Source of the DNA: a virus | IMG/VR virus record: IMGVR_UViG_3300045988_129218 | Reading direction: 5' to 3' (one strand) | DNA length: 64,000 bases | Shown here: in pieces, positions 1 through 64,000 of the stretch | Layout: each line of letters begins with the position of its first letter | How positions within the stretch are numbered: the first letter of the stretch is position 1 | The notes under the pieces: generated by a model | Seen by the model: only the letters and a program-made list of their open reading frames with translations | What the model was told of the DNA's origin: nothing | Database searches by the model: none | Position numbers and translations under genes: made by a program

Positions 1-2
1 TG

Positions 3-1595
3 ACTGATGCGCAGCAGCGGGAGCTGGATGCCTATTACGCGCTGAAGAGCGCTTACGACTGGGCCACCGGCGGGGCACAGCGCCACGTGGACGCCCTGAT
101 AGACGAGGCAAAACAGGCGGGGGACACCGGAAAGGCGCTGTACGACCTGGTGGCGGCGCAGATCACCGCCAGCAGCACAGAACTGAATTTCAGCCAGCAA
201 ATTGCCGCGCTGCGTCAGTTGGCGGCAGAGGCTGGCTATGCCGCGGAGGCGTATGGAAATCTGCTGAACGCGGGGCGGATATACCAACAGGCGATGGTAT
301 TGGTCGCCAACGGAAAGTTCAAGACGCTGGAGGAAGCACAGGCATACCTGACAGACAAGGCGTGGAGCAGCCTCACGAGCACAGCCCCCAGCGGCGGATG
401 GAATAGTTCCGCCGGGATGGGCTCCGGCGGCTCGGGCGGCGGCTCCGGAAGCGGTTCCGATTCGGCGGAACGCAAGAGGGCACAGGCGGAGATCGATGCG
501 CTGAAAAAAGCGCGGGACGCAGAGATTGAACCCCTCGATGACCAGATCGACGCGCTGAAAAAGCAGAACGAGGAGATCGAGCGGGGCGAGAAGCTGGAAG
601 AACTGAAGCTGGATATCCTGAAAAAGCAGGATGCCCTGCTGAACGCTCGGAACGAGCGGACAGTGCGGATGTACAACGCCGCCACCGGACAATGGGAGTG
701 GGTGGCCGATGCCCGGAAGGTCAAGGACGCAGAGGAAGCGCTGGAGGATGCCAAGAAAGACCTGCGGGACTATGAGCGGCAGACGGAGCTGGATCTCGCC
801 ATAGAGGAACTGGAGGCCCGCAAGGAGGCCATCAAGGCGGCGTACCAGATCAAGATCGACGCATGGCAGGATTATCTGGACGGGCTATCCGGCGCGGTGG
901 ATGCCGAGGGCGCGTACATTGCCCAGAGCGTACAGCAGAACAAGGACGCGGCGCAGGAAATCGCCGGCGCATGGGAGTCCACGGCAGAGAGGATCAAGGC
1001 GGCTATCGCATCCATGCCGGAAGGAAATCTGGATAGCTGGAAAGAAACAAAGGCTGGAAGCATTATCTCCGACGTGATGGATGATAGTGGGCGAAGCACC
1101 GGCGGAAAACCTCTCGATGTTGACAACAGAAGACCCACCGGCATGGCGTCCGGATCGCTGGGGAAAACAGGAGAGGGCTATACCATAGGGGAAATTTCCG
1201 GGAAACGCGGAAATACATCCGGCGGTACGCTGGGCAGCCGCAACATCAGCAGAGCCGCGCAATACGACAGCGGCGGCGTACTCAAGGGGCTGGGCGGTAT
1301 CAAGGCCACGGCGGATGACGAGATGGTGCTGCCTCCGGACATCACGGCGTGGATGCTCAGACCGTCGGCCAACGCGGCGTTTCAGGCGCGGATGCGGGAG
1401 CTGCGTGGGCTTTACGATCCGACCCCGGCGGTGGGGCGCAGTCTGGCGGGAAATACGGACAACCGGAGCTACACCGATCACAGCGGCCCGGAATACCACT
1501 ACGGCAATATCACCTTGACGCAGGCGCAGGCGGAGGCCACCACTGTGGCGGAGTTCATGCGCATGGCGCACCATCTGCAGCCGTATAAGGGGTGA
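3..1595 (+). CDS. Tail tape measure protein, C-terminal part (5' partial)
   Basis: Frame is open from the window edge. Coiled-coil (EIDALKK...) and Gly/Ser-rich segments. Lies immediately upstream of the tail genes. Confidence 0.6.
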   Translation, partial: TDAQQRELDAYYALKSAYDWATGGAQRHVDALIDEAKQAGDTGKALYDLVAAQITASSTELNFSQQIAALRQLAAEAGYAAEAYGNLLNAGRIYQQAMVLVANGKFKTLEEAQAYLTDKAWSSLTSTAPSGGWNSSAGMGSGGSGGGSGSGSDSAERKRAQAEIDALKKARDAEIEPLDDQIDALKKQNEEIERGEKLEELKLDILKKQDALLNARNERTVRMYNAATGQWEWVADARKVKDAEEALEDAKKDLRDYERQTELDLAIEELEARKEAIKAAYQIKIDAWQDYLDGLSGAVDAEGAYIAQSVQQNKDAAQEIAGAWESTAERIKAAIASMPEGNLDSWKETKAGSIISDVMDDSGRSTGGKPLDVDNRRPTGMASGSLGKTGEGYTIGEISGKRGNTSGGTLGSRNISRAAQYDSGGVLKGLGGIKATADDEMVLPPDITAWMLRPSANAAFQARMRELRGLYDPTPAVGRSLAGNTDNRSYTDHSGPEYHYGNITLTQAQAEATTVAEFMRMAHHLQPYKG

Positions 1596-1604
1596 GGAGA
1601 GAAC

Positions 1605-1907
1605 ATGGAAAACATAAAGGATCTTGCGGTTTTCGCCCAGAGATTGTGGGACAACTTCTTTTCCCGACGGGTACGGGAAACGCAGAAAAACGGTTTGCGA
1701 TGCTACCGGGCCGCCGTGACGACGGCGGCGTCCGGCGGCGTGATGGGCGTGAAGCGGCCCTTTGACGAAACGGAGTCGTTTCTCCCGTATGCTGCATCCA
1801 TGGAGACGGCGCCGGTGGGCGCACAGGTGGTGGTGCTGGTATTTGGAGAGGGGAAAAACGCCGGAAACCACATGGTTTTTATGTACACGGACGGAAGAAA
1901 CCTTTAA
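1605..1907 (+). CDS. Hypothetical tail-module protein (100 aa)
   Basis: GAGGAGAG RBS-like sequence before the ATG. Tightly packed after the tape measure gene. Confidence 0.45.
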   Translation: MENIKDLAVFAQRLWDNFFSRRVRETQKNGLRCYRAAVTTAASGGVMGVKRPFDETESFLPYAASMETAPVGAQVVVLVFGEGKNAGNHMVFMYTDGRNL

Positions 1908-1927
1908 GGAGAAAGGACGGCTGGAAT

Positions 1928-2131
1928 ATGGCAAAGAAGACGCGGCACATCCTTGTGCTGAAAAGCGGCAGGGAGATCCCCATCACAGGGTCTACCGGGC
2001 GGTACTATGTGACAAGGGAGAGCCAGTACCGGAAGGGAAATCCCGACATCAGGTGCGTGCGTACGGCCACGGATGAGGAGTGCGATGCCCTGACGGAAGC
2101 GGACGGAAAGAAGCGCAGGCGCGGGAACTGA
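1928..2131 (+). CDS. Hypothetical protein (67 aa)
   Basis: ORF with upstream AAGGAGAAAGGA. Position in the tail operon. Confidence 0.4.
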   Translation: MAKKTRHILVLKSGREIPITGSTGRYYVTRESQYRKGNPDIRCVRTATDEECDALTEADGKKRRRGN

Positions 2132-2151
2132 GCGCCGATGGAGGGTGAGCC

Positions 2152-3426
2152 ATGACGGAGCAGGAAAAATATCTGGCGTACCTGAAGGCGCTGAAGGGCC
2201 GGTTTCAAAAAATATGCCGGCTGCGGTTTCTGAACCCGGATGGGAGCACGGCGTTTTTTGTGGACAACAACCCGCGAAATAAGTACAGCGGCGCCTTTAT
2301 CGCGGACGGGACGCTGACGGTGCATCTGCAGAACGGGGTGAGACGCACGGCCAGCGTGACGCTGAGCAATGTGGACGGCACATTTGACTACAACGTGAAC
2401 CACCTGTGGTTCGGGCAGGAGATTGCGCTGGATGAGGGGCTGGTTCTGCCGGACGGCGAGGACTACTACCTCCAGCAGGGCGTTTTCCTGATCCAGAACC
2501 CGCAGGAGGAGGTGCAGCCGGGCAGACGGCTGGTGCAGTACGACCTTGTGGATAAGTGGGCCAATCTGGACGGGACGCTGTGGGGCAGACTGGAGGGCAC
2601 TTACAAGGGGGCAGTGGGGGAAAATATCTTCCGGCAGGTCGATGCCCTACTGCAGGATGACAAGGGAAACGGGCAGAAAGTCGACCCCATCCCCCCGGTG
2701 TATACGGAGTATTACAACGGAAAAACGCAGGAACTGCCGGACGGCACCGCCGCCAACCTGACGGACGCGCCGTACACGTTGGAGGTGTCGCCGGGAGGAG
2801 GCACCTACGCATCGGTGATACTGGGTTTTGCGGAGATGCTGAACGCATGGGTGGGCTACGATGCTGCGGGACGGCTGCGGATAGATCCCAGTCAGGATGA
2901 TCTGCTGGACACGGAAAAACCGGTGAGCCGCGCCTTTTCCATGGAGGAGACCACGCTGCTGGGGATGACGTACACGGCGGAAAACACCGAGGTCTACAAC
3001 GACTATATCGTGCTTGGCGCCGCGCTGGATGACAACAGCCAGCCGGGGGCACGGGCCACCAACAACGACCCTATGAGCGACACGAACGTGCAGCTGATCG
3101 GGCGAAAGACGATATGGACGGAGGAGGACGGCTACACCACGCAGACCATGTGCCGCGACAGGGCGGAGTGGGAAATGAAGCGTTCCACGGTGCTGCAGAA
3201 AAGTGTGGACATCTCCTGCGCGCAGTTCTTCCACCTGGTCGAAAATACAATTGTCACGGTAGCAAGAAGTGACAAGGCGGGGATGCCTGTGGAGCGGCAT
3301 CTTGTGACCGGATTTTCAAGACCCCTGACGGGACAGGGGCAGATGTCCATATCCGCTACCAGCGTGGCAGATTTCCCTGTGGCGACGGTGACGGTATGGC
3401 CGCTGAAAACAAACACGGTAGCATAA
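2152..3426 (+). CDS. Phage tail component (distal-tail-protein-like)
   Basis: 424-aa ORF directly after the tape measure block. Protein-like composition. Call rests on synteny. Confidence 0.5.
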   Translation: MTEQEKYLAYLKALKGRFQKICRLRFLNPDGSTAFFVDNNPRNKYSGAFIADGTLTVHLQNGVRRTASVTLSNVDGTFDYNVNHLWFGQEIALDEGLVLPDGEDYYLQQGVFLIQNPQEEVQPGRRLVQYDLVDKWANLDGTLWGRLEGTYKGAVGENIFRQVDALLQDDKGNGQKVDPIPPVYTEYYNGKTQELPDGTAANLTDAPYTLEVSPGGGTYASVILGFAEMLNAWVGYDAAGRLRIDPSQDDLLDTEKPVSRAFSMEETTLLGMTYTAENTEVYNDYIVLGAALDDNSQPGARATNNDPMSDTNVQLIGRKTIWTEEDGYTTQTMCRDRAEWEMKRSTVLQKSVDISCAQFFHLVENTIVTVARSDKAGMPVERHLVTGFSRPLTGQGQMSISATSVADFPVATVTVWPLKTNTVA

Positions 3427-3448
3427 GCGGAGGGGAGGGAAGGACGAT

Positions 3449-5521
3449 ATGGCACTTTTCATGCCGACGAACATCACGCCCTCCACGCTGGGAGCGTTGG
3501 GAAACGGGACGGTGGATGCCTCCCGCGATATGACCGTGACGTGGCAGGTGGACGGGCAGAACGCCATGACGGCGTTTGAGATAAAAATTTACGCAAATAC
3601 GCCGGACAGCACACAGCTGTACGATACAGGGAAGAAGACGGACGGATGCCCGTTTTACGGCAGGGATGCAGGCGGCGATGTGGTGTTTTTCAGCTACACG
3701 ATACCGGCGTCGGCGCTGGCGGCGGCAGGGATCGCCAACGGGAACAGCTACAAGCTGCTGATCACACAGTGGTGGACGGGCAGCGCCAGCGTGACACAGC
3801 AAAGCGCGTCGGTCTTTATCTGCCGCAGCGCGCCCACGCTGGTCATCAACAGCTTTTCGCGGCCTGTGACCGGGAAACAGATGACGTGGACGGCCAGCTA
3901 TGCCCAGGCGCAGGGAGACCCACTGATATGGGTACGCTGGCAGCTGGCGGCAGCCGGCAGCACAGACGAACCGCTGTACGACACCGGCAACATCGCCACG
4001 GCACAACTGCAGTTCAGCTACGACGGTCTTTTCGCGGGGCAGCAATACGCCGTGCGGTGCCGCGTGGAGACGTCCAACGGCGTTACGGCGGATACGGGAT
4101 GGGTGCAGTTCGCGGTGCAGTACGATACTACCGGCTACAGCGGAGCGGTGGAGACGTGCGTGAAGCGGAGACAAAGCGGCGTGCTGGTATCGTGGCCGGG
4201 GGCCTATGACATACCCGGGACGGCCAGCGGGAATTACAGGGTCAGAAACGGGAAGCTGGATCTGCCGGCGGGGGCAAACGTAACATGGGACACGGTGACG
4301 GGCGCGTCCATGGCGATCTCGCCGGCGTGGAGCGCCGTATGGCGCGGGACGGTGACGGCGTTTCCGACGGGGCTGTTTTCGCTGGGAGCGGCGGACGGCC
4401 AGACGGTGGCGGTATCCGTATCCCGGACGGCGCTGACAGTGACGCAGGGCGGCGCGGAGGTGGGCCGCATCAGCGCGGCGTTTGTGCCGGGTGACGATCT
4501 CACGGTGGTGCTCCGCAGCGGTAAGTTGTATGTGCGCCGGCGGTATGAGACGGGGTTGTTTCCCGGCCAGAGCCTTTATGCTGCCAATGATCTCTTTCCG
4601 GTGCGCAGTCAGTACAGGATCGCGACTTATGCCGCCGATATGCAGCTGATGGAAACGACAGTGACGAGCGTGCAGCTGACAGGCGCGCAGACCTGCGATT
4701 ATATGTGGATAGAGGGCGGCGAGCTGCCGGATGCCACGCTTTCGCGACTGATGAGCGCCGCCGGATACACGCCGGAATTTGGCGGGGACACGCGGTTTCT
4801 GGCGGACTTTTCGGAGGATCTGCGGGGCGGCAACGTGGCGGCAGATGAGGCCATAACGGGCTGGTCGGTATACCGCAGGGCACAGGACGCCGCCGCGCTG
4901 GTACATGTGGCGGACACGGGATACGAGGAGCGCAGCGTCATAGATTGCGGCGCCGTGTCGCAGGAGACGTATGTGTATTACATATTTGGCCGGTCGGCCT
5001 TCTCGTTTGCCACCACGGCACTGGCTAGCCAGCCCGTGACGGTGTGCCTGTGGGACTGGACGATACTGGCCTGTGCGCAGGAGAAGAGCGGCGCTTTTCA
5101 GGTGGAGGACATTTTCCGGTTTTCGCTGAACGTGGAGAGCGGGACGATAAGCAACAACAATAAGCCGGCGCTGCTGGAGAACTTTACGCGGTATCCCACG
5201 GTGCAGATGTCTTCCCAGCTTTACAGGAGCGGTACGCTCAGCGGATATCTGGGAGAGGTGGATCAGAATGCCGAATACCATGATTCTGCAGCCCGGCTGG
5301 AGCAGTTGATGGCGTTGTCGCTGACAAGGCAGACGCTGTTTCTCAAGAACCGAAAGGGCAGCCTAATGCGGATATTCCTCAACGGGGAGATCACCGCGCA
5401 GACGCAGGATGCCACACGGCAGCAGGCGCTGATATGCGCGGTGCCGTGGTGTGAGACAGGAAATGCCCGCGACGCACAGCTGCTGATACGGCAGGGAAGT
5501 GCGCTTCGCGCCGCAATGTGA
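3449..5521 (+). CDS. Tail-associated / minor structural protein
   Basis: 690-aa ORF following the distal-tail-like gene. Call rests on synteny. Confidence 0.5.
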   Translation: MALFMPTNITPSTLGALGNGTVDASRDMTVTWQVDGQNAMTAFEIKIYANTPDSTQLYDTGKKTDGCPFYGRDAGGDVVFFSYTIPASALAAAGIANGNSYKLLITQWWTGSASVTQQSASVFICRSAPTLVINSFSRPVTGKQMTWTASYAQAQGDPLIWVRWQLAAAGSTDEPLYDTGNIATAQLQFSYDGLFAGQQYAVRCRVETSNGVTADTGWVQFAVQYDTTGYSGAVETCVKRRQSGVLVSWPGAYDIPGTASGNYRVRNGKLDLPAGANVTWDTVTGASMAISPAWSAVWRGTVTAFPTGLFSLGAADGQTVAVSVSRTALTVTQGGAEVGRISAAFVPGDDLTVVLRSGKLYVRRRYETGLFPGQSLYAANDLFPVRSQYRIATYAADMQLMETTVTSVQLTGAQTCDYMWIEGGELPDATLSRLMSAAGYTPEFGGDTRFLADFSEDLRGGNVAADEAITGWSVYRRAQDAAALVHVADTGYEERSVIDCGAVSQETYVYYIFGRSAFSFATTALASQPVTVCLWDWTILACAQEKSGAFQVEDIFRFSLNVESGTISNNNKPALLENFTRYPTVQMSSQLYRSGTLSGYLGEVDQNAEYHDSAARLEQLMALSLTRQTLFLKNRKGSLMRIFLNGEITAQTQDATRQQALICAVPWCETGNARDAQLLIRQGSALRAAM

Positions 5522-5545
5522 GATAAGACGGAAAGGAGCAACATC

Positions 5546-6319
5546 ATGGCATATACAGCGCCGAAATGGCAAAACGATGCACCGCCGGCCATCAACGCGG
5601 CGGCGATGCAGGAGATCAGCGACAATCTGGAGTATGTATCGAAGTATCTGACCAACGAGAATCTGATCGTCAACGGGAATTTCCGCCCATCTGTCCGCGT
5701 AAATCAGCGGGGACAGGCCGTCTATACCGGTACGGCGGTGGGGTTCGACATGTGGCGCGGGACGAACAGCTCCGTGCGAGCCACGCTGACGGGCACCGGA
5801 CTTACCATTGCTTCCGCGGACAGCAGCGTACAGCCGTTTTACAGGCAGAAGTTGGAGACCTATGACGATCTGCTGGGGCAGACCGTTACGCTGTCGGGGA
5901 TCACCGGAGGCGGTACGCTGCATACCGCAACGTCGACGCTGCCGGAGCTGCCGCCGGCTTCCGGTATCGGCTACTGCAATATACTGAACGTTTTCGATTT
6001 ATGGTTGGACAGCAGCGGTATGTATGTACGACTGAAAAGCAGCGTGGGCGGCACAATCGCCTTCCGGGCGGTAAAACTGGAGTTGGGCGACAAGCAGACG
6101 CTGGCGCATCAGGACGCAGACGGAAACTGGATACTGAACGATGAAGGGAATTACGCAGCGATGCTGCTGCGGTGCCAGCGGTATCTGCAGCTGTATGCGA
6201 CGGAAACTCTCCGTCCGTCCAAGGCGGCGGACTGCCGGCCCGTCATGCGCGTCAACCCCTCGCAGACCACGGTGGCGATAGACGGTACGACGTATTACGT
6301 CAACACCGCAGAGATGTAA
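5546..6319 (+). CDS. Tail fibre / receptor-binding-like protein
   Basis: N-terminus YTAPKWQNDAPPAINAAAMQEISDNLE resembles the conserved N-termini of Firmicutes phage fibre proteins. Position before the lysis genes. Confidence 0.4.
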   Translation: MAYTAPKWQNDAPPAINAAAMQEISDNLEYVSKYLTNENLIVNGNFRPSVRVNQRGQAVYTGTAVGFDMWRGTNSSVRATLTGTGLTIASADSSVQPFYRQKLETYDDLLGQTVTLSGITGGGTLHTATSTLPELPPASGIGYCNILNVFDLWLDSSGMYVRLKSSVGGTIAFRAVKLELGDKQTLAHQDADGNWILNDEGNYAAMLLRCQRYLQLYATETLRPSKAADCRPVMRVNPSQTTVAIDGTTYYVNTAEM

Positions 6320-6325
6320 CAGGAG

Positions 6326-6682
6326 GTGAACGGAATGGAGAAATCCCGCGTATATGGACTGACAGACGAAAACGGTGTGCTCCTGCGGGTCGAGGGGGAA
6401 TATACTCTCCCGGAGGATCTGGATGGGTGGGTGCTGCTGGAGAAGGGGGAGTCCTGCGACCGACTGAATCTGGCGCAGAACCAGTATCTGGACGGCGGAT
6501 TGACCAACGCAGACGGCATTTCCCGGTGGAAGGTGGAAAATGGCGCGTGTGTGCTGCGGGGGGAGGAGGAGCTCGCCGCCGATCTGGCGGCGCTGCCGGC
6601 ACCGGCCCCCAGCCAACTGGACAGGCTGGAGGCACAGGTCACTTACACCGCCATGATGACGGACACGATGATGGAGGTGTAA
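6326..6682 (+). CDS. Hypothetical protein (118 aa)
   Basis: ORF with GGAGGTGA RBS, between the fibre gene and XkdX. Confidence 0.45.
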   Translation: MNGMEKSRVYGLTDENGVLLRVEGEYTLPEDLDGWVLLEKGESCDRLNLAQNQYLDGGLTNADGISRWKVENGACVLRGEEELAADLAALPAPAPSQLDRLEAQVTYTAMMTDTMMEV

Positions 6683-6686
6683 AAGA

Positions 6687-6818
6687 ATGGCTGAGAAGAT
6701 AGCGCGGTGGTATGCGCAGGGGCTGTGGACGCAGAAGATGGTGGCGAATGCCGTCAGGAAGGGCGTGCTGACAGCCCAACAGTACAAGGAAATCACGGGC
6801 GAAAAAATGCCCGCATAA
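6687..6818 (+). CDS. XkdX-family small phage protein (43 aa; below the ORF-track cutoff)
   Basis: Own translation: MAEKIARWYAQGLWTQKMVANAVRKGVLTAQQYKEITGEKMPA. This matches the XkdX pattern (W..g.wt...v...V.kg.iT..qYkeITG). Confidence 0.6.
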   Translation: MAEKIARWYAQGLWTQKMVANAVRKGVLTAQQYKEITGEKMPA

Positions 6819-6854
6819 ATGGGACAGGCTCGATGAGCCGGAAAGGACTACGAT

Positions 6855-7070
6855 ATGAAACTGAACAACAAGGTATACGACATCCTCAAGTGGCTGGTCA
6901 TCATCGTCATGCCCGCCGTGGCCACGCTGTACGCGGCGCTGGCGGCGGTGTGGGCGTGGCCTTATGCCGACGAGGTGGTGACCACCATCACCGCCGTGGA
7001 TACGTTCCTCGGCGCGGTGCTGTGCATCTCTACGGCGCAGTACCACAAGGAGGCGAAGAACGATGGCTAA
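6855..7070 (+). CDS. Holin (Dp-1/LL-H type)
   Basis: 71 aa with two hydrophobic helices. NKVYDILKWLVIIVMPAVATLY motif. Overlaps the endolysin start. Confidence 0.65.
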   Translation: MKLNNKVYDILKWLVIIVMPAVATLYAALAAVWAWPYADEVVTTITAVDTFLGAVLCISTAQYHKEAKNDG

Positions 7071-7854
7071 GCGGGTGTATCTGTCCCCCAGCGACCAGAG
7101 GCGCAACACATACGCGGTGGGCGACACCACCGAGGCCATCCAGTGCGGACGCATCGCGGCGGTGTGTAAGGCGGCGCTGGAGCGCTCCGGCGTGGAAGTG
7201 ATGTTGGGACAGTACGACACCATGGCCAACCGCGTGGCGGCGTCCAACCGGTTCAAGGCTGACCTACACGTCCCCATCCACTCAAACGCCTGCAACGGAA
7301 AGGCCAGCGGTACGCACCTGTTTTGTTACAGCGGCGACCGGAACAGCGCCGGGTACAAGGCGTGTCAGGCGGTTCTGGATGTGCTGGGGCCGGTGACGCC
7401 GGGTGCGCCGGACGTCATCCGGGCGTACCCCGCATTGTACGAGGTAAAGCATCCTGCCGCCACGACGGTGTATATCGAGGTGGATTTCCACGATGTCCCC
7501 AGCGTTGCCCAGTGGATCATCGACAACACCACCCTGATCGGCGAGACCATCGCCAAGGGCCTGTGCGCGGCGCTGGGCGTCAAGTTTGTGCCCGGCGAGA
7601 ACACCCCGGAGCCGGTGCCCGTGCAGGTGGAGACGGTGGCTATGCAGGTGCGGGTGCTGCGCAGGGGCATGACCGGTGCAGATGTGCGCACCTTGCAGGC
7701 GGCGCTGAATGCTAACGGTTTTAACTGCGGTACTGCGGACGGAGTGTTTGGTGGCGGTACTGAGACAGCCCTGAAGAAGTTCCAGACTAAGTACAACCTC
7801 GGCGCTGACGGTATCGCCGGGAAAGGGACTTGGGGTAAGTTTCTGGGCATCTGA
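7063..7854 (+). CDS. Endolysin: N-acetylmuramoyl-L-alanine amidase (Amidase_3) with C-terminal PG_binding_1 domain
   Basis: DLHVPIHSNA and VEVDFH amidase_3 signatures. C-terminal GMTGADVRTLQAALNANGF..DGVFGGGTETALKKFQ repeat. Confidence 0.85.
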   Translation: MAKRVYLSPSDQRRNTYAVGDTTEAIQCGRIAAVCKAALERSGVEVMLGQYDTMANRVAASNRFKADLHVPIHSNACNGKASGTHLFCYSGDRNSAGYKACQAVLDVLGPVTPGAPDVIRAYPALYEVKHPAATTVYIEVDFHDVPSVAQWIIDNTTLIGETIAKGLCAALGVKFVPGENTPEPVPVQVETVAMQVRVLRRGMTGADVRTLQAALNANGFNCGTADGVFGGGTETALKKFQTKYNLGADGIAGKGTWGKFLGI

Positions 7855-7861
7855 CAAAAAG

Positions 7862-7891
7862 AAAGGACACCGGTTGATCCCGGTGTCCTTT
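7862..7891. terminator. Bidirectional hairpin between the endolysin and integrase 3' ends
   Basis: AAAGGACACCGG-ttgatc-CCGGTGTCCTTT, a 12-bp stem with flanking A/T runs on both strands. Confidence 0.6.
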
Positions 7892-8919
7892 TACTGTGCG
7901 GCGGATAAGAGCCCTTCGTTGATCTCCGCCTGACGGTCGCGGGCCTCCAGCACCAGAACAGCGGACTTCTTGCCGGCCTTGCCCATGAGTTTGCCGGAGT
8001 AGACCTGCGTGATGGCGGGGGAGGCGTGGCCAAGCTTCGCCTGAAGCTCCTCCTGCGCCATGCCGCTGTTGAGGTCGAGACGGGCGCCCACATGGCGGAG
8101 GTCGTGGGTGCGGATGTTGGGGACGCCGGTGACGGCCTTGACGTGGCGCTCCACCAGCGCGGAGAGCCATGTAGGGGAGCCGGCAGACCATGCGCCATCT
8201 CTCTTTCTGACACCGAAAGTGCCCTTTTCGCTGGTAGTGCCGAACAGGGGGGCGGTGTCGGGAAGGTCACGGGGACGGAGGCCACTGGCGAGGTAGATGC
8301 GGACGGCGGACTGTGCAATGTCTGGAAAGTCCACACGGCGGAACTTGTTGCCCTTGCCGTACTCCACGAAAATTTCTCCCTCGTCCCAGTGGAGGTCGGC
8401 GGGGGTCAGGTGCAGAAGCTCCGCGTTGCGCAGCTCCGTGGTGAGAAGCAGGATCACGATGGCGTAGTTGCGGGGATAGGTTGCGGCCTTGGCGCGGCAG
8501 GGGCGGTCGTTTCGCCAGAGTTTCATCACCTGCTGGTCGGTGAGGAGGGGGTCATAGGGGCGAAGTTCTTCCCGCCGGGTGTTGGGAAGCAGCCGCTTGG
8601 AGACGGGGTTCGTCGGATACCAGCCGCCGCACTGGGGATCGCAGGCAAACTCAAAAAAGGCGTGGAGACGGATGAGGTACTGCCGGACGGTGGCCGGGGA
8701 GCACTGGCGTTCGATGAGGGAATCGCGCCAGAGAAGGATGGTGGCGTAGCTGGGGTCGGCGTAGTTCTCCTTGGACTCGATGAAGAAATTCATGAAGTCC
8801 TCCAGCGTGTAGGTGTAGTTCTTGAGGGTGCGGGGGGAAAAGTCAGTGGCGGCGCAGTTTTTGAGGTATGCGTCGGCGGCGGCGCAGAGCTTCATTTCCG
8901 CACGGCTACTTCTGCCCAT
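7891..8919 (-). CDS. Tyrosine recombinase / phage integrase
   Basis: R...HDLRHVGAR...LGHASPAITQVYSG catalytic signature. Confidence 0.85.
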   Translation of the reverse strand: MGRSSRAEMKLCAAADAYLKNCAATDFSPRTLKNYTYTLEDFMNFFIESKENYADPSYATILLWRDSLIERQCSPATVRQYLIRLHAFFEFACDPQCGGWYPTNPVSKRLLPNTRREELRPYDPLLTDQQVMKLWRNDRPCRAKAATYPRNYAIVILLLTTELRNAELLHLTPADLHWDEGEIFVEYGKGNKFRRVDFPDIAQSAVRIYLASGLRPRDLPDTAPLFGTTSEKGTFGVRKRDGAWSAGSPTWLSALVERHVKAVTGVPNIRTHDLRHVGARLDLNSGMAQEELQAKLGHASPAITQVYSGKLMGKAGKKSAVLVLEARDRQAEINEGLLSAAQ

Positions 8920-8952
8920 CTTCCGGGGCCTCCTTCCTTGAAAAATGCATAA

Positions 8953-9171
8953 TTATTCATTCCAGTTCTTCTTGCAGAACTGCTGCTTGAGGACAAGTTC
9001 CACGCCGAGGGTAGACACATGGCAGGTTTCGATGAGGAAATCGCCGTAGGCCATCAACTCAAGGCCGTTCTTGGGGTTAAAGGGAACGCTGCAAGAGCCG
9101 AAGGTGAGTTCGATATTGGGCTTGATACCGTCGCCAAGCTCCAGCATGGCGCACGCTTCAAGGACTGTCAT
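8953..9171 (-). CDS. Conserved hypothetical 72-aa protein (paralog of 13911-14129)
   Basis: GGAGG RBS. MTVLEACAMLELGDGIKP...AYGDFLIETCHV shared with the second copy, including an identical 5' leader GGTATATGTACCTCC. Confidence 0.55.
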   Translation of the reverse strand: MTVLEACAMLELGDGIKPNIELTFGSCSVPFNPKNGLELMAYGDFLIETCHVSTLGVELVLKQQFCKKNWNE

Positions 9172-9246
9172 GGTATATGTACCTCCCGAAAGTATAATTT
9201 TGAATGGTGCGGAGGGGAGCGGCAAACTCCCCTCCGCGTGGCGCCA

Positions 9247-10059
9247 TCAGCAGGCGGGGGCGCGATCCATAATGGCGGTGATGCCGCGGGCGGTCAGGAT
9301 CTCGTGGATCATGAGCCGTCCCTTCTGCGTCCACTGGGTCTGCATTTTGGTGTCGGGCCGACCGTCGGAACGGACAAACCGGATGGTCTTGGACTTGGTG
9401 TAGCCCTTGCCCATGTGGCGCTTGTAGAGGAGCCACTGTCCGTTGACGTTGTACTGGATGCCCTCCTCATGGAGAATCTTGTTGAGGGCGCGGGCGCTCA
9501 TTTCGTAGTCGGCGGCGATCTGCGAGGTCGCCAGCGCGTCCTTGCTCTCCAGTATGGTGTCCACATACTGCCGGATGGGTTCAAAGTCGGCGATGACCTG
9601 CGCCTGCCGATGGTTCTCGGCCAGCAGTTTCAGCTTCTGCTCCTCGGCGTCGGCAAGGGCGCGGAGGGCGGAGGGGTAGTCCTGCGGCATCATGTAGCCG
9701 CCGGTCTTGCGGATGCTGGGAAGAACTTCGGACGTTACCCAGCGCTTGAACTTCTTGGCGGTGGAAAGTTTGCTGGAAAGCACCAGCGAGTACAGGCCGC
9801 TTTCGTTGATTGCCGTAACGTCTCGCTTTTGACCTGCACTGTCAATTTGGCAGACCAGTTTATCTTCATCATCAACATGCTTTTTAAGCGCTCCAAATGC
9901 GTCCGCATACCCAAGCGCCGTTGCCACGTCTTTACCCACAAACCACGGTTCTCCGTTGATCTCGATGGTGCGGATGCTACCGAACTCCTCATTCTGGAAC
10001 ACCTGCATCTGGTTTTCGCTGCTGCTGTTCATGGCGATTTTGGTACAATCAAAACTCAT
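9247..10059 (-). CDS. Phage antirepressor (Bro-N + KilAC domains)
   Basis: QVFQNEEFGSIRTIEINGEPWFVGKDVATALGY (Bro-N) plus a C-terminal KilAC-like half. AAGGAG RBS. Confidence 0.8.
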   Translation of the reverse strand: MSFDCTKIAMNSSSENQMQVFQNEEFGSIRTIEINGEPWFVGKDVATALGYADAFGALKKHVDDEDKLVCQIDSAGQKRDVTAINESGLYSLVLSSKLSTAKKFKRWVTSEVLPSIRKTGGYMMPQDYPSALRALADAEEQKLKLLAENHRQAQVIADFEPIRQYVDTILESKDALATSQIAADYEMSARALNKILHEEGIQYNVNGQWLLYKRHMGKGYTKSKTIRFVRSDGRPDTKMQTQWTQKGRLMIHEILTARGITAIMDRAPAC

Positions 10060-10218
10060 TTTGTGTCTCCTTATACCACAGAAATTATTTTGAGTACCCC
10101 TTCAATTAAAATTTTTGTTGACCTCCGGGAAGTTTGGCCATATAATAGATTTGACCGCTTCGCGGTGGTCGTTTGGATAACGGTTTGCTGACTATCTTGC
10201 AGGAAGGGCAGCAGACCG

Positions 10219-10413
10219 TTATTTCTTTATCTTGCCGTGTTGTTCCTCAATTCCCTTGCGGACGATCTCCGATCTGGACAGGTTTTCCACTTTGCAGCAC
10301 TCGTCCAGTTTTGCGAGGGTCGGTTTGTCCAACCTTACGCGGAGCATATAATCTTTCGCGTTGTCGGATTTGGGGCGGCCTTTCGGTGCAACCAAATTCA
10401 AACCTCCTTTCAT
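10219..10413 (-). CDS. Ribbon-helix-helix (CopG-like) small DNA-binding protein
   Basis: GRPKSDNAKDYMLRVRLDKPTLAKLDECCK pattern. Analogous ORF at 16183-16350. Confidence 0.55.
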   Translation of the reverse strand: MKGGLNLVAPKGRPKSDNAKDYMLRVRLDKPTLAKLDECCKVENLSRSEIVRKGIEEQHGKIKK

Positions 10414-10425
10414 GTTGCTACGCTA

Positions 10426-10454
10426 AATATATACCGTAGCAACAAAAATGTCAA
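10426..10454 (-). promoter_or_regulatory. Sigma-70-type promoter
   Basis: TTGACA-N17-TATATT read on the minus strand, upstream of the RHH gene. An inverted repeat TGCTACG..CGTAGCA overlaps the -10. Confidence 0.5.
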
Positions 10455-10618
10455 GAACTTTTTTCAGATTTTTTCTCCGCCAGCTCCACGGTGTCGGGAA
10501 TGAGCAGGCGGGCGGCGGCTTCGGACTCCGCCTCGATGAGCATGACGAACTCCGCGCCGTCCCGCTTGCGGCGGACGGTGAAGGGATATTCGCGCTTTAT
10601 AACATTGGTGACGAGCAT
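10451..10618 (-). CDS. Hypothetical protein (55 aa)
   Basis: Internal ATG with AAGGGGGA RBS. Abuts the stop of the upstream gene. Confidence 0.35.
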   Translation of the reverse strand: MLVTNVIKREYPFTVRRKRDGAEFVMLIEAESEAAARLLIPDTVELAEKKSEKSS

Positions 10619-10622
10619 GGGG

Positions 10623-10901
10623 TCATTCCCCCTTCTGCATATTCTCCACGGAGAAGGTGAAGCGGATCGTGGTTTCGCCGGCGGCCATGTAAATGCTGTC
10701 GGAGAAGGAGCACAGCGTGGCAAATACCGATTTCGCCGTACCGTCCAACGCGGCGGGGTGGGGTAGCTCCAAAGCCACGGAGGCGTGGGTGCTGTCGCTC
10801 TGAGGATCAGTGGATGAAACAGAGGCGGCGAAGCTCTTGGCGAGATCGGCGGTGTCCTTGAGGGCGAGGTACTGCTCCAGTTTTTTGGGATTCATAGACA
10901 T
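10623..10901 (-). CDS. Hypothetical protein (92 aa)
   Basis: AAGGAGG RBS 7 nt before the ATG. Confidence 0.45.
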   Translation of the reverse strand: MSMNPKKLEQYLALKDTADLAKSFAASVSSTDPQSDSTHASVALELPHPAALDGTAKSVFATLCSFSDSIYMAAGETTIRFTFSVENMQKGE

Positions 10902-10936
10902 GTGGATTTCCTCCTTGTGGATTTTTGTCGTAGTAT

Positions 10937-10966
10937 AGTCTACCGGCAAATGCGGATTTTGTGCAA
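10937..10966 (-). promoter_or_regulatory. Promoter (TTGCAC-N18-TAGACT) with TAGTCTACCGG operator-like box
   Basis: Read on the minus strand. Near-identical 35-nt block recurs at 23967-23996. Confidence 0.45.
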
Positions 10967-10990
10967 GGGATTTGAAAAAATTTTCAGAAT

Positions 10991-12049
10991 TTAACCGCGG
11001 CGGAGTGCGGGGACAATATCGGCGATGATGCTGGCGGCCTCGGATGCCTCGGCGAGGGTGTTGTACCAGTCGAAGGAGAAGCGGATGGTCTCAAGTGCCT
11101 GCTGCTCGGTAAGGCCGCTGGCCATGAGGTTGGCGGAGGCGGCGTTGTCACCGCTGGAACAGGCGGAGCCGGTAGACACCATGACGCCGTTTTCGCTGAG
11201 TGCGGCGGCGAGGGCAGCGCCGTAGACGCCGGGGAAACGGATGGAGAGGATGTGGGGAGCGCAATCCTTGCTGCTTTTGCCGACGGGCAGATTGATGTCG
11301 AAATCCACACGGTGGCAACCAAGGGAAATGATAAGCTCCTGAGCGACGGCGCGGATAGCTTTCTCGTTTTCCTCCATGTGTAGGGAGCGCCAGGTGAGGG
11401 CGGCGGCCATAGAGCTGACAAGGGGGACGGAGACCGTGCCGCCGCGCATACCGCGCTCCTGTGCGCCGCCGAAGATCATAGGGGCTACGGGACAGCCGCG
11501 GCGGACGATGAGTGCACCGATGCCCTTGAGGGAACCGAACTTGTGGCCGCCGAAAGCCATGTAGTCCGCACCCAGCGCCTTGAAGTCCACGGGGATGTGG
11601 CCTACGGCGGCGGTGGCGTCAAGGCCGATGCGGTGCGGACGGTTTTTACGGCAGAAAGCTGCCACGTCGCTTATCTGCCCGGTTTCATTGTTGACGAGGG
11701 ATAGGATGGCGGAGGGCTTGCCGTGGGTAGCGATGGGCACGAGGTATGACCGGGCAGCCTCGCTGACGGCGTGGTGAACGGTGTCATTGTAGTTGATGGC
11801 GTCGGTCTCCAGCCGGAGGCATCTGACCATCCAGTTGCAAGCTTCGGTGGCGCCGGAGGTGAAATACACCTCGTCCGGTTCGCAGTTCAGTTTGTCGGCG
11901 ATGATGGCACGGCAAGATTCCAGTTCGGCCTTGGCCTCGCGCCCAACGGCGTGTGCGCTGGAAGGGTTGCCGAAGATGGCGCACTGTGTGGCGGCACCAA
12001 ATGCGCCGGGAACTGGCGGCGTGGTAGCGGCATTGTCGAAGTAGATCAT
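10991..12049 (-). CDS. Cysteine desulfurase (class V aminotransferase, NifS/IscS-like)
   Basis: IYFDNAATT, GGHKFGSLKGIGAL (PLP lysine), SxGSACSSG (catalytic Cys). AAGGAG RBS at the internal ATG. Confidence 0.85.
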   Translation of the reverse strand: MIYFDNAATTPPVPGAFGAATQCAIFGNPSSAHAVGREAKAELESCRAIIADKLNCEPDEVYFTSGATEACNWMVRCLRLETDAINYNDTVHHAVSEAARSYLVPIATHGKPSAILSLVNNETGQISDVAAFCRKNRPHRIGLDATAAVGHIPVDFKALGADYMAFGGHKFGSLKGIGALIVRRGCPVAPMIFGGAQERGMRGGTVSVPLVSSMAAALTWRSLHMEENEKAIRAVAQELIISLGCHRVDFDINLPVGKSSKDCAPHILSIRFPGVYGAALAAALSENGVMVSTGSACSSGDNAASANLMASGLTEQQALETIRFSFDWYNTLAEASEAASIIADIVPALRRG

Positions 12050-12185
12050 GTTAGTTTTCTCCTTTTCGTAAGAAGTTTCGCAAAGTGTGTCTTTGGTTAT
12101 TTGTTGTGTTTTTGCAAAGCGTGTTATGTTTTTCACTGGCCGAGTTTGCATATTTGCCGATATTCAAAACGCAACGAAAATATAG

Positions 12186-12223
12186 TTTACAAAACAAGCC
12201 GGAGGGCGGTGTGCCGTCCGGCT
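12186..12223 (-). terminator. Rho-independent terminator after HU
   Basis: AGCCGGA...TCCGGCT hairpin followed by TGTTTTGT on the minus strand. Confidence 0.5.
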
Positions 12224-12261
12224 CGTAATGTGGGATATTTTGTATGGCTGCGGATGGCGCG

Positions 12262-12537
12262 TCAGCTGTTGACGGCATCCTTGAGCTGTTTTGCGGGCTT
12301 GAAGATGGCCACGCGCTTAGCGGGGACGGTGATGACCTCACCGGTAGCGGGGTTCTTGCCGGGGTGCGCGTCGCGGACCTTGCTGGTGAAGATGCCGAAG
12401 CCGGAGATACTCACGCTGTCGCCGGAGCGCATGACGCCGGTAAGGGTGTTGGCAGCGGCGGCGATCACGCGCTCGACGTCGGACTTCTTCATGTCGGTCG
12501 CTGCTGCCAGAGTGGAAATAAACTCGCTCTTGGTCAT
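12262..12537 (-). CDS. hup: HU-family DNA-binding protein
   Basis: 91 aa. GFGIFTSKVRDAHPGKNPATGEVITVPAKRVAIFKPAKQLKDAV is the HU arm and C-terminal signature. Confidence 0.9.
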   Translation of the reverse strand: MTKSEFISTLAAATDMKKSDVERVIAAAANTLTGVMRSGDSVSISGFGIFTSKVRDAHPGKNPATGEVITVPAKRVAIFKPAKQLKDAVNS

Positions 12538-12595
12538 GGAATGTGCCTCCTTTCTGTTGTAGATTTTAGACTGAAACGTTTTATCGCCTTGCGGC

Positions 12596-12671
12596 TGGTG
12601 GGAGATCGGGGACTTGAACCCGGAACCGGGCCGTTATGAGCGGCCTGCTCTGCCGATTGAGCTAATCCCCC
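12596..12671 (-). tRNA. tRNA with CAU anticodon (Met or Ile2), CCA encoded; C50.C64 mismatch in T stem
   Basis: Hand-folded cloverleaf: GGGGGAT/ATCTCCC acceptor, loop CTCATAA, T loop TTCAAGT. Confidence 0.7.
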
Positions 12672-12839
12672 GTATGTGGGCGGCGCGGCTGCCCAGACCG
12701 CACCGCCCATCGAAAGGAGATTGGCCTGCCTGTATTCCAACAGGAGCCGGGGAAAATGAACAAAACCCGGTGCTGCTTCTTACAGCCGCAGCATATTGAG
12801 GAACTCTGCTACGAAAGCGGGGCGTTTGTGCGTCCCTTG

Positions 12840-12940
12840 TGCGGGAGGTGGGAATCGAACCCACGGAACGGCGACGCGCAAAAACGGAACAAGTTTTAGG
12901 AGGGACATTTGTTTTGCCGTTCGCCCCCTGGCGCCCCCGC
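12840..12940 (-). ncRNA. 101-nt tRNA-like element: intact acceptor, class-II-like D arm and T arm, but no canonical anticodon arm
   Basis: GCGGGGG/CTCCCGC acceptor. GCC-AGGGGGCGAAC-GGC D arm. GTGGG-TTCGATT-CCCAC T arm. The 50 nt in between do not fold into a 5-bp stem with a 7-nt loop. Confidence 0.5.
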
Positions 12941-12996
12941 ATAGAGAGTGGGGGAGGACGGTCTGGGGGATGCCCGCCTCCCCGATGGGGGTGGGT

Positions 12997-13068
12997 AGGG
13001 CGCGGTCGGAGTCGAACCGGCGTTTCCCTGCGGTCAAACAGGGCGTTCTGCCGTTGAACTACGCGCCC
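12997..13068 (-). tRNA. Aberrant tRNA: 8-nt anticodon loop UUUGACCG, C50.A64 T-stem mismatch, no encoded CCA
   Basis: GGGCGCG/CGCGCCC acceptor. GTTC/GAAC D stem. CCCTG-TTTGACCG-CAGGG. T loop TTCGACT. Confidence 0.5.
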
Positions 13069-13234
13069 GTAGTCGGGAGGAGGAAAGGTGGGGGGACCTC
13101 CTCCCGATGAGGTGGGGCGTTCCTTCGTTCGCTGTCACGCCCAAATCGTGCTACCGGCTGGTTCGACCCGGCGACACCGCTGCCAGACGCGGAGGTTTCA
13201 TTCCTGACGGGGGAAGTCATCCATCAGGCGGGCA

Positions 13235-13311
13235 TGGAGCAGCGTAGCGGATTTGAACCGCCACCCCCAGTTTGGAAGACTGGTGTGCTGACCGTTGAAC
13301 ACTAACGCTGC
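13235..13311 (-). tRNA. tRNA-Gly(UCC)
   Basis: GCAGCGT/ACGCTGC acceptor, loop CTTCCAA, T loop TTCAAAT, U73, CCA encoded. Confidence 0.85.
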
Positions 13312-13480
13312 ATGGGTGCTCGTCTTTCCGAGCCGCCAGATCTTTTCCGTGCCTCGCTTTTGCCAGCAGATCACAGGCGCAATTACAACATCGAGGCTTG
13401 AGGGGCTTACTTCAGGACTTCGCATCACCCATACGGCTGTTCCGCTAAAACGCTCGTCACTCGCGGTGTCCACGTAGAAT

Positions 13481-13555
13481 TGGCACAGACGGCTGGATTT
13501 GAACCAGCGAATGAGGGAGTCAAAGTCCCTTGCCTTACCGCTTGGCTACGCCTGC
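13481..13555 (-). tRNA. tRNA-Gln(UUG)
   Basis: TAGCCAAGCGGTAAGGCA D region. AGGGA-CTTTGAC-TCCCT. GCTGG-TTCAAAT-CCAGC. CCA encoded. Confidence 0.85.
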
Positions 13556-13700
13556 ATGGTTTTCCCCTGCGCGAACTGCCCGCGAGATGCCGGGTTCGTT
13601 GCCGCGAATTGACCGGCACAGCTCCTGCTTACGGGGCGGAGCTTATCTAAACCTGAAGGGGCCTCTGCGCCGTTAGGGGGTGTCCCCTTCGGCAATTTTA

Positions 13701-13722
13701 AGTATGCGCCCCGTGTCAAGGG
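13701..13722 (-). promoter_or_regulatory. Island motif cccTTGACAcgg-N4-CATACT heading the tRNA array
   Basis: Minus-strand read. Preceded by CTGAAAATTTTTTCAAA, an A/T tract also present at 10970-10986. Confidence 0.5.
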
Positions 13723-13749
13723 AACTTCTGAAAGTTTTTGAAAAAATTT

Positions 13750-13914
13750 TCAGGTGTTGTATCCCTCACGGAAGCTGCCGCATTTTGTGTGGAACTCTAC
13801 CACATAATAGCGGCGCAGAGGGTGGATGTAGATCACTTTGCCGGTGGCCTTTTTCTCGGTGTCGGCGATACAGCGGGTGACGGTATCTTCCAGTTGAATG
13901 TTGGAGGGGATCAT
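13750..13914 (-). CDS. Hypothetical protein (54 aa; below the ORF-track cutoff)
   Basis: Own translation MIPSNIQLEDTVTRCIADTEKKATGKVIYIHPLRRYYVVEFHTKCGSFREGYNT. ATGA start/stop overlap with the upstream gene. Confidence 0.4.
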   Translation of the reverse strand: MIPSNIQLEDTVTRCIADTEKKATGKVIYIHPLRRYYVVEFHTKCGSFREGYNT

Positions 13915-14129
13915 GCTGCGCCGCCTTTCTTGCAGAACTGCTGCATGAGGACAAGCTCCACGCCGCCCTCCCAGACGTGGCAGGTTTCAATAAGAAAATC
14001 GCCGTAGGCCATCATCTCAAGGTCGTTTTGTGGGCTGAACGGAACGCCGCTGGAGCCAAAAGTGAGTTCGATCTTGGGCTTCACGCCGTCGCCGATGTCA
14101 AGGACGGAGCAAATTTCGCGGACTGTCAT
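13911..14129 (-). CDS. Conserved hypothetical 72-aa protein (paralog of 8953-9171)
   Basis: AGGAGG RBS. MTVREICSVLDIGDGVKP...AYGDFLIETCHV. Confidence 0.55.
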   Translation of the reverse strand: MTVREICSVLDIGDGVKPKIELTFGSSGVPFSPQNDLEMMAYGDFLIETCHVWEGGVELVLMQQFCKKGGAA

Positions 14130-14206
14130 GGTATATGTACCTCCTATTGTATAAATGGTGTATGATGTGAATGCTGGTATACAGGGTGCAATCAGGCGGC
14201 AACGCG

Positions 14207-14370
14207 CCGAATTTCGTCGGTCTGGTTGCAGCCGTCCAAAATGCGGACGGTTGGGATCGCCCGACGAAATTCGGCAGACGTTATATCGCTGTCCGAAATT
14301 CTGACGGCGTTTTTGCGGCGGTGAATTTCGTCGGCGCAAAAGGGGGTCAAGGCGTGTCCGCATTTCGGAC
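14207..14370. repeat. Interleaved repeat cluster in a 250-nt intergenic gap
   Basis: CCGAATTTCGTCGG at 14207-14220, inverted at 14261-14274, partial at 14323-14334. GTCC[A/G]AAAT[G/T]C[G/T]GAC at 14234-14248 and 14291-14305, inverted at 14356-14370. Confidence 0.6.
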
Positions 14371-14379
14371 GCGCAGGGG

Positions 14380-14637
14380 TCAGCGCATACGGGAGGCGAC
14401 AAGCTGGGCGCGGTAGGCGCGGACGATTCCCTCGTAGAACCAGCGCAGTTTCTTTTCCTGCGAGATGACGTGAAGTTTGCTTATACGGCGGCATTCGGCC
14501 ACGGTAGCACCGCCGCGGCGTATACGCGCTTGCAGATTTTTCTGCCGGACGCTGAGGTTGACACCACCCAGTTTTTCCAATTCGGCGTACATCTCACCGA
14601 TGGTGGTATGGTAGTTGAGACCGTATTCCTCACACAT
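14380..14637 (-). CDS. Hypothetical protein (85 aa)
   Basis: ORF directly downstream of the Rha gene. Protein-like composition. Confidence 0.4.
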   Translation of the reverse strand: MCEEYGLNYHTTIGEMYAELEKLGGVNLSVRQKNLQARIRRGGATVAECRRISKLHVISQEKKLRWFYEGIVRAYRAQLVASRMR

Positions 14638-14670
14638 CTGACGGATGGTGTGGTTGATGTCCTCTTTCCA

Positions 14671-15183
14671 TTACTCTGCATCAGAGGTAGAGGGACGGGT
14701 GATAGCAGAAAGTGTCTGGTTCACCATCGTGCGTGTTTCCTGCTGCTGGGTGGTCAGTTCAGCGATCTGCTTTGCCTGCTGCTTTTGCTGAAGCTCCATC
14801 TTGATGATGGCGCGGGCCTCGTAGGACAGGGCGGAGAAGTCTGCCTCGGTCAGGCCCTGCTGCTGGGAGCGCAATTCCTGCTCCATGGCATTAAAGGCGC
14901 TGATGTACTTCATCTTCCACGTCAACGCTTCCTTGCCGGTAAAGCCCATAGCGAGGAGGGTGAAGCCGTCGCGGTTCATAAGGTACATGGGGTACTCCTG
15001 CCCATTCTGCGGGTGGATGTAGGTGGTTTTGAAGAACATGGGGGTATGCTCAAAATTGGGCAGACCCCCAATCAGATTCTCGATGTCACGTAGGACGTTC
15101 TTGTGTTCCTTGCCGAAGTGCTCCACAATGTCGCGGCTGCTGGCAGTGGGCTGGCCGTTGCTGATGGTGATAAGGTCATTCAT
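14671..15183 (-). CDS. Rha-family phage regulatory protein
   Basis: ITISNGQPTASSRDIVEHFGKEHKNVLRDIENLI matches the Rha N-terminal signature. Confidence 0.75.
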   Translation of the reverse strand: MNDLITISNGQPTASSRDIVEHFGKEHKNVLRDIENLIGGLPNFEHTPMFFKTTYIHPQNGQEYPMYLMNRDGFTLLAMGFTGKEALTWKMKYISAFNAMEQELRSQQQGLTEADFSALSYEARAIIKMELQQKQQAKQIAELTTQQQETRTMVNQTLSAITRPSTSDAE

Positions 15184-15228
15184 CTGTGAAAATCTCCTTT
15201 CGGCTTATTAGTGGATATGCTCGAACCG

Positions 15229-15963
15229 CTATGCTTTCAGCGAATTAGGCGTGTGTGCTGCGTATCGGTTCAGGAAGTACCGCTGCCCGGCGGGCGTCAC
15301 AGTTGTAACGCGGTCGATGATGCCGCTTTCCTTTGTGAAGCGGGGCGTTTCCTTGACGAAGAACAGCCCCATTTCCATGGCTCTTTGTGTCGGCATATTG
15401 TAGTCGCTGCCGCCCTTGATAAGAAAGCCGTCGTTGCGAAGCGTCCAGTAGAACCGCTTTTCTCCAGTGTCCACGCCGTTTTGCTTGAGTAGCTTCGCCA
15501 TGTCGCGGACGAGGATGTTCGTGTCGCAGCCCGTAATGGCGTTTGCAAATCGGACGGCGGGAGCGTCCTCCTCGATTTTCGCTTGCAGACCCTTGATTTT
15601 GTCGCTGGCAATCTGCAAAGCCCGCGCCATGACCTTTTCGGGGCTGTTCCACTCCTTTTCAAGCTGGATGAAGTATTGCCGCGCCTGCTTGCCCTTTTCG
15701 CTGCGCTGGAGCATACAAATCTCTTTCGCCATTTCGATGGTGATTTCCGCGTCCTTCCGGGGCTTGCCGGGTAGTCCGTCAACCCTATTGCGGAAAAATC
15801 CGCAATAGTCTTTTCCCTCTTCAAAGCCGTAATCACACATCCGGGGAAACCAGTCTTTGAAGTGGTCTTTTACCTCAAGGGCTGCGTGCAGGTCGCGTGC
15901 CGATACCGTGATACGGTCAGGGCTGTCTACATTTACAGGGACGAGCTGTTCGAACTTTGTCAT
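15229..15963 (-). CDS. Antirepressor (AntA/AntB N-terminal + KilAC C-terminal domains)
   Basis: ITVSARDLHAALEVKDHFKDWFPRMCDYGFEEGKDY (AntA-like). NILVRDMAKLLKQNGVDTGEKRFYWTLRNDGFL (KilAC-like). Confidence 0.75.
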   Translation of the reverse strand: MTKFEQLVPVNVDSPDRITVSARDLHAALEVKDHFKDWFPRMCDYGFEEGKDYCGFFRNRVDGLPGKPRKDAEITIEMAKEICMLQRSEKGKQARQYFIQLEKEWNSPEKVMARALQIASDKIKGLQAKIEEDAPAVRFANAITGCDTNILVRDMAKLLKQNGVDTGEKRFYWTLRNDGFLIKGGSDYNMPTQRAMEMGLFFVKETPRFTKESGIIDRVTTVTPAGQRYFLNRYAAHTPNSLKA

Positions 15964-16002
15964 AGTCTTGTTTCCGCCTTTCTATGGTCGTTGGTAGTCG
16001 GT

Positions 16003-16024
16003 ATAGTACCAGCCGTGTCAAGGG
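16003..16024 (-). promoter_or_regulatory. Island motif cccTTGACAcgg-N4-TACTAT
   Basis: Minus-strand read, ~40 nt upstream of the AntA-type gene start. Confidence 0.5.
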
Positions 16025-16182
16025 ATTCCGAAGGCGAATTTCCAAAAATGAGCGCAAAAATCCCCTGCGGAAAGCTGTTGACTTTCGCAGGGGCGGCGTC
16101 TATAATAAGATTTAGACGGCACCCGTGCGGTGCTGGCGGAAAGCAGGGCGCTAATCTTTGGTCGGATGGAGCGCTCTGCTTT

Positions 16183-16350
16183 TTATTTACCCGGAAGCAG
16201 CATGATACCGTCGCGGATGCCCTCCGTGCGTTTCTTGCCGGTACGTTTGCAATATTCGTCCAGAATTGCCAGCGTTTTATCGTCAAGTCGGACGTGGAGG
16301 GGATTGGACTTCGGATTTTCAGCTTTCGGGCGTCCTGTGCGTGGACTCAA
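16183..16350 (-). CDS. Ribbon-helix-helix small protein (55 aa; below the ORF-track cutoff)
   Basis: Own translation (TTG start after GAGGTG): SPRTGRPKAENPKSNPLHVRLDDKTLAILDEYCKRTGKKRTEGIRDGIMLLPGK. Parallels 10219-10413. Confidence 0.5.
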   Translation of the reverse strand: MSPRTGRPKAENPKSNPLHVRLDDKTLAILDEYCKRTGKKRTEGIRDGIMLLPGK

Positions 16351-16384
16351 ATTATTCACCTCACTTTATGTAGCCCATAAATTT

Positions 16385-16413
16385 ATTATAGTTTATGTAG
16401 CCCCAAATGTCAA
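16385..16413 (-). promoter_or_regulatory. Consensus sigma-70 promoter
   Basis: TTGACA-N17-TATAAT on the minus strand, upstream of the RHH ORF. Confidence 0.6.
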
Positions 16414-16502
16414 GGAAAATTTTGTGGGCCAAAAGGAAACCCACACGGCTGATGCCCGTGCGGGTTTGCTCTATTTTACTCATTCAACGAGCACATCAAC
16501 TG

Positions 16503-17321
16503 TTATCGGATATACGCTTCTGTCGATGCAAGCACAGTGGTCGTACCAGATTTGTAGAACGTGGCTTTTACTCGGTAATATCGTGTTGTGCCAATTCCAT
16601 TTGACCACCCAAAACAATAATGCCCCCAATCACCGATGTTGTAAGGAACTGTTCCGTTTTCTGTCTCATCCGAATAGCCTAATTTTGCCGCATAATTGGA
16701 AACATAATAGTCTATGCGATAGTCGACTGGAATCTTTTCGTCTGGCTTTCCTCCGTAGACCTTAAACATAAAGTACAACGGGTCATTCGCTCCAAAGTCA
16801 ACAGTCGTTGGGTTTCCATATGCCTTTTTTGTGGTATAGGCATCATATGTCCATTTGTAAATGCTGTCAGAAATCTCTTCTATATTGGGATAGTTTTTTT
16901 CGGAAAGGTATTCTACATATTTCAGGGTTGTTTTATCAGATCTGTCTTTGTGCGTGCAGACGTATTGATACCGAACGTCCAGCGCTTTTCGCTCAGAATC
17001 CTTGAAATTTCCCAATTTTTCAAAGGCGATGATGGCATCATGATATTCCCCTGTATCGAAAAGTTCCTGAGCAGCATCGTAAGATTTCAGCATACGAGAA
17101 TACTCCATATATCGGGGAATGAAAATGGCACAGAGAACAGCCAATACGACCAAAAAGGCTGATGCAGAAACGATCAGGGTCGTTTTGCGTTTTTTCTTAC
17201 GCCGCTGCTCCTGCTGCACAAGCTGAAAATCGGTAAAGCGAGGGTCTTTCCCGCATTCGGGGCACTTCGCGGCCTTGTCGCTTACGTTGTGGCCGCAGTG
17301 AGGACAGGTCTTGAGCGCCAT
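16503..17321 (-). CDS. Zinc-ribbon membrane protein with extracytoplasmic domain (272 aa)
   Basis: CPHCGHNVSDKAAKCPECG, a basic stretch, then one hydrophobic helix. Visibly AT-richer than the flanks. Confidence 0.6.
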   Translation of the reverse strand: MALKTCPHCGHNVSDKAAKCPECGKDPRFTDFQLVQQEQRRKKKRKTTLIVSASAFLVVLAVLCAIFIPRYMEYSRMLKSYDAAQELFDTGEYHDAIIAFEKLGNFKDSERKALDVRYQYVCTHKDRSDKTTLKYVEYLSEKNYPNIEEISDSIYKWTYDAYTTKKAYGNPTTVDFGANDPLYFMFKVYGGKPDEKIPVDYRIDYYVSNYAAKLGYSDETENGTVPYNIGDWGHYCFGWSNGIGTTRYYRVKATFYKSGTTTVLASTEAYIR

Positions 17322-17818
17322 TACTGCTGCGCCTCCCTTTTGTTGTTAAGTAGTTCCAGATTTACGCGGGTGGCGTGAATGTCGATGAGCAGTTTAGATG
17401 CACCGTAGAGCAAACCACCGAAGAACATAGAAGCTACGGCAACGGCAACAGCCACAAAAAACAGAGTGGTTCCTGTTGTGCCGGATGAGTAGTAGGAGTA
17501 GCGCAACTGGCTGGCCGAGATGGCGATGGCGATAACATCAACAGCGCCGCACACCCAAGTAATCCATGCAAAGGCGGACAGCAGTTTGGAAGCGGTGCTT
17601 TTGTAGTAGTCATCGGGCGTTTTGGGGAGCGCCGCAACAGTTGCGGTTTCTTTAGCGGCTTCTTTGGACAGTTGCTCTTTGCGCTGTTGGGCTTGCGCGG
17701 CCTCCGCTGCTGCGCGAATGTCGCTTAACGGACAACCGCAGTTAGGGCACATTCCTTTTTCGGAAAAAATCGTTGGCACGGCCTTATAACCGCACTCCGG
17801 GCAGGTGATGAGGGCCAT
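17321..17818 (-). CDS. Zinc-ribbon membrane protein (165 aa)
   Basis: CPECGYKAV...CPNCGCPL then hydrophobic helices. AAGGAG RBS at the internal ATG. 1-nt stop/start overlap with the downstream gene. Confidence 0.55.
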   Translation of the reverse strand: MALITCPECGYKAVPTIFSEKGMCPNCGCPLSDIRAAAEAAQAQQRKEQLSKEAAKETATVAALPKTPDDYYKSTASKLLSAFAWITWVCGAVDVIAIAISASQLRYSYYSSGTTGTTLFFVAVAVAVASMFFGGLLYGASKLLIDIHATRVNLELLNNKREAQQ

Positions 17819-17964
17819 TTTTTGTTCTCCTTTCCATTTTTTGTGGGATTTTCGATGGGTGCTGTTCGCGCAAAAAGGGGAAACGCGCCCACACCCGGCG
17901 GGTGGTAGTATTTGTCGAGCGTGGGCGCGTGGTGCGCGTGTTGATGGGTGGGCGGCTGTTCGGG

Positions 17965-18507
17965 TCAATCCCAAATATGGGATTCGCAGTAAGCCGCCCA
18001 CTCGCTGTTCATGGTGTCGATGGCCTGTTCATGGTTTTCACCGTTGATGATCGCCTCCAGCGTTTTTCTCCCGGCGTTAGCTTTCGCGTCGTTGTCGGAT
18101 GCTGCAAAATCCTCGGCATCCAAATATGCCTTGGCGCGTGGATATTTTGCGTACAGGGCATCCATGTCATACTTCGGCTTGGGGCGGACGCCCACGCCGC
18201 CGCCGTTCTCGCCGTCAAAACTGGCATCAAATTCCAATTTCCAATTTACCAGATCGGCGCGGGCGGCTTCGATCTCCCGCAGTCCGGGAATGGCGCCGAT
18301 TTTTGCCCGCCGTTCCTGTTCGGCGCGGAGTCCAGCTTCGCGCTGCGCCAGCAGGGCGGCGACGATCTCCGGCTTTGCGGCTTTGATGGCGGCAAGAGCC
18401 GTTTTGTCAGCGCGGTACACAACAAGATTCCCGGTGGGCTGGCCGTGTTCGTCAATTTTCAGGGCGATTTTGTATCGTTGGATCAGCTCCTGTGCGTTCA
18501 TGTTCAA
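17965..18507 (-). CDS. Hypothetical protein (180 aa)
   Basis: ORF with start/stop overlap to its neighbour, in the leftward operon. Confidence 0.5.
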   Translation of the reverse strand: MNMNAQELIQRYKIALKIDEHGQPTGNLVVYRADKTALAAIKAAKPEIVAALLAQREAGLRAEQERRAKIGAIPGLREIEAARADLVNWKLEFDASFDGENGGGVGVRPKPKYDMDALYAKYPRAKAYLDAEDFAASDNDAKANAGRKTLEAIINGENHEQAIDTMNSEWAAYCESHIWD

Positions 18508-18818
18508 GATCCTCCCTTCAAATATGCTGCGTTTTCGCGCTCACAGCGTTCTTCCTCTGCCAAGGTTTCCGCGATCATGTCCGCGATCTGCTGCTGGGTC
18601 TTGTAGCGGGTGGCGATGCCGACCTTAATAACGTCCTCATCGTGATAGACTGTCCATTCTTCACGATCCCAGTGATACTTTCCCCATACATCGCCGGTGG
18701 ATTTGTCGTAAAAAATCTCCACATACTCCCCCGTGCGGGAGCCGAGGCCCTTGGTGGAGTCGGAGGCGTTGGCCAATGTTTCCAAGTTGATGTTCCGCCC
18801 GTGGGTGTTGATCTCCAT
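18504..18818 (-). CDS. Hypothetical protein (104 aa)
   Basis: ORF in the leftward operon. Protein-like composition. Confidence 0.5.
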   Translation of the reverse strand: MEINTHGRNINLETLANASDSTKGLGSRTGEYVEIFYDKSTGDVWGKYHWDREEWTVYHDEDVIKVGIATRYKTQQQIADMIAETLAEEERCERENAAYLKGGS

Positions 18819-18905
18819 GTTCTGTTCCTCCTTAAAAATTTACTTTTGCTTAATTTTACCACGGTTTTGCCGGGGGTGCAACGGGGAGTTTGCGGGGGTG
18901 GGTAT

Positions 18906-20789
18906 TCACATTCCGGGGAGTGCCACAAGGGCGCTGCCGGAGGTGATGAGCATGGACGGGTCGGCGATGGTCTTTTCGTAGCTGTCCGCACCCTGGAAAT
19001 CATCAATGACGGCCTGTTCTTCGGCGGTCATGTCGGCGTAGTGCTTTTTGCCGTAGGTGGGCGGCAGCCAGTTCTTTTTCTGACCGGCAAAGATGTTCAG
19101 ACGGTCGATGATGCGGGACGCCTCCGGCTTAAACTTGATGTGGCAGGTACCCTTTTTGTAGAAGGTGCAGGTAAAATAGGTGAAATCCGCCTTGTTGGTG
19201 TAGGCTTCGTTGGCGATGCGGACGGCGCGATCTATGGGTGTGTGGAAAGTAGTTTCGCCGCGGTCCAGATAGTTCATTGCCCGCTCCAAGTCGGATATGA
19301 GGCAGTTTACCCGCCAAGCGTCCAGACCGCCCCCATAGGTGGCGTGGCAGCCGTTGGAGGGGATGATGACCTTCATACCCACTTTGTGGGCCTTGTTCGT
19401 CGCCCAGCCGTTATAGTAATGGATGTTGTTGGCGCACTCCGGGTACCAGCTGTGCTTGGCGGAAAACTGCTCGAACAGGTCGAGGATGGAATCCTCCACG
19501 CCGCGGGAGAGCTGGTGGGCGATCTCGCGCATGACAGTCTCGATGTTGTACCGGGAGAAATCGTACTCGGAGAGAGATTCAACTTTACTATTGTAATCCT
19601 GCTGCATGGCGGAGGTCATTTTCTCTGTGAGCTCCGGGCGGCGCAGGAGGTTCCCCCAATACTTGGCGCGGAGACCGAAAAGGTAGCTGTTCAGGATGGT
19701 GGCGTTGTTGCCGGTGTTCCTGCTGCCCACCTTGAGGGACAGGAGGGGTTCTCCGTGATCTTTGCCGGGGTCCATGTAGGGACGGAGGGCGGCGAACTCG
19801 TTGATAAGCTTTTCGCCCAGGGCGGCCTCGAAGTTATATCCATCGATCATGTTCTGCAGCCAGTCGGCGGAGGCAAGGTCGGTGGCCTGTTCGCTGTTTT
19901 CGGTGCTGTTCTCGCTGGCGCGGCGCAGGGAGGAAAGAATATCGCTGGGGATTTCTTTTTTCGGTATGTTCACATAGACCAGCGCGATCTCCACGTCGGT
20001 GGGGCGCTGGGCATGGCGGAAGGCGTTTTCAATGAACTCAATGCGGGCGTTGTGTTCGTGCAGTTTCTGCACAAGCACTTTTCGCCGGTTGGTGTAGGGA
20101 TTGCGGATGGTTTCCGCGTTCAGAAGACACACGATCTGACCGCCGCGCTCCATGAGGGAAAGTGCGTGCAAAAGGTGTTCGTCGCCGTTGTCAAAGGGCG
20201 GATTCATAATGCAGAGGTCATATTGCTTGCGGGTGTGAAAGGTGAGAAAATCGTCGTGGACCACAAGCAGCCCTTTTCCGCGCAGAAGGGCGGCAAGGTC
20301 GCTGTCGCGCTCGATGCAGTCTATATAGGGTTCTCGCTGGTGGATAAACACGCGGCGGCTGTTTCTGGTATCATTCACGAAGCGGGAAACGGCGTCGGCA
20401 AGGTCGCCTTTACCGGCGGAGGGTTCGAGGATAGAAAAAACATTTTTCCAGTCCACGCAGGAGAGCATTTTCCCCGCCAGTTTGGAGGGCGTGGGGTAAA
20501 AGCCGCTGTTGCTGAAGGACGGCAGGCGGCGGAGATCGGCGGCGGCGCTGTTCGGCACGATGGCGCCGTTCTCGCTGTACCAGTCGCGGATCTTCTTTTT
20601 CGCTCCGGCGATGGTGGAGGCGCGGCCCAGATAGTCGCCGCGGTCGTCGTCGCCGGTGGTGGCGCTGACGATGTACTCATTTTTGCCGTAGTAGGAGCTG
20701 GGCTTAATCTCGGCGATCTGGGAGCCGTGGGCAAATACGGCGATGTGTTCATCTCCGAAGCGGTTTTTTTCGGTGTGGTAGGTAAACAT
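18906..20789 (-). CDS. Orphan SAM-dependent DNA methyltransferase (N6-adenine type) with long C-terminal extension
   Basis: ILEPSAGKGDLA (motif I) and DLCIMNPPFDNG (motif IV). No adjacent restriction endonuclease recognised. Confidence 0.75.
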   Translation of the reverse strand: MFTYHTEKNRFGDEHIAVFAHGSQIAEIKPSSYYGKNEYIVSATTGDDDRGDYLGRASTIAGAKKKIRDWYSENGAIVPNSAAADLRRLPSFSNSGFYPTPSKLAGKMLSCVDWKNVFSILEPSAGKGDLADAVSRFVNDTRNSRRVFIHQREPYIDCIERDSDLAALLRGKGLLVVHDDFLTFHTRKQYDLCIMNPPFDNGDEHLLHALSLMERGGQIVCLLNAETIRNPYTNRRKVLVQKLHEHNARIEFIENAFRHAQRPTDVEIALVYVNIPKKEIPSDILSSLRRASENSTENSEQATDLASADWLQNMIDGYNFEAALGEKLINEFAALRPYMDPGKDHGEPLLSLKVGSRNTGNNATILNSYLFGLRAKYWGNLLRRPELTEKMTSAMQQDYNSKVESLSEYDFSRYNIETVMREIAHQLSRGVEDSILDLFEQFSAKHSWYPECANNIHYYNGWATNKAHKVGMKVIIPSNGCHATYGGGLDAWRVNCLISDLERAMNYLDRGETTFHTPIDRAVRIANEAYTNKADFTYFTCTFYKKGTCHIKFKPEASRIIDRLNIFAGQKKNWLPPTYGKKHYADMTAEEQAVIDDFQGADSYEKTIADPSMLITSGSALVALPGM

Positions 20790-20828
20790 GGGCGGTGGCC
20801 TCCTTGTGGATTTTTGGTTGTTGTGGTG

Positions 20829-20850
20829 ATTATATCTGCCGTGTCAAGGT
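20829..20850 (-). promoter_or_regulatory. Island motif ccTTGACAcgg-N4-TATAAT
   Basis: Minus-strand read, ~40 nt upstream of the methylase start. Confidence 0.5.
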
Positions 20851-20867
20851 TGATTTTGCGGGGGTGT

Positions 20868-21572
20868 TCATGCGGATTTTTGGGCGGCGTGCTTGCGTAC
20901 CGGCAGCAGGATCCCGAAGCCGCCCGCACTCTCGAAGTAGATGCCGCCAATATCCGGGCGGTAGCTGGATGCCCGGAAGGACGCACCGGGAAGAATTTCC
21001 ACAATATCAAGCAGGAAACGGGCGTCAACGGCGGGAAGGCCGTCGCCGAAGTCGTACAGGGGGAATTTTTCCTTCATTCCTGCCGCCTTCAGCTCCGCGC
21101 CGCGCTGCTTGATATAGGCGCGAAGCTCCGCCGCCGTGGGTACGGGCAGATATGCACCGCTGTTCCGGCTGGCTGGCTCGATGCAGTTCAGCGCGTCGAA
21201 GGTCTGATTTTCTGCCGCTGGAAGGTCGTTGATCGGGCTGTTCAGGGCGATGGCAAGATAACCGTTGCACAAAATTTGCTTTCCGTCCTGTTCCCACGCG
21301 CCGCGCAGATCGTCCCGTGAGGAGGTCTTGAAGATATGAAGCGCGGCTTTTCTGGCGTTGCCGCGTCCGGCGGTTTTCGCGGCCTGCTGGGCGATGCCCT
21401 CCCGGAGATCGGCGGCGAGGTCTGCCAGGGCAAAACCGGCGTTATATCCGGCGCACTTGTGCAGCTCCGCCGCGTGGGTGGTGTAGTAGTTGAAGGCGTC
21501 CCGCTGTTCATCCGGCAGACGCTCCACCGCTGCCAGCAGTTTTTCCAAAATTTTTTCGTAGTTGATAGCCAT
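20868..21572 (-). CDS. Hypothetical protein (234 aa)
   Basis: GGAGG RBS at the internal ATG (MAINYEK...). Confidence 0.5.
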   Translation of the reverse strand: MAINYEKILEKLLAAVERLPDEQRDAFNYYTTHAAELHKCAGYNAGFALADLAADLREGIAQQAAKTAGRGNARKAALHIFKTSSRDDLRGAWEQDGKQILCNGYLAIALNSPINDLPAAENQTFDALNCIEPASRNSGAYLPVPTAAELRAYIKQRGAELKAAGMKEKFPLYDFGDGLPAVDARFLLDIVEILPGASFRASSYRPDIGGIYFESAGGFGILLPVRKHAAQKSA

Positions 21573-21650
21573 TTTATAAACCTCCATTTTTCGCGCTGTG
21601 GGTGCTGTTCGTGTTTGTGGGTGGGGCGGCATCCGCCGCCCCGGTGGGGA

Positions 21651-22931
21651 TTAGTCGGGCTGGTCGGGATTTTCGCCGCGCTTCCAGCGGCGGAACACGG
21701 AAAGCGCGTTAGTTTCGTTGCGGCGGTGCAGCTCCTGAAGGAAAAACCGGGCAACATCCAACTTTTCCGCATCGTTGGGGCTGATGGTGAAAATAGCGCG
21801 TTCGAGCTGTTCATCCGTCAGCATTTGCACCGATTCCAGAATGTCGGCGAAGTCCTGGCGGGCCTGTTCCTGCTCCTGTTGTGCCTGTTCAGCCTTGCGG
21901 CGCTTGTATTCTTCCAGCCAGGGCGCGGGCATGACGGAGACCACGCGCACGCCCTCGGTGTACTGTTCCAGCAGGTCGGCCACGGCGACGATGGCCGCGC
22001 CGGTCTCCTTGTCCTCGTCGGTGGGCTTGCCGCTGCCAAAATTGCCCTTGTCGCGCAGGAACGCGCCAAAGCTGCGAATGTGGGCGATGAGTCCGCCCTC
22101 GTTGTCGCCCAGGTCATAGCGGCCTTCATAGGTGCTCGGCTCGCCGTCGGCGTCGGTATACGCAATGGAAAAGCTGGTTTTGTCATAGCCGCGTTCCTGG
22201 TCGGCGGAAATTTTTTCGTCCAGCGTCTTGAAAATGATCTCGGCGGCGGCGACGGAGAATTTCATACCATCATCAAAAGCGCCGTTTTCGCTCCATTCTA
22301 CGGTGACGACCGGGACGCCGTCCTTGATAGGGTGTTCGGCGGCGGTCTGTTCGATGAAAGCGCGGTTTTCGTTGCGGGTGCGGATGGCCTTTTCCCGGCG
22401 TTCCAGCTGTTCGGCGTGTTCACGCGCCAGCCGCGCCGACTCGGCGGCGGTGTTCATCTCGTGGACGGCTTCCACGTCGGCGGCGGTGGGGTGGCCTTTG
22501 GGCAGGGTGGCCAACTCGGCGGCGTTGCGGTCAAACTGTGCCTGCCGCCGGTCGATCTCGGCGCGGATGTCCTCCGGCTTGCGCCAGTGGTAGCGGCCCG
22601 GCTGCTGGGCGTCCTGGGCGTCCTGTTCCAGCTTGGCGATATACTCAGGCTCGCCGCGCATGGCAGACTTCAGGGCGGCGGCGCGGACGTACTTGTAAAG
22701 CGGGTGCGCCGGGGTCAGGGTGGCGCTGTCGCTGTCGAAATAGTCGGTGTAAAGGTCGGTTTCGTTCTTGACTTTGAACATATCGCGGGGAAGGTCGGCA
22801 TAATCGCGGGCGCTGATTGTCACGCTGTCGCTTTTGCTGTCGGTGAAGTAGAAGCAGCGGATCAGCTTTCCGCCGTTTACCTTGATTCCGTTGTAAAAGA
22901 ATTTGATGGTTTCTGTTTTGTTGGTGTTCAT
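21651..22931 (-). CDS. Hypothetical protein (426 aa), acidic/coiled-coil middle
   Basis: AGGAGG RBS. First gene after the motif at 22953-22974. Confidence 0.55.
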   Translation of the reverse strand: MNTNKTETIKFFYNGIKVNGGKLIRCFYFTDSKSDSVTISARDYADLPRDMFKVKNETDLYTDYFDSDSATLTPAHPLYKYVRAAALKSAMRGEPEYIAKLEQDAQDAQQPGRYHWRKPEDIRAEIDRRQAQFDRNAAELATLPKGHPTAADVEAVHEMNTAAESARLAREHAEQLERREKAIRTRNENRAFIEQTAAEHPIKDGVPVVTVEWSENGAFDDGMKFSVAAAEIIFKTLDEKISADQERGYDKTSFSIAYTDADGEPSTYEGRYDLGDNEGGLIAHIRSFGAFLRDKGNFGSGKPTDEDKETGAAIVAVADLLEQYTEGVRVVSVMPAPWLEEYKRRKAEQAQQEQEQARQDFADILESVQMLTDEQLERAIFTISPNDAEKLDVARFFLQELHRRNETNALSVFRRWKRGENPDQPD

Positions 22932-22952
22932 TTTGTGTTCCTCCTGTTGTGT

Positions 22953-22974
22953 AGTCTGTTCCCCGTGTCAAGGG
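22953..22974 (-). promoter_or_regulatory. Island motif cccTTGACAcgg-N4-CAGACT
   Basis: Minus-strand read, ~20 nt upstream of the RBS of 21651-22931. Confidence 0.5.
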
Positions 22975-23141
22975 AACGAATTTACTTTTCTCGATGGGGT
23001 GGAGCTGGTGCGCCCAACTCCCCAGAGGCGGCGCGGCGGCTGTTCAGCGTTTGCGGGGCTGGTCGATCCAGTCCAGCAGACGAACAAAAAGCGCCGCCAG
23101 GGTGGCGGCGCCGGTGGCGGTGACGATGAAGGAAAAGGCGG

Positions 23142-23567
23142 TCATAGGGCGGCGGCCTCCTTTCTGTAGATTTTCCAGTTTTCGCAAGTGGTCATTGTGC
23201 GGCTGCCCGGTAAAACGGTATCGCAATATAGGCCGGTTTCGACCGTGCGAAACTCGCAGCGATCCAGATATAAGAGACTGTTTTCGTTGGCCTGTTCTTC
23301 TGTGAGTGCGTAGGGACGCAGACAGCAGACAACGGCGCCGGAGTGGGCGAAATACTCGCCGGGGGCGGCGTTCTTGGCGGTCAGCTCCGGCAACACGTCG
23401 GCGCAGGTCGCGCCGCGCAGAAAATGCGCCTCGATGTATGCGGGGCGCTGGGCCTCCGGGATGGCGGGCAGGTTGTGCAAGTGGTGGCGGGCAAGCTGGG
23501 CGGCCTGCTCCTTTGTGGCCTCGTGCCAGGGGGTGAAGCGTCCCCGGATTTCGATTTTCTCTTGCAT
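23142..23567 (-). CDS. Hypothetical protein (141 aa)
   Basis: ORF with GGAAAGGAGAAC RBS-like sequence upstream. Confidence 0.5.
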   Translation of the reverse strand: MQEKIEIRGRFTPWHEATKEQAAQLARHHLHNLPAIPEAQRPAYIEAHFLRGATCADVLPELTAKNAAPGEYFAHSGAVVCCLRPYALTEEQANENSLLYLDRCEFRTVETGLYCDTVLPGSRTMTTCENWKIYRKEAAAL

Positions 23568-23669
23568 GGTGTTCTCCTTTCCGCCCGGTTTCGGGCATGA
23601 AAAAGCGCTCCCGGAAAATCTCCGGGGGCGCTGTTCGTGTTTTGCCCCGCATTTTTCCGGGGCTGCTGT

Positions 23670-23933
23670 TCAGGTGGTGGGGGTGGTCTGCTCCGGCTGT
23701 TCCGCCGGGGCGGGCTGTTCCGCGGTCATCGTCTGGCCGTCCGGCAGGTGGAAGGACACCGAGAAGCCACAGCCCAGGGCGGCGGCGATGGCGGCCAGAT
23801 CGGACACGCTCCAATTATCGCGGCGTATTTTCTGGCTGATGTTTTGCGGCGTGGTATTCGTCCGCCGTGCAAGTTCGCTTGCGTTTCCGTCGCACTCCAG
23901 AAGAACGCGGCGCACAAGTTTAGAAATCTGCAT
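23670..23933 (-). CDS. XRE-type helix-turn-helix regulator (87 aa)
   Basis: NASELARRTNTTPQNISQKIRRDNWSVSDLAAIAAALG HTH pattern. Divergent from the rightward operon across an AT-rich gap. Confidence 0.7.
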   Translation of the reverse strand: MQISKLVRRVLLECDGNASELARRTNTTPQNISQKIRRDNWSVSDLAAIAAALGCGFSVSFHLPDGQTMTAEQPAPAEQPEQTTPTT

Positions 23934-23966
23934 TTTATAACACCTCTTTCCGGGCGGCCTGCTTAT

Positions 23967-23996
23967 AGTCTACCGGCAAAACCGCTTTTTGTGCAT
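23967..23996 (-). promoter_or_regulatory. Promoter (ATGCAC-N18-TAGACT) with TAGTCTACCGG box
   Basis: Same 35-nt block as at 10937-10966. Confidence 0.4.
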
Positions 23997-24161
23997 AGAT
24001 TAAACTAATTTATTGATTTTGTCAATATGCACATTTCAGGGTTAAATTATTTGTTAAATCTGACGATTGAAAAATGTAATTATATAGTTTAATATTGTAA
24101 GTGCAAAAGCAAATACAAATTTTGATTTTTGGAGGCCGACAGGCCGGAAAGGACCCACAAC

Positions 24162-24944
24162 ATGAAAAAGTATTTCAATGTAAGTTTCCAGTACAGCGAA
24201 AGCGTTTACTGCGCCAACATCGCACACGCCGAGAGCGCCGAGGCCGTGGAGGCGCACTATTCCGCAAAATATGAGTGGTGCAAGGTCCCCGAGGCCACCG
24301 CCGCCGACGTGGAGGAAGCCAAGCGGAAGGGAAAACCGATTGTTGAAATCGAGACCCCGACCGCCCGCGCCGAGTGGGAGAGCATGAGCGGGGAGCAACA
24401 GTATAACGCTCTTGTGGCGATGGCCTGGACCGTGCGCCGGAAGGCAGAGGCCCGCAACCAGACCGGCGCCGCGTGGATCGAGACCGAGGAAGACGCGCAG
24501 ACCGTAGCCGCCGACGCCTGGACTCGGATGGGCGCCGCGCTGGATCGTAACGACGCCCAGGACGCGCCCGCGCCGCTGGCGGTGATCCTGTACCGGGCAG
24601 CAGCCCAGGCCGCGCACAGCATAAGCAGGGCCGAGCAGAGACACGCCCGCGCCATATCCGCCACCATTGACGACGACGGCGCCGAGCGCTGGCAGATCGA
24701 CACCGAGGCCGGGACGGACTGCGACGCGATAGCACCCAGCCCGGAGGCCGCCGCGATCCTGCGGGAGAGCGTGGAGAGCGTCGCCCGGGATCAGGTGGAC
24801 CGCGTAGCGCTGACCATGACCGCCCGCGGGTACACTACGGCGGAAATAGCCGCCGCGCTGATGGTTGACCGGTCCACCATTTCCCGCCGCCTTTACGCCA
24901 TGCGGGACCGCTACCACGCGCAGCAGGACAACGCCCAGGACTAA
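24162..24944 (+). CDS. Regulator with C-terminal sigma-70-region-4 / LuxR-like HTH
   Basis: DRVALTMTARGYTTAEIAAALMVDRSTISRRLYAMRDR at the C-terminus. ATG at 24162. Confidence 0.5.
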   Translation: MKKYFNVSFQYSESVYCANIAHAESAEAVEAHYSAKYEWCKVPEATAADVEEAKRKGKPIVEIETPTARAEWESMSGEQQYNALVAMAWTVRRKAEARNQTGAAWIETEEDAQTVAADAWTRMGAALDRNDAQDAPAPLAVILYRAAAQAAHSISRAEQRHARAISATIDDDGAERWQIDTEAGTDCDAIAPSPEAAAILRESVESVARDQVDRVALTMTARGYTTAEIAAALMVDRSTISRRLYAMRDRYHAQQDNAQD

Positions 24945-24987
24945 CCACGGACGCGCCCAGCAGGGCGCAGGAAGGAGACAAGACACC

Positions 24988-25263
24988 ATGACGACCAACA
25001 ACACCACCAGCCCGGAGAACCTGTACAACATCGCCCCAGAGGGCAAAGCGCAGCTATACACCGCCGCGGAGATCAGAGCCGCAGCAGCGGACGGCCTGCA
25101 GATCTGGCTTGACGTGGGCCGCCGCTGGCCCCGCGTCCCGTGCCGTATGGCCGCCACCGTGCGCGGATGGGTAACGGCAGTAGGGGAACACGGCGCAATA
25201 TATCAAGCATGGGCCGGAGACTTCCACGGCAGCCCCAGCCCCGCCGAGATCGTCACCGCCTGA
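24988..25263 (+). CDS. Hypothetical protein (91 aa)
   Basis: AAGGAG RBS before the internal ATG. Confidence 0.4.
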   Translation: MTTNNTTSPENLYNIAPEGKAQLYTAAEIRAAAADGLQIWLDVGRRWPRVPCRMAATVRGWVTAVGEHGAIYQAWAGDFHGSPSPAEIVTA

Positions 25264-26341
25264 CCCAGAACAGACAACCGAAGAAGCCTAAACCAGCACC
25301 GCCAGGACGGAACCAAAACCGCCCCAGCGGTGCTAATTTTATGCCCGTGCGGATTTTTGACAATGCCCCCGGAAATATAGAAAACGGACAGAAACGCCCC
25401 GCCACGCGTTCCGAGCGCTGAAGGAATGCCCCGACACCGACCACCAAAGAAAAACACCGCCAGCAGCCCCGCAGAGGGCAAAGAAGCGGGAAAGACCGCC
25501 GCCAGCCTTTACGCGTGCGCGCGCGTTTATTCCGGGCGCGATTGAATAAAATATAATATCATCCCTTATAGTTGATAGTACAACTTACAACAGCAGCACA
25601 GCACACCACCACCCAGCGCCGCAGATTATCATACCATACCGCCAACAACAGCCACCAGCAACGGACATCAACGCCACTATAACGACAACCGCCCAACGCC
25701 GCCAGGGGAGGAGGGGAGAGGAGTCGCCCGGCGGCCTATGTTCCGGGCCAAACGGCTGACAGCCGACGACCACCGGCGGCAGCAGGTGCACCAGCCCCAC
25801 GCGCTACCCATCCGACAGACGGCGGCCACCACCGGCGAGGACTGCCGGGGGACGAGAGAAACCGGAAGAAACACCCCACCATTACCAAAAATGCAAGAAA
25901 ACTTGCAAGAAAAAGAGTTTCCGTGCGCATTACATACAATAATGCGCACACAAACGGGCGGCGCGGCGGTCTTATCTTGCAAAATTGGCGTAAAAATGCA
26001 GGACGGCAGCCCCCGCGCCATGCCCAATATCAGCGGTGCCCACCGCCTGCCAAGCATCAAGGGGGGAGGTTTACAATTCCGAAGGGCAAAAGAAAAGCGC
26101 CGTGCGCCGCAACTCTCCTCCCCGCTCCCATGTTCCCCTCTCCGGCACACCAATCCGCGCTTCTCACGCAAGTTACCGGAAAGTTAGGGGTAGGGGGGGT
26201 GGTTTTGAAACCGGGTCGAAAAAAAGAAACGGTCAAAAGGCCGAGGTCGAAAAATAAAAATTTCGGCGGGCGCAAGCGCCATATATGTGAGGGGGAGGTA
26301 CGACCTTTGTGCGGCGGTGGTGCGAGGGCGGCGGCATGGTG
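25264..26341 (+). other. ~1.1 kb tract without a convincing ORF; strand-skewed composition, hairpin and short direct repeats
   Basis: All track ORFs here have non-protein-like composition and no RBS. 10-bp hairpin at 25923-25949. TGCAAGAAAA x2 at 25892 and 25904. GGTCGAAAAA at 26214 and 26245. Confidence 0.45.
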
Positions 26342-26360
26342 TTGACACGGGTGTTATGTG
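26342..26360 (+). promoter_or_regulatory. Island motif TTGACAcgg-N4-TATGTG (upstream copy)
   Basis: Plus-strand read, 45 nt before the second copy. Confidence 0.45.
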
Positions 26361-26383
26361 GAGGTGAAAAAGTTTTTCTGTTT

Positions 26384-26405
26384 CCCTTGACACGGCGATT
26401 AGACT
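26384..26405 (+). promoter_or_regulatory. Island motif cccTTGACAcgg-N4-TAGACT followed by ACCGG (operator-like box)
   Basis: Plus-strand read, ~60 nt upstream of the 26463 ATG. Confidence 0.5.
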
Positions 26406-26462
26406 ACCGGTTGCCAAAAGGTCGGGAGCAATTGGACGGCAAGTTAGAGGAGGTGGGGCTAA

Positions 26463-26882
26463 ATGTTTCTGGTCGAGATTGCGTCGCAATACGCAGAGAG
26501 CGCCGAGAGAGTGCGGATGCAGATACAACGGCTACGGGCGGCAGATGCGCCATCCCCGTACATAGAAAATAGGCTGCGCGAGGTGTATCGCGAGCTGCGG
26601 CGTGCGGAGAAAGCCTGCCGGTCATATTACGAGAGGGGGTATTGGCTCAATGAGGAGTTCAGAGCCGACTATGCCGCGAGAAACCGTTATGGAAAACCTG
26701 TTGGGCGTACAAAGGTTTCGGGACGAGACGGCAGAGGACAACGCGGAAAGGCTTCTTCGGCTGAAAAGAAAACTGCCGGCGGCGCTGTCCAAGTTGCCGG
26801 AGAAACAGCGGATGTACTTATTGGCGTACTATTCGGAGCACCTGACAATGGAGCAGCTGGCGGAGCGGTTTGGGGTAAATAA
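26463..26882 (+). CDS. Small helical protein; only the first ~75 codons look coding, and the 3' part overlaps the next gene
   Basis: GAGGAGGTGGGG RBS. The N-terminal part is protein-like. The tail is R/G/A-rich, like an off-frame read. Confidence 0.35.
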   Translation: MFLVEIASQYAESAERVRMQIQRLRAADAPSPYIENRLREVYRELRRAEKACRSYYERGYWLNEEFRADYAARNRYGKPVGRTKVSGRDGRGQRGKASSAEKKTAGGAVQVAGETADVLIGVLFGAPDNGAAGGAVWGK

Positions 26883-26952
26883 ATCGACGGTGAGCCGAAG
26901 CATACAGCGCGGCAAGAAAAAACTGCAGGACTACCTTCAGTTCTGCCTATGA
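26671..26952 (+). CDS. Sigma-70 region-4-like HTH regulator (93 aa)
   Basis: LSKLPEKQRMYLLAYYSEHLTMEQLAERFGVNKSTVSRSIQRGKKKL. Confidence 0.65.
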   Translation: MPRETVMENLLGVQRFRDETAEDNAERLLRLKRKLPAALSKLPEKQRMYLLAYYSEHLTMEQLAERFGVNKSTVSRSIQRGKKKLQDYLQFCL

Positions 26953-28046
26953 TGGGAGTTGGAACGAGATACATGGGACGGATAAACCAGCCGCTGACGA
27001 ATGAGGCGGCACGAAAACTGATGGCGTTGGACGTGCAGGACAAGGAGATACTGACTTACGAAAAGCTGGACGAATGGTATACCGCATGGGGCGGACAGTG
27101 CTACGTCAGTTTCTCCGGCGGAAAGGACAGCACAGTGCTGGCGTATCTGGCGGCGCGGTACCTGTCGAGCTTCAGGACACCGCCGTGGGAGCTGAATCTG
27201 GTGTTTGTGAACACTGGGCTGGAATACCCTGAAACTCAGAAGTTCGTGAATGAGTACGCCGCGTGGCTGCGGAGGGAGTTTCGCCGCGTGACTGTCGATC
27301 TTGTCCGCCTGCGTCCGAAGATGAACATACGGCAGGTTGTGACGAAGTACGGGTACAGCATCATCGGTAAAGACGTAGCGCACCGGATAGAAACCGCGCG
27401 GCGTTCACCAGATAGCCGAAGTATGAAGCTATTGCGAGGGGAAGTCTTACGCGCCGATGGGGAAAAGAGTATGTACAACTGCGAAAAGTGGGGGTATTTA
27501 CTTACGGCGCCGTTTCTCATCTCCGACAGGTGCTGCGGGATTATGAAAAAGTCCCCAGCAAAGAGCTATGAGCACCGAGCGGCTGTCAAGCCCATGACGG
27601 CAACAATGGCGGAGGAAAGTCTTTTGCGGATGCAAAAATGGCGCGAAACCGGCTGCAACGCCTTTGAAGGAAGGCGTCCCTTATCTAAGCCCATGAGTTT
27701 CTGGACGGAGCAGGACGTGCTGCGGTTTATCGTGGAGTGCCAACTACCCTACGCCAGCGTGTACGGAGACATCGTAGCCAGCGACGGCGAGAACGACTAC
27801 GGCGCAACGCTGATCGACTGCAATCTGCACTGCACGGGATGCCAGAGGGGGGGCTGTATGTTCTGCGCGTTCGGTGCGCATCTCGAAAAAGGCGTCAACC
27901 GATTCCAGCGGATGAAACTGACGCACCCGAAGCACTATCAGTTCTGCATCGGCGGCGGCGCATTTGACACGGACGGGCTGTGGAAGCCCACCAAAGACGG
28001 GCTTGGTTATGCGCGGGTGCTGGACTACATCGGAGTGAGGTATTGA
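26949..28046 (+). CDS. PAPS-reductase-family (PP-loop ATPase) protein with Cys-rich C-terminal domain
   Basis: SFSGGKDS PP-loop. CNLHCTGCQRGGCMFCAFG cluster. ATGA overlap with the upstream stop. Confidence 0.8.
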   Translation: MMGVGTRYMGRINQPLTNEAARKLMALDVQDKEILTYEKLDEWYTAWGGQCYVSFSGGKDSTVLAYLAARYLSSFRTPPWELNLVFVNTGLEYPETQKFVNEYAAWLRREFRRVTVDLVRLRPKMNIRQVVTKYGYSIIGKDVAHRIETARRSPDSRSMKLLRGEVLRADGEKSMYNCEKWGYLLTAPFLISDRCCGIMKKSPAKSYEHRAAVKPMTATMAEESLLRMQKWRETGCNAFEGRRPLSKPMSFWTEQDVLRFIVECQLPYASVYGDIVASDGENDYGATLIDCNLHCTGCQRGGCMFCAFGAHLEKGVNRFQRMKLTHPKHYQFCIGGGAFDTDGLWKPTKDGLGYARVLDYIGVRY

Positions 28047-28047
28047 G

Positions 28048-28398
28048 ATGGGTGCTGGATATGCGGAGAAGAGTGCGCTTTTCAATAAAGTTCAAAAGGC
28101 ACTGAAAGCCCTCAATCTGAGGGCGAAACAGTACGGCGTTGACGAGGCTTATAACTGGTGCAAGTTCGTCCTGGGCGCGAAGCCGGGGAGCTTTACCGAG
28201 TGGCAGCAGATCGCGGCGGCGGTCTTCATGCAGACCGCACACAAGTTCCTTGATGGCCTTGCAGATGTGCGCGATATAGGCGGGGCAGAACCCCAGCCGA
28301 TATTTATGGAGTTCAAGCCGAAGGTGACATACCGGCTTGATGAATCGTATATGCAAAGGCTGATGCTGATGAGAATGATAGGAGGGCGTGATGGATAG
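28048..28398 (+). CDS. Hypothetical protein (116 aa)
   Basis: ORF packed between neighbours. Confidence 0.45.
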   Translation: MGAGYAEKSALFNKVQKALKALNLRAKQYGVDEAYNWCKFVLGAKPGSFTEWQQIAAAVFMQTAHKFLDGLADVRDIGGAEPQPIFMEFKPKVTYRLDESYMQRLMLMRMIGGRDG

Positions 28399-28981
28399 TT
28401 TACAGGCGAGCCGCATAGCGGGCGGAAACAGCGCGATTGGCAGAAGGGAGTCGGATTTTTGCCCGACGCCGCCGGAGGTAACGGTGGCGCTGCTGGATTT
28501 CCTCCGTCTGCCGGAGAACACGGTGATCTGGGAACCGGCGGTGGGCGAGGGGGATATGCTGGAGACGATCAGGGCGTGCGGGTACGGTGAGTCGTTTGGG
28601 ACGGACATATCCGAAGGATTTGACTTTTTAAGCCCGGATATATTCAAGCGGTTGTTTGTTGGCTTTGACTGGATCATCACAAACCCGCCCTTTGCGCTGG
28701 CGGAAGAATTTATCCGCAAGGCGGCGTCTTTGGGCAAGCCATTTGCATTTCTGGTGAAGTCACAGTTCTGGCACGCGAAACGCCGCTTATCTTTGTTTGA
28801 TGAGTTCGCGCCCAGTTACATTCTGCCCCTGACATGGAGGCCGGACTTCTTTTTCAAGGACGGCCACGGCGGCAGCCCATTGATGGATGTGATGTGGTGT
28901 GTTTGGCTCATGCCGCACATTAAGGGAACGCAGACGGTGTACAGACCGTTGGAACGACCGAAAGGAGAGATAGAAACATGA
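28388..28981 (+). CDS. Small N6-adenine DNA methyltransferase
   Basis: VIWEPAVGEGDML (motif I) and DWIITNPPFA (motif IV). Confidence 0.7.
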   Translation: MMDSLQASRIAGGNSAIGRRESDFCPTPPEVTVALLDFLRLPENTVIWEPAVGEGDMLETIRACGYGESFGTDISEGFDFLSPDIFKRLFVGFDWIITNPPFALAEEFIRKAASLGKPFAFLVKSQFWHAKRRLSLFDEFAPSYILPLTWRPDFFFKDGHGGSPLMDVMWCVWLMPHIKGTQTVYRPLERPKGEIET

Positions 28982-29478
28982 GCGTATGCGGAAGATGCGG
29001 AAAGAACTTTGATGCGACAACTTCCGGTTCAATTCTTTTCTGCCCGGACTGTTGCCGAGAGATTGGGTGGGGCGGTTTTCAGCGCCTTGAAATTCTTGAA
29101 AAGTCTGTTGATAAGTCAAAAGCGGCAGTGATGGGCGGTATCAAGGACAGCGGGGAGCGTACCACCTTCAGCACTGGGGCGCAGCGGGATATGCACAGCG
29201 GGAAAGGCCGCATGGATCTTCTCCCGTGGGCGGCGATCATCGAGGTAAGCAAGCACTGTGAGGCCGGCGCGCTCAAGTACGGGGTGCATAACGTCGATAA
29301 AGGGATACCCACCAGCAGTCTGCTGGACAGTGCCATGCGACACGCGGCGAAGTATCTGGACGGACAGGAGGACGAGGATCACCTGCTGGCGGCGGCGTGG
29401 AACCTGCTGTGGGCAATCGAGATGCGCTGCAAAAAGCCGGAGTGCGTAGATACGCCGTGGAAGGAGGAAAAGGCATGA
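28978..29478 (+). CDS. Zn-ribbon + DUF5664-like (dATP/dGTP diphosphohydrolase N-terminal-like) protein
   Basis: GKGRMDLLPWAAIIEVSKHCEAGALKYG...DHLLAAAWNLLWAIEM resembles the phage DUF5664 signature. Recalled from memory, not searched. Confidence 0.5.
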   Translation: MSVCGRCGKNFDATTSGSILFCPDCCREIGWGGFQRLEILEKSVDKSKAAVMGGIKDSGERTTFSTGAQRDMHSGKGRMDLLPWAAIIEVSKHCEAGALKYGVHNVDKGIPTSSLLDSAMRHAAKYLDGQEDEDHLLAAAWNLLWAIEMRCKKPECVDTPWKEEKA

Positions 29479-30038
29479 GCAAGGCCGTTATGATAAGCAT
29501 TCGACCGGGGTGGTGCGAGAAGATTGCCAGCGGCGAAAAGACCATCGAAGTCAGAAAGACCAAGCCGAAGCTGGAAGCACCGTTTAAGTGCTACATTTAT
29601 TGCACAGTGGAAAGGGCTGGGTATGATGTGCTCTGGGTTCTGGACGCTCCAACAAGAGAAAAATACTCGCTTATGGCGGCGTCTGCTTACTTAGAGAACC
29701 CAGAAGGTGCAAATAAAGGAAACGGCAAGGTCATCGGCGAGTTTATCTGCAACCGCATTTACGAGCTCGCACCGCTCAACCATGCACCAGATGATGTGGA
29801 GCAGCAAGCCTGTCTGACGCGGGAAGAGATTGTTCGGTATCTCAAGGGCGTCGGTTACGGCTGGCATATCTCCGATTTGGTGATCTACGATGAGCCGAAG
29901 ATGCTGGGCGAGTTTTCGCGCCCGTTTGAAAACTGCATAGACAAAGTGTGTGATGAATTTGGGTGCGCATCATGCGAAAATGGCGGTCATATTAAGCGCC
30001 CGCCACAAAGCTGGTGCTATGTAGAGGAGGTGGAGTGA
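29475..30038 (+). CDS. ASCH (PUA-like) domain protein
   Basis: AVMISIRPGWCEKIASGEKTIEVRKTKP is the typical ASCH N-terminus. ATGA overlap. Confidence 0.6.
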   Translation: MSKAVMISIRPGWCEKIASGEKTIEVRKTKPKLEAPFKCYIYCTVERAGYDVLWVLDAPTREKYSLMAASAYLENPEGANKGNGKVIGEFICNRIYELAPLNHAPDDVEQQACLTREEIVRYLKGVGYGWHISDLVIYDEPKMLGEFSRPFENCIDKVCDEFGCASCENGGHIKRPPQSWCYVEEVE

Positions 30039-30211
30039 TGGGGGAGCACAAGCACAATCCCACGGCTATTGCTGTGAAAAAAGGTAAATTACCACCGAAA
30101 AAGAAACCGATGGGCACAGCAGAGAGCAGGGCGTTGGTGTATACATGGATACGAGCGCACACGCTGCTGCCCATCATGGGACGCGAGACAAGGAGGAACT
30201 GCAATGGATGA
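30038..30211 (+). CDS. Hypothetical basic protein (57 aa)
   Basis: Fills the gap between overlapping neighbours. Start uncertain. Confidence 0.3.
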   Translation: MGEHKHNPTAIAVKKGKLPPKKKPMGTAESRALVYTWIRAHTLLPIMGRETRRNCNG

Positions 30212-30524
30212 ATACATAAGCCGCAAGACGGCAATCGCTTATATCCGTGAGCAATCGGAAGAATGCCAAAAAGCGTTTGAAGAGCTTGGCGGGGAAAGCG
30301 GAATCTACGCAGATGCCTATAACGATTTGGCGGAGAACTTTTACAGCATCCCCGCCGCTGATGTTGCCCCGGTGGTGCATGGGCGGTGGGTAACGCACTA
30401 CCGAAGCGGAACGCCTGTTGCCGAAGGGTATGTATCAACGTGCTGCGATATGTGGAACAACCGCAAGAGCAACTACTGCCCTAACTGCGGCGCGAAGATG
30501 GACGGAGGTGACGATCGTGCATAA
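30204..30524 (+). CDS. Hypothetical protein with C-terminal CxxC (106 aa)
   Basis: ORF in operon; ...NYCPNCGAKM. Confidence 0.45.
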   Translation: MDEYISRKTAIAYIREQSEECQKAFEELGGESGIYADAYNDLAENFYSIPAADVAPVVHGRWVTHYRSGTPVAEGYVSTCCDMWNNRKSNYCPNCGAKMDGGDDRA

Positions 30525-30843
30525 TTTGCGAAACGAACTTATGCACTATACGAATGACCTTTTAGACGGCGCGGATCTGAAAGCGGAAGCCGTTGCAGTC
30601 ATTGAGCACATTGCGCAGTACATGGAAAAAGACGTGTTGCTTAACCACAGCAGACCGCTTGCACTTGCGTATCTCGCATTGACAGAGGAGGTCGATTCTG
30701 TGCCGGTGGTGCGGTGTAAGGACTGCAAGTGGGACAGGCCGGATACTCTGCTTGACAAACATTGGTGTTCTCGCTTGTTGGGATGTATGGAAGTAAGAGC
30801 GGACGACTTCTGCTCCTACGGCGAGAGAAAGGCGGAAATGTAA
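30517..30843 (+). CDS. Hypothetical Cys-rich protein ending DDFCSYGERK
   Basis: GTG after GGAGGTGA. RCKDCKW...DDFCSYGERKAEM, with a relative in P2 near 50.7 kb. Confidence 0.4.
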   Translation: MHNLRNELMHYTNDLLDGADLKAEAVAVIEHIAQYMEKDVLLNHSRPLALAYLALTEEVDSVPVVRCKDCKWDRPDTLLDKHWCSRLLGCMEVRADDFCSYGERKAEM

Positions 30844-31259
30844 TGTCTGGCGGTTCTATGAACTATTTTTTCGCGCAGCTTGAGGAATATGCGCCATACC
30901 TGAAGGACAAGGAGCTGGTGGAGCTGGCGGAGGACATGGCGCGGCTTTTCCATGACCGGGAGTGGTACGACTCCGGGGACATCGGAGAGGGCGGCTGGAA
31001 CCGGTCCGTTGCGGAGTTCAAGAAGAAGTGGTTTACCGAACCCCGCGAGGAACGACTGGAACGGTATATCGACGAGGCCGTGTCTGATCTGAAGGTTTCT
31101 CTTGGCATTGGCAATTTCTGCAAGGACTGCGCTCTTTTTACGCCGCAGGATGACGGATACTACGGTAGATGCCCGCACCAGACAAATGTGCTGGTGCATG
31201 GCTACGAAAAGCCCTGTGGCCTGTTTGATGCGCGGAAGGTCGGTGGTGGGGACGGATAA
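30843..31259 (+). CDS. Hypothetical protein (138 aa)
   Basis: ATG overlapping the upstream stop (ATGTAATG). Confidence 0.45.
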   Translation: MSGGSMNYFFAQLEEYAPYLKDKELVELAEDMARLFHDREWYDSGDIGEGGWNRSVAEFKKKWFTEPREERLERYIDEAVSDLKVSLGIGNFCKDCALFTPQDDGYYGRCPHQTNVLVHGYEKPCGLFDARKVGGGDG

Positions 31260-31503
31260 GGCGATTTTCAAGATATGCACCGCCAAACTATGCCCCAAGT
31301 GCATAGAAGAAATGGCAGAGGAGTATATCGTGCGGCCTACCCATGACATCGCGCTGGATGCGTCAAAGGACATCTCGGAAAAGGGCTACTGTGACCGCTG
31401 CCACGAAAAGAGCGTTATGCTTCGGCGGCGCAGGTACACCATGAACGCAAAAACGCTGAAAGCGAAGGGCTACGCGGATAAGTGGCGGGAATACATGGAC
31501 TGA
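31228..31503 (+). CDS. Hypothetical Cys-rich small protein; start uncertain
   Basis: CTAKLCPKC...GYCDRCHEKS. Fills an otherwise empty slot in the operon. Confidence 0.3.
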   Translation: MRGRSVVGTDKAIFKICTAKLCPKCIEEMAEEYIVRPTHDIALDASKDISEKGYCDRCHEKSVMLRRRRYTMNAKTLKAKGYADKWREYMD

Positions 31504-31539
31504 CTGTGAGTATTCCCAAGAATATGACGAAAGGAATGT

Positions 31540-31749
31540 TTGGCGGTGAATACATACAACAGGCAGCCCCGTGGGAAATTGGAAGTTTGTCCCCACTGCG
31601 GAAGAGACAGCGGGGAGCGCAAAATCGGTATTCATGTGCCGGAACGGTACTATGTGCGCTGCGCGAGTTGTGGGTTCACCTTGTCTGGGTGGAGCCAGAG
31701 CGCCGCTACGGCAAGCTGGAACAGACTGAGCAAGAAGGTGAGGACATGA
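31540..31749 (+). CDS. Lar-family (restriction alleviation)-like zinc-finger protein
   Basis: CPHCG...VRCASCGFTL...ASWNRL follows the Lar pattern (CPFCG..v.C..C....a..aWN.R). Confidence 0.5.
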   Translation: MAVNTYNRQPRGKLEVCPHCGRDSGERKIGIHVPERYYVRCASCGFTLSGWSQSAATASWNRLSKKVRT

Positions 31750-31889
31750 AAAGCAAATGCTGTGTTGGCTGCAAATGGCACGAGGAATGGACGTGGGCGT
31801 GCTTCAACGGGGACAGCCCGTATTGCGCCGATTTTGTAAACTGCGGGTGTCCGCTGTATGAGGAGAAAGAGAAGGAGGGCGAAGAATAA
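31746..31889 (+). CDS. Cys-rich mini-protein (47 aa)
   Basis: MKSKCCVGCKWHEEWTWACFNGDSPYCADFVNCGCPLYEE, after GGTGAGGA. Confidence 0.35.
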   Translation: MKSKCCVGCKWHEEWTWACFNGDSPYCADFVNCGCPLYEEKEKEGEE

Positions 31890-32296
31890 TGGGACTTTGC
31901 GCTCGTGCGAAAGGGCTGACCGATGAGGCTGGTTTTGACTGTGGGTATCTTACATACGGCACGTTTATCCTTGAACTGATAAAGGTTGCCTATGGCGAGC
32001 AGTGCCACAACATTTTCAAGAGAAATATGCTCTGCGGTGCGCCCTTCTCTGATGCAGAAGCAGAATACTGGAACGCGCACTGCAACGACGATCTGGACAT
32101 TTTGATTTTTCATTCAGACTGCGGAGGCCAATTTACCCCGCAGGAGTGCCGCAAGATATACAACGCCATGAAGGATTTGAAGTCCGATATGATGGGGCAC
32201 AATTACCATGTGATGAAACCCTACAATATGTTTGAGCACTGGAAAGCAATATTCAAGCATTGCGCTGACCGCCGGGTGAATTTGTACTATTCGTAA
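31889..32296 (+). CDS. Hypothetical protein (135 aa)
   Basis: ORF in operon with start/stop overlap. Confidence 0.45.
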   Translation: MGLCARAKGLTDEAGFDCGYLTYGTFILELIKVAYGEQCHNIFKRNMLCGAPFSDAEAEYWNAHCNDDLDILIFHSDCGGQFTPQECRKIYNAMKDLKSDMMGHNYHVMKPYNMFEHWKAIFKHCADRRVNLYYS

Positions 32297-32310
32297 GGAG
32301 CGTTATTGCC

Positions 32311-32973
32311 ATGAGTAAAAGGGAACAAATCATCTATAACGCTATGAGCGACAACATCACACGCGCCGCCGCTCTCGGCTTATGCCCCGGACCATTCGTG
32401 GTTATGCGGTCTGAGTATCGCCGCGTGGTGCGCCGGGAACACAAGCACCTGTTGTTGGAGGCTGTACTGCTGGTTTCCCTGATCTTCGCGCTGATCGCTC
32501 CGTGGAGAACCAGCGCAGAGGACAAAGCGCCGGTAGAGGCCACGAACACCGTCCTGCGCTTAGAATGGGGACCGGCTGACAGCGCAGACAGTGACGCGGG
32601 CGATATAGCAGAAGAATCCCCGGATGAGTCCGAGCGTATACGGGAGGCGATAAAGGCCAAAAGCAACGTGCTGGAGGACTGCATTATTACCGGCTATTGT
32701 GCAGACTGCGTTGGGAAGTACGCGCACATGAACCAGGACGAGTTCGGCCGGGTGTTGACCGCCAGCGGCCAGTGGGTGTATCCGGGGATGTGTGTAGCGA
32801 CCGATCCGGACGTGATACCGACCGGCAGCACAGTCATCATCGGAGACAATACATACATAGCCTTGGACGTGGGTGTGAAGGGAAACCATGTTGACATCTT
32901 AATGACCCACGAGGAGGCGCAGACGGCGGGTGTGCGGCACGAAACTGTGTGGTGGTGTGATGAACAGGGATAA
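32311..32973 (+). CDS. 3D-domain (MltA/RlpA-like fold) cell-wall-active protein with N-terminal membrane anchor
   Basis: ITGYCADC...TASGQWVYPGMCVATDPDVIPTGSTVIIGDNTYIALDVGVKGNHVDIL. Confidence 0.65.
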   Translation: MSKREQIIYNAMSDNITRAAALGLCPGPFVVMRSEYRRVVRREHKHLLLEAVLLVSLIFALIAPWRTSAEDKAPVEATNTVLRLEWGPADSADSDAGDIAEESPDESERIREAIKAKSNVLEDCIITGYCADCVGKYAHMNQDEFGRVLTASGQWVYPGMCVATDPDVIPTGSTVIIGDNTYIALDVGVKGNHVDILMTHEEAQTAGVRHETVWWCDEQG

Positions 32974-32975
32974 AG

Positions 32976-33006
32976 AAAACCAGCTCCGACAACGGGGCTG
33001 GTTTTT
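32976..33006 (+). terminator. Rho-independent terminator ending the rightward operon
   Basis: AAAACCAGC-loop-GCTGGTTTT followed by T. Confidence 0.6.
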
Positions 33007-33012
33007 CATGCT

Positions 33013-33044
33013 GAAATTCATATCGAAATTCATATCGAAAATTA
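33013..33044. repeat. GAAATTCATATC x2 + GAAAATTA (direct-repeat copy 1)
   Basis: The 20-mer GAAATTCATATCGAAAATTA at 33025-33044 recurs at 33258-33277. Confidence 0.7.
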
Positions 33045-33143
33045 CTGATTATTTTTTGAATATGAGCTGCGTTTTTTTAGACCGCTTTGGCAAAAGATAG
33101 CGCTTCCAAAAAAACCTGAAAACCCGCATGAATACAAGAAAAA

Positions 33144-33180
33144 CCCGCAACCACAACGGTTGCGGGCATCTCTTTTTTTT
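33144..33180. terminator. Hairpin + T8 adjacent to the tRNA 3' fragment (bidirectional)
   Basis: CCCGCAACC-acaac-GGTTGCGGG, then a T-run on the plus strand and an A-run/T-run on the minus strand. Confidence 0.5.
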
Positions 33181-33206
33181 GGTCGGAGTGGGGGGACTTG
33201 AACCCC
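33180..33206 (-). other. tRNA 3'-end fragment (T arm + acceptor + CCA); candidate att core of prophage P2
   Basis: Minus strand GGGG-TTCAAGT-CCCCC-CACTCCG-A-CCA. The upstream sequence does not fold as an anticodon or D arm. Confidence 0.6.
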
Positions 33207-33257
33207 TGAAAAACGGCTTAAAAACCGCATGAATACAGAGTTTGTTTTTTGCGTATT

Positions 33258-33277
33258 GAAATTCATATCGAAAATTA
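33258..33277. repeat. GAAATTCATATCGAAAATTA (direct-repeat copy 2), overlapping the integrase stop codon
   Basis: Exact 20-nt match to 33025-33044. Confidence 0.7.
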
Positions 33278-34429
33278 TCTCTTTTGTTCTTGGTTTGTGC
33301 CTTGGGCGGCGGGAAGTTTCTCTGCGGTACGGTAGAATTTCGCCATCTTGTTTTCCGCTTTCAGACGGTCTCGCTGGGCAAGGTGCAGGTAAATGTTATG
33401 GACGGTAGAACTATCCGACCATCCTCCCATGCTCATGACTTCGATTTCCGAAAGGCGCAGGTGGTAGCCAAGGGATGCAAAGGAGTGGCGCAAGCAGTGC
33501 TCCGTGATGCTGGGCAGTCCTGCTTTTTCAGCGATAATGTGTATGTGCCGGTTAATGGTGCTGGGCATTTGTCGTACAATGTAGCCGCTCTCCCCTTGCA
33601 GCTCAAGCAACTCTCTAAGGCGTGGGATCATGATTGGAATTATTCTGGTGGACTGCTTTGTTTTGTTGCGCCTTTTGAAAACCTCTTTGTTGTGCTCGTC
33701 GCGTACCACAGCGCCGGAAATAAGAATGTTGCCGTTCTTGATGTCAAAACTCTCTGGGAAACGCAGCGCCTTAATTTCAGACATTCGCAACCCGTGAAGC
33801 CCCAGCAGCATGGGGATCTCACAGGAATCACCTTTTGCCGCATCGCAAAACGCAATGATCTGTTGCGGGTCAAGAAACTGGCGCTCGCGCTTTTCCGGCA
33901 CAGGGAACAGGACGCGGGGAACCGTCATTTCGTTTGCTTGCATAACGGTAGTCATAAGTCCCCATGCGTTTTTTACGGACTTATCGGCCAGAACGGAAAG
34001 TGCGGCATTGATCTCCGCTTGCCAGTTGACTGGCGTGCTTATAGGCTTTTGCATAATGTCCTGAAAGCGATTTCGCTGAATGATTCGGTATCCTCGTATA
34101 GTTTCAGGGGAAAGAGACTCGGAACGGTCAGCAATATATTGATCTATGGCCTTAGACCATGTTAAGGCAGGCAGTTTCTTTTGCTGCTCCACAAAACCTG
34201 CGCGGACGGCTTTTGCTTTCGCAATACAGCGGTCTTTTGTCGTTTCGGTGACAGATCGCTTTTCCGCAGCGAGATATATGTGCCAGCTTCCAGAGGGGAG
34301 CTGCTTAGGCTCCGGGACTTTGATAATACCGTCCTTTTTGCGCTCCCGCACCTGCTTCTGGCCGCACCAGGGGCAGAACGTAGCGTTGTCGGGGACTTCG
34401 CGCTTACAGGACTTGCACTTCGTTGACAT
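33275..34429 (-). CDS. Tyrosine integrase with N-terminal zinc ribbon
   Basis: CKSCKREVPDNATFCPWCG. LRMSEIKAL, HCLRHSF, GGWSDSSTVHNIYLH catalytic signature. Confidence 0.9.
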   Translation of the reverse strand: MSTKCKSCKREVPDNATFCPWCGQKQVRERKKDGIIKVPEPKQLPSGSWHIYLAAEKRSVTETTKDRCIAKAKAVRAGFVEQQKKLPALTWSKAIDQYIADRSESLSPETIRGYRIIQRNRFQDIMQKPISTPVNWQAEINAALSVLADKSVKNAWGLMTTVMQANEMTVPRVLFPVPEKRERQFLDPQQIIAFCDAAKGDSCEIPMLLGLHGLRMSEIKALRFPESFDIKNGNILISGAVVRDEHNKEVFKRRNKTKQSTRIIPIMIPRLRELLELQGESGYIVRQMPSTINRHIHIIAEKAGLPSITEHCLRHSFASLGYHLRLSEIEVMSMGGWSDSSTVHNIYLHLAQRDRLKAENKMAKFYRTAEKLPAAQGTNQEQKR

Positions 34430-34636
34430 TTTGATATTTTTGTGTTACCCTACTGTTGTAGGCTCCTTTCTTTAAGACTCGTGATGGTGTTGGCGGGAAT
34501 AGAGCTTATATGGAAAAGCCGTCCGATTGGGCGGCTTTCTCTTTTTTGGCAAAAATTAACAAGAAACTTGTGAAAATTGTTCATCGAATCCAATAAACTT
34601 GTGGAATATAATGTAGAACGCGGCAGAACTGCTGTT

Positions 34637-35248
34637 CTATTTTCGGAGTGAGGTCTTCTTTGCAGTATCGCGCAGCACGCGGTATCCGACAATGCTGCAC
34701 ACGCCGATAGAAACAGGCACAAGAAGGATCACAAGCCACGCAAACGCTGAAGGTCCGTCTCGGAGGATGAAGCCGGCATGGGGATTGCGGAAATCAAAAA
34801 AAAGATAAACAATTAAGAACAGGGATAGGATCGCGGCAAAAATTGAAGAAAACACAGACCAGCGTTTGTAATGATCGCGCTGGCGGATAACGGCATCCAA
34901 GCGCTGGGTGCAAAGTCCGTTGACCTGCTTCAGGCGCACCACGTCGCCGGAGCTGACGGCGTTATCCAACTCCAGCTCGTGTATGCGTTCCTGCATGGCG
35001 GATGGAGCTGATGCGGGAGGCTGGATGTCAAACACTTGGTCGGCGGATATGCCGACGGCTTTCATCACCGCGACAGCATCGTACAGTTTTGGATCGCGCT
35101 CACCGGACTGCATTTTGCAGACGGCGGAATAGCTGACACCGGACAGTTCGGCCAGTTCCTCGTTGGTGATGCCCTTGTCCATTCTGGCTTTATGGACAAG
35201 GGCAGGGAAGTCCTGAATATGCTGTGCAAGTTCCTGAATTTCTGACAT
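34637..35248 (-). CDS. XRE-family HTH protein with C-terminal transmembrane segments
   Basis: ARMDKGITNEELAELSGVSYSAVCKMQSGERDP HTH. Two hydrophobic helices near the C-terminus. Confidence 0.65.
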   Translation of the reverse strand: MSEIQELAQHIQDFPALVHKARMDKGITNEELAELSGVSYSAVCKMQSGERDPKLYDAVAVMKAVGISADQVFDIQPPASAPSAMQERIHELELDNAVSSGDVVRLKQVNGLCTQRLDAVIRQRDHYKRWSVFSSIFAAILSLFLIVYLFFDFRNPHAGFILRDGPSAFAWLVILLVPVSIGVCSIVGYRVLRDTAKKTSLRK

Positions 35249-35478
35249 GATTTTCCCCTTTCTATTGGTAACGGATACTATTTCATCCGTAAAAGTCCAT
35301 ATTTGGGGGACAATTACCCAAATCGGGGAGTGATTCCCCAAAATGAACGTAGACACCGCGGCGCACATAGAGTACGATTGAACCAAGCAAACACCACAAA
35401 ACGACATACGAGGGGGCAGAGAAATGAACGAACGGGAAGCAAGGAAATTGGTCTCCACCCTGACGATGGAGGAAAAGG

Positions 35479-35832
35479 TCAGGCTTTACGAGCTGCTATC
35501 AGCGCTGCGGCAAAGCCCTGCACCTGCGCCAGTTCAGTAGGCGTAAGAGAACACAGCAACTTAACAAGGGCGGAATCGAGTTCGCTTTCCAGTTGGGAAG
35601 CGGGCTCTTTTTCTGTTTCATCGCCGTAAAGTTCGGTCAGCAAATAGGAGACGTCAATCTCCAGAACACGGGCAATAGCGCGAAGAGTGTCCATTGATGG
35701 TTTGGTCTTTCCTTTTTTGTAAAGAGCCATTGCCGATGGAGTGATGCCAGCAGTTTCATAGAACTCGGCTTTTGTCAGCCCCTTGGCTTTGCATAATTGC
35801 CAAATCTTGTAAACGAACAGTTCACCATTCAC
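35479..35832 (-). CDS. CI-like repressor (XRE HTH)
   Basis: LCKAKGLTKAEFYETAGITPSAMALYKKGKTKPSMDTL. Divergent from a Cro-like gene across an AT-rich region. Confidence 0.7.
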   Translation of the reverse strand: MNGELFVYKIWQLCKAKGLTKAEFYETAGITPSAMALYKKGKTKPSMDTLRAIARVLEIDVSYLLTELYGDETEKEPASQLESELDSALVKLLCSLTPTELAQVQGFAAALIAARKA

Positions 35833-36061
35833 AAAAGTATACCTCCCAAATTGTGCATTGCTACAAACATTGAAAAATGAAGTAGATTGCTCTTGAAATT
35901 GAGCAAATATTGAGTTAATATAAAGACACGCAAAATAAATCGAGCATATATATAGAGAGATGCTTCACCACAATCAAGTATAATTTGCTAAGTTATTTGA
36001 ACAGACAACCACATAATAAGGCGAATTTCAGGAAAAGTCAAGTATTTCTCAATTATTTTTG

Positions 36062-36274
36062 ATGGGAGATGAGAGATTGAGTTATAAGGAGCAAAGAAAG
36101 AAAGCCGGATATTCGCAGAAAACGGTGGCAGATCTGCTGGGGATAAGCGTTTCAGCGGTGAGCCTTTATGAGACAGGCAAGGCTGATCCTTCGGTGGCAG
36201 TTCTGCACAAGCTGTCTGCGCTGTACCGCTGTACGCTGGACGAGCTGATGAAGGGGGAGGGCAGAAAGAAATGA
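36062..36274 (+). CDS. Cro-like XRE HTH regulator (start uncertain: 36059 TTG, 36062 ATG or 36077 TTG)
   Basis: RKKAGYSQKTVADLLGISVSAVSLYETGKADPSVAVL. Confidence 0.65.
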   Translation: MGDERLSYKEQRKKAGYSQKTVADLLGISVSAVSLYETGKADPSVAVLHKLSALYRCTLDELMKGEGRKK

Positions 36275-37071
36275 ACGAGATGCAGGTATTCAATAACCCG
36301 GAGTTCGGGGAAGTTCGCACCATCGAGGAAAACGGTATTATCCTTTTCTGCGCCACTGACACGGCGCGGGCACTGGGATACAGCAACCCCCGCGATGCTA
36401 TTTCCCGCCATTGTAGGGGTGTCGTGAAACGCGACGGGGTCTCCTTGACCACAAACCAACATGGCGTAACAACAGAACAAAAGTCGGAAATGTCTTTCAT
36501 CCCGGAGAGCGACTTGTACCGCCTCGTGTTTAGCTCCAAACTTCCCACGGCGGAGAAATTCACGGACTGGGTAACAAAGGAAGTCCTGCCATCTATCCGC
36601 AAGACCGGCGGCTATGCGCTGCCCAAGGATTACCCCGCCGCCCTCCGCGCCTTGGCGGATGCGGAAGAAGCAAAACTGCGGCTCCTTGCGGAGAACCAGC
36701 AGCAGGCACAGGTTATCGCTGACTTTGAACCCATCCGGCAGTATGTGGACACCATCTTGGAGAGTAAGGGAACAATGGCTACCTCGCAAATCGCGGCGGA
36801 TTACGGCCTGACGGCGCAGAAACTCAACAAGATACTCCACGACGGCGGTATCCAGCGGAATGTGAATGGTCAGTGGCTTTTGTACGCCAAGCACATGGGC
36901 AGGGGCTATACCAAGTCCAAGACCATCCAGATCATCCGCTCTGATGGACGACCCGACACCATCATGCAGACGCAGTGGACGCAAAAGGGGCGGCTCATGA
37001 TCCACGAAATTTTGACCGCCCGTGGCATCGAGGCGGTCATGGACAGGAGGGTGCAGGTATGCCGAGAGTGA
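36271..37071 (+). CDS. Antirepressor (Bro-N + KilAC), close paralog of 9247-10059
   Basis: MQVFNNPEFGEVRTIEENG. The C-terminal ~150 aa are nearly identical to the island copy. Confidence 0.8.
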   Translation: MNEMQVFNNPEFGEVRTIEENGIILFCATDTARALGYSNPRDAISRHCRGVVKRDGVSLTTNQHGVTTEQKSEMSFIPESDLYRLVFSSKLPTAEKFTDWVTKEVLPSIRKTGGYALPKDYPAALRALADAEEAKLRLLAENQQQAQVIADFEPIRQYVDTILESKGTMATSQIAADYGLTAQKLNKILHDGGIQRNVNGQWLLYAKHMGRGYTKSKTIQIIRSDGRPDTIMQTQWTQKGRLMIHEILTARGIEAVMDRRVQVCRE

Positions 37072-37304
37072 CGTATTTGGACACAAAGAACCCCACGGAG
37101 GACAAGATCGTGACGCTGCTATACGGCGCACTGGAACGGGAGGGCGTTCAGAAGCAGGAGCTGGCCGAGGCGCTGGGCATGAAGCCGCACACGCTGCTTC
37201 GCCGTAGGAAATCCCCGCTGGACTTCACGCTGGGAGAGCTGCAAAAGGCCTGCCGCAAACTGCACATCCCCATCGAAGACCTTCGCGCCGCAATAACGCT
37301 ATGA
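37059..37304 (+). CDS. Hypothetical protein (81 aa)
   Basis: ATG overlapping the end of the upstream gene. Confidence 0.45.
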   Translation: MPRVTYLDTKNPTEDKIVTLLYGALEREGVQKQELAEALGMKPHTLLRRRKSPLDFTLGELQKACRKLHIPIEDLRAAITL

Positions 37305-37471
37305 GCTGGCGGTGTTTGATCTGCGGCGTGAGATTTGACACGCCGGTGGCCTGCGTGACAAAAGAGAATCTGGACGGGGAAAACGGCTGGGAAACACGCA
37401 GAGAATGTCTTTGCCCCGTGTGCGGAGAGGATTACATGGAGGAGACCGAGGATGAGCAGAACGCGGAATGA
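37301..37471 (+). CDS. Zinc-ribbon mini-protein (56 aa; below the ORF-track cutoff)
   Basis: Own translation MSWRCLICGVRF...CLCPVCGEDYMEETEDEQNAE. ATGA overlap. Confidence 0.4.
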   Translation: MSWRCLICGVRFDTPVACVTKENLDGENGWETRRECLCPVCGEDYMEETEDEQNAE

Positions 37472-37640
37472 GCACCGCCGGAACAGGAAATGGAAGATCC
37501 TGTTGGCCGTGAGCAGCTTCGCGGCGCTGGGTTTTCTTGGCGGCATCGAAACGGGCGGCTCGTTGTGGCTGCTGGTAGGAGAGGGAATATCCCTTGGCGG
37601 TGTGTGGGTGAGCTGCACGGTGCTGGGGCTGTATAAGTAA
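37452..37640 (+). CDS. Small membrane protein (62 aa)
   Basis: Basic N-terminus then two hydrophobic helices. Confidence 0.4.
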   Translation: MSRTRNEHRRNRKWKILLAVSSFAALGFLGGIETGGSLWLLVGEGISLGGVWVSCTVLGLYK

Positions 37641-37671
37641 ACAAAAATATAATTTGGAGGAGTACACGACT

Positions 37672-38265
37672 ATGAAAGAGATCAAAGTGAAACTGACATT
37701 TACCGAACCGGTGCTGGGAACCTACCCCGGTGACCCCGACATCTACCGCACGTTCGTGGCAAGTAATTCCCCGGATGCTGCTACGATGGAGGACGAGGTA
37801 GCCGCCATCGGTGTGGACGGCGTGGTGGAGAAGGGTAAGACCGTCTTTCCGAAGCTGGATGACGGAACACCGTTCTTCTACGACTATCAGATCAAGGGCT
37901 TTTTCAAGGACACCTGCGGTGGCCTGCGGAAGGTTAAGGAAACTAAGTCCAGCAGCATCAAGGCGTTCAAGAAAGAAATCGACAAACTGATTTTTGTGGA
38001 ACCTCGTACTATTCCGATCCTGTTTGACGGAGAGATGGGCGAGTGCTGCCGCCCGCTGCGGGCGCAGACGATGCAGGGTGAGAGAGTAAGTTTGGCGCTG
38101 TCAGAGCAGATCCCCGCAGGGGCAACGTGCGAGTTTACCATCGTTCTTCTGAGTGACGACCACGAGAAAGCCGTGCGGGAGTGGCTGGACTACGGGCGGT
38201 TCTCCGGTATCGGCCAGTGGCGCAACAGCGGCAAGGGTCGGTTTCGCTGGGAGGAGATCGTGTAA
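37672..38265 (+). CDS. Hypothetical protein (197 aa) ending GIGQWRNSGKGRF
   Basis: GGAGGAG RBS. First gene of the recombination region. Confidence 0.5.
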   Translation: MKEIKVKLTFTEPVLGTYPGDPDIYRTFVASNSPDAATMEDEVAAIGVDGVVEKGKTVFPKLDDGTPFFYDYQIKGFFKDTCGGLRKVKETKSSSIKAFKKEIDKLIFVEPRTIPILFDGEMGECCRPLRAQTMQGERVSLALSEQIPAGATCEFTIVLLSDDHEKAVREWLDYGRFSGIGQWRNSGKGRFRWEEIV

Positions 38266-38589
38266 CGCAACGGTATAGATATGCAGTGCTTAGACGTGCT
38301 CCGCGAAGGAACGGCGAAGAATCGGATAGCGTAGCAAGGGTGTAGCGAGGATACGCATCGGTAAGCACCGCAACGGACCAGCTATGTAGGGATGTGTATT
38401 GCCAAGGATTAGCTGAGCTATGACTCGCATTGCAATGGATTGGCGTCGCACTGGACAGCAGAGACACGCGGAGGAAAAGCGGAGAGCAACTATGTATAGC
38501 AACGGCATTGGAGTGAACAGCGTTGTATTGCCTTGCGATGGGATAGCACGGAATAGATTTGCGTATAGGCGCACGGGACAGGAGAGGAT

Positions 38590-38724
38590 ATGGTGGGAAT
38601 AACAACAGAGCAGGTGGCGGCGATCAACGCGGCGCTGGAGAAGAACTACCGCATTGAGCTGATACCGCTGAAGGACGGTGTGAAGATCGTCAAGGTCAGC
38701 AGGGCAGAGATCAAAGCCAAATAA
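38590..38724 (+). CDS. Mini-protein (44 aa; below the ORF-track cutoff), paralog of 57455-57631
   Basis: Own translation MVGITTEQVAAINAALEKNYRIELIPLKDGVKIVKVSRAEIKAK, after GGAGAGGA. Confidence 0.4.
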   Translation: MVGITTEQVAAINAALEKNYRIELIPLKDGVKIVKVSRAEIKAK

Positions 38725-38758
38725 TGTACCCCTCCTAAGTCGCTTGGAGGGAAGGGCG

Positions 38759-38812
38759 GAGCGTCGTCGAGTGGTTCGGAATTTCCGAACTCCTTGGCGG
38801 CGCTTTTTTGTT
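38759..38812 (+). terminator. Hairpin + T6 just upstream of the exonuclease gene
   Basis: GTTCGGA-att-TCCGAAC core inside an imperfect outer stem, then TTTTTTGTTT. Confidence 0.45.
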
Positions 38813-38824
38813 TGTCAGAAAGAG

Positions 38825-39475
38825 GTGAGAAAAACGCAGAGATTGCATTTTGAGGACAGAGAGACTTGGTTGGCAGGGCGAAATACGCAGGGGATCGGCG
38901 CCTCAGAAGCCGCCGCCGTTGTAGGCGTTTCCCCGTGGATGACGCCGCTGGAGCTGTGGCGGCTGAAGGTGGGCGCGGCACAGGCGAAGGATTTGAGCGG
39001 CAGCGTGGCGGTGAGCCGTGGCGTGCGGATGGAGCCGGTACTGCGCGACCTGTACGCTGCCATGCACCCCCATTACGCCGTGGACTACCACGCCTACGAC
39101 ATTCTGTACCAAGAGGACAGACCGTGGCTGTTTGCCACGCTGGACGGCGAGGTGACGGACGATCAGGGGCGGCGGGGCATTTTGGAGATCAAAACCTCCA
39201 CCCCCAACGGCAAACTTGGCTGGGCGAAGTGGGACGGGCGCGTACCTGACAACTACATGACCCAGATCCTGCACCAAATGCTGGCCACCGGCTGGGACTT
39301 TGTAGACCTGCTGGCCTCGCTGGAGAACATGGACGGCGATCTGAGCATACGCACCTACCGCTTTGAACGGACAGAGTTGACCGATGACTTGGCGTGGCTT
39401 TTGGAGCGGGAGGAGGACTTTTACAAAAATCATGTGCTGATCGGCACACCACCGGCGGCGATTTTAAGAATGTGA
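38825..39475 (+). CDS. YqaJ-type (lambda-exonuclease-like) recombination exonuclease
   Basis: GIGASEAAAVVGVSPWMTPLELW...ILEIKT... pattern. GTG 38825 or TTG 38843 as start. Confidence 0.75.
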   Translation: MRKTQRLHFEDRETWLAGRNTQGIGASEAAAVVGVSPWMTPLELWRLKVGAAQAKDLSGSVAVSRGVRMEPVLRDLYAAMHPHYAVDYHAYDILYQEDRPWLFATLDGEVTDDQGRRGILEIKTSTPNGKLGWAKWDGRVPDNYMTQILHQMLATGWDFVDLLASLENMDGDLSIRTYRFERTELTDDLAWLLEREEDFYKNHVLIGTPPAAILRM

Positions 39476-39487
39476 AGGAGGACAAAC

Positions 39488-39826
39488 ATGAAACTGAAAC
39501 TGACGATGAGCAACGCGGAAACGGGTGAGGTGCTGCGCGAGGAAACCGACCTGGACTTTGCCATGATGAGCTTCGGGCGCAAGACGGAGGAGGGAATGGC
39601 TTTCCAATCTGTAACGCGGGGAGAGGATATGACCGCCGTGGATTTTGCGAATTGCCTGACCGGCGTTGACAATGCCGTGGAAAAGAACCTCCGCGACAAC
39701 AACGCCGTGCGTGTGGCCTACGCGCTGGCCAAGCTTGGCGTTCTGGGAAAGAGCGTAGACGCGAGCGCAGAAGCGCGGCCCGGAGATGTCGCTGCCGATG
39801 CCAAGAAGGAGGTTGAGCAGGCATGA
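39488..39826 (+). CDS. Hypothetical protein (112 aa)
   Basis: GAAGGAGGA RBS. Confidence 0.45.
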   Translation: MKLKLTMSNAETGEVLREETDLDFAMMSFGRKTEEGMAFQSVTRGEDMTAVDFANCLTGVDNAVEKNLRDNNAVRVAYALAKLGVLGKSVDASAEARPGDVAADAKKEVEQA

Positions 39827-40059
39827 TCGTAAAGGCAATGTATTACAAGCCGTGGCAGAAGGGATACAGCGGACGGGCGTACACCTTCCGCACGAACCTG
39901 CCGTTGCAACCCGGCGACCATGTGCTGGTGCCGGGCAGCGAGGCGGACGAAAAGCCCGCCATGATTACCGAGGTTGATCTGCCGGAGAGCGTCATTGACC
40001 CGGCGTGGGCTGACCGGGTGAAGTGGATCACCCAGATGGATACGGAGGTGCGGGCATGA
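39823..40059 (+). CDS. Hypothetical protein (78 aa)
   Basis: ATGA overlap in operon. Confidence 0.45.
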   Translation: MIVKAMYYKPWQKGYSGRAYTFRTNLPLQPGDHVLVPGSEADEKPAMITEVDLPESVIDPAWADRVKWITQMDTEVRA

Positions 40060-40979
40060 GCGGGATGGTGGAATTTCGCATCACCTCCGACTTGCAGGAG
40101 ATCCGCAAGCAGGCCATTACCACCAACTACGCCGATGTAAAGGCGTGGGTGGACGGCGTGGCGGAGCAGTACCGCAGCATTGTGGTGACGGAGGACGGCG
40201 TACAAGCCGCCAAGCAGGACAGGGCGAACCTCCGCAAGCTGCAAGCCAACATCGATCAGGTACGCAAGGAATGCCGTGCGGCGGCGTTGGCGGTATCCGC
40301 GGAAACGGAGGCCAACTGCAAGGAGCTTGTGGCGACACTGGAAACCGCCGTACAGAACCTCGACACACAGGCCAAGGCGTTTGAGACCCAGCGCAAGGAG
40401 GAAAAGAAAAATCGTCTTTCTGCTTACTTCGATCAGGCGGTTTGCGACATGGCGGAGTGGCTGACCTTTGATGACTGCTTTAACTCCAAGTGGCTGAACG
40501 CCACCTACCCTGAGAGCACGGCACAGATGGACATAAACGCCGCCATAGACCGCTGCCGCGCCGACCTGAACGCCATCCGTGCTTTGCACAGCGAGTTCGA
40601 GACCACGCTGCTGGACGAGTACACCCGTACCCGGAACATCAGCGCGGTGCTGGTGAAGAACGAGACACTGTGCCGCATGAAGGCCGTCGAGGAGGAGCGA
40701 AAGCGCAAGGAAGCGGAGGCCGCGGCGAAGTACGAGGAGCAGAAAGCCGCCTGTGCTGCTGTCCGCATGGCGTCCGCCGGTGACGCTGTAATTGAAGAAC
40801 ACAGTGAAGTCGGACAGGTCATCGCCGCCGTGGAGCGCGAAGCATTTGAGCGTGCCGTGTCTGAGCCGGAACCTACCTACACCGTGGATTTCCGCGTATT
40901 CGGTACGGCGGCGCAGTTGGACGAGCTGCGTGTGTACATGAGGACTAAGGGCATCCGCTTTGGGCGTGTGCCGGAATAA
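40056..40979 (+). CDS. DUF1351-like phage protein
   Basis: NYADVKAWVDGVAEQYRSIVVTEDGVQAAKQDRANLRKLQANIDQVRKE matches the DUF1351 N-terminal pattern. Adjacent to recT, as is usual. Confidence 0.55.
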   Translation: MSGMVEFRITSDLQEIRKQAITTNYADVKAWVDGVAEQYRSIVVTEDGVQAAKQDRANLRKLQANIDQVRKECRAAALAVSAETEANCKELVATLETAVQNLDTQAKAFETQRKEEKKNRLSAYFDQAVCDMAEWLTFDDCFNSKWLNATYPESTAQMDINAAIDRCRADLNAIRALHSEFETTLLDEYTRTRNISAVLVKNETLCRMKAVEEERKRKEAEAAAKYEEQKAACAAVRMASAGDAVIEEHSEVGQVIAAVEREAFERAVSEPEPTYTVDFRVFGTAAQLDELRVYMRTKGIRFGRVPE

Positions 40980-40997
40980 CGGAAGGAGAGAAACACC

Positions 40998-41298
40998 ATG
41001 AAAGTCCAGAACCAGAGCAATTTTACCCAGATGGCACAGCAGAAGAAGCAGAAATTCAGCATGGCGATCACCGCCCCCAGCGCACAGCAGATGATCTCCC
41101 GCGCCCTCAAGAACGAGCGCATGGCGGCACGGTTTACCTCCACTCTGATCTCCGCCGTCAGCGCCAGTGAGCAGCTCAAGGCGTGTGACCCCGGCACCAT
41201 CATTGCCGCCGGTCTGCGGGGCGAGGGCATGGGCTTGATCTATGGCCACGGCTATTACATCGTCCCCTACGGCAGCGTGGCCCAGTTCAATCTTGGCT
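40998..41298 (+). CDS. recT: recT exon 1 (RecT-family single-strand annealing protein)
   Basis: ...GLRGEGMGLIYGHGYYIVPYGSVAQFNLG then TAA. Continues in frame at 42231 if the intervening 932 nt are removed. Confidence 0.75.
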
Positions 41299-42230
41299 AA
41301 ACTTTTATGGTCAAGTAAAACCGCGTGAACCCTATTACTCAGGGGTGTGCCGCCACAAGGCGGTGCTAACGGTGAAACCCGTCGAAAAAGGGCAATACCG
41401 TGCTGCGGTATTTTATTGGAGACAAGTATGACAGGTATTTATTTGATAACCAACAAGGTTTCTGGCGGTTCCTATGTTGGGAAAAGCGTAGATATTCACC
41501 GAAGATTTATTGAACACAGAACGGTGAATGCTGAACATAACGGAAGCTTGAAGGCAGCATTTTTGAAATACGGGGTTGAGTGCTTTTCTTTTGAAGTTTT
41601 GGAGGAGTGCCCTGTTGAGATGCTGAATGAGCGAGAAATGTACTACATCGATAAATTGAATCCTTCTTATAACCGCACAAAGGGTGGAGACGGGCGATCT
41701 CGAAGATTGACTCCGGCTGAAAAGGAACATTTGCGCCAGTGCGGAAAACGCCAATGGGCCAATATGTCCGAATCAGCAAGAGAGACGCAAATTCGCAACA
41801 ACCTGAAAGGTCCTAAAGTTGGCCATCCTGTATCACAGGAAACGCGAGAAAAGCTTAGAAAAGCTAACATTGGGAAAACTGCCAGCCCCGAAACAATTGC
41901 AAAAAGAAAAACAACTATGGCAAAAAAAGGCATTGAGTTGTTTAACGGAAAGCGTTATATGCGCCCCATCCGCTGCATTGAAACGGGCGAAACCTTTGAG
42001 AGTTTGAAAGAAGCCGAAAAAAAGTACGGGCTAACAACTCTCTGCGCCCACTTAAAGGGGAAATACAAAACCTGTAAAGGTCTTCATTACGAATACTTGA
42101 GTGTAGAGACTACCCGTGATGAATGTAGCGGGGTAGGGCAGAAGATGAGTTACTGCCCGAAGTGCGCGGCACACAAAAAAGTGTGAAGAGATAGTCCACC
42201 CCGGCGCGATGATAAAGCGCCGGAATAGTG
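41299..42230 (+). mobile_element. Group-I-intron-like insert with homing endonuclease ORF
   Basis: P1 CTTGGCT/GGTCAAG with a U.G pair. R-like GAGACTAC and S-like GATAGTC (P7 GACTA/TAGTC). P9-like hairpin at 42201-42223. Terminal G at 42230. Confidence 0.75.
41428..42186 (+). CDS. GIY-YIG homing endonuclease (intron-encoded)
   Basis: GIYLITNKVSGGSYVGKS...RRFIEH...ECFSFEVLE...REMYYIDKLNPSYN, plus repeated G..VS.ETR.K-type NUMOD3-like motifs. Confidence 0.8.
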   Translation: MTGIYLITNKVSGGSYVGKSVDIHRRFIEHRTVNAEHNGSLKAAFLKYGVECFSFEVLEECPVEMLNEREMYYIDKLNPSYNRTKGGDGRSRRLTPAEKEHLRQCGKRQWANMSESARETQIRNNLKGPKVGHPVSQETREKLRKANIGKTASPETIAKRKTTMAKKGIELFNGKRYMRPIRCIETGETFESLKEAEKKYGLTTLCAHLKGKYKTCKGLHYEYLSVETTRDECSGVGQKMSYCPKCAAHKKV

Positions 42231-42964
42231 ATAAAGGTTACATCCAGCTCGCCATGTCCACGGGCTTTTACGAGGACATTGACTGCATCGAGGTGCGCGA
42301 GGGCGAGCGGGAGGGACGAGACTCCCGTACCGGTAAGCCCATTATCAACCTTGCCAAGTACGAAACGGACGAGGAGCGTGACGCCCACAAGATCATCGGC
42401 TATTACGCCTACTACAAGCTGAACACCGGTTCCTTCCGCATGGAATATTGGCCGATGGACAAGCTGCTGCGTCACGCAGACCGATACTCCCCCGCCTTCA
42501 AGCTGGAGAAGTACAACGCCCTCATCAACGGTGAGCTGGACGCCAAGGAGCAGGCCAAACTTCTGAACGGTACGCCGTGGTATGACGTGAACGGCGGTCA
42601 GGACAGAATGTGCAAAAAAACTGTGCTCCGCAGCCTGCTGAACAGCGGCTATGCTCCTCTTTCCAACGAGGTACGCAGCTACTTCAACGAGGACAGAGAG
42701 GACGGAGTTGTGACGGACATCCCCGCCGCTCCTGCGGAGAGCGCCATCCCCGTGACAGATTTTTCCGTCAGCGAGGAAAATCGTGGTCAAGCAGAGGAAA
42801 CCACCGCAGAGCCTCCCACAAGCGCCGCTGTGGGTGAGAATGTCCCCGCCAATGGTAAGGATGCCGCCACTATCAAAAAGCGCCTAGAACGCAAGGAAAC
42901 GGCGGATGCGGCGACCGAGAGCGCAGAGGACTTCACCAACGGTTTCTTTGGGGAGGGTGAGTAA
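42231..42964 (+). CDS. recT: recT exon 2
   Basis: (Y)KGYIQLAMSTGFYEDIDCIEVREGE... is typical of the RecT core. Acidic C-terminal tail. Confidence 0.75.
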
Positions 42965-43513
42965 ATGCCTCTTTTTATCCGCAAGCGCGTAGACGCGGAG
43001 GGTAAGGCAGACGGCAGCCAGTACATGATCTGTACTGGCTCCGTCAGCCGGGACGCAAAAGTGGGGGAGATCCCCAAGAACCACATTCCCAAGGTGGAGT
43101 TTGGCATGGGGTACGACAGCAAGCAGTTCATGAATGTGTGCGCCGTTGGTGACAACGCTGCCACGAAGATTGCCGCGTGTTTGGAAAAGGGCGACGCGGT
43201 GGCGGTGGTGGGAATGTGGCGGCAAAGGCCGTACACCACCCGCGACGGCGAGGAAAAGGTGTGGAGCGAGCTCCGCGCCGACCATGTGATCCCGCTGGGA
43301 GCGCTGGAAACACTGCTGCAAGTGCCGACGGAGTATTTCCTTCGACTGGCCGACCTGCTGCCCTCGCTGGAAAAGCTGTGCGCCGGGGAGAAGCCGGATG
43401 TAAGACCGGCGGACGCGCCCCAGAGCGCGGCGGGTTTTCAGGAGATCGAGGATGACGAGCCGCTTCCGTGGGACGCGGAGGACAGCGGTGACGACTACGA
43501 GCTGAGTATCTGA
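42965..43513 (+). CDS. SSB-like protein with acidic C-terminal tail
   Basis: Position after recT. C-terminal DDEPLPWDAEDSGDDYELSI. OB-fold not verified. Confidence 0.5.
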   Translation: MPLFIRKRVDAEGKADGSQYMICTGSVSRDAKVGEIPKNHIPKVEFGMGYDSKQFMNVCAVGDNAATKIAACLEKGDAVAVVGMWRQRPYTTRDGEEKVWSELRADHVIPLGALETLLQVPTEYFLRLADLLPSLEKLCAGEKPDVRPADAPQSAAGFQEIEDDEPLPWDAEDSGDDYELSI

Positions 43514-43527
43514 CGGGGAGGAAAATC

Positions 43528-43752
43528 ATGAAAATCATTTGCACCAAGGAAGAATTTGCCGAGATGGTGGAGGTCTGCACACACCGTGTAGACGATGGAG
43601 AGTGCAGCAGCTGCCTGCTGTATGGTTCGTGTGGCGGTGAGAAAAAAGTTGTCCAATTTTGCACGGTCAATGAGGGAGGCAGTAAGTACCGCAACGAAGT
43701 GATGAGGAAAAGGTGTGAGAGAGCGCAGCTCGTTCTTGACGATGAGGGGTGA
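43528..43752 (+). CDS. Hypothetical Cys-rich protein (74 aa)
   Basis: GGGAGGAAAA RBS. Confidence 0.4.
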   Translation: MKIICTKEEFAEMVEVCTHRVDDGECSSCLLYGSCGGEKKVVQFCTVNEGGSKYRNEVMRKRCERAQLVLDDEG

Positions 43753-43757
43753 TTCGC

Positions 43758-44831
43758 ATGGCGGAGGAAAAGCGGTACTTCTGGTTGAGATTGTACGACG
43801 ACTTCTTTACCTCGAAGAGAATCAAAAAACTTCGAAAAATCGCCGGTGGAGATACTTACCTCATCATCTATCTGAAAATGCAGCTAATGGCAATGAAGCA
43901 CGGGGGCACATTGAAATGGTCTGGACTGGAGGAAAAATTTGCAGACGAGTTGGCATTGGATTTGGACGAAGATCCTGCCAATGTGGCGGTTACGCTGCAA
44001 TATTTGCTCTCCTGCGGACTGGCCGAGGCATCCGATGATCTGACAGAGGTATTTCTGCCTTACGCCGTGAAAAATGTGGGCAGCGAAGGTGCTGCCGCAC
44101 AGCGTATGCGGGAACATAGGGCGAGAAAAAACAACGCTTTGCCAGCACCGGAGCGTAACAATGTTACAACATCGTTCGAACTCTGTTACGGAGAGAAAGA
44201 GAAAGAGAAAGAGTCAGAGATATATACAGTCTCTAAAGAGCCTGTGTGTCGGACAAGTGATGTCCGACGTGTCATTGAGGCGTGGAATGATACCGGCTTG
44301 ACACAGGTGACGAAAATCACGGCGGACACCAATCGCGGCAGGATGCTGAAAGCGCGTATCCGGGAATACGGCGTAGATGGTGTGCTGAAGGCTATCGAGA
44401 ACGTGAAGAACAGCACATTCCTCAAGGGGCAGAACAACCGGGGCTTTGAGGCGACCTTCGACTGGTTTGTAAAGCCAAACAACTTCCTAAAGGTGCTTGA
44501 GGGCAACTACACGGACAAAAAAGCCGCCGAAACGGATTGGCGCACCAGCGAGGCATACCAGATCGCGGAATACCTTGCGCGTGAAAAGGCGAAGGACAAT
44601 CCCGGCAGGGCGTGGCCGACGGATGCGGAGATGCAGCGGCAGGCGGCGGTGCTGGAGGAGCTGCATACACAAAGCGGCGTGGCGTGGGACACGATAGACA
44701 ATGTGCTGTACTTCGCGCTGAATAGCCAGTGGTGGAGCAAGAAGGTGCAGAGCGCACACGACCTGAAATGGCACTTCAACGAGATTTTTGCGGATATGAA
44801 CAAGGAGCAGGGCGCGGTGAAGGAGGAGTGA
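43758..44831 (+). CDS. Phage replisome organiser (replication initiation) protein
   Basis: YFWLRLYDDFFTSKRIKKLRKIAGGDTYLIIYLKMQL matches the Phage_rep_org_N pattern. Confidence 0.7.
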   Translation: MAEEKRYFWLRLYDDFFTSKRIKKLRKIAGGDTYLIIYLKMQLMAMKHGGTLKWSGLEEKFADELALDLDEDPANVAVTLQYLLSCGLAEASDDLTEVFLPYAVKNVGSEGAAAQRMREHRARKNNALPAPERNNVTTSFELCYGEKEKEKESEIYTVSKEPVCRTSDVRRVIEAWNDTGLTQVTKITADTNRGRMLKARIREYGVDGVLKAIENVKNSTFLKGQNNRGFEATFDWFVKPNNFLKVLEGNYTDKKAAETDWRTSEAYQIAEYLAREKAKDNPGRAWPTDAEMQRQAAVLEELHTQSGVAWDTIDNVLYFALNSQWWSKKVQSAHDLKWHFNEIFADMNKEQGAVKEE

Positions 44832-44838
44832 GTTCCCT

Positions 44839-46176
44839 ATGGCAAACGAGATGATGCCCGTCACCATGCTGCACCGCAGGGACACCACGGAGATGGAGTA
44901 TCTGGTGGTGGGCGTACTGCTGCAAAAGCCGGAGATGGTCAGGCAGATGGCAGAGCTGGTGGAGAAGGACGATTTCAGCCTGTCGGTTTGCGGGGCGGTA
45001 TTTGAGCGGTGCTTGCAGGATACGCGGGCGGGACGGCATTTCGATATTGCGTCCGGCGTAGAGGCGATCAAGGACATGGTTGCAGAGCCGCTGCAATTCC
45101 TGCGGCAATGCGCGGAGATCACCGTGACCACCGCCAACGCGGAGCTGCACGCCCAACTGATCCACAAGGCGGCGGAGAACGAGCGCTTTTACGAGCGGGT
45201 GACGGAGGCGCTGAACAACGAGGAAGATCCGCAGGCGGCGGTGGCGGCGATCTGCCACCAGAAAATGCGGCAGAGACGCGGGACCCGGCTGAAAACGATG
45301 GCGGACGCCATGACCGAGGCGATGGAGAACATCGCCGGGAAGAAGGAGGGGCGTATAGACACGGGATTCCCCCTGCTGGATGCCACGCTGAAGGGCTTGT
45401 GGCCGGGGCAGCTCGTTCTGGTCGGCGCAAGACCGGGATGCGGAAAGAGTGCTATGTGCATGGAGATCGCGGAGAGCGCCGCCATGAAGGGAAAGACAGT
45501 CCTGCATATCACGGCGGAGATGATGGCCGGTGAGGTGGGAGAGCGTCTGATCGCCAAAAGAGCGGAGGGCGTGACAATGGATCAGCTCATCGACGGTGTG
45601 CCGGAAACGGATGAAGAACTGTGGATGAACATTGCCTACACCGCAAGCACCGCTTCGAGGCTGCCGGTCTACTTCTACGACGGCCCGGATGTGACAGTGA
45701 GCCGCATACGGGAGCTGGCGCTGGGCATTGAAAATCTCGGCATGATCGTGGTGGACTACCTCGGTCTGATAATCGGAGAAAAGGACAAGCGTGCGGAGAA
45801 CCGGAACCTTGAGCTGGGCGGCATCAGCCGGGAGTTGAAACTGCTGGCCTCGGAGTTGGAAATCCCCGTGCTGGCGGCGGCACAGCTTTCCCGCACGGTG
45901 AATGAAACGGATAAGCCGAGGCTGTCCTCTCTGCGCGACAGCGGTGAGCTGGAGCAGAACGCTGTGAAGGTGATCTTCCTCTGGAAAACCACGCCGGGGG
46001 ATGAAACGCAGGTGGGCTGCACGGTGGCAAAGAACCGGAGAGGCCGCACGGGAGATGTGAATTTCTACTTTGATGGCTCGAAGATGACCTTCGTGGAGTT
46101 GAGCCGCCGGACGGACGAGGATGAACCGGTGGATAAATTCCACCAGAGACCGAGACGAAAGCGGCTGGAAGTGTAG
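44839..46176 (+). CDS. DnaB-type replicative helicase
   Basis: GFPLLDATLKGLWPGQLVLVGARPGCGKSA (Walker A) and ...LAAAQLSR... Confidence 0.85.
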   Translation: MANEMMPVTMLHRRDTTEMEYLVVGVLLQKPEMVRQMAELVEKDDFSLSVCGAVFERCLQDTRAGRHFDIASGVEAIKDMVAEPLQFLRQCAEITVTTANAELHAQLIHKAAENERFYERVTEALNNEEDPQAAVAAICHQKMRQRRGTRLKTMADAMTEAMENIAGKKEGRIDTGFPLLDATLKGLWPGQLVLVGARPGCGKSAMCMEIAESAAMKGKTVLHITAEMMAGEVGERLIAKRAEGVTMDQLIDGVPETDEELWMNIAYTASTASRLPVYFYDGPDVTVSRIRELALGIENLGMIVVDYLGLIIGEKDKRAENRNLELGGISRELKLLASELEIPVLAAAQLSRTVNETDKPRLSSLRDSGELEQNAVKVIFLWKTTPGDETQVGCTVAKNRRGRTGDVNFYFDGSKMTFVELSRRTDEDEPVDKFHQRPRRKRLEV

Positions 46177-46196
46177 AAAAGACGCGAGGTGAGCCG

Positions 46197-46691
46197 ATGG
46201 GACTTGGACTGGAGGATATCGGGCGCTTTAGCCAGAAGGCGCAGGCGCAAATCTTGCAGAAGGTGCAGGAGCAGCAGAGAGCGGAGAAAATGGCGGCGGA
46301 TGCCAAAGCCAAGGCGGAAAAACCGAAGAAGGGCAACAAGCTCCACGCTGAGAAAGTGGACATGACCATGCCGGACGGTACGCTCATGCACTTTGACAGC
46401 AAGCGGGAGGCGCGGCGGTACATGGATCTGTGGCTGATGCAGCGTTCGGGAGAAATCACCAACCTGCGGACGCAGGTGAAGTATCCGCTGCTGCCCAAGC
46501 AGGTACACCCGGACGGCACGAGGGAACGCATCATAGACTATGTGGCGGACTTTGTGTACGAAAAGGACGGCGAAACGGTGGTGGAGGACAGCAAGGGCTT
46601 TCGGAACACCGCCAGCGCCGCATACCGGGTGTTTGTGATGAAACGAAAGATGATGCTGTATTTCCACGGCATCACGGTGAGGGAGGTTTAA
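46197..46691 (+). CDS. DUF1064-type (endonuclease-like) phage protein
   Basis: FDSKREARRYMDLWLMQRSGEITNLRTQVKYPL...YVADFVY...VEDSKG. Confidence 0.6.
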   Translation: MGLGLEDIGRFSQKAQAQILQKVQEQQRAEKMAADAKAKAEKPKKGNKLHAEKVDMTMPDGTLMHFDSKREARRYMDLWLMQRSGEITNLRTQVKYPLLPKQVHPDGTRERIIDYVADFVYEKDGETVVEDSKGFRNTASAAYRVFVMKRKMMLYFHGITVREV

Positions 46692-46697
46692 AACATC

Positions 46698-47021
46698 ATG
46701 TACGCAATGCAGGGAACGATGAGCGTCGGCGCATTCATGCGGAGCCTGGGCAGCGCTAAGGCCCCGTGGCTGACGGTGGATGCCGCGGCGGAGAGCCGGC
46801 GGCAGGAACATTGCGGAGAGACAGGACGATTTTTGAGCGGCGCGGTGGAGGACAGCCAGCATGAGCCGCAGGAGCGCATAGACACGTGCATGAACTGCCC
46901 GTACCCGGAGTGCCGCAACTGCTGGGAGCAGGCGCGGGATCGGAAGCGTAAGCGGAAGCGGAAGCAGTCAGCGCGGGAGCTGGCAGACAGCCTGCGCCTG
47001 CGCCGGTGCGGGGAGGTGTAA
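46698..47021 (+). CDS. Hypothetical protein (107 aa)
   Basis: ORF in operon. Confidence 0.4.
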   Translation: MYAMQGTMSVGAFMRSLGSAKAPWLTVDAAAESRRQEHCGETGRFLSGAVEDSQHEPQERIDTCMNCPYPECRNCWEQARDRKRKRKRKQSARELADSLRLRRCGEV

Positions 47022-47025
47022 GGCC

Positions 47026-47226
47026 ATGACGACGGTGTATATGATCGTGTCGCGGGATAAATACCGGTTTCCCCGCTGGTGGGGAACGAGTACGGCGGAG
47101 CTGGCGCGGCGTTCCGGGCGATCCTACGCCAGCACACGAAGCGCGATATGCAAGGCGTACCGAAACGGCGGACGGTTCGGATGCTATGAGGTGGTGCCCA
47201 TTTCGGAGGATGACGGGAATGGGTAA
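47026..47226 (+). CDS. Hypothetical protein (66 aa)
   Basis: ORF in operon. Confidence 0.4.
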   Translation: MTTVYMIVSRDKYRFPRWWGTSTAELARRSGRSYASTRSAICKAYRNGGRFGCYEVVPISEDDGNG

Positions 47227-47494
47227 ACAGCATTTGAGCCGGGATGACCGCATTTTCATGGACGGCAAGCGCAGAGGTACGCAGGAGTGCATGGACATGG
47301 TGGCAATGGCGCTCATCGACAAATGCGGCTGGCACGTCCAAGAGGAGACAGCGGACAGCCGGGACACGCAGAGCATTGCGTATCTGTACGAGTGCCTTGA
47401 GAAGCTGGCGGAGGAGATAAACGAGGGCCGCATCAAGCGGAAGCACATCAAGGACGTGCTGAAGGATGAGTGCGGCGTTGTGTTTGGAGATTAG
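47219..47494 (+). CDS. Hypothetical protein (91 aa)
   Basis: GGAGGA RBS before the ATG at 47219. Confidence 0.45.
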   Translation: MGKQHLSRDDRIFMDGKRRGTQECMDMVAMALIDKCGWHVQEETADSRDTQSIAYLYECLEKLAEEINEGRIKRKHIKDVLKDECGVVFGD

Positions 47495-47506
47495 GAGGTG
47501 ATTTAG

Positions 47507-49273
47507 GTGAAACATTTAGGCGATATTACGAAAATAAATGGGGCAGAGATTGAACCCGTTTGGTGTATTACAGGTGGTTCACCTTGTTAGACAGGATCTA
47601 TCCATCGCCGGGAAACGCGCCGGTTTGGCGGGAGCGCGAAGCGGCCTGTTTATGAAGCAGGTGCGCATCGTAAAAGAAATGAGGGAGGCGGACAAAAGGA
47701 ATGGACGGACAGGTGACATGGTCAGACCTCGGTATCTCGTGTGGGAAAACGTGGTCGGAGCCTTTAGCAGCAACAAAGGAAAAGACTTCGCAGCCGTGCT
47801 CGAAGAGATCATCAAAATCGTCGAGCCGGAAGCCCCCAGTATTGAAGTGCCCGAAAAGGGCTGGCCTACCTGGGGGGGTACCACGATGAGGTGGGAGGAC
47901 GATGGAGCGTGGTGTGGCGAACTCACGACGCGCAATACTGGGGAGTGCCCCAACGCCGTCGTCGTATCTCGGTTGTCGCAGATTTTGGAGGAGACACCGC
48001 ATCCGAAATACAATTTGACCGCAAAAGCGTGTCAGGGGATATTACGGCGAGCGGAGCGGCGGGGGAAGGACTTGCCGAAGCTGCTGAAAGAGGTTTTAAT
48101 CCGGCAGGCGGGGACTGCATGACGGCTTGGGATTGCCAAAGCAAGCGCATTTTTGACACAAACGGAAAATCTCCCACACTGCAAGGCGGCGTTGGTGGCG
48201 GCGTGAATAATCCTGCCATATTTGCGGCTATTCCCATCAACGACAAAGCCACCAGATGGCAGGGCGGCGGAGAGAGCCGCAACCACGATGGCAGCGGCAA
48301 CGGTCTTGGCATCGGCAAAGAGGGAGACCCATCACCCACGCTGACCGCTGGCGACCGTCACGGGGTAATGTGCATGACGCCTTGGGACGCACAGAGCCAG
48401 CGCGTATACGACGGAAACGGCGTTTCGCCTACGCTCAGTTCCCGTGAAAACAGTGGTCTGAACCGCGAAGCCGTGCTATGTGCCGGGTTTAAGGCCGGAC
48501 AGGGCGCACAGGCGGGCGGCATCGGGTGCGGTGAGGAAGTGTCGCCCACGCTGGCGGCGGCACCCAGCGGGACGAACCAAACCCCGGCAGTGGTGGAGCT
48601 GGACATGACACACGCCTGTGACGTCATCCGCGAGTGCGGGGAGCAAGTGCCGGCATTGCAGGCGAAAATGGGCACGGGCGGAAACCAAGTGCCGCTGACA
48701 TACCAAGATGTGACGGGTACGCTTTCCCCAGGCGCTCATGCCGGGAGCTACAACGGGCAGGACGCATACAACGATATGCTGGTGTGCGGGGCAACACCGG
48801 ATGTGGCACACGCGCTGCGGGCAAAGGCTGCCTGTGCGTACCGGGAGGACACGGAGACATACCCGGTGCAGAACATGGTGGTGCGCCGATTGACACCGTT
48901 GGAATGTACCCGCTTGCAGGGATACCCGGACGGATGGGTGGACATTGGCGACTGGACGGATGAGAAGGGCAAGAAACACAAGGACGCGGACAGCCCGAAG
49001 TACAAGGCGCTGGGCAACAGCATCGCCCTGCCCTTCTGGGACTGGATGCTGCGGCGCATGGCACGGTATTTGCCGGAGGGGGCAACGCTTGGGAGCTTAT
49101 TTGATGGTATTTCGGGCTTTAACGTCTGCTGGGCGAGAATACACGGAGCAGAGTGCTGCCGGTGGAGTTCTGAAATTGAGCAATTCCCTATTGCTGTGAC
49201 CAAAAAGCATTTCGGCGATGAAAAGTCAGGTGAGACGGGTGACTGGGAGATTTTTTCGGGAGGAATGACATGA
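47507..49273 (+). pseudogene. Cytosine-5 DNA methyltransferase, circularly permuted motif order, interrupted twice (three reading frames)
   Basis: AGGAGGTG-N8-GTG start. GGSPC-TAG (47588), then QDLSIAGKRAGL in the +1 frame. ENV motif. G7 tract at 47872-47878. QYWGVPQRRRR in the -1 frame. Four SPTL segments. RRLTPLECTRLQGYPDGW. GNSIALP. Then LFDGISGF and SEIE at the C-terminus. Confidence 0.7.
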
Positions 49274-49716
49274 TAAACGACGCTTTGTTTTCCAGCGACA
49301 AGAATTTCTGGGAAACGCCGCAAATGCTCTTTGATGAGCTGGACGCGGAGTTCCACTTCACGCTGGACGCTGCCGCCAGTGATGAAAATCACAAGTGTGC
49401 GCGGTATTTCACGCAAAGCGATGATGGTTTGCGGAAAAATTGGGGGGGCGAAACGGTGTTTTGTAACCCGCCCTACGGGAGCAAGGAAACCGGGCTGTGG
49501 ACGGAGAAGTGTTACCGCGAAGGACAGAAACCAGGGACAACGGTGGTGCTTCTGATCCCCGCCCGGACAGACCGTGCCAGCTTTCACGACTATATTCTGG
49601 GCAAGGCAGAGATCCGCTTCCTGCGTGGTAGGCTGAAATTTGAGCTGGACGGAAAGCCGATGGGGACGGCACCGTTTCCCAGCATGATTGCCATTTGGCG
49701 AGGAGGAATGACATGA
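49270..49716 (+). CDS. Phage Dam-family N6-adenine DNA methyltransferase
   Basis: ETPQMLFDELDAEFHFTLDAAAS and VFCNPPYG. Confidence 0.8.
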   Translation: MINDALFSSDKNFWETPQMLFDELDAEFHFTLDAAASDENHKCARYFTQSDDGLRKNWGGETVFCNPPYGSKETGLWTEKCYREGQKPGTTVVLLIPARTDRASFHDYILGKAEIRFLRGRLKFELDGKPMGTAPFPSMIAIWRGGMT

Positions 49717-50012
49717 CACGCGAGGAGATCATAACCGCGCTGCGGTGCTGTGCAGACATTGATGGCGAATTTGAGTGCAGTACAACCTGCGCGTTTTTCA
49801 AAACGAGCGACGAACTGGGCGACTGCTGCACAAAGAAAAATGTTGCCGCCGCTGACCTGATCGAGAACCAGCAGCGGCACATCGAGGCACTGATGAAAGC
49901 CAACGACAGCCTGAAGGACGCCATTGCACGGCGGGATAAGCAGATAGAGGACATGAATCAGGGCATGGCACAGCTGGCAAAGGCTGTGGCGGTGAAGGAG
50001 GAACAGAAATGA
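49713..50012 (+). CDS. Hypothetical protein (99 aa)
   Basis: ATGA overlap. Cys-rich N-terminus and coiled-coil C-terminus. Confidence 0.45.
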   Translation: MTREEIITALRCCADIDGEFECSTTCAFFKTSDELGDCCTKKNVAAADLIENQQRHIEALMKANDSLKDAIARRDKQIEDMNQGMAQLAKAVAVKEEQK

Positions 50013-50470
50013 GCCTTGAGGTTTGCCCGATGACGCTCAAGGAGGCGAACGCCTTTGTGGAGCAGCACCACCGGCATCATAAGCCAGTGGTGGGACACAA
50101 GTTCTCCATCGGCTGCACGGACGGAAAGGAAATCGTGGGCGTTGCCATTGTGGGCAGACCGGTGAGCCGGCATCTGGACGACGGATGGACGCTGGAGGTC
50201 AACCGGTTATGCACAGATGGCACTCACAATGCTTGCTCTATGCTGTACGCCGCTGCTTGGCGGGCGGCACGGGCGATGGGCTACAAACGACTTGTGACCT
50301 ACATACTAGACAGCGAAAGTGGCACAAGTCTGAAAGCCAGCGGGTGGAAATGCGTGGGACAGGCTGGCGGCTTGCGGTGGACAGGAAAGCGCAGACCGGA
50401 GGTCGATCTATATCCGGCGCAGATGAAAATTCGGTGGGAAAAGGAGGAACACGATGGATCGGTTGACTAA
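50009..50470 (+). CDS. XF1762-family-like (GNAT-fold-like) protein
   Basis: LKEANAFVEQHHRHHKPVVGHKFSIG...VGVAIVGRPVSRHLDDGWTLEVNRLCTDGTHNACSMLY. Family recalled from memory. Confidence 0.5.
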   Translation: MSLEVCPMTLKEANAFVEQHHRHHKPVVGHKFSIGCTDGKEIVGVAIVGRPVSRHLDDGWTLEVNRLCTDGTHNACSMLYAAAWRAARAMGYKRLVTYILDSESGTSLKASGWKCVGQAGGLRWTGKRRPEVDLYPAQMKIRWEKEEHDGSVD

Positions 50471-50696
50471 GTACACTGCGGAGTTGAGAAAAAGACTAAT
50501 TGACCTGCGTGACGAGTTAGAAACTGCTTACGACAGCATTTCGCAGTTGGATGGTGTCAATAGTAGTTTGATGGCCGCAAACTCGAAGCTGGCGGCAGAT
50601 CGCAAGGCACTTATCAACGAGCTATGCCAATACTGCGGGAAGTACAAACACGCACACGAGGGCGCCTGTGACGGGTGCAAATGGAGGGATATGTGA
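50454..50696 (+). CDS. Hypothetical coiled-coil/Cys protein; may continue in the +1 frame to 50793
   Basis: Ends ...ACDGCKWRDM*. The +1 frame continues ...CDGCFILCGFQKRKPEDFCSYGERK, like the C-terminus of 30517-30843. Confidence 0.4.
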   Translation: MDRLTKYTAELRKRLIDLRDELETAYDSISQLDGVNSSLMAANSKLAADRKALINELCQYCGKYKHAHEGACDGCKWRDM

Positions 50697-50773
50697 TGGA
50701 TGCTTTATTCTCTGCGGGTTCCAGAAGCGCAAGCCGGAGGACTTCTGCTCCTACGGCGAGAGAAAGGGAAAGA

Positions 50774-50965
50774 ATGAAACCGAGCGTACATGAGGGAAGA
50801 AGGTGCCCACATGCGGCCAGTTGCTTTGAGTGCCCGCTGCCGGATTGCAGGGCGGGTATGTGGACGGTGGCAAAATATAATCGACTCCCTCACGAAAAAT
50901 GCGGAAGCGAACTGTGGCGCAAGTGGAGCAAAACGATGAGGACAGAAGGTGAAATGAACGGATGA
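50774..50965 (+). CDS. Hypothetical Cys-rich protein (63 aa)
   Basis: AAAGGGAAAG before the ATG. CFECPLPDC. Confidence 0.35.
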   Translation: MKPSVHEGRRCPHAASCFECPLPDCRAGMWTVAKYNRLPHEKCGSELWRKWSKTMRTEGEMNG

Positions 50966-51153
50966 AGAAATACATAGCGGGGTTTGGCGCACTGGCAGTG
51001 CTGGTGGCGTTTGCGGCAGCGGAGCTGCTGGTATGGGGACGGGCGTATGAGACGGCGATAGGGTGCGTATGCTGCGGAGTGCTGTTGGCTGTAGCGGCGG
51101 TGTGCGGATGGGCGGCGGTGGAGTTCTGGCGAGAGGAGCGGAGAAAGAAGTGA
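50962..51153 (+). CDS. Small membrane protein (63 aa)
   Basis: Two hydrophobic helices. ATGA overlap. Confidence 0.4.
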   Translation: MKKYIAGFGALAVLVAFAAAELLVWGRAYETAIGCVCCGVLLAVAAVCGWAAVEFWREERRKK

Positions 51154-51422
51154 AGAAGGAAAAAAAGAAAGCGGGTTTTGGCGAATACCCACCGAGAGAG
51201 AGGTGCGACCTGTATGAGCCGATCAAGTGTGAGTGTGTGGGGCTGACGGTGGTGCTGTGCAGCGTGAAAGGGAAGTGCCCCTTTTACAAGACCGGTGAAC
51301 AGGCGCGGAAGGACCGGCTGGACAGCATACGGAAACGGAGACGAAAGGGACTGCTGATATCGGATGCAGAGGCTCGTATGCTGCTGGACGCGGAGAAGAT
51401 GCCCAGCGCGGAGGAGCGGTGA
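51150..51422 (+). CDS. Hypothetical basic protein (90 aa)
   Basis: GTG start overlapping the upstream stop. Confidence 0.4.
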   Translation: MKKEKKKAGFGEYPPRERCDLYEPIKCECVGLTVVLCSVKGKCPFYKTGEQARKDRLDSIRKRRRKGLLISDAEARMLLDAEKMPSAEER

Positions 51423-51423
51423 C

Positions 51424-51639
51424 ATGGCGGCTAACAAGGTGCTGCCGGGGCGAATACGCTACCTGCGGGAGAAGGCGCAGTTAAAGCGGTGCGTACTGTC
51501 AGAGCTGTGCGGGCTGAGCAAGGAGACCATAAAGCGCTACGAGGAGGGGACGGCAGAGCCGCTGGCCTCCTCACTGGAGGCGATGGCGGACTATTTCCAC
51601 GTGACGACGGACTACCTGCTGGGGAGAGAAGAAAAATAA
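51424..51639 (+). CDS. XRE-family HTH regulator (71 aa)
   Basis: IRYLREKAQLKRCVLSELCGLSKETIKRYEEGTAEPLASSLEAMADYFHVTTDYLLG. Confidence 0.6.
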   Translation: MAANKVLPGRIRYLREKAQLKRCVLSELCGLSKETIKRYEEGTAEPLASSLEAMADYFHVTTDYLLGREEK

Positions 51640-51754
51640 ATTCTGCGTCATTCCCATACATGGGAGTCAGACAATCGAAAACCTGCGAAAATGGTACATG
51701 AGAGAGTGGGTAATTCTCTTTTGTACCATTTTTACTATCCGAAAGGAGCGCAGG

Positions 51755-52702
51755 ATGGCCGAACTTTTACCTATGGACGCGGAAAAGCAGCAGGCGTATT
51801 ACGACCAGCTTAATGATGCGGTGGGGGAGAGTTTGGCTTATTTTTATGCCTGCATACGCTTCAACAAGCCCTTTGATATGAACGCGCTGCCGGCAAGCGG
51901 GAGCAAAAACAAGTGGACGGCCTATTGCGATAAACTGGCAAAGAAAAAGCTGGACCGGACGCCGGGAGGCGGAGAGCTTGGCTTTCTTGACGGGCTGACG
52001 GATATCACCAAGATATTCGGAGAGGGGCTGGAGAACGGCAACTTCACCAAGGCGGTGAGCGCGGAGAAAAGCGCACGGGATGGCAGGCAGGGCACCAAGC
52101 GGCAGGCCGCAGACTGGGGTGAGGGCACGGGGAAAGTGCCATACACCAGCGAGGACTACAACGAGTTTGACCGGATCTATAACGCGCTGTGCGCCGACTT
52201 TGGCGGAGAGCAGGCGGTGAGCGCCAAGCAGCAGCTGATACTGCGGAACGTGGCAAAGTGGACAAAGCAGATGAACGACGCCGCAGAGATGGGCGCCATA
52301 GACAAGGCCAAGAAGCTATCCAGTATGATACAGGAAAACCTGGCGTCGGAAAACTTGCGGAAGAAGGACACGAAACCGGTGGAGGACCTGCGGCTGGACG
52401 GCATCGTGGACAGGCTGGAAAAAGCGGGCCTGATGAAAAACGGAAAGCAGTGTACGCCGGATGAGGCGTTTCAACTGATATTCGGGAGACCGTGCAAGTA
52501 CACCTACACGGCGGACGCGGCGGAAAAAATGCTGCTGGCGATCATCAATCAGGCCCGAATAAACGACGGGCTGCCGGAATTGGTGGAACTGCCAGAGGAT
52601 GCGACGATAGAGGATGAATTGGGTGAATTTGCCGAGGAGCCAAACGAGGCGGAGCAGGAAGCCTACGAAAAAATGGGTCTGCTGCGGAAACATAAAAAAT
52701 GA
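51755..52702 (+). CDS. Putative terminase small subunit (by position)
   Basis: AAGGAG RBS. First gene of the late block, upstream of the large terminase. No motif evidence. Confidence 0.4.
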   Translation: MAELLPMDAEKQQAYYDQLNDAVGESLAYFYACIRFNKPFDMNALPASGSKNKWTAYCDKLAKKKLDRTPGGGELGFLDGLTDITKIFGEGLENGNFTKAVSAEKSARDGRQGTKRQAADWGEGTGKVPYTSEDYNEFDRIYNALCADFGGEQAVSAKQQLILRNVAKWTKQMNDAAEMGAIDKAKKLSSMIQENLASENLRKKDTKPVEDLRLDGIVDRLEKAGLMKNGKQCTPDEAFQLIFGRPCKYTYTADAAEKMLLAIINQARINDGLPELVELPEDATIEDELGEFAEEPNEAEQEAYEKMGLLRKHKK

Positions 52703-52791
52703 TTAAAACCGGGACAGCGGAGTAGCTACCGTTTCCCTCCCCATACGAGGGATTACCGGCTTTTAATAGAAAGTCTGTATGGGAGACAAAT

Positions 52792-53445
52792 ATGGAGAGA
52801 AGATATTTCGTTTATCGGCATATTACGCCTGACGGCCTGATCTATGTTGGGGCGACATCTTTCAAAAAACCGGAGAAACGGTGGGGGAACGGAAAGTGCT
52901 ACCAAGCCAACAAGCGGTTTACGGACGCAGTGAGCTTCTTTGGATGGGACAATATAAAGCACGAGATATTGGCGGAAGGTCTACCAAAGGAAGAAGCCCA
53001 TGCGATGGAACGGGAGCTTATTCGGGAGTGGGACACCACAAACCCGGAGAAAGGCTACAACATTTTGGACGGGGACCTTTCCACAAAAATCTACTGCGTG
53101 GAGCTGGATAGAACTTTCCCGTCGCTGCATGATGCGGCACGGGGAACGCACATAAAAAGGGACTCGCTGAAAAGCGCCTGCACGGGTCATACGGCAACGG
53201 CGGGCGGCTACCACTGGTGCTATGAAAAGGACAAAGCTACTTATGAGATAGACCCAAACCGAAGAGGGCCGAGAAAGAAAAAAGCAGTTATCAACATAGA
53301 CACTGGAAAGGTGTATGAATCGGCTCATGCGGCGTTTGTGGATACGGGCGTGTGCATGGCGCAGATTTGGGCGGTTTGCGCTAAAAAGCCAAGCCGGAAA
53401 AGTGCTGGCGGGTATCGCTGGGCATTTGCGAGTGAGGTGATATAA
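52792..53445 (+). CDS. Free-standing GIY-YIG homing endonuclease
   Basis: YFVYRHITPDGLIYVGATS...RW..G...EILAEGLPKEEAHAMERELIREWDT. C-terminal repeated DNA-binding-like motifs (GGYHW/GGYRW). Confidence 0.75.
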   Translation: MERRYFVYRHITPDGLIYVGATSFKKPEKRWGNGKCYQANKRFTDAVSFFGWDNIKHEILAEGLPKEEAHAMERELIREWDTTNPEKGYNILDGDLSTKIYCVELDRTFPSLHDAARGTHIKRDSLKSACTGHTATAGGYHWCYEKDKATYEIDPNRRGPRKKKAVINIDTGKVYESAHAAFVDTGVCMAQIWAVCAKKPSRKSAGGYRWAFASEVI

Positions 53446-53567
53446 ACCAATGGCGCGACGGACAGGAAAGGCTTACGTAGCTGGACTGGGCTGGGTGACA
53501 AAGAAACCTACGCAGGAACGGAACTACGAGAATATGGCGGACAGCTGGTGGGCATGGCTGGTCTGGG

Positions 53568-55313
53568 TTGCACGTTGGTATTAGTTGCCCCGATAAACTG
53601 GCGGATATTCTGCGAAGCGACGACAGCGACTTCAAGACGCTGGAGATCGTACAGCGGATCATGCTGAGAGCCTATGCCCGCTACACGGACGTGGCGATCA
53701 CGGGTACGCGAGGTATGACTAAGACGTACACCAAGATGATTTCCGAAATGATGAATGGTGTCGCGTGGCCGGGGACGCAGGTGATATATACCGGGCCTTC
53801 GCTGAAGCAGTTGGCATCCATAGGCGGCAAGACATTCCATGCCATAGAGCATGACTACTCAGCACTTGCCAAGCACTGGAGAGTGACAGCGGAGAGCAAG
53901 GACGACTTCAAGATAGAGACCGATTACGGTAGCGCCTTTTACATCGGAGAAAAGCGCGGCGACAACCTGCACGCGGCTACCGCGGAGGAGTTCGCGCAGG
54001 AAGAACAGCCTGCTTTCGATTTTGACGAATACACCACCGTTGTGCTGCCGGCAGTACGGTTGCGGCACAATGTAAACGGAGAACCCGATCCCAACTTTGT
54101 AGCATATAAAAACCACTCTATCACCAGCGCGGGACGAAAGCAGAACCACGCCTACCAAGTTCGCTGTGAGGTGATGAAAGAGATGGGGCGCGGGGAAAGC
54201 GCCTTTACTATGGACGTGCCTTGGCAATGCGTGGTACTGCAGCAGATGCGGCCCTATTCCTGGGCGCAGAAACTGCGGACAAAGCTGACGCCGGAGCGGT
54301 GGATGCGCGAAATGGAATCGCGCTACACCGGGGCGGACAGCAATCCTATCGTGCGGGACGAGGTGCTGACAGAGTGCCGCAAACTGATGATCGCGGAGAA
54401 CCGGCACTGCGCTTACGACATAGGCAACAAACTGAAGCCGGAGGATGTGATCTATATCGTGGGGTACGACGTATCCTACGCCGATGACAAGAAGAATGCA
54501 AAATGCGCCTGCGTGGTGCTGAAATGCACACGTCAAACGGACTGGCTGAAGCGGGACCGCTACCTGAAGCAGGTGGTGTATGTGGACGTTTGGAACCCCC
54601 CTGTAAAGAGCATGATGCAGGCGCAGCGGATCAAGGACGTGTGGAGCCGCTTTTGCTGTGACGGCGGAGCGCCCACGTACCTGGCAATAGACGCATGGCA
54701 GTACGGCACCAGCGTGGTGGAGAACCTGATGATGGACCTTGGAGACGGCCTTGCGCCGCTGTGCGTGCGGAACCACGCCAGCTTTACGGAGCTGGAGCAG
54801 GAGAACGCCGTGCCGTGTTTGTACCCCATAAAGGCGGGCGGCGCGGGCGTGACGGATCCGGACGCGGAGATGGTGCGGTACGCAGAGCTGCAATTCGAGA
54901 ACCGAAATGTGGAGCTGCTGTGCTCTAACGTAAACGAGGGCGTGGAGAACTACAAGAAGTACCACCGGATCAAGGACGACAGCATGGATGCCATGCTGGC
55001 AGACCCCTACATAAAGACCAGGGAGTTGGTGGGGCAGATACAGAACCTAAAAAAGGTGGCCAGCGGCACGACCCAAAAGGAAGAACGGATAAGCAAGCAC
55101 ATACAGCGCGATATATGGTCGGCACTGAAATATGCGCTGCGGGTGGCGCAGATACTGGAGCGCGAGGAACTGGCGCAGGCGGTGCGGCATAAGAGCGACT
55201 GGGATGCGGAGCTGGCAAAATACAAAAACCGTGCTGCGGCACCGCACAGGGCGGCGGCAATCGGCGCGGGAGGCCGCACGGTGACGGCGCGGCGCGGCGG
55301 GAGGATATGCTGA
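53568..55313 (+). CDS. Terminase large subunit (5' end uncertain)
   Basis: ITGTRGMTKTY Walker-A-like. 581 aa, upstream of the portal. Only a TTG start without an RBS in this frame. Confidence 0.75.
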   Translation: MHVGISCPDKLADILRSDDSDFKTLEIVQRIMLRAYARYTDVAITGTRGMTKTYTKMISEMMNGVAWPGTQVIYTGPSLKQLASIGGKTFHAIEHDYSALAKHWRVTAESKDDFKIETDYGSAFYIGEKRGDNLHAATAEEFAQEEQPAFDFDEYTTVVLPAVRLRHNVNGEPDPNFVAYKNHSITSAGRKQNHAYQVRCEVMKEMGRGESAFTMDVPWQCVVLQQMRPYSWAQKLRTKLTPERWMREMESRYTGADSNPIVRDEVLTECRKLMIAENRHCAYDIGNKLKPEDVIYIVGYDVSYADDKKNAKCACVVLKCTRQTDWLKRDRYLKQVVYVDVWNPPVKSMMQAQRIKDVWSRFCCDGGAPTYLAIDAWQYGTSVVENLMMDLGDGLAPLCVRNHASFTELEQENAVPCLYPIKAGGAGVTDPDAEMVRYAELQFENRNVELLCSNVNEGVENYKKYHRIKDDSMDAMLADPYIKTRELVGQIQNLKKVASGTTQKEERISKHIQRDIWSALKYALRVAQILEREELAQAVRHKSDWDAELAKYKNRAAAPHRAAAIGAGGRTVTARRGGRIC

Positions 55314-55314
55314 A

Positions 55315-55686
55315 ATGGCGGCAAGGAAGTACAGACTGTACGCGGCGCGGGTGACAGGCGAAACGGTGGCGCTGGCGGAAAAGGAGCGCTTTGTACGGAT
55401 AACGGCGGGGTATATGCTGCTGTACCGCACTACGGCGCCGAAAAAAATGCAGACGTTGGAGATCAAGGGCGCGGACTTGAAGCGCCTGACGGAGCGAGAC
55501 CGGCTGTGGCTGGCGGACTGCATCGCGGCGGCGCTGGCTGACAGGGTGAAAAAGAACAGGGCTGACACGCAGAAGCGGCTGAACGAGCTGCTGGATGCGT
55601 GGGAGAGGGAGCTGGAAAAAGAGCGCTCCCGCATAGACGAGGAGGCGGCGCATGGAGCAGGAGAAGCGGAGGAACCTGACAAGTGA
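55315..55686 (+). CDS. Hypothetical protein (123 aa)
   Basis: ATG 1 nt after the terminase stop. Confidence 0.45.
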   Translation: MAARKYRLYAARVTGETVALAEKERFVRITAGYMLLYRTTAPKKMQTLEIKGADLKRLTERDRLWLADCIAAALADRVKKNRADTQKRLNELLDAWERELEKERSRIDEEAAHGAGEAEEPDK

Positions 55687-57448
55687 ATTGCAGAGCGTAG
55701 CCTGCGGCACCTACCCGGAGATATTTCAGCGGTTCAACGCGCTGGCGGAGCAGTACGGCAATATGCCGGCAGGGGCGCTGGCCAGCGCCTTCAGCCGGGT
55801 GAGCATGAGCCAGTCGGCACGGGTGAACCCCTACATACAGAACCGAAGGGTGCAGGCCATCTCCTCGCTGCCGGAGGACTATACCAAGAATACGGTGGCA
55901 GAGATGCTGACCGCCCCGCTGGGCAACGAGCAGGGGCTGCGGCAGGTGGAGCACGGGCTGGAATTTACAGCCTATCCGCTTTTCCACACCCGGAAGATGT
56001 ACCAGGATCTGCTGACGTATCACAGCTACATCGCACCGGAGTTCACCGATAAGGACACGGCGAAGAACGACGAGTTTTGGCGGGAGTGGAAACTGCTGGA
56101 GAAACTGCGGCGCAAGCTGGACGTAAAGACCACGGCCCACAAGCTGGCGGGGCAGGCGGTGCAGGAGGGCAAGGTATTCTATTACCCCCGCGTGAGCGTG
56201 GACAAGCCCCACAACAAGGTGAACTACGCTTTTATACAGCAGCTGCCCAGCGACTGGATAAAAATTGTCGGGTTCAACAGCGTGTCGAAGTACACCGTAG
56301 CCTTTAACATGATGTACTTTCTGAAGCCGGGATGTGAGCCGGCGCAGTTTGGGGAGCTGTTTAAGCCCTACTGGGGCATATTCACCCAGGTGGCGGCGAA
56401 ACCGCCCAAGGGCGCGGGCACCCGGTATGTATATGCGGCGAAGAACACCATCAATATGAACCGCTTTACCGAGCTGAAAACGGCAGCGGAGCAGGGAGGC
56501 GGCGTGTTGCCGGGAGACCCGGACGTATACTACCAGAACGGGAAGTGGTGCTACTGGGTGACGCTGCCGGTGGATGCCGTATATCCTTTTGAGATAGACG
56601 ACGCGCAGACGGCGGTTGTATCGCCTCTGACGGGACTTTTCCTGTCGTTTATCCAGATTGCGCAGTATGAGCAGATACAGCTGGAACTGGTACAGAACCC
56701 GCTGATCTCGCTGCTGACGGGCGAGATCGAATACGACGACAACAGCACGAGGCAGCAGTCGGACAGCTACAAGCTGAGCAACGCAGGGTGGGAGCTTTTC
56801 CGCACGCGGTTTTACGACGAACTGGCGGAAAACAACACCAGCGGCATAGGCTGGTACGCCGCGCCGCTGAAGAACATGGAACTTCACCAGCTGGCCGAGG
56901 CGCCCAGCGCCACGAAGATAAGCTCCGCCGGGTACGGATACACCATGGCGAAGGCGGGACTGAGCGCACTGATACCCACCAGCGACGAGCCGCGGGCGGG
57001 CGTGGCGAATATCAGTTTGCAAATAGAGAGCAAGTTTGCCGAGCAGATATACCGGTGCTATGAGCGCATGATGCAGGGCATCATGGACGGGCTGAACCTG
57101 AAGTATTCATGGCGATTTGAGTGTTTCGGGGACATTGCCACGGACAATGATTTGAAAGAAAGCCTGAGAAAAGATATGACACTGGGCATATTGCCGGCAA
57201 CGCTGAAATATCTGGCTATGAACAATATGTCTCTGCTGGATGATATGTCCATAAGCCGAGCGATGCTGGAATCCGGCATTATGAATTTGAGGAAACCTCT
57301 CAGCTCCACGTTTACAGAAGCAAAAAACGGTGGCAATGGAAACCAGACCCCGGAAACTAAAAGAGCAACCAATCCAGGAGGCAGACCGAAATCGGAGGGG
57401 AACCCAGCGACAGAGGGGCAGGAAGCGTCAGAGGATGCGGGAGGCTGA
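55652..57448 (+). CDS. Portal protein (by size and position)
   Basis: 598-aa ORF following the terminase. Acidic/Gly-rich C-terminus. Confidence 0.6.
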   Translation: MEQEKRRNLTSELQSVACGTYPEIFQRFNALAEQYGNMPAGALASAFSRVSMSQSARVNPYIQNRRVQAISSLPEDYTKNTVAEMLTAPLGNEQGLRQVEHGLEFTAYPLFHTRKMYQDLLTYHSYIAPEFTDKDTAKNDEFWREWKLLEKLRRKLDVKTTAHKLAGQAVQEGKVFYYPRVSVDKPHNKVNYAFIQQLPSDWIKIVGFNSVSKYTVAFNMMYFLKPGCEPAQFGELFKPYWGIFTQVAAKPPKGAGTRYVYAAKNTINMNRFTELKTAAEQGGGVLPGDPDVYYQNGKWCYWVTLPVDAVYPFEIDDAQTAVVSPLTGLFLSFIQIAQYEQIQLELVQNPLISLLTGEIEYDDNSTRQQSDSYKLSNAGWELFRTRFYDELAENNTSGIGWYAAPLKNMELHQLAEAPSATKISSAGYGYTMAKAGLSALIPTSDEPRAGVANISLQIESKFAEQIYRCYERMMQGIMDGLNLKYSWRFECFGDIATDNDLKESLRKDMTLGILPATLKYLAMNNMSLLDDMSISRAMLESGIMNLRKPLSSTFTEAKNGGNGNQTPETKRATNPGGRPKSEGNPATEGQEASEDAGG

Positions 57449-57454
57449 GAAGAA

Positions 57455-57631
57455 ATGGGCATGATGGCGATACTGACGGCGGACGACCTGCACGAGATCA
57501 ACCGGGAGCTGGCCCTGGGGAACGACGTGGAGATCCGCCGGACGGCTGAGGGACTGGCCATAAAGGCACACACCGTACACACGGTGAAGAAAAAGAAAGG
57601 CACGGCACTGCCGATGCCGACAGACCGATAG
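57455..57631 (+). CDS. Mini-protein (58 aa; below the ORF-track cutoff), paralog of 38590-38724
   Basis: Own translation MGMMAILTADDLHEINRELALGNDVEIRRTAEGLAIKAHTVHTVKKKK... Confidence 0.35.
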   Translation: MGMMAILTADDLHEINRELALGNDVEIRRTAEGLAIKAHTVHTVKKKKGTALPMPTDR

Positions 57632-57785
57632 GGCGGCGAGAGCCCCTGCGACAGTGGGGAACGAAAACAGAGAATGCGGCTGCTGTGACCGAAGGCTTGC
57701 GCGGATGCGCGGGGTATTGAGGTAGGCGCAATGGCCGCGAAAAGTGGATAACCGCGGCAAAGGGGCTGCGGGGAAAGCCGAATGG

Positions 57786-57830
57786 GGCTGCGCCGGTGGA
57801 GAACACCGGCTGCGGCCTCATTTTTATTTT
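57786..57830 (+). terminator. Hairpin + T-run inside the head module
   Basis: GCCGGTG-gagaa-CACCGGC, then TCATTTTTATTTT. Confidence 0.5.
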
Positions 57831-57851
57831 GCGGAGAGAGGGAGTGAGAAC

Positions 57852-58385
57852 ATGAGAGCACAGGAATACGCCAGCTGGGATAACCCCCGGTTCGCGCCTA
57901 TGCGGGAACCGATGCGCCGGGTGATGGAAGCCTACGGAAACGCGGAAAAATGGTTCGCGGACATCAAGGATCGAGTGCTGTGCGACATGGGTATGCCGTT
58001 TCTGTCGGATGCGATACACAAACTGGAGCATAAGCAGCCTGAGCGGATAGACGAGTTCGCGGAGATACCCCACGACTACCACCTGCGGCTGATGTACCCC
58101 GGTACGCCGGAGCTGGACGAGGACTTTGACAACGACCTGGACCGGGTATTCGAGGTGTGCGTGGCCATTGTGGACGGTGTAAACGAGGCACTGGGCGGAT
58201 TTATCCGCGCCACGGCGGATGGGGAGTTCAACGCGCTTTCCCTGAAGGCGGAGGAGCTGCAGATCGCCAACACCGACGACAGGCGCAAACTGCTGGATGC
58301 CTGGACCATGCTTGATAACGGCGGCATGAGCCGAGCGACTTTCGATAACTGGTGTCGAAACCTCTTTGCAGATGACGGAGAGTGA
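57852..58385 (+). CDS. Hypothetical head-module protein (177 aa)
   Basis: GAGAGGGAG RBS before the internal ATG. Confidence 0.5.
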   Translation: MRAQEYASWDNPRFAPMREPMRRVMEAYGNAEKWFADIKDRVLCDMGMPFLSDAIHKLEHKQPERIDEFAEIPHDYHLRLMYPGTPELDEDFDNDLDRVFEVCVAIVDGVNEALGGFIRATADGEFNALSLKAEELQIANTDDRRKLLDAWTMLDNGGMSRATFDNWCRNLFADDGE

Positions 58386-58389
58386 TGAC

Positions 58390-59043
58390 ATGGGGAACAT
58401 GATTGACCTCTCAGGGCAAAGGTTCGGACGGCTTACGGTGCTTTGCTTGGGACAGAAACTCCCGAATGGTCTGAGTACATGGGTATGTAAATGCGACTGC
58501 GGGAAGGTGAAAGAAGTCCGTGGGGCGCTCCTGCGGAAGGGGACTACTCGGAGCTGTGGATGCCTTGGGCGCGAAAGTGTGGCCGAGTCCAACAGGCGGC
58601 GCAGAGTGTGCCGCGATGGGGAAGAACGCTTGCACAACATTTGGGCTCTTATGAAATACCGATGCAACACGGAAAGTTCTCCTGATTATCCGCTGTACGG
58701 AGCAAGAGGAGTGACCGTTTGCCCGGAATGGATGTCCAGTTTTGCGGCGTTTCGAGACTGGGCGCTTGCCAATGGGTATCGAGATGACCTGACCATTGAC
58801 CGGAGGAAAAACGACGGCAACTACTGCCCGGAGAATTGCCGCTGGGCGACGGCGGCGGAACAGGCGAGAAACCGGCGAGACAATGTGTTTATTGAGCTCG
58901 ACGGAGAGCGAAAAACGGTGAGCGAGTGGGCAAGAGAATACGGCATTGACCCCTCAACGATATACCGTCGGCTGAAATGCGGATGGGACGCAGAGGATGC
59001 CGTAAAAATGCCACCTCAGAGGAAAGGCGGTGAGGACGAATGA
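58390..59043 (+). CDS. Free-standing DNA-binding / homing-endonuclease-like protein
   Basis: GQRFGRLTVL...WVCKCDCGKVKEV...SCGC, YGARGVTVCPEW, and C-terminal HTH TVSEWAREYGIDPSTIYRRLKCGW. Family identity not verified. Confidence 0.4.
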   Translation: MGNMIDLSGQRFGRLTVLCLGQKLPNGLSTWVCKCDCGKVKEVRGALLRKGTTRSCGCLGRESVAESNRRRRVCRDGEERLHNIWALMKYRCNTESSPDYPLYGARGVTVCPEWMSSFAAFRDWALANGYRDDLTIDRRKNDGNYCPENCRWATAAEQARNRRDNVFIELDGERKTVSEWAREYGIDPSTIYRRLKCGWDAEDAVKMPPQRKGGEDE

Positions 59044-60419
59044 GCACGCTGAAAACCAAGGCGCTGCCCAAGAAGGTGAGCGCCAGCGGCACGCTGAAGG
59101 TGATGCAGAAGCTCAACGAGTACGAGTTCGGCGTGGAGCTGTGGGTCATGCGCGAGGGAGAGAATCGCAACAAATGGTCGTACCAAAACCTCGCGGAATA
59201 CTACAAGACCTTTGTGGGACAGCCCATTTTGGTGGCCTATGTCGGACAGGTGGTCGGAGATGGGCACAACATGGCCAAGCGCCGGGATCCCAAGACCGGG
59301 GAGGAGTACCAATCTTTCATGGAGGGGACGGCGGAGCGCATCGTGGGAACGCTGTCCGATGACGAAAAGGACTTTACCCTTGTGGAGAGGGGCGGTCATA
59401 CATGGCTCAGAGCGAAGGGACGGCTATTTGCCTTTTACGCCCCGGAGCTGGTGAAACGCATCGCTGAACAGGGCACGATGGATGTTTCCGCCGAGACAAT
59501 GGTGTCGGAGAGCCACAAAGAGGGCGATGTGGACGTGTTTACCAAATGGTCGGGCATAGGCGTGACCATCCTCGGCGACCGGGTAAGCCCCGCTATACCG
59601 GGGGCAAGCATCGCAAAGCTGGCGGCCATGCAGGAGGAATTTAAGGAATTGAAGCTGCGGGCCGCATCGCTGCACACAGCCGCAGAGGGCAGCGGGAAAA
59701 TCAACAAGAAAGGACTGAAAAGAAGCATGAACAAGCAAATGATGGAAAGCGTACAGGCCAAGTTCCCCAACCACAAGCTGATCGCCCTGAGCGAGGACAG
59801 CATGAGCGTGGGCCTGCTGGACGCTTCCGGCAACCTTTTCAGCTACACCTTCAACGCAGAGGATAACGGCGAGGTCATGGAAAGCCGTATCGCGCCCTGC
59901 GCGGCACACATCGTTTTGTCTGCCGGTGAAGTGGAGCTGAACGCCGATGTGGCAGATGTGGTGGCCTATACCGTAGCCGCCGCCAAGACGGAAAGCGGCG
60001 AGATCAAGCAGCTCTCCGAGGAGCTGAACGCCGCCAAGGAGCAGCTCCGCGCCATGCAGGAGGCCGAGAGCAAGCGCCGGCTGAGCGCCTGCAAGGCTTC
60101 CGCCAAGGCTACGCTGGAGGCTTTCAACGCCAACCGCGAGGAAAAGGTGGCGGAGGACGCCATCAAGGCGGTGAACGAGAACATCGAGGCCGGACTGTAC
60201 GCCAACAGCTGCGACAAGGACGGTGCGTGGCTGGGAGAGAAGCTGGTGCGCGAGGCAGTGCTGGCCGTGTGCGGCGAGGCCGTGATGGAGAGCGATAAAC
60301 GCAGCGCACAGAAGCGCAAGACCACCTATGCCTGGGAGCACATCGCTGGAAACAGCGGCGAGGGAAGCGAGGGTGTGGACGCTTTGCTGGACAAGTGGGG
60401 CATCGACACCGGCAAGTAA
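59040..60419 (+). CDS. Putative prohead protease / scaffold fusion (by position)
   Basis: 459 aa upstream of the capsid gene. C-terminal half is coiled-coil and Ala/Glu/Lys-rich. Confidence 0.45.
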   Translation: MSTLKTKALPKKVSASGTLKVMQKLNEYEFGVELWVMREGENRNKWSYQNLAEYYKTFVGQPILVAYVGQVVGDGHNMAKRRDPKTGEEYQSFMEGTAERIVGTLSDDEKDFTLVERGGHTWLRAKGRLFAFYAPELVKRIAEQGTMDVSAETMVSESHKEGDVDVFTKWSGIGVTILGDRVSPAIPGASIAKLAAMQEEFKELKLRAASLHTAAEGSGKINKKGLKRSMNKQMMESVQAKFPNHKLIALSEDSMSVGLLDASGNLFSYTFNAEDNGEVMESRIAPCAAHIVLSAGEVELNADVADVVAYTVAAAKTESGEIKQLSEELNAAKEQLRAMQEAESKRRLSACKASAKATLEAFNANREEKVAEDAIKAVNENIEAGLYANSCDKDGAWLGEKLVREAVLAVCGEAVMESDKRSAQKRKTTYAWEHIAGNSGEGSEGVDALLDKWGIDTGK

Positions 60420-60442
60420 AACGAAAAGGAGAGTGAACAAAC

Positions 60443-61036
60443 ATGGCATACATCGAGAAAACCGCGTTTGAGCCGCGGATCACCAACAACGAGTTCAACG
60501 AACTGTGCAACATCACGGGACGCTATCAGGTGTCCGAGGCGGATGCGGACTGCTCCGCTGGCCTGCTGGTGGTACGCGGCGAGCAGCTGCCCTGTGCGGG
60601 CTTCAAGGGCATCAAGAATGAGAACGCCTTTTACATGACCGCTGCGGGCGCTGCCGCCAACGCCGACACCGGCGTGTACGCCTGCAACACCTACGAGTGG
60701 CCCATGCTGGGCGGACGCAACGGCAACAACTACGCCGTGGGCACCGCCACGCTGGGACTGGGCGTTCCTGCGGGCCGGGACGGCACCTTCACCGAGATCG
60801 TGTTTGACGGCAAGCACGCCTACCGCTTTGGCGAGGGCAACCTGAGCACTACCATCGGCGCGAACACCATCTTCACCATCGCCAACGGCCTGCTGGTGCC
60901 CGCCGCTGCCGCCCCCACTACTACCGGCGCTATTTACTTCAAGCTGAAGGGCACCGGCAACTTCACCGAGGGCGCCGGGCAGAGCTTCGTGTACTACGAC
61001 GTGTGGGCCTGCAAGGTCAGCACCGCGACCGCGTGA
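60443..61036 (+). CDS. Hypothetical head protein (197 aa)
   Basis: AAAGGAGAG RBS, between the scaffold-like and capsid genes. Confidence 0.4.
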   Translation: MAYIEKTAFEPRITNNEFNELCNITGRYQVSEADADCSAGLLVVRGEQLPCAGFKGIKNENAFYMTAAGAAANADTGVYACNTYEWPMLGGRNGNNYAVGTATLGLGVPAGRDGTFTEIVFDGKHAYRFGEGNLSTTIGANTIFTIANGLLVPAAAAPTTTGAIYFKLKGTGNFTEGAGQSFVYYDVWACKVSTATA

Positions 61037-61059
61037 CAAGAGAGGAGAGTGAGTAAGAA

Positions 61060-62277
61060 ATGGCAAAGCTGAACCTGAACAGCGTTTCCAATGAGGTTTT
61101 CGCCATCAACGGAAACGACCAGCGCGAGGACATCGTGGCCAAGGGCCGCGTGCTGTTTTATGAACACGCCCTGAAGGGCAAGATGGCCATTCTGAGCGCC
61201 AAAGGACAGAACACCCCCGTGCAGCGCACCATGAACGACCGGGGCTACAAGCAGTTGAACGAGCAGTTCCAGCGGGAGAGCCTGCTGTACGCCGCCAAGC
61301 TGGCCTGCGCCAGCACCGGCAAGAAGGCCCCCGAGAGCTGGGAGGAGTTCAAGCGCAATGGCGGTGAGTATTACGGCAACGCCCGGTTCTACGCCGTGCT
61401 GCAGGGCATTTGGCAGGAGGTCATCATCCCCATTCTGCCCGCCGTGTACTCTGAGGCGCTGAGCGACTTCGCCGAGACCGTGGAGATCGAGCTGGGCCAG
61501 ACCTACGCCGTGAGCATCGGCAGCAACGACATCCCCGTTTTCCAGGACTCCAGCTGGGGCGCCAGCCGCAGCGTGCCGCGTAACCGCTTCTATTCCCGCG
61601 ATTACACGCTGAACCCCACCCCCAAGAGCTGCTGGATCACCGCCAAGTGGATGCAGCTGGTGGGCACGAACATGGACTTCGGCGTTTTCTTCGCAAACAT
61701 GGTGGCGGGTATGTACGCCAAGACCATGGGTATGTGGAACGAGGCCATGACCACCGCCACGGAGGACACCAGCCTGATCCCCACCAACCTGAACTTCACC
61801 TTCAACAACCAGAACTGGGTGAAGGGCGCCAACAAGATCGCCGCGCTGAACAACACCACCATCTCCGACGTGTTTGCCACCGGCGGCACCGTGGCCCTGA
61901 GCAAGGTGCTGCCCAACACCGTGACCGGCTCCACCAATGTGAACATGGACGCCGCTATCGCCACGCTGCTGGGCGCCGACTACACCAAGGCCGGCTACCT
62001 GGGCCAGTTCATGGCGGTGCGCCTGATGCCCATGCGGGACGTTATCATCCCCGGCACCCAGAACACCACCGTGGAGACTATGCTCAGCGAGAACGACGTC
62101 TGGATGCTGGCGGGCAACGGCAGAAAGCCGCTGACCATCGGCTACACCAGCGGCACGCCCATCTCCATTGAGATGGATCCCACCCGCACCGGGGATATGG
62201 AAATTGGTCTCAATTTGACCATCTCCCTGGACTCTGTGGCCACGTTCGCGTCCAAGATCGCGCACTTCACCGTGTAA
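61060..62277 (+). CDS. Major capsid protein (by size and position)
   Basis: 405 aa, followed by the hairpin GGGGAAGGGGC-gaaa-GCCCCTCCCC. Confidence 0.6.
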   Translation: MAKLNLNSVSNEVFAINGNDQREDIVAKGRVLFYEHALKGKMAILSAKGQNTPVQRTMNDRGYKQLNEQFQRESLLYAAKLACASTGKKAPESWEEFKRNGGEYYGNARFYAVLQGIWQEVIIPILPAVYSEALSDFAETVEIELGQTYAVSIGSNDIPVFQDSSWGASRSVPRNRFYSRDYTLNPTPKSCWITAKWMQLVGTNMDFGVFFANMVAGMYAKTMGMWNEAMTTATEDTSLIPTNLNFTFNNQNWVKGANKIAALNNTTISDVFATGGTVALSKVLPNTVTGSTNVNMDAAIATLLGADYTKAGYLGQFMAVRLMPMRDVIIPGTQNTTVETMLSENDVWMLAGNGRKPLTIGYTSGTPISIEMDPTRTGDMEIGLNLTISLDSVATFASKIAHFTV

Positions 62278-62321
62278 GGGAAACCACACAGGGGAAGGGG
62301 CGAAAGCCCCTCCCCGAATAT

Positions 62322-62396
62322 GCGGATTTAGTTTAAGTGGGAAAACGGCGGTCTCCAAAACCGCAGTTCGGGGTTCGAGTCCTCGCGTCCGTGCCA
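62322..62396 (+). tRNA. Phage-encoded tRNA-Trp(CCA)
   Basis: GCGGT-CTCCAAA-ACCGC. CGGGG-TTCGAGT-CCTCG. G73, CCA encoded. Acceptor stem has two G.U pairs and a U7.C66 mismatch. Confidence 0.75.
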
Positions 62397-62455
62397 GATG
62401 AAAACGTTGGATCGTTTTCGCCCGAAAGGGAGTTTATGGGGCGGAAGCCCCATAC

Positions 62456-62531
62456 GGAAATGTAGCTCAGTTGGCAGAGCATCTGACTGTTAATCAGAGG
62501 GGCGCAGGTTCAAGCCCTGCCGTTTCCGCCA
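62456..62531 (+). tRNA. Phage-encoded tRNA-Asn(GUU)
   Basis: GGAAATG/CGTTTCC acceptor. TCTGA-CTGTTAA-TCAGA. GCAGG-TTCAAGC-CCTGC. G73, CCA. Confidence 0.85.
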
Positions 62532-62657
62532 TAAGGATGTGCGGCAAAGCCGCGGGTATGCAATGCGCCGACGTGTAAACGGGGCAGCGGTGGGAGCCTT
62601 GACGCATTGCGGCAGATAGGAACAGACCATGAAATGAATCTGAAAGGAGCAGAAAGC

Positions 62658-63497
62658 ATGGGCAAGCAGAAGAAAAGCGGAAACAGACTGGCCGCACAGA
62701 TCGCGGCGGAGGAGAGCGAGGATGAGATGCTCACGGTGCCGACAGAGGATGTGCTGGCGGTTGGCAATGACGGCAGCGAAACGCCGCTGACGGAGCTGGA
62801 GCCGGCGCTGAAGGGCGAAGTCGTGCAGGTGGAAAAGGATGCCGTTGTGCCAGCGCCGGAGACACCGGTGATGTACACCGCCGAGCAGGTGGCGCAGATG
62901 GTGAAGGAAGCCAGCGAGAAAGCCGCTGCCGCCGCAGTGGCGGAAGCGCTGAAGAACATTCCCCAGCAGGCCGCGCCGCAGATCGTGCAGGTGAGCACCA
63001 GCGCGGAGCAGGTACATTTCCTGTGGATGGCGCCGGTGGCGGACGACAACGTGGTGCAGTTCGGTGACGGCGGAATGTACGGAAACATCGTGGGCAAGAC
63101 GGGCAGCTTTTACGTGCCGAAGCCGGACCTGAGCCGCATATTGACGGAGATGAACCGCCGGTTTATGGCGCAGCGGTGGCTGCTGGTGGTAAGCGGACTG
63201 ACGGACGAGGAGCGCGAGGCGCTGGGCGTGGACTACAAGCCGGGTGAGGTACTGGACAAGAGAGCCTTTGCCAAGCTGGTGGAGCTGGGCGACGAGCTGC
63301 TGAACATCTACCCGGCACTGTGCGAGGGACACAAGGTGATGGCGGCGCAGATGTACGCCGACGCCTACCGCCAGAGCAGCCGGTATGTGACGCGAGACCG
63401 CACGGTGAAGCTGAACGCGCTGAGCAAGCGCAAGGGCCACGAGAAGGGCGACTTCATCGCCATTATCGAGGACATGAACGAGAAGGACGCCAAGTAA
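62658..63497 (+). CDS. Hypothetical structural-module protein (279 aa)
   Basis: AAGGAG RBS before the internal ATG. Confidence 0.5.
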   Translation: MGKQKKSGNRLAAQIAAEESEDEMLTVPTEDVLAVGNDGSETPLTELEPALKGEVVQVEKDAVVPAPETPVMYTAEQVAQMVKEASEKAAAAAVAEALKNIPQQAAPQIVQVSTSAEQVHFLWMAPVADDNVVQFGDGGMYGNIVGKTGSFYVPKPDLSRILTEMNRRFMAQRWLLVVSGLTDEEREALGVDYKPGEVLDKRAFAKLVELGDELLNIYPALCEGHKVMAAQMYADAYRQSSRYVTRDRTVKLNALSKRKGHEKGDFIAIIEDMNEKDAK

Positions 63498-63540
63498 GAA
63501 GAAAAGTCCTTGAGCATATAAGCGAAAGGAGGGAACGGCC

Positions 63541-63849
63541 ATGATGCAGGGCGACGCCTATTCGCTGCCCATTGTGCTGCGGCAAGGGGAGCTGCTCATT
63601 ACGCCGGAGATGGTGCAGCAGGTGGAGATCACCATAGTGAACCTGACCCAGACCTACCCCGGCGCGGTGAACTACGACGAGGAGAACGGACAATGGCTGT
63701 TTCCTCTGACGCAGGAGCAGACCTTCGCCTTTAAGGCCGGGAGGACGCTCCCTGTACAGACGCGGATCAAGTTCAACGACGGGAGCGTGGTGGGGGCGAA
63801 GGGAAATACCCTGTTTGTCTGCGAGAGCAGATCCAAAGGGGTGATGTAA
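63541..63849 (+). CDS. Hypothetical protein (102 aa)
   Basis: AAGGAGGGA RBS. Confidence 0.45.
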   Translation: MMQGDAYSLPIVLRQGELLITPEMVQQVEITIVNLTQTYPGAVNYDEENGQWLFPLTQEQTFAFKAGRTLPVQTRIKFNDGSVVGAKGNTLFVCESRSKGVM

Positions 63850-64000
63850 ATGGCACCGCAGCAATTCTCCGTGGGGCAGAACGCAGAAGAGATAGAAGTA
63901 CGCGATATACAGCCGGTAGTAGAGATAGAGCTGCGCGATATACAACCGGTAGTAGAGATAGAGCTGCGCGATATACAACCGGTAGTAGAGATAGAGCTGC
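63850..64000 (+). CDS. ORF with 11-aa tandem repeats (3' partial)
   Basis: ATG 1 nt after the upstream stop. Reads MAPQQFSVGQNAEEIEV(RDIQPVVEIEL)x3... Confidence 0.5.
   Translation, partial: MAPQQFSVGQNAEEIEVRDIQPVVEIELRDIQPVVEIELRDIQPVVEIEL
63901..63999 (+). repeat. 33-bp tandem repeat x3 (continues past the window)
   Basis: CGCGATATACA[G/A]CCGGTAGTAGAGATAGAGCTG. Units 2 and 3 are identical. Confidence 0.9.

Follow-up and report, generated by a model that had tools for sequence, protein, structure and literature searches.

The block at positions 10,991–13,722 of the window, a 64,000-nucleotide stretch of viral DNA (IMG/VR record IMGVR_UViG_3300045988_129218), is, on the evidence of sequence comparison, a conserved accessory module of uncultivated temperate phages of the human gut. 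Read along the minus strand, it comprises a promoter-like motif, tRNA-Gln(UUG), tRNA-Gly(UCC), an aberrant tRNA, a 100-nt tRNA-like RNA, tRNA-CAU, an HU protein, a terminator and a cysteine desulfurase; these parts, listed in an earlier note on this DNA, are all present. The stretches between the tRNAs, previously taken for unusually long spacers, are instead assigned from compensatory base changes as conserved structured RNAs that were previously undescribed. We favour, at an even chance, a fixed phage module that joins codon-compensating tRNAs and structured RNAs to HU and a general-purpose desulfurase.

The desulfurase was found in 62 IMG/VR loci, and every one of these with enough upstream DNA also carries HU and a co-oriented tRNA array. 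The order array, HU, desulfurase, integrase is constant in all informative IMG/VR phage loci, and the desulfurases of clades sharing the block order are only 34–45% identical. Even in clade 3 (desulfurase 34–35%, HU 35% identical) the succession RNA motif, tRNA-CAU, HU, desulfurase is retained. In related contigs the integrase adjoins convergent lysis and tail genes, and positions 7.9–62.4 kb of the window are collinear with a phage scaffold in GenBank (MT835520.1). The lineage is accordingly described, from sequence, as temperate Caudoviricetes of the human gut in which the block is fixed; a high-GC member of the Clostridia/Oscillospirales is the probable host. Apart from a methyltransferase, no PADLOC defence family was detected in the left arm.

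These data confirm the earlier view of the block as cargo of a mobile element, the element being a temperate phage. Conversely, the suggestion that it might be chromosomal DNA trapped between two islands is refuted, as all integrase-homolog loci having upstream DNA carry the block. Syntenic desulfurase–HU–tRNA loci, which would have pointed to core chromosome in island-free relatives, did not turn up among 185,579 species-representative genomes; the sole matches were two phage-like contigs and one distant housekeeping iscR-iscS-iscU operon with neither HU nor tRNA nearby.

The array is preceded by the motif CCTTGACACGG (13,721–13,711 within an element at 13,695–13,723, minus strand), followed by a −10-like TACTTA/TAAAAT. 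Five copies of the motif with its −10-like hexamer occur in the window (13,721, 16,023, 20,849 and 22,973 on the minus strand, 26,385 on the plus strand), each before a transcription unit and all 40–60 nt upstream of start codons or the array. The island-type motif proposed in front of the block is thus indeed repeated before other operons of the element. Its geometry is not that of sigma-70, the distance between TTGACA and the −10-like hexamer being just 7 nt in four of the five copies, and a consensus promoter scan did not call the copy at 13.7 kb. More than 50 related loci conserve the surrounding region (13,681–13,760); the predicted array leader (13,556–13,700, minus strand, from folding) is conserved in only 10–13. 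Just upstream of the motif, and overlapping the orf54 stop codon, lies one of exactly two copies of the 17-nt A/T tract TTTGAAAAAATTTTCAG (chance expectation 0.15). The repetition had been recognized before, with coordinates that were 1–3 nt off; the copies occupy 13,737–13,753 and 10,971–10,987. The latter is part of an element (10,934–10,987, minus strand) with a sigma-70-like promoter, TTGCAC-N18-TAGACT, in front of small ORFs, and a near-identical copy (family D5) is located at 23,964–23,995. Two small conserved ORFs on the minus strand (10,623–10,949, about 92–108 aa; 10,451–10,618, 55 aa) accompany the block in clades 1 and 2 and gave no match in Pfam, NCBIfam, PHROG or PADLOC. The duplicated 72-aa, antirepressor and RHH modules reported on both sides of the block were also observed (repeat D1, 81% over 170 nt; Pfam). 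The left copy is an insertion specific to a few relatives, and in most sister phages the integrase directly abuts the block.

ARAGORN called tRNA-Gln(UUG) (13,481–13,555), tRNA-Gly(UCC) (13,235–13,311), the aberrant tRNA and tRNA-CAU (12,596–12,671), all on the minus strand, with Rfam tRNA scores of 64, 42, 49 and 57 bits, respectively (gathering score of the model, 29 bits). The Gln, Gly and CAU tRNAs encode CCA, and nothing unusual is apparent in the anticodon loops of the canonical tRNAs. Clade-1 arrays carry tRNA-Gly(UCC) in 36 of 36 cases, a Gln tRNA in only 3 of about 34 and a Lys or Glu tRNA in none; Thr-CGU and Gly-CCC tRNAs are present in sister-phage arrays. Because its positional ortholog in another locus (L155), about 90% identical, has the anticodon TAT (UAU), tRNA-CAU is probably tRNA-Ile2, a reader of AUA. 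The acceptor stem of tRNA-Gln is of a “GCAGRCG” type common to scaffold RNAs of sister phages, whose arrays contain tRNA-shaped RNAs with constant acceptor, D arm, T arm and CCA around at least ten unrelated central cassettes.

The aberrant tRNA (12,997–13,068) shows an 8-nt anticodon loop (“tgac”), a T-stem mismatch and no CCA. Together with an 11-bp leader hairpin (TCGGGAGGAGG/CCTCCTCCCGA) it forms a cassette (12,997–13,112, minus strand) that most sister arrays lack; it is an inserted element present in only about 6 loci. Besides a 7-bp acceptor stem free of mismatches and a canonical 5-bp T-arm, the long tRNA-like RNA (12,841–12,940, minus strand) has a short D-like hairpin and an extended central arm. 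It ends in ACAA in the window and in TCCA in most sister-phage orthologs (120–148 nt), and scored 21.5 bits with the Rfam tRNA-Sec model, under the gathering score of 47. A conserved GC-rich leader hairpin precedes it (12,941–12,996, minus strand; fold z = −4.3). The earlier note had described such hairpins before each tRNA; strong ones were found 4–10 nt before tRNA-CAU (13 bp), the aberrant tRNA (11 bp) and the tRNA-like RNA (10 bp), whereas that before tRNA-Gly has 5 bp and that before tRNA-Gln is weak.

The gaps between successive units measure 169, 166, 56 and 169 nt, with a further 58 nt to HU. The first (13,312–13,480, minus strand) corresponds to a structured RNA with seven predicted helices, for which RNAalifold gave 31 pairs, 8 of them compensatory, with 99% of cells paired. 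Its covariation amounts to 0.255, compared to 0.111 in shuffles (0 of 500) and at most 0.035 in slid controls, and was reproduced after adding a third clade. No Rfam family matched this RNA. The first part of the second gap (13,113–13,234, minus strand) is a four-hairpin RNA (29 pairs, 3 with compensatory changes) found in nearly all clade-1 loci, and the fourth (12,672–12,840, minus strand) is a multi-hairpin RNA (41 pairs, 7 compensatory) that closes with the 13-bp hairpin, 5 nt before tRNA-CAU.

Downstream of tRNA-CAU, the 91-aa HU/IHF-family DNA-binding protein (12,262–12,537, minus strand; PF00216, 8e-27) is preceded by the ribosome-binding site AAAGGAGG. It is 95–99% conserved inside clade 1 and 35–45% between clades; NCBIfam scores for HU-beta and IHF-beta are equal at 72 bits, both under their cut-offs. 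The intrinsic-terminator-like hairpin and T-run that follow (about 12,190–12,224, minus strand, from folding) were missed by a consensus scan because the stem is bulged. The class I (NifS/IscS-type) cysteine desulfurase of 351 aa (10,991–12,046, minus strand; PF00266, 6e-43; PHROG 12787) has its true start at the ATG at 12,046, behind an AAGGAG ribosome-binding site. Its nearest solved relatives are the NifS-like protein of T. maritima (1ecx, 2.6e-44) and IscS. The motifs HHA, NNETG, GxHKF with the PLP lysine, SxGSACxS with the catalytic cysteine, and RFS do not vary between clades, and the alignment shows, after HHAV, a gap of about 21 columns that is common to all phage desulfurases and absent from the cellular homolog. 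The enzyme thus appears shortened but catalytically intact, and the phage desulfurases appear to form a phage-specific short subfamily. All NCBIfam scores fall far under the equivalog cut-offs, and the nearest cellular homolog found, that of the iscR-iscS-iscU operon, shows 31% identity. No partner gene (IscU, IscR, MnmA, ThiI or Dnd) is adjacent to the desulfurase, and no sulfur-acceptor enzyme is co-conserved with it.

For the canonical tRNAs, codon statistics fit a role in codon compensation. Late genes use ATA for 31% of Ile codons versus 4% in the left arm (p = 8e-13), ACG for 44% versus 18% of Thr codons (p = 3e-10) and GGG for 23% versus 10% of Gly codons (p = 3e-5); HU and the desulfurase contain almost no ATA, ACG or GGG. 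“Host-like” usage here denotes a proxy built from the left arm, HU and the desulfurase. AGG, TCG, GCG, CGG and CCG are equally enriched in late genes, yet have no phage tRNA, and CAA, the codon of tRNA-Gln, is not enriched.

In the favoured reading, leftward transcription of the array would start from the phage-specific promoter or operator motif, which four other operons also have in front of them. This would yield a noncoding, polycistronic primary transcript, about 1.2 kb long, with conserved structured RNAs alternating with the tRNAs and tRNA-shaped RNAs; RNase P and tRNA 3′-end processing at the tRNA-shaped units would release discrete RNAs. The CAU, Gly-UCC and Gln-UUG tRNAs (in sister phages Thr-CGU and Gly-CCC) may then decode codons that are far commoner in late structural and lysis genes than in host-like genes. 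HU would be translated off the array transcript, which would end at the terminator; judged by its family, it probably has an architectural role on phage DNA during replication, recombination or packaging. For the desulfurase, the likeliest role is to provide infected or lysogenic cells with additional persulfide, which would pass to host acceptors such as IscU, ThiI, MnmA or Fe–S enzymes; nothing indicates that it is dedicated to the cargo tRNAs.

Codon compensation leaves the non-canonical tRNA-shaped RNAs and the strongly conserved structured RNAs unexplained. It is possible, though we consider it unlikely, that noncoding RNAs (the 169-nt motif, the other modules and the tRNA-shaped scaffolds) are the main products of the array and not decoders at all. 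The tRNA shapes would then serve mainly as punctuation for RNase P and 3′-end processing and as stabilizing handles, and the freed RNAs would have host targets, possible roles being regulation and the decoying or inhibition of tRNA-targeting immunity. The 169-nt RNA is 75–95% identical across clades whose proteins share 34–45%, which argues for such a function, but nucleotide identity may partly reflect recent cassette exchange between phages instead of constraint. Where present it is always on the same strand, in one copy per array, with tRNA-shaped units directly on both sides; its covariance model, however, found one copy in 35 of the 62 desulfurase loci and none in the other 27. Sister arrays keep the top half that is read by RNase P and the CCA machinery and leave the anticodon arm free, and polycistrons of irregular, possibly non-translational tRNAs provide a precedent (PMC5389517); the window, by contrast, holds no GCAGACG-scaffold RNA beyond the acceptor stem of tRNA-Gln. 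Further support comes from a 14-kb locus (L197) of a 41-kb phage, which contains the RNA array with neither HU nor desulfurase.

Class I desulfurases such as IscS, NifZ and YrvO are the sulfur source of tRNA thiolation. The block had hence been proposed to be a tRNA-repair or anti-anticodon-nuclease package, in which the tRNAs replace or repair host tRNAs hit by anticodon nucleases and the desulfurase provides the sulfur for their thiolation (s2U34 or s4U8), a reading to which we now assign a low probability. Phage tRNAs can neutralize tRNA-targeting defences (PMC10264068, PMC11464382, PMC11555353), array and desulfurase are strictly co-linear, and the UUG-Gln tRNA of the window is a natural s2U34 substrate. 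The scarcity of Gln tRNAs and the lack of Lys and Glu tRNAs in clade-1 arrays nevertheless speak against a sulfur donor for s2U34 of the cargo, and the ordinary anticodon loops and the locus with an array alone speak against the package. Pfam scanning of the block and about 50 window proteins revealed no MnmA, ThiI, TtcA, TtuA, RNA ligase/kinase or other RNA-repair gene. The sole PP-loop protein (26,949–28,046) occurs in more than 600 phages, is absent from the desulfurase-bearing MT835520.1 and, among the 80 PP-loop loci listed, mostly lies on contigs outside the desulfurase set.

That the desulfurase feeds a Dnd/Ssp-type sulfur modification of phage DNA, together with this PAPS-reductase-like PP-loop protein and within a large set of phage DNA-modification functions, strikes us as very improbable. 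DndA is the second-best NCBIfam match, and the solved relatives include DndA (3vax) and SspA (6m4j), but the DndA score is far under the equivalog cut-off (171 versus 480 bits) and NifS scores higher. The phage does encode, besides the PAPS_reduct protein, Dam, a C5-methylase fragment, a Mom-like protein, a DUF4942 methyltransferase and a dGTP-diphosphohydrolase domain; DndD, DndE and SspB/SspC homologs were not found among the scanned proteins, and the PAPS-reductase-like gene, 15 kb off in the other arm, shows no co-conservation with the desulfurase. Hardly any weight is given to a remnant of tRNA-dependent lysogeny or specialized transduction, with tRNAs, HU and desulfurase host-derived from beside attB and the tRNAs complementing a host tRNA gene destroyed on integration: the block adjoins a tyrosine integrase, HU and desulfurase have host-like codon usage and the phenomenon exists in actinophages (PMC10865867), but no syntenic chromosomal locus was found, any capture would be ancient given the derived deletion common to all phage desulfurases, and the likely attP is elsewhere. 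This probable site, a tRNA 3′ fragment (full T-arm, acceptor strand and CCA) at about 33,181–33,212, just downstream of the second integrase, would rebuild a host tRNA on integration and matches none of the phage tRNAs past the T-loop.

Several known systems share features with the block. SPO1 TF1 is a phage-encoded HU homolog from a phage that modifies its own DNA heavily. The protein described here is likewise an HU-fold protein of about 90 aa in a phage with heavy DNA modification; it differs in closing a tRNA/ncRNA operon. The desulfurase has the fold family and catalytic residues of NifS/IscS and DndA/SspA, but is about 30 residues shorter and has the shared deletion after HHAV. GOLLD and ROOL are large phage RNAs found beside tRNA genes. 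As with these and the theta (minimal HDV-like) ribozymes that adjoin gut-phage tRNAs (PMC10879173), a structured ncRNA sits directly at a phage tRNA 3′ end in gut Caudoviricetes. In contrast to theta-associated tRNAs, only 4.5% of which encode CCA (PMC10879173), the tRNAs here mostly do, and the RNA motif is 169 nt long; the array RNAs matched no Rfam ribozyme, GOLLD or ROOL model, and a rough descriptor found no HDV-like double pseudoknot within ±5 nt of any tRNA 3′ end.

Irregular-tRNA or allo-tRNA polycistrons (Mukai et al., PMC5389517) and the pseudo-tRNA tRNA-Other of Bacillus cereus (PMC3399842) resemble the array in their intact acceptor and T arms, abnormal anticodon regions, polycistronic layout and suspected non-translational role. 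Unlike allo-tRNAs, which occur in soil Acidobacteria with toxin–antitoxin genes, the array belongs to gut phages, and the long tRNA-like RNA of the window has canonical 7/5 acceptor/T geometry instead of 8/4 or 9/3; only a clade-2 element is tRNA-Sec-like (31 bits, under the gathering score). The tRNA clusters of T4/T5-like phages and mycobacteriophages, read as codon compensation or anti-defence (PMC10264068, PMC11464382, PMC11555353), likewise consist of co-oriented tRNA genes, and the cognate codons here (ATA, ACG, GGR) are late-gene-enriched. Different from these, the present phage is temperate, has only 3–5 canonical tRNAs, interleaves them with structured and non-canonical tRNA-shaped RNAs, and always places HU and desulfurase after the tRNAs. 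The main interest of the block lies in its new RNAs, and the co-linearity of array, HU and desulfurase, kept strictly across deeply diverged clades, hints that the three may be functionally linked beyond codon compensation.

All parts that the earlier note had listed for the block were recovered on the minus strand, running from 13.75 to 10.99 kb. The array consists, in this direction, of tRNA-Gln(UUG), tRNA-Gly(UCC), a tRNA with an 8-nt anticodon loop, a 100-nt tRNA-shaped RNA and tRNA(CAU). The HU gene starts 58 nt beyond tRNA(CAU) on the same strand, with a strong ribosome-binding site, and is followed by a hairpin and a T-run; the gene for a 351-aa class V aminotransferase/cysteine desulfurase, likewise on the minus strand, has its own AAGGAG ribosome-binding site. 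A 17-nt A/T tract occurs in exactly two copies, as had been described, at 10971-10987 and 13737-13753 (chance expectation 0.15 copies), albeit 1-3 nt away from the coordinates first assigned, and the stop codon of a conserved minus-strand 54-aa ORF overlaps the tract upstream of the array. The Gln, Gly and CAU tRNAs score above the gathering score of RF00005 and have 7-nt anticodon loops. The aberrant tRNA reaches 49 bits on the same model, yet its anticodon loop is 8 nt long, its T-stem contains a mismatch and CCA is lacking, and the RF00005 search left the 100-nt element unmatched.

The window has the gene layout of a temperate phage, with genes for tail proteins, holin and amidase at 0.1-7.9 kb. 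The leftward arm (7.9-23 kb) has the tyrosine integrase int1 as its first gene. The rightward arm from 24 kb encodes sigma-like proteins, a PAPS-reductase-like protein, the second integrase int2, YqaJ, a replisome organiser and DnaB, further on Dam, C5-methylase-like and Mom-like proteins, and then large ORFs without Pfam match, taken to be head genes from their position. An unannotated 58-kb GenBank scaffold from human faeces, MT835520.1, is collinear with the window over 7.9-62.4 kb; the same block adjoins its integrase, with tRNAs for CAU, Gly and Thr(CGU). A second tRNA pair, Trp(CCA) and Asn(GUU), lies on the plus strand within the late (head) gene region (62322-62396 and 62456-62531), and the final part of MT835520.1 carries this pair too. 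By DnaB, the window comes closest among named phages to Flavonifractor phage Cormatin, at 32%.

Scanning IMG/VR with the desulfurase provided 62 loci, with identities between 44% and 97%. Each of these loci with enough upstream DNA holds HU along with a tRNA array in the same orientation, the block is present in all loci retrieved via int1, and on the metagenome contigs convergent lysis and tail genes always come after the integrase. Related loci fall into three clades, with the window in clade 1; in clade 3, found through an RNA motif described below, the order RNA motif, tRNA-CAU, HU, desulfurase is kept at only 34-35% identity of desulfurase and HU. The reading of the block as mobile cargo is borne out, as a fixed part of a temperate phage that recurs across related loci. 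The alternative in the earlier note, chromosomal DNA trapped between two islands, is refuted, since 185,579 species-representative genomes gave no syntenic chromosomal locus and only three matches, two being phage-like MAG contigs with the same block (labelled Clostridia/Eubacteriales only) and the third a housekeeping iscR-iscS-iscU operon at 31% identity, with neither HU nor tRNAs, and since the int1 loci all carry the block. The duplicated RHH/antirepressor/72-aa modules do bracket the block in the window, but the left copy is an insertion found in few relatives only. The two copies of the 72-aa ORF module (8953-10413 and 13911-16359) share 81% nucleotide identity over 170 nt, and the antirepressors differ in type: one side has Bro-N/ANT, the opposite side Rha together with AntA/ANT. 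A third Bro-N/ANT gene is located at 36271-37071.

A tRNA 3' fragment, GGGGTTCAAGTCCCCCCACTCCGACCA, comprising T-arm, acceptor strand and CCA, lies on the minus strand at 33181-33212, just downstream of int2 (33275-34429), which carries an N-terminal zinc ribbon. This fragment is likely the attP of the phage, and the window is collinear with MT835520.1 across it. As regards tRNA-dependent lysogeny, which would call for an attP that does not rebuild the host tRNA and for a phage tRNA of the same isotype, the candidate attP holds a complete tRNA 3' part with CCA. As the int1-lysis and int2-attP junctions are both phage-internal, the window shows the unintegrated layout. A near-identical block with the int1-lysis junction was observed in locus L071 (ENA ERZ27242328 k141_8906, 219,980 bp, phage region ~155-176 kb), which may be an integrated copy with its ends elsewhere or an assembly chimera.

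The stretches between the tRNAs, previously described as long spacers, turned out to be conserved structured RNAs, and BLAST against all loci showed them conserved as widely as the tRNAs. The GC-rich hairpins noticed there are real and represent the 3'-terminal helices of structured modules, several per array, just upstream of tRNA 5' ends. One such RNA spans 169 nt (13312-13480). In sister arrays, a module at 98% identity to it comes after tRNA-Thr or a tRNA-like unit; identity is 82-83% for clade 2 and 75% for clade 3, while the proteins of these clades share only 34-45%. RNAalifold gave seven helices with 31 pairs, eight of which show compensatory double changes. Moreover, 99% of cells are paired, and the covariation of 0.255 compares with 0.111 for shuffled alignments (0 of 500 reach it) and at most 0.035 for slid controls; it should be noted that much of this covariation stems from few between-clade events. 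An independent set including clade 3 provided the same picture, with pair 6-48 as AU, CG and GC. With a covariance model of this RNA, 35 of the 62 desulfurase loci were found to hold a single copy each, in all cases on the strand of the tRNAs, and its invariant 27-mer has an exact match in 41 IMG/VR contigs. A different, smaller phage (L197, IMGVR_UViG_3300029555_000012, 41 kb) carries the motif together with a tRNA-like unit of the scaffold type described below at 2597-2847, immediately upstream of the terminase genes (small and large); its 14-kb locus contains neither HU nor desulfurase.

Two further modules are structured as well: 13113-13234, after tRNA-Gly, folds into four hairpins with three compensatory pairs, and 12672-12840, before tRNA-CAU, has 41 pairs, seven of them compensatory. 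No Rfam family matched the structured modules in searches to E <= 5. Small peptides in the spacers were rejected, as the sole ORF (13198-13473) runs through tRNA-Gly without a ribosome-binding site and the substitutions are paired in pattern and not codon-periodic. A rough custom descriptor for theta/HDV-like ribozymes (nested double pseudoknot, cleavage site within +/-5 nt of a tRNA 3' end) found none at the tRNA 3' ends of the window and the related loci L002 and L034, and the Rfam HDV families had no match in the arrays searched.

Beside these modules, the arrays hold RNAs built on a tRNA shape. Relative to most sister arrays, the aberrant tRNA and its leader hairpin are an inserted cassette, shared by about six loci, and this tRNA is unlikely to act as a decoder. 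The 100-nt element is a short version of a 120-148-nt tRNA-like RNA that nearly all clade-1 arrays contain; this RNA is built with an acceptor stem and a T-arm and mostly ends in a TCCA tail. Identity of the 100-nt window element as tRNA-Sec or suppressor was discarded, at only 21.5 bits and with no UCA, CUA or UUA loop. Unlike allo-tRNAs, with their 12-bp acceptor branch of 8/4 or 9/3 and long variable arm, the window element has a 7/5 branch. Clade-2 arrays open with a tRNA-Sec-shaped RNA of ~100 nt, which aligns to tRNA-Sec with 31 bits and so falls short of the gathering score (47). In a further family of the sister arrays (72-91 nt, ending in an ACCA tail), the arms GCAGACGTAGCTCAG...GGTTCRA...CGTCTGCACCA and the D arm are constant and frame at least ten unrelated central cassettes; examples are found at L002 4593-4665, L008 3738-4046, L165 ~4774 and in many other sister loci. 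One cassette, CCGCGCCAGGAGGTATG, with AGGAGG inside, is identical between clades 1 and 2. The window tRNA-Gln combines the scaffold-type acceptor stem with a normal Gln D arm and anticodon arm. tRNA scaffolds serve as a trick in RNA engineering, which the tRNA-chassis RNAs of the sister phages resemble. Irregular tRNAs and allo-tRNAs arranged in polycistrons (PMC5389517) are precedents for such RNAs, as is the pseudo-tRNA tRNA-Other (PMC3399842). ARAGORN mostly misses the scaffold RNAs or assigns them odd anticodons, and Rfam scores them as tRNA at ~50 bits.

For the canonical tRNAs, codon compensation is a reading that fits. Late genes (0.1-7.9 kb and 51-62 kb) are G3-rich, whereas the left arm, HU and desulfurase are C3-rich, a split that suggests mosaic origin of the two parts. 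ATA accounts for 31% of Ile codons in late genes and 4% in the left arm (p = 8e-13), ACG for 44% and 18% of Thr codons (p = 3e-10), and GGG for 23% and 10% of Gly codons (p = 3e-5); the tRNAs of the lineage are CAU, CGU(Thr), UCC(Gly) and CCC(Gly). The CAU tRNA is probably a tRNA-Ile2 reading AUA, on indirect evidence: its positional ortholog in the related locus L155, ~90% identical, bears the anticodon UAU, and the late-gene enrichment of ATA points the same way. The fit to codon compensation was assessed against the left arm. It is only partly supported, since phage tRNAs are lacking for other codons enriched in the late genes and CAA shows no enrichment.

Upstream of the array lies CCTTGACACGG, copies of which precede operons on the minus strand at 13721, 16023, 20849 and 22973 and on the plus strand at 26385. 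The motif is located 40-60 nt upstream of the array and of four other operons, with a TAnAnT -10-like hexamer 4-6 nt after it. Together with the upstream region of the array, conserved in more than 50 loci, this common motif indicates that the array is probably co-regulated with the four operons. A sigma-70 reading of this "island promoter" was rejected because in all but one of the five copies only 7 nt lie between TTGACA and the -10-like hexamer, an unfit geometry; the consensus promoter scan did not call the site. CCTTGACACGG may instead function as an operator, or its recognition as a promoter may depend on a phage sigma-like protein, two of which are encoded at 24129-24944 and 26602-26952. 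A canonical promoter, TTGCAC-N18-TAGACT, precedes the two small ORFs downstream of the block and has a second copy at 23.96 kb; the A/T tract is a possible UP element of this small-ORF promoter.

The desulfurase scores 147.7 bits against PF00266 (gathering threshold 21.5) and, among solved structures, comes closest to the T. maritima NifS-like protein and IscS. Its GGHKF, HHAV and STGSACSSG segments align to 1ecx and 4isy, and the PLP-binding lysine, the histidine of HHA and the loop with the catalytic cysteine show no variation in 13 divergent homologs across all phage clades. Judged by sequence, it is a class I NifS/IscS-type enzyme. Whole-protein scores stayed below the NCBIfam equivalog cut-offs for NifS (TIGR03402, 195 vs 531 bits), IscS (TIGR02006, 155 vs 643) and DndA (TIGR03235, 171 vs 480). 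A gap of ~21 alignment columns after HHAV is common to all phage copies, whereas the cellular homolog lacks it, which suggests a single ancient acquisition and a subfamily specific to phages, under purifying selection. Its PHROG family carries no annotated function, and among 50,697 GenBank phage records a close homolog occurs in MT835520.1 only. HU matches PF00216 over its full length (residues 1-90, 93.7 bits, threshold 22.4), below the equivalog cut-offs for HU-beta (72 vs 157) and IHF-beta (72 vs 115). An Rfam search of the HU-desulfurase gap at E <= 5 gave no riboswitch or leader. The two small downstream ORFs (~92 and 55 aa) accompany the block in clades 1 and 2 and match nothing in profile searches.

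Thiolation of the cargo tRNAs by the desulfurase (s2U34), or an anti-nuclease package, had been proposed as the function of the block. The strict co-linearity of array and desulfurase over deep divergence does speak for a link, but this specific proposal is not supported: Gln, Lys and Glu tRNAs are missing from most clade-1 arrays, the scanned window proteins include no thiouridylase and no RNA-repair enzyme, the sole PP-loop protein is not co-conserved with the desulfurase, and L197 has the RNA array without desulfurase in its 14-kb locus. No IscU/NifU, DndC-E, MnmA or ThiI adjoins the enzyme, whose neighbours are HU and the two small ORFs. Defence genes are likewise absent nearby; PADLOC on the left-arm proteins matched only methyltransferase models, on a 627-aa protein, and no defence system. 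An obligate pair of desulfurase and PAPS-reductase-like protein was dismissed, as the latter occurs in >600 phages and is absent from MT835520.1, which has the desulfurase; most of the 80 PAPS-reductase-like loci listed lie on contigs outside the desulfurase set. Because of these points against s2U34 and anti-nuclease functions, we infer that the desulfurase is a general sulfur-mobilising auxiliary gene with host acceptors. The DNA-modification gene set of the phage is unusually rich; the window encodes a DUF4942/Dam-like methyltransferase (18906-20789), the PAPS-reductase/PP-loop protein (26949-28046), a dATP/dGTP diphosphohydrolase N-domain (28978-29478), a C5-methylase fragment (47538-48122), Dam (49270-49716) and the Mom-like protein (50009-50470).

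A possible, if rather unlikely, reading takes the array for an operon of new functional RNAs punctuated by tRNAs, with these RNAs and not translation as its purpose; HU and/or the desulfurase might then act on or with them. Such an operon would comprise the seven-helix 169-nt RNA, nearly constant between clades whose proteins retain about 35% identity, and, in sister phages, a tRNA chassis with many different cassettes in place of the anticodon domain. The RNAs could, for instance, be decoys for host tRNA-directed immunity or inhibit it, or they could manipulate translation in the host.

Phages are already known to carry tRNA clusters, HU and auxiliary metabolic genes; the structured RNAs and tRNA-chassis RNAs are the more novel content of the block. 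At least three of the spacer-like stretches are candidate new RNA families, covarying and not in Rfam, and they lie between tRNAs, a processing-ready context. For annotation, most of the tRNA-shaped RNAs are missed by ARAGORN and labelled plain tRNAs by Rfam. The desulfurase is a rare phage enzyme fixed in these genomes, and provides a concrete case for asking why a virus brings a sulfur-mobilising enzyme. The block as a whole is a reproducible marker module of a widespread, uncharacterised lineage of temperate gut phages of 40-90 kb, extending over dozens of IMG/VR contigs and many metagenome clusters.

Follow-up and report, generated by a model that had tools for sequence, protein, structure and literature searches.

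The window analysed here is the whole 64,000-nt stretch of IMG/VR virus record IMGVR_UViG_3300045988_129218, and its recT gene lies in a Firmicute-type phage recombination/replication module (DUF1351, recT, SSB, replisome organiser). The gene is interrupted. An ORF at 40998-41300 encodes 100 aa and ends in a TAA terminator made up of the exon base T41298 and the insert bases A41299-A41300, and the rest of recT is carried by an ORF at 42209-42964. An earlier reading of the DNA from its letters alone (the sequence-only reading) had proposed that recT is split by a 932-nt insert, and all the coordinates were borne out. The genes and the insert are arranged as follows:

40998..41298 (+): recT exon 1, 100 codons and the first base of codon 101
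41299..42230 (+): predicted group I intron, subgroup IA2-like, 932 nt; absent in L001 and L002, with covariation
41428..42186 (+): GIY-YIG homing endonuclease ORF, 252 aa (Pfam PF01541), in the predicted P6a loop
42231..42964 (+): recT exon 2, from the last two bases of codon 101 to the stop codon

Joining T41298 to A42231 gives CTT GGC TAT AAA GGT TAC and restores the frame of recT, and the junction, which had been placed there from the letters, is exactly where uninterrupted recT genes run continuous. The joined product, predicted at about 344 aa, has 344 aa; on alignment with Pfam RecT (PF03837) it covered profile positions 2-187 with 76.6 bits, and exon 2 by itself gave 47.3 bits over positions 63-187. 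There were no indels at the junction relative to five uninterrupted homologues, nor relative to the solved RecT 7UB2 (E 1e-23), where the alignment runs through AQFNLGYKGYIQLA. The predicted junction peptide reads ...AQFNLGYKGYIQL... or, in a second form, ...VAQFNLGYKGYIQLAMSTGFYEDIDCIEVR, the insertion point lying between the LG and YKG codons. Exactly the 932 nt are missing in the relatives MT835520 (L001) and L002 (90% aa identity), and the insert is bounded precisely by U (5') and G (3'). Since close relatives lack exactly these nucleotides and the helices described below covary, the insert is far beyond chance.

The RNA elements assigned to the insert and its borders are the following:

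41292-41298 (+): P1 5' strand CTTGGCT, the last 7 nt of exon 1; P1 covaries
41302..41308 (+): P10 intron strand CUUUUAU, pairing with the exon 2 start AUAAAGG (42231-42237); read from the sequence
41309..41315 (+): internal guide sequence GGUCAAG (P1 3' strand); read from the sequence
41321..41327 (+): P3 5' strand CCGCGUG, pairing with 42163-42169; in the unconstrained MFE fold
41330..41366 (+): extra hairpins P3.1 (41330-33 with 41341-44) and P3.2 (41347-54 with 41359-66), from P3 to J3/4; both covary
41369..41401 (+): P4 (ACGGU 41369-73 with ACCGU 41397-401), J4/5 (GAAA), P5 (41378-80 with 41390-92) and J5/4 (CAAU), matching the T4 td layout CUAAACGGGGAA...CAAUCCCGUGCU
41402..41418 (+): P6 5' strand GCU (41402-04) and P6a 5' strand (41407-18), closing the ORF-bearing loop by pairing with 42085-42102
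42085..42102 (+): P6a 3' strand (42085-97) and P6 3' strand AGU (42100-02); in the MFE fold
42108..42112 (+): P7 5' strand GACUA (R element; predicted guanosine-binding helix), invariant in 21 of the 21 introns of alignment A4
42113..42158 (+): P7.1 (42113-16 with 42129-32) and P7.2 (42136-41 with 42153-58), which covary, with double changes in 4 of 4 and 4 of 6 pairs, respectively
42163..42169 (+): P3 3' strand UGCGCGG, abutting P8; P3 covaries, with double changes in 5 of 7 pairs (e.g. CGAUGUG/CGCAUCG in L076)
42170..42185 (+): P8 hairpin, CACAC (42170-74) with GUGUG (42181-85); double changes in 4 of 5 pairs
42192..42196 (+): P7 3' strand UAGUC (S element), with J8/7 AAGAGA just before it
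42201..42223 (+): P9 hairpin, CCGGCGC (42201-07) with GCGCCGG (42217-23); double changes in 7 of 7 pairs
42230 (+): terminal guanosine (omega G) at the 3' splice site, the junction being set by uninterrupted homologues

The 7-bp P1 (41292-98 with 41309-15) has a U.G pair at the 5' splice site that is invariant across eight introns, and 4 of its 7 pairs show double changes across lineages. P10 also comprises 7 bp in the window; it has 6 bp in the recT introns of L058 and L077 and is weak (3 bp) in that of L052. As in other group I introns, its intron strand adjoins the P1 guide strand on the 5' side. Both guide pairings track exon changes in other lineages. The P4/P5 region shows the compensatory change CGAU/AUCG in L052, and the stem equivalent to P6/P6a has changed in sequence with complementarity kept in L044, L052, L058, L077, L076, and L070. 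The elements that the sequence-only reading had named (P1 with its U.G pair, the R and S elements in P7, the P9 hairpin, and G42230) are all present, with helices kept by compensatory changes. It had overlooked P10, P3, P4, P5, P6/P6a, P7.1, P7.2, P8, and the two hairpins between P3 and P4, as well as the position of the ORF in the P6a loop, with its 81-nt extension into the catalytic core, and the occurrence of the intron in several recT lineages.

Two other pairings were considered and rejected. An alternative P3 (GUGCCGC 41347-53 with GCGGCAC 42166-72) would destroy P8 and leave a 16-nt J3/4, and it showed no covariation; 41347-66 is a local hairpin whose sequence is wholly changed in L058, L076, and L070. 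The first candidate for P6 (CAAGU 41423-27 with ACUUG 42094-98) is broken in L044, the true closing stem being GCU/AGU together with P6a.

Covariation was quantitated in alignment A5, a comparison of eight introns over 12 helices and 61 pairs, which was condensed by hand. The helices include the P3/P7 pseudoknot of the group I core. In this alignment 98.7% of cells were paired, a percentage that is inflated because the helix strands were picked manually, anchored on invariant junctions. Changes on both sides were found in 38 of the 61 pairs. None of 500 shuffles reached any of the covariation measures, and slid controls gave 32-41% paired cells and at most 11 double-change pairs. The ORF-deleted intron RNA folded with a z of -5.39, and its unconstrained MFE fold recovered P1, P3, P3.2, P4, P5, P6/6a, P7.2, P8, and P9.

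Between the window and the L044 lineage, nucleotide identity was 68.5% for exon 1 and 67.5% for the part that is only ORF, but it rose to 88.7% for the 5' core and 95.5% for the 3' core. The 3' core has six differences, every one of them in a loop, and the helices have no substitutions, although the exons differ by ~32%. That the cores are kept above exon 1 and the ORF-only part supports the view that selection acts on the intron RNA.

A covariance-model search had been put forward as a refuting test. Rfam RF00028 (Intron_gpI) gave no match on the whole window, none in 41200-42300 at E<=10, and none on either intron half searched alone. As a positive control, a T4-type td intron was likewise without an RF00028 match at E<=1, so the test is invalid as a refutation and the miss is uninformative or, at most, weak evidence. 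The model appears to fail on the window because the 760-nt ORF in P6a defeats it, as in T4 td. The nrdD introns of E. coli phage JEP1 scored 27.7-32.9 bits, where the gathering score is 50. The R and S elements (TAGAGACTAC ... AAGAGATAGTCC) are identical to the motif within the RF00028 gathering matches of L053, L057, L064, and L067, introns that scored 59-85 bits. The R...S pattern recovered 27 viral loci, and it lay within an RF00028 gathering match in 4 of the 17 that were Rfam-scanned. A search of viral contigs for an ORF-less relative with a three-block pattern (P4...P4'...P7) gave zero matches.

The same intron occurs at the same recT codon in the window and L043, in L044-49, in L052 and L068, in L058, L078, and L079, and in L077. 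These make up five or more diverged recT lineages, the sources being gut phages and MAGs of Lachnospiraceae and Faecalibaculum. The intron is patchy in its distribution: among the 41 recT loci in IMG/VR that are closely related, only one carries it. Related cores were found in nrdD introns of L076 and of JEP1, the latter with 76% identity over 89 nt (E 3e-6; blastn, 2.3 Gb) and with an intron ORF annotated 'HNH homing endonuclease, Phage intron'. When the ORF-deleted intron was compared with 50,697 phage records by blastn, the recT intron was found in no deposited phage, and the only matches were of the 3' core to nrdD introns. Our literature search, the coverage of which left out most subscription journals, found no description of a recT intron. 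The element is thus of a known selfish kind in a host gene for which we could find no earlier report.

The ORF in the insert had been described as GIY-YIG/NUMOD-type. The first label holds (45.4 bits to PF01541, cut-off 22.6; 1e-11), and the second is weak, as NUMOD3 scored 15.4 bits, under its cut-off of 20.4. A GGAG Shine-Dalgarno sequence lies at 41418-41421, and the protein aligned to I-TevI (1LN0/1MK0, catalytic domain) over residues 3-88, where it keeps the GIY and YVG motifs as well as the Arg and Glu positions. Its identity to other recT-intron endonucleases was 43% (L052) and 30% (L058). The last 81 nt of the ORF overlap P7, P7.1, P7.2, P3', and P8; since the ORF reads through P7-P8, translation and folding must compete. 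A predicted candidate cleavage substrate is the intron-less L002 around GGG TAC AAG GGC.

Taken together, the sequence evidence argues strongly for a mobile group I intron at 41299-42230 within recT, of the T4 td-like IA2 type found in phages. We refer to the subgroup as IA2-like from the P7.1/P7.2 hairpins, the relatedness to the JEP1 nrdD introns, and the P4/J5/4/P6 motif. Splicing, endonuclease activity, and homing are inferred. Transcription of the recT operon would run through the intron, and ribosomes on exon 1 would halt at the UAA that spans the 5' splice site and so not cover the guide sequence. The RNA would then fold into the P3-P8 and P4-P6 domains around P7, and an external guanosine bound in P7 would attack after U41298, at the U.G pair in P1. 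With exon 2 aligned by P10, the freed 3'-OH would attack after G42230 to give an mRNA for the intact 344-aa RecT. The I-TevI-like endonuclease would be translated from its own ribosome-binding site in the P6a loop and cut, near the LGYKG codons, the recT alleles of co-infecting or resident relatives that have no intron, and recombinational repair would copy the intron into the cut allele.

It is very unlikely that the intron is decaying, with splicing or mobility lost and recT left as a pseudogene or the intron fixed and immobile. Homing cycles usually include decay of the endonuclease, and in one family member (L077) the endonuclease ORF is frameshifted; in the window, however, all 12 helices are intact and free of substitutions relative to the lineage with ~32% exon difference, the endonuclease ORF is full length and aligned along the I-TevI catalytic domain, and both recT exons are open and conserved. 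The proposal that a free-standing homing endonuclease gene has been inserted in recT without splicing, giving two reassembling polypeptides or an inactivated recT, is likewise very unlikely. Genes of T4-like phages can be split by endonuclease insertions into two polypeptides that reassemble, the two recT fragments are separate ORFs with an in-frame ATG at 42209, and Rfam reports no intron. Yet this ATG lies inside the P9 hairpin without a Shine-Dalgarno sequence and is not the true recT start. Furthermore, ~170 nt of noncoding ORF flanks and the last 81 nt of the ORF are conserved far above coding sequence, and the flanks form 12 covarying helices of group I topology. The exon-tracking P1/P10 guide pairings, the exact U and G borders of the insert, and the restored frame once the insert is removed also argue against it. 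Intein and group II intron readings were both rejected, since the insert has stop codons in the recT frame and neither a reverse transcriptase nor a domain V-like structure.

The mobile group I intron in recT might also be more than a passive parasite, a possibility that we regard as unlikely but conceivable. It sits in the most conserved motif of the phage's own annealase, plausibly one function repairing the break, and the endonuclease would therefore hit the recombination gene of intron-less rival phages or prophages. It could disable recT in the rival with the intron allele supplying the repair template, which would be interference competition like that reported for the intron endonuclease gp210 of PhiPA3 (bioRxiv 10.1101/2023.09.30.560319). 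In addition, when and how much RecT is made could depend on the efficiency of splicing, as modulated by ribosomes that translate the ORF through P7-P8.

Gene callers split this recT into 100-aa and 251-aa ORFs plus a 'homing endonuclease', and because Rfam flags no intron, an intron-bearing recT is easily scored as broken; the annotation problem is shared by five or more recT lineages of gut phages and MAGs. RecT from gut Firmicute phages is a candidate recombineering tool, the expression of which needs the correct spliced sequence. The family is a compact natural set of covarying IA2 cores, with or without P3.1/P3.2, and would be useful for bettering covariance models that now miss ORF-bearing phage introns. 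With the RecT annealase, the range of DNA-metabolism genes that IA2 introns occupy in phages grows by one. The LGYKG insertion site fits the rule that the codons targeted by homing endonucleases are the most conserved ones.

The predicted recT intron shares the core order of the T4 td intron with I-TevI (IA2): P1, P3, J3/4 UAA, P4, J4/5, P5, J5/4 CAAU, P4', P6/P6a, P7, P7.1, P7.2, P3', P8, P7', and P9. The P4/J5/4/P6 motif is near-identical (CUAAACGGGGAA...CAAUCCCGUGCU in T4 td, CUAACGGUGAAA...CAAUACCGUGCU here), and P7 GACUA/UAGUC is common to both. Each also holds a GIY-YIG endonuclease in the loop of P6a, and in each the upstream exon meets an in-frame stop as soon as the intron begins. The recT intron differs from T4 td in that (i) its host gene is recT and not thymidylate synthase, (ii) it has no P2 and two added hairpins between P3 and J3/4, (iii) its 3' end is short, with a single P9 hairpin and a 7-nt tail, and (iv) its ORF extends 81 nt into the core. 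The nearest RNA relatives found are phage nrdD introns (Vequintavirus JEP1, MT740314; uncultured L076), in which the P7.1 loop UGAUGAAUGUAG is the same as in the recT intron. The L076 intron likewise has P3.1/P3.2 and an ORF in the P6a loop; these hairpins are present in the recT introns, L076, and L070, and absent in JEP1 nrdD and T4 td. The nrdD introns have another host gene and HNH instead of GIY-YIG endonucleases, and the 5' half of the JEP1 intron contains the T4 td stretch UCUAUCUAAACGGGGAA...CAAUCCCGUGCUAAA. Among recombination genes of Firmicutes, recA of Bacillus anthracis holds a self-splicing group I intron; recA encodes a strand-exchange ATPase, unrelated to the RecT annealases.

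On re-reading the sequence, we found the recT gene in the three-ORF layout given by the sequence-only reading. The exon-1 ORF (40998-41300) has 100 codons and ends in a TAA made of exon T41298 and intron A41299-A41300, and the ORF at 42209-42964 encodes the C-terminal two thirds of the RecT domain (47.3 bits, profile positions 63-187). With T41298 joined to A42231, the product is a 344-aa protein; aligned to RecT as had been suggested, it showed a longer match, over profile positions 2-187 (76.6 bits). The alignment of this protein with the solved RecT 7UB2 (E 1e-23) was unbroken through the junction (AQFNLGYKGYIQLA vs AQFQLGYKGYIQLA), and there was no indel at the junction relative to five uninterrupted homologues. 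The GC content is approximately 0.60 in the exons and goes down to 0.40-0.48 in the insert.

Features of the recT locus and of the rest of the window.
40998-41298: recT exon 1
41299-42230: 932-nt insert, read as a subgroup IA2-like group I intron
41428-42186: intron-encoded GIY-YIG ORF
42231-42964: recT exon 2
39843-41249, minus strand: 468-aa ORF overlapping the DUF1351 gene and recT exon 1
12599-13555, minus strand: cluster of four tRNA genes
62322-62528, plus strand: cluster of two tRNA genes
63888-64000: 33-nt tandem repeat (AGAGATAGAGCTGCGCGATATACAACCGGTAGT), 3.4 copies, 95% match, continuing past the window end

The genes neighbouring recT encode DUF1351, SSB, and a phage replisome organiser, a neighbourhood typical of the Firmicute-phage recombination/replication module. 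The antisense ORF is probably a GC-rich artefact. The two tRNA clusters lie in a window that looks like a phage genome.

The proposed splice junction was borne out by two uninterrupted recT genes, in the human-gut phage record MT835520 and in IMG/VR contig L002 (RecT 90% identical), which lack exactly the 932 nt. The insert was carried by one of 41 closely related IMG/VR recT loci (L033/L043). Around the junction (hyphen), L002 reads CTT GGG TAC AAG GGC TAC vs CTT GGC T-AT AAA GGT TAC in the joined window sequence. The four differences, spanning 2 nt upstream to 9 nt downstream of the junction, are synonymous, and at least three of them create or strengthen pairing with the intron guide sequence (GGG to GGC for Gly, AAG to AAA for Lys, and GGC to GGT for the next Gly, L002 given first).

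Structural elements of the recT intron (window positions).
P1: CUUGGCU 41292-98 with GGUCAAG 41309-15; U41298.G41309 at the cleavage site
P10: 7 bp; exon 2 AUAAAGG 42231-37 with CUUUUAU 41302-08, which adjoins the guide strand on its 5' side
P3: CCGCGUG 41321-27 with UGCGCGG 42163-69; abuts P8
P3.1, extra hairpin: 41330-33 with 41341-44
P3.2, extra hairpin: 41347-54 with 41359-66
J3/4: UAA
P4: ACGGU 41369-73 with ACCGU 41397-401
J4/5, P5, J5/4: GAAA; CCC with GGG; CAAU
P6: GCU 41402-04 with AGU 42100-02
P6a: 41407-18 with 42085-97; closes the ORF-containing loop
P7: GACUA 42108-12 with UAGUC 42192-96
P7.1: 42113-16 with 42129-32
P7.2: 42136-41 with 42153-58
P8: 42170-74 with 42181-85
J8/7: AAGAGA
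P9: 42201-07 with 42217-23
3' end: tail AAUAGUG, last base G42230

P1 with its U.G pair, the GACTA/TAGTC P7, the P9 hairpin, and the terminal G42230 had already been read from sequence alone, and each was located again. An unconstrained minimum free energy fold of the ORF-deleted RNA recovered P1, P3, P3.2, P4, P5, P6/6a, P7.2, P8, and P9, at -108 kcal/mol vs -82 +/- 4.8 for shuffles (z = -5.39); P7 was missing because it forms a pseudoknot with P3, outside the reach of such a fold. P3.1 is one of the optional group I intron pairings (PMC3873408).

The insert ORF encodes 252 aa, and its GIY-YIG identity held up (Pfam PF01541, 45.4 bits vs a cut-off of 22.6, E 1e-11). The N-terminal domain aligns to 1LN0/1MK0, and the ribosome-binding site, GGAG at 41418-41421, lies at the 3' edge of the P6a 5' strand. 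The UAG in J6/7 is the endonuclease stop in two other recT introns, L052 and L058. In the window and in the recT locus L044 it is out of the ORF frame, so the window ORF continues for 27 extra codons across P7, P7.1, P7.2, P3', and P8 and terminates at UGA 42184-86. Since the ORF extends through P7-P8, its translation and the folding of the core must be mutually exclusive on one RNA molecule. The ORF also has a C-terminal peptide, SVETT(R/G)DECS, in common with the unrelated HNH ORF of the nrdD intron L076 (window 42100-42186; L076 7690-7737). As the conserved J6/7-P7-P7.1 core is read in the same frame in both, this likeness is imposed by the RNA and is not protein homology.

With the endonuclease protein as query, we recovered a second lineage, L044-L049, whose recT is interrupted by this intron at the identical codon (endonuclease 69% aa identity, exon 1 68.5% nt identity). 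The exon bases CTTGGCT-ATAAAGGTTA are common to the two lineages, the exons elsewhere differing by about a third. A pattern for the R and S strands of P7 (TAGAGACTAC, 55-85 nt, AAGAGATAGTCC) matched 27 viral loci; gathering hits of the Rfam group I intron model RF00028 (59-85 bits) overlay it in 4 of the 17 Rfam-scanned loci, showing that the motif is a marker of real group I introns. A subset of these loci has P7.1 and P7.2 in common with the window.

Pattern loci with P7.1 and P7.2, by host gene.
L052/L068: AT-rich recT
L058: recT adjoining a YqaJ-type exonuclease
L076: nrdD; HNH ORF
L070: RNA-polymerase-like; GIY-YIG ORF

A 5'-half pattern run over species-representative genomes gave three more introns, all in recT (two Lachnospiraceae MAGs and one Faecalibaculum MAG). 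One of them, L077 (Lachnospiraceae MAG JAJPWX010000110), represents a further recT lineage; a frameshift in a stretch of consecutive A's (~6150-6180) breaks its GIY-YIG ORF while the ribozyme helices are intact, reflecting either a sequencing error in the homopolymer or decay of the endonuclease. At least five recT lineages thus carry the intron, all at one codon, LG-(Y/W)(K/R)G. The endonucleases of these introns are homologous (window to L052, 43% identity; to L058, 30%). Among the other loci, L064 (IMGVR_UViG_3300035208_001008, 2250-3805) contains five RF00028 gathering hits of 60-85 bits back to back in 1.6 kb, apparently a close-packed array of five group I introns without ORFs. The phage contigs L053 (204-1161) and L067 (9735-11285) each carry a permuted tmRNA gene and, within ~0.4-1 kb of it, a group I intron (RF00028, 59.6 bits).

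Covariation was examined in eight introns (window, L044, L052, L058, L077, L076, L070, and that of the E. coli Vequintavirus phage JEP1), condensed to helix strands placed by invariant junctions, with fixed spacers in place of loops and the P3/P7 pseudoknot included. Standard pairs occupied 98.7% of 474 cells, a percentage biased upward because the strands were hand-picked, vs 78.2 +/- 1.3% when shuffled and 32-41% with partners slid by 1-3 columns. Both sides had changed in 38 of 61 pairs (shuffled, 16.3 +/- 2.6; slid, at most 11); such double substitutions are not creatable by choosing strands by eye, and the register is set by flanking invariant motifs. Compensatory changes occurred in all helices except the invariant P7, including the P1 and P9 of the sequence-only reading.

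Pairs changed on both sides, per helix.
P1 4/7; P3 5/7; P3.1 2/4; P3.2 3/5; P4 2/5
P5 2/3; P7.1 4/4; P7.2 4/6; P8 4/5; P9 7/7

The P6a stem around the ORF loop is of unrelated sequence in each lineage and complementary in every one (e.g. 11 bp without a mismatch in L044 and 15 bp in L058).

Nucleotide identity between the window and the L044 lineage.
recT exon 1: 68.5%
endonuclease ORF outside the core: 67.5%
5' core: 88.7%, changes mostly in the L3.2 and L5 loops
3' core: 95.5%
81 nt of ORF overlapping P7-P8: 95.1%

Of the six changes that separate the two 3' cores, each is in L7.2, L8, L9, or the 3' tail, and none is in a helix. That the intron is dead is very improbable, as this would leave unexplained why the non-coding flanks are conserved and covary, why the guide pairings follow the exons as these change, and why the exons are intact. 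A split recT gene that functions without splicing is less probable still, for it fails to account for the same flanks, guide pairings, and exons.

We infer that a live intron would be spliced by the standard two-step guanosine-initiated pathway, with the junction set by P1 and P10. In every recT lineage, the exon-1 frame meets a stop at or no more than 12 nt from the 5' splice site, before the guide strand; in the td intron, such an early stop lets the ribosome clear the RNA, leaving P1 free to form. The endonuclease would be made from its own ribosome-binding site. By analogy with I-TevI, homing into intron-less alleles such as L002 would be expected, given the N-terminal alignment, the patchy distribution, and the common exon bases at the junction.

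RF00028 gave no match on the window, on the intron region at E<=10, or on either intron half alone. As a positive control we used a T4-type td locus (phage PQ759884), in which a homing endonuclease lies between two thymidylate synthase exons, and here too RF00028 gave no match at E<=1. The lack of a covariance-model hit, which had been named as grounds for rejecting the intron, is therefore unfit for this use. The two introns that split the JEP1 nrdD (MT740314) into three CDS scored 27.7 and 32.9 bits vs the gathering score of 50.

In phage td, nrdB, nrdD, polymerase, and other DNA-metabolism genes, group I introns that encode a GIY-YIG or HNH endonuclease are textbook elements, and a group I intron is known in recA of Bacillus anthracis. 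The recT intron was not found in 50,697 deposited phage genomes by blastn with the ORF-deleted intron, and a full-text literature search of incomplete coverage found no published recT group I intron, which is absence of evidence only. The nrdD intron of E. coli Vequintavirus phages, its ORF annotated 'HNH homing endonuclease, Phage intron', is 76% identical to the window intron over 89 nt (blastn, E 3e-6). What seems odd is that MG065644-MG065690 ('Campylobacter phage', ~140 kb, unannotated) match the Vequintavirus-type nrdD intron core at 75% identity, the same as E. coli rV5-like phages. The 5' half of the JEP1 nrdD intron contains the T4 td stretch UCUAUCUAAACGGGGAA...CAAUCCCGUGCUAAA, and this links the recT family with the archetypal IA2 intron; in T4 td, too, the P6a loop houses the GIY-YIG endonuclease, I-TevI. 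Over these known elements, the recT intron adds modest extras, namely the P3.1/P3.2 hairpins, the overlap of ORF and core, and the recurrence across recT lineages.

Follow-up and report, generated by a model that had tools for sequence, protein, structure and literature searches.

The gene at positions 47507-49273 of the window, the 64,000-nucleotide stretch of viral DNA that was analysed, is, as judged by its motifs and its relatives, a member of a large, undescribed gut-phage family of cytosine-5 methyltransferases in which the order of the conserved motifs is rotated. The best overall explanation of the locus, to which we give a probability of about 0.6, combines a permuted anti-restriction methylase, programmed recoding at a stop codon near the start of the gene, a conserved gene nested in another frame, and a defect in a G tract of the window copy. 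A more specific proposal appears to us evenly balanced between true and false. It states that a portable cassette of about 100 nt imposes a new, obligatory form of recoding, in which the codon for the catalytic Cys is directly followed by an RF1-read stop codon plus one base and the PCQ motif is completed when ribosomes shift by +1 or hop 4 nt, and that the G-rich ribosome-binding site of the nested +1 gene is at the same time a slippage-prone switch of the main frame.

A circularly permuted methylase family

The assignment of the gene to the cytosine-5 methyltransferases was borne out by the profile check, in which PF00145 (Pfam) matched the repaired protein in three stretches with E = 7e-30. 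Motifs I, II, III, IV (PC), VI (ENV), VIII (QxRxR), IX and X were all found in the window gene, with ENV and GNSIALP identified by direct reading of the window sequence, and the alignment with M.HhaI spans window motifs I-II, III-IV, VIII and IX. The motif order is III-X followed by I-II. As originally described, a strong ribosome-binding site, AGGAGGTG, lies 5′ of the GTG start codon at 47507. The leader in frame a reads VKHLGDITKINGAEIEPVWCITGGSPC and ends at a TAG; taking out TAGA (47588-47591) connects it to QDLSIAGKRAG...ENV...WPTWGG in frame b. Frame a is picked up again after the G tract as YHDEVGGRWSVVWRTHDAQYWGVPQRRRRI and is followed by four SPTL segments, RRLTPLECTRLQGYPDGW, GNSIALP, LFDGISGF, SEIE and the stop codon (Table 1). 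Apart from TAGA and G7, the window copy has no stops or frameshifts. In this copy the motifs are not on one uninterrupted polypeptide, and both TAG-N recoding and a G8 tract are required to join them; all of the motifs are on a single uninterrupted polypeptide in the relatives L004, L014 and P0006. The 578-aa gene calls from G8 contigs (P0001-P0005) are 100% identical.

Table 1. Positions of the features of the methylase locus within the window.
Feature	Position	Strand	Basis or remark
Shine-Dalgarno AGGAGGTG of the recoded leader cassette	47493..47500	+	direct sequence reading
27-codon leader, frame a, GTG to catalytic Cys TGT; motif III (GDITKI), motif IV to GGSPC	47507..47587	+	M.HhaI alignment
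Recoding signal GGT GGT TCA CCT TGT TAG A; TAG 47588-47590, extra base 47591	47573..47591	+
Methylase body part 1, frame b: QDLS (rest of motif IV), motif V, motif VI ENV (47745-47753), to WPTWGG	47592..47878	+
Long nested form, upstream half, frame c; severed from downstream half by the missing G	47701..47889	+
G7 homopolymer, W-G-G codons	47872..47878	+	one G fewer than the in-frame G8 of contig L012
Methylase body part 2, frame a: motif VII to motif II, stop 49271-49273	47879..49273	+	M.HhaI alignment
Nested ORF, constrained part, MRWEDDGAW...SRLSQILEETPHPKYNLTAKACQGILRRAERRGKDLPKLLKEVLIRQAGTA then stop, frame b (+1 to methylase)	47886..48122	+
Motif VIII QRRRR; linker next	47951-47965	+
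TRD region with four SPTL segments	between linker and motif IX	+
Motif IX	48884-48937	+
Motif X	49013-49033	+
Motif I	49097-49120	+
Motif II	49169-49180	+

M.HhaI residues 59-112, 154-170, 270-289 and 15-57 align with query residues 5-58, 141-157, 457-476 and 528-572, respectively. Because the N-terminus aligns as motif III (GDITKI with M.HhaI 59-64), the break is placed between motif II and motif III. The original prediction had the order IV-X then I-II; the permutation stands, but the protein begins with motif III and not with motif IV. The same alignment does away with the proposed homology between the C-terminal KKHFGDE and the N-terminal KHLGD, as ...KKHFGDE corresponds to M.HhaI 50-57 and HLGDI to M.HhaI 57-61, which are adjacent segments. 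On the evidence of this alignment, the polypeptide is a natural "type B" circular permutation that begins between motifs II and III, with its N-terminus just past motif II, and ends with motifs I-II. The window gene does not have the type H order, in which motifs IX-X-I...VIII follow an N-terminus located in the variable region. Natural type H permuted C5-methylases include M.BssHII, M.Alw26I, M2.Eco31I, M.Esp3I and M2.BsaI (cited in PMC5944983). The window gene is like these enzymes in being a natural circularly permuted C5-methylase, presumably derived via duplication and truncation, and unlike them in its break point, a difference from M.BssHII that had been anticipated and that the M.HhaI alignment confirms.

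Intact permuted relatives are abundant. All 55 of the intact alleles examined are permuted and none has motif I upstream, 53 of 55 intact protein clusters terminate in motifs I-II, and the intact gene is carried by hundreds of gut-phage contigs with Oscillospiraceae hosts. Starts at motif IX were seen in a few relatives (P0432, P0457, P0470 and P0501). Among engineered permutants, those with a II/III break and joined native C- and N-termini had the most active topology tested, and natural permutants with this break were reported not found in a 2018 REBASE survey (PMC5944983). Our literature searches likewise found no report of natural type B permutants. The engineered proteins (PMC5944983) have the same new N-terminus and the same joining of native termini as the window gene; they are laboratory constructs, whereas the proteins described here belong to a phage family that is natural and large, and they have several target-recognition segments. 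The permutation that performed best in the laboratory and was absent from that survey is common in human-gut phages. An AlphaFold2 model of the intact relative P0006 (39-sequence alignment) had a mean pLDDT of 33 and was unusable, and the fold proposed for the permuted chain is the one suggested by the motifs and the engineered permutants.

The nested gene and the G tract

Past the G tract, the unshifted frame reads SRLSQILEETPHPKYNLTAKACQGILRRAERRGKDLPKLL and stops at 48120-48122. This frame had been described as coding-like, which is upheld, and as a source of a short isoform or alternative C-terminus, which is not; as judged by the comparison of alleles, the +1 frame is a conserved overlapping gene. 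In 80 of the 86 full-length alleles, the +1 ORF stays open for 138-192 codons, compared with a median of 53 for the control frame, and the synonymous diversity of the main frame drops to 0.02-0.12 over the nested ORF. In the nested region the per-site differences at main-frame positions 1, 2 and 3 are 0.295, 0.162 and 0.179, making main-frame position 1 the most variable, and amino acids are better conserved in the +1 frame (identity of 0.78) than in the main frame (0.61). The upstream half of the long nested form is kept open in relatives and has no selection signal of its own (identity of 0.61 in the +1 frame versus 0.62 in the +2 control). A G-rich tract followed after 7 nt by ATG occurs in 93 of 165 alleles. 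Translation of the nested gene probably starts at ATG 47886, and the G-rich tract would be the ribosome-binding site for it.

A profile search with the nested protein returned 4622 representatives, including long beta-type proteins; a word-indexed protein search with the alternative-frame peptide returned short ORF calls only. The nested protein had no match in Pfam or, by sequence-profile search, in the PDB, and only a weak match, to phrog_16143, in PHROGs. In our own reading, it resembles the canonical segment that follows motif VIII, LxxILxxxxxKYxLS. The nested gene covers motifs VII-VIII and the linker. In many relatives the nested frame continues into TRD-IX-X-I-II, and such a fusion would constitute a beta subunit. 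Since the nested frame is either separate or fused, the enzyme would consist of one or two chains plus a nested module, depending on single-base differences. There are precedents for both elements of this arrangement. M.AquI has overlapping alpha and beta ORFs that are divided in the variable region, and the gene of M.EcoHK31I contains, in another frame, a second polypeptide needed for activity (PMC2836561). The locus resembles M.EcoHK31I in having a putative subunit in another frame and M.AquI in its overlapping alpha and beta ORFs. It differs from both in that the nested frame covers motifs VII-VIII and the linker, a module preceding the TRD, and not motif IX, and in that this frame is found in two forms, a small separate ORF and a fusion to TRD-IX-X-I-II.

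The claim that the G7 tract needs one more G was confirmed by contig L012, which has no mismatches and a single gap, G8 against G7, relative to window positions 47400-49400. The view of the tract as a variable homopolymer also held, as natural relatives differ by +1 or -1 (G7, G8 and G9 were all seen). Out-of-frame tracts were found in 12 of 68 relatives with uninterrupted tracts and in 0 of 38 with interrupted ones (p = 0.004), and by type in 9 of 20 G8-type and 3 of 48 G7N-type tracts. The G7 of the window is either the product of slippage or a read error. The missing G breaks the main chain and, barring a read error or low-level compensation, would leave the window copy off. A true G8 misread as G7 through a homopolymer error in sequencing or assembly would not conflict with the main explanation and is quite possible, although on balance we doubt it. 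The length of the tract is the sole difference from L012 across 2 kb and out-of-frame calls cluster in the longest tracts, both as expected from such errors, but an out-of-frame G8+C variant recurs unchanged in contigs of different origin, from several independent samples as well as sources, and real tract length variants must therefore exist. In terms of known systems, the tract resembles those of phasevarion methyltransferases (cited in PMC3711429): in both, poly-G within a methylase ORF differs in length by +1 or -1 between close relatives, with a change of frame. The differences are that the gene described here is a phage C5-methylase and not a type III mod gene, and that its tract, known from comparison among relatives, is also constrained by the overlapping frame and is probably an internal ribosome-binding site.

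A putative recoding cassette at the catalytic cysteine

The stop codon and extra base after the catalytic Cys codon belong to a cassette of about 100 nt that occurs in roughly a third of the family. In it, a strong ribosome-binding site precedes a GTG start codon, 27 AT-rich leader codons and the near-invariant sequence GGT GGT TCA CCT TGT TAG, with A, C or T as the next base. The putative recoding signal was found on more than 120 viral contigs, and the cassette is also present in a cultured isolate, Oscillibacter sp. 1-3, which has an insertion after ENV as well. When 80 loci of the family were sampled regardless of the state of the site, 25 were recoded, 55 were intact and none was in any other state. 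The start codon is GTG in 115 of 115 recoded alleles, in the repeated context GGAGGTGATTTAG-GTG or GGGGGTGATTTAG-GTG, and leader GC3 is 0.30 in recoded and 0.67 in intact alleles. The borders of the cassette are sharp, with 64-69% identity to the intact allele inside and 92-98% on either side; body part 1 is 96-98% identical to the intact allele L014.

Within 46 unique leaders, pN/pS is 0.34 at a pS of 0.75, while the other frames are stop-rich and have a pN/pS of about 1; purifying selection acts on the leader, at a synonymous divergence that is saturated. The body 3′ of the site has a pN/pS of 0.43, and intact downstream ORFs of 508-687 aa are present in 43 recoded protein clusters. Third-position information of 1.5-2.0 bits is confined to the last five leader codons, where codons that are minor in these genes are used. 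In recoded alleles the Cys codon never departs from TGT, and GGTGGT is near-invariant in them and missing from intact ones. The base after TAG is A in 84 alleles, C in 28, T in 3 and G in none; AGA to AGG, which is synonymous in the +1 frame, was never seen, yet AGA to AGC (Arg to Ser) was. TAG is also the rarest stop at gene ends (1 of 89). These observations overturn the earlier reading of TAGA as a lesion, since it is part of a conserved cassette found in 25 of 80 relatives with no alternative state and a leader under purifying selection.

The same stop and frame change are conserved in diverged homologues, with purifying selection on both sides (0.34 for the leader and 0.43 downstream), and we infer that TAG-N is a site of programmed recoding by a +1 shift or a 4-nt hop. 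Translation would begin at the GTG behind the strong ribosome-binding site and proceed through the 27 AT-rich codons to the catalytic Cys, where the ribosome would meet UAG plus one base and have to change frame for the enzyme to be made. If one base is skipped (+1 shift), Arg or Ser would be added after Cys; if the ribosome hops across the four bases of UAGN, the exact PCQ motif would be restored. A +1 shift would put the extra residue into the most conserved catalytic motif. On the comparative evidence, the likely effect would be low or conditional expression. The anticodon of tRNA-Cys is GCA, and tRNA-Cys in the P site does not re-pair in the +1 frame (UGU to GUU), as there is no Watson-Crick pair at positions 1 and 2. 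The landing triplets AGA, AGC and AGU fit this tRNA at one or two positions, AGA at one only. A possible upstream stimulator, an SD-like GGUGGU, is spaced 6 nt away from the P-site codon. Shifting or skipping of bases has been described for ribosomes that stall at UAG (PMC6207430).

No conserved stimulatory RNA structure was found 3′ of the site (RNAalifold energy of 0.0 over 90 nt), and only a trivial GGUG/CACC hairpin was found 5′ of it. Pairing between the start region and the site did not discriminate between alleles (duplex energy of -12.1 in recoded versus -11.0 in intact alleles). A mini-hairpin around the stop, CUUG[UUAGN]CARG, was considered and dropped on account of the exceptions L218 and L220. 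A phage suppressor or quadruplet-reading tRNA was likewise rejected. The tRNA at 12997-13068 has an 8-nt anticodon loop, but this loop (UUUGACCG) shows no complementarity to UAGA, and the tRNA maps some 20 kb beyond the prophage. Reassignment of TAG (code 15) was ruled out because the frame still shifts by +1 after TAG-N.

T4 gene 60 is a case of translational bypass in which a 50-nt gap is crossed and a UAG directly follows the take-off codon. The putative hop at UAGN is similar in that UAG adjoins the take-off codon, a short nascent chain lies upstream and the hop would restore the exact protein. It differs in that the gap is 4 nt instead of 50 nt, the take-off codon UGU does not match the landing triplets AGA, AGC or AGU, and a take-off stem-loop is not demonstrated here. 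The programmed +1 frameshifts of prfB, which encodes RF2 (CUU UGA C), and of antizyme (UCC UGA U) share with the TAG-N site an early in-frame stop, a weak fourth-base context, an upstream SD-like element, conservation in homologues and the need for a +1 shift. The differences are that the stop here is UAG, which is read by RF1 only, that re-pairing of the P-site codon UGU fails in the +1 frame, that the SD-like element is 6 nt away instead of 3 nt, and that the site is inside the catalytic PCQ. According to a review, no UAG/RF1 counterpart of prfB is known (PMC5009743), and nothing on a frameshift in a C5-methylase came up in our searches of the literature.

Reinitiation is a live alternative to recoding because about 95% of the recoded alleles have a +1-frame GTG, located 14 nt 5′ of the TAG. 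A 27-residue peptide ending in the catalytic Cys would be released, the body would be reinitiated at the GTG at 47574-47576 (MVHLVRQDLS...), and the pieces would assemble into an active split enzyme. The synonymous constraint starts exactly at this GTG, as dual coding predicts, the family is elsewhere already divided into overlapping alpha and beta ORFs, and C5-methylases tolerate fragment complementation (PMC5944983). We nevertheless regard a split enzyme as unlikely. L067, L128, L134 and L093 lack any +1-frame start codon in the interval that separates the site from the nearest stop, the only one in L049 is a TTG 33 nt upstream, and the +1-frame GTG is not preceded by an SD. Strong termination contexts in E. 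coli have G or U as the fourth base. Efficient termination and reinitiation would favour such bases, but the opposite is seen at the site, where G never and U only rarely is the fourth base. A free carboxylate on the active-site Cys would also be chemically awkward.

Rather less probable still is that the cassette makes no active methylase and is a heritable OFF allele or a regulatory upstream ORF, with ON and OFF states swapped by recombination as host restriction (for example, methyl-dependent restriction) changes. It is true that the cassette is a discrete, sharp-bordered module swapped between genes that are otherwise 96-98% identical, that the two states coexist at roughly 2:1, and that a weak GTG start suits low expression. 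A functionless leader, however, should not hold motif III/IV residues at a pN/pS of 0.34 and remain open in 115 of 115 alleles, the downstream ORFs should not remain intact at a pN/pS of 0.43, and an invariant 15-nt context is needless for a simple OFF state. Decay to a pseudogene with TAGA and G7 as two independent lesions is very improbable: the window copy as written lacks a single ORF and its G7 interrupts the long nested ORF as well as the main chain, but TAG-N occurs at the exact same position, as the sole type of lesion there, in 31% of relatives, and L012, which is one G apart from the window, has an intact ORF of 578 codons, so that decay is contradicted for TAGA and fits at most the single missing G.

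Function and significance of the family

The locus would be an anti-restriction methylase gene of an Oscillospiraceae prophage. Phage C5-methylases of the SPR/phi3T type have several tandem target-recognition domains with one specificity each. The number of SPTL-type segments, which is four in the window and 2-5 in relatives of 508-927 aa, suggests that the enzymes of this family are probably multispecific. As a natural type B family, they inform the evolution of the methyltransferase fold by duplication and truncation.

There are also consequences for annotation. Gene callers start recoded alleles at a spurious internal ATG, and the predicted proteins consequently lack the catalytic Cys; thousands of genes would be misannotated in this way, and the nested gene or beta subunit is missed or only partly called. 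If UGU-UAG-N is decoded as proposed, it would be a new UAG-dependent bacterial recoding signal that is both short and portable. The recoding, the overlapping gene and the mutable G tract occur together in one 1.8-kb gene, where they plausibly tune the anti-restriction function, and the locus may serve as a compact model for the control of a potentially toxic enzyme by phages.

Motif order and gene neighbourhood

The landmarks of the original prediction (GTG, TAG, G7 run, SPTL segments, motifs IX, X, I and II, and both stops) were all present as described, and the profile comparison that it had proposed matched the repaired protein to PF00145 (E = 7e-30). Motif order was taken from an alignment to M.HhaI, obtained when solved structures were queried by phmmer with P0006, a protein cluster representing an intact relative. 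M.HhaI residues 59-112 (motifs III and IV), 154-170 (motif VIII), 270-289 (motif IX) and 15-57 (motifs I and II) corresponded, respectively, to query residues 5-58, 141-157, 457-476 and 528-572. Because of these blocks, the chain is placed as starting at the equivalent of M.HhaI residue 59 and ending at that of residue 57; as aligned, the methylase is a clean rotation, opened between motifs II and III. The gene had been described as beginning with motif IV and ending in a segment homologous to its start. GDITKI is instead motif III, and by the M.HhaI alignment the two termini are adjacent segments, not duplicates.

Features of the prophage methylase gene and its neighbours
Feature	Position	Strand	Evidence
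Integrase	33278-34429
DnaB helicase, DUF1064 protein, replisome organiser	upstream of methylase gene
Putative ribosome-binding site AGGAGGTG	47493-47500, 5' of GTG 47507	+	read from sequence
Leader, frame a: VKHLGDITKINGAEIEPVWCITGGSPC	from GTG 47507, then TAG 47588-47590	+	read from sequence
Frame b: QDLSIAGKRAG...VWENV...EKGWPTWGG	one base past TAG, up to G7	+	read from sequence
G7 run	47872-47878	+	read from sequence
Frame a again: YHDEVGGRWSVVWRTHDAQYWGVPQRRRRISVVADFGG	3' of G7 run	+	read from sequence
Four SPTL segments, motif IX, motif X, LFDGISGF, SEIE	3' of YHDEVGGRWSVVWRTHDAQYWGVPQRRRRISVVADFGG, stop 49273	+	frame a
Frame b past G tract: ...SRLSQILEETPHPKYNLTAKACQGILRRAERRGKDLPKLL...	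stop 48122	+	read from sequence
Dam methylase (N6-adenine)	49270-49716, downstream of cytosine methylase gene
Mom-like ORF	50009-50470, 3' of both methylases		PF25680, E = 3.6e-07

Homologues with the same permutation, for which the original prediction had called, were found. Megablast returned four gut-virome contigs with this arrangement in differing genomic contexts, one of which (L004) carries the methylase as a single intact ORF. Relatives in the protein database number in the thousands; of the best 120 clusters, 55 begin with M-x-HLGD...GGSPCQDLS, and 53 of these 55 have C-terminal motifs I-II. The hosts of the genome hits were Oscillibacter sp. 1-3 (a cultured isolate), Dysosmobacter, and Oscillospiraceae or Clostridia MAGs. 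We regard the permuted family as almost certain. Pósfai, Kiss and colleagues constructed circular permutants of M.MpeI and M.SssI, of which class B (new N-terminus between motifs II and III) had the highest activity, and a REBASE search gave 27 natural permuted C5-methylases, every one broken in the variable region (PMC5944983). The phage family shares its break point with the class B laboratory permutants but is natural, and differs from the 27 REBASE enzymes in breaking between motifs II and III; it is the missing natural class B type, of which a literature search found no later report.

Motif VI of relatives is a site of mobile insertions. In cluster P0076, an intein with Hint and LAGLIDADG domains separates ENV from GAFSS, and another insertion, ENVPYALKHIRYVMNRKQLC..., directly follows ENV in the Oscillibacter sp. 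1-3 copy and in several viral contigs (loci L217, about 5050-5400, and L117, L067, L134). Proteins of 320-363 aa that start at motif IX, in the order IX-X-I-II-III...VIII, are found in clusters P0432, P0457, P0470 and P0501 and at 3972-5063 of contig L223, which also has an upstream remnant of the target-recognition region (TRD) in another frame and the nested +1 ORF. These relatives may be intermediates of a duplication-and-truncation route to permutation.

The neighbouring genes fit a prophage replication and modification module, which may hold three consecutive DNA-modification functions (two methylases and the Mom-like ORF). The Dam gene has its own in-frame G7 run (49442-49448) over W-G-G codons, a second potential slippage site of the module. 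Window 1-33000, 5' of the integrase, does not resemble part of the same prophage and may include another mobile element; its genes encode a class-V aminotransferase, a DUF4942 protein, a protein with an LPD25 'large polyvalent protein' domain and a PAPS-reductase-like protein. A tRNA at 12997-13068 (minus strand; Rfam 49 bits) has an 8-nt anticodon loop, UUUGACCG, in which ARAGORN placed a 4-base anticodon, 'tgac', with no amino acid assigned. It is clustered with tRNA-Met, tRNA-Gly(tcc) and tRNA-Gln(ttg) about 20 kb 5' of the prophage integrase, and could be quadruplet-reading or defective; as a reader of UAGA it was rejected, its anticodon loop having no complementarity to UAGA.

The G tract and the nested frame

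Relative contig L012 matches window 47400-49400 with 0 mismatches and one gap, having G8 where the window has G7. The missing G is the sole window-specific defect, and the tract is one G short of a joined frame, as the original prediction held. With G7, the main chain passes from WPTWGG into the nested frame and terminates at its stop, whereas neither the short nested ORF (47886-48122) nor the ribosome-binding site proposed for it is affected. In relatives carrying the flanking landmark, the numbers in frame and out of frame were 45 and 3 for G7 followed by C or A, 11 and 9 for G8, and 38 and 0 for interrupted tracts. All 12 out-of-frame alleles had uninterrupted tracts (G7T, G9T, G8C or G9C; Fisher p = 0.004 for uninterrupted versus interrupted and p = 0.0004 for G8-type versus G7N-type). 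One +1 tract variant was identical in contigs of several independent samples; real length variants therefore exist. The variation fits the slipped-strand switching proposed originally, although the G7 of the window itself may be a homopolymer read error.

A word-index search with the alternative-frame peptide returned short unannotated ORFs only. In some of these ORFs (P0199, P0215 and P0220), the N-terminal half matches frame c of the window (47701-47889), and with G8 this half and the downstream half form a single +1 ORF of ~140 codons. Of 86 full-length alleles, 80 keep this ORF open over 138-192 codons, compared with a median of 53 for the longest stop-free run in the +2 frame. When the 86 alleles were aligned by codon, main-frame synonymous diversity was 0.50 at codons 0-30 after the recoding site, 0.2-0.3 at codons 30-110 and 0.02-0.12 at codons 140-190, the lowest values coinciding with the lowest main-frame amino-acid identity. 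Per-site differences at codon positions 1, 2 and 3 of the main frame were 0.15, 0.06 and 0.47 before the nested ORF (amino-acid identity 0.48 in the +1 frame and 0.93 in the main frame) and 0.30, 0.16 and 0.18 after motif VIII (0.78 and 0.61). Codon-position variability confirms the switch to the +1 frame. Together with the open ORF, it replaces the earlier reading of this frame as a methylase continuation yielding a short isoform with that of a nested gene, and an overlapping gene is very likely. The upstream half lacks a separate codon-position signal, and ATG 47886 is therefore the probable functional start; it lies 7 nt 3' of a G-rich tract (GGGGAGGG or GGGGGGG in 93/165 alleles) that looks like a ribosome-binding site.

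A profile of the nested-ORF proteins matched 4622 cluster representatives. Because the module in many of these heads a 340-620 aa protein whose reading frame extends without a shift through TRDs and motifs IX, X, I and II, the family has several connectivities: a single long chain with a small nested ORF; a very common alpha chain (III-VIII, about 200-230 aa) with an overlapping beta; and rare proteins of order IX-X-I...VIII. A single-base difference in the G-rich run at ...RIRGG/CDGGG... separates the alpha and beta arrangement from the single chain. A published precedent for an other-frame subunit inside a methylase gene is M.EcoHK31I, in which another frame within alpha encodes the beta chain (PMC2836561). 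The one-base difference in the ...RIRGG/CDGGGKG... run recurs in contig L001 (about 4490-4560) and ~25 loci among the TAG-N matches listed; here the family has a second homopolymer-like switch point, which converts a single long ORF into overlapping alpha and beta ORFs.

The TAG-N cassette and its possible decoding

A stop after the catalytic Cys codon is common to L001 and L003 (TAGC and TAGA) and the distant relative L009, and the degenerate pattern GGSPC-TAG-N-QDL occurs in at least 120 viral contigs. When 80 loci were retrieved by peptide patterns unrelated to this site, 55 were intact, 25 were recoded (TAG plus one base) and none had another state. All 115 recoded alleles start with GTG behind GGAGGTGAT or GGGGGTGAT, while intact alleles start with ATG (44), ATA (5) or GTG (6). 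Leader GC3 is 0.30 in recoded versus 0.67 in intact alleles, and 0.53 versus 0.58 in the following 300 nt. The recoded leader nearly always ends in GGT GGT TCA CCT TGT, minor codons of these genes (15%, 15%, 6%, 23% and 27%), and third-position information reaches 1.5-2.0 bits in these last five leader codons only; synonymous-site conservation downstream of TAG-N was not found. Among gene-end stops of the family, TAG is the least used (1/89). The recoded leaders (46 unique sequences, pS 0.75, peptide identity down to ~50%) are all open from GTG to TAG, with pN/pS of 0.34 versus 0.28 in intact alleles; the other two leader frames have pN/pS of ~1 and many stops. Beyond TAG-N, the +1 frame runs to the proper C-terminus in many contigs. 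Between the window and the intact L014, identity is 92-93% in the 3' part of the upstream gene, 64-69% in the ribosome-binding site and leader, and 96-98% in the following 280 nt; judged by these borders, the cassette is modular. A neutral pseudogene lesion, as the TAGA had originally been described, predicts none of this distribution, codon constraint, open leaders or modularity, and we put the probability that TAG-N is a selected, functional feature of a conserved cassette at about 0.8.

The body is read in the +1 frame with respect to the leader, and the odds that a specific decoding mechanism, a shift or a hop, operates at UAG-N appear roughly even. If the ribosome shifted +1 at UGU-UAG, the next codon would be AGA, AGC or AGU, and an Arg or Ser would separate the catalytic Cys from Gln; a 4-nt hop over UAGN would instead regain the exact PCQ. 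Two points favour recoding. First, TAG is followed by A in 84 alleles, by C in 28 and by T in 3, but never by G. A change from AGA to AGG, synonymous in the +1 frame, is absent although Arg-to-Ser changes occur, and the target of selection is therefore the nucleotide that follows the stop, not the encoded residue. In E. coli, A and C after a stop are weak termination contexts. The fourth-base pattern mildly favours the hop, in which the triplet would be untranslated. Second, shifts or skips of -3 to +19 nt are described for ribosomes stalled at UAG without RF1, with an SD-like element six bases upstream, rare codons and weak pairing in the P site as typical features (PMC6207430). At the phage site the pairing of UGU with tRNA-Cys includes a G-U wobble, and six bases separate the end of GGUGGU from UGU. 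Against recoding, re-pairing in the +1 frame is impossible, the landing triplet matches poorly, and no RNA structure was found 3' of the site. Termination at TAG with reinitiation at a +1-frame GTG, giving a two-piece enzyme, is improbable: that GTG lies inside GGT-GGT in ~95% of recoded alleles, but in four alleles the +1 frame lacks a start codon, and the sole candidate in a fifth is a distant TTG. That TAG-N marks an OFF or regulatory allele is less likely again.

Public gene calls for recoded alleles are mis-started at a +1-frame ATG (window 47538) and read MGQRLNPFGVLQVVHLVRQDLS..., as in 43 clusters of 508-687 aa among the best 120. Because the calls start there, the database proteins lack motif III and the catalytic Cys, a systematic annotation error that affects at least 43 of the best 120 clusters of the family.
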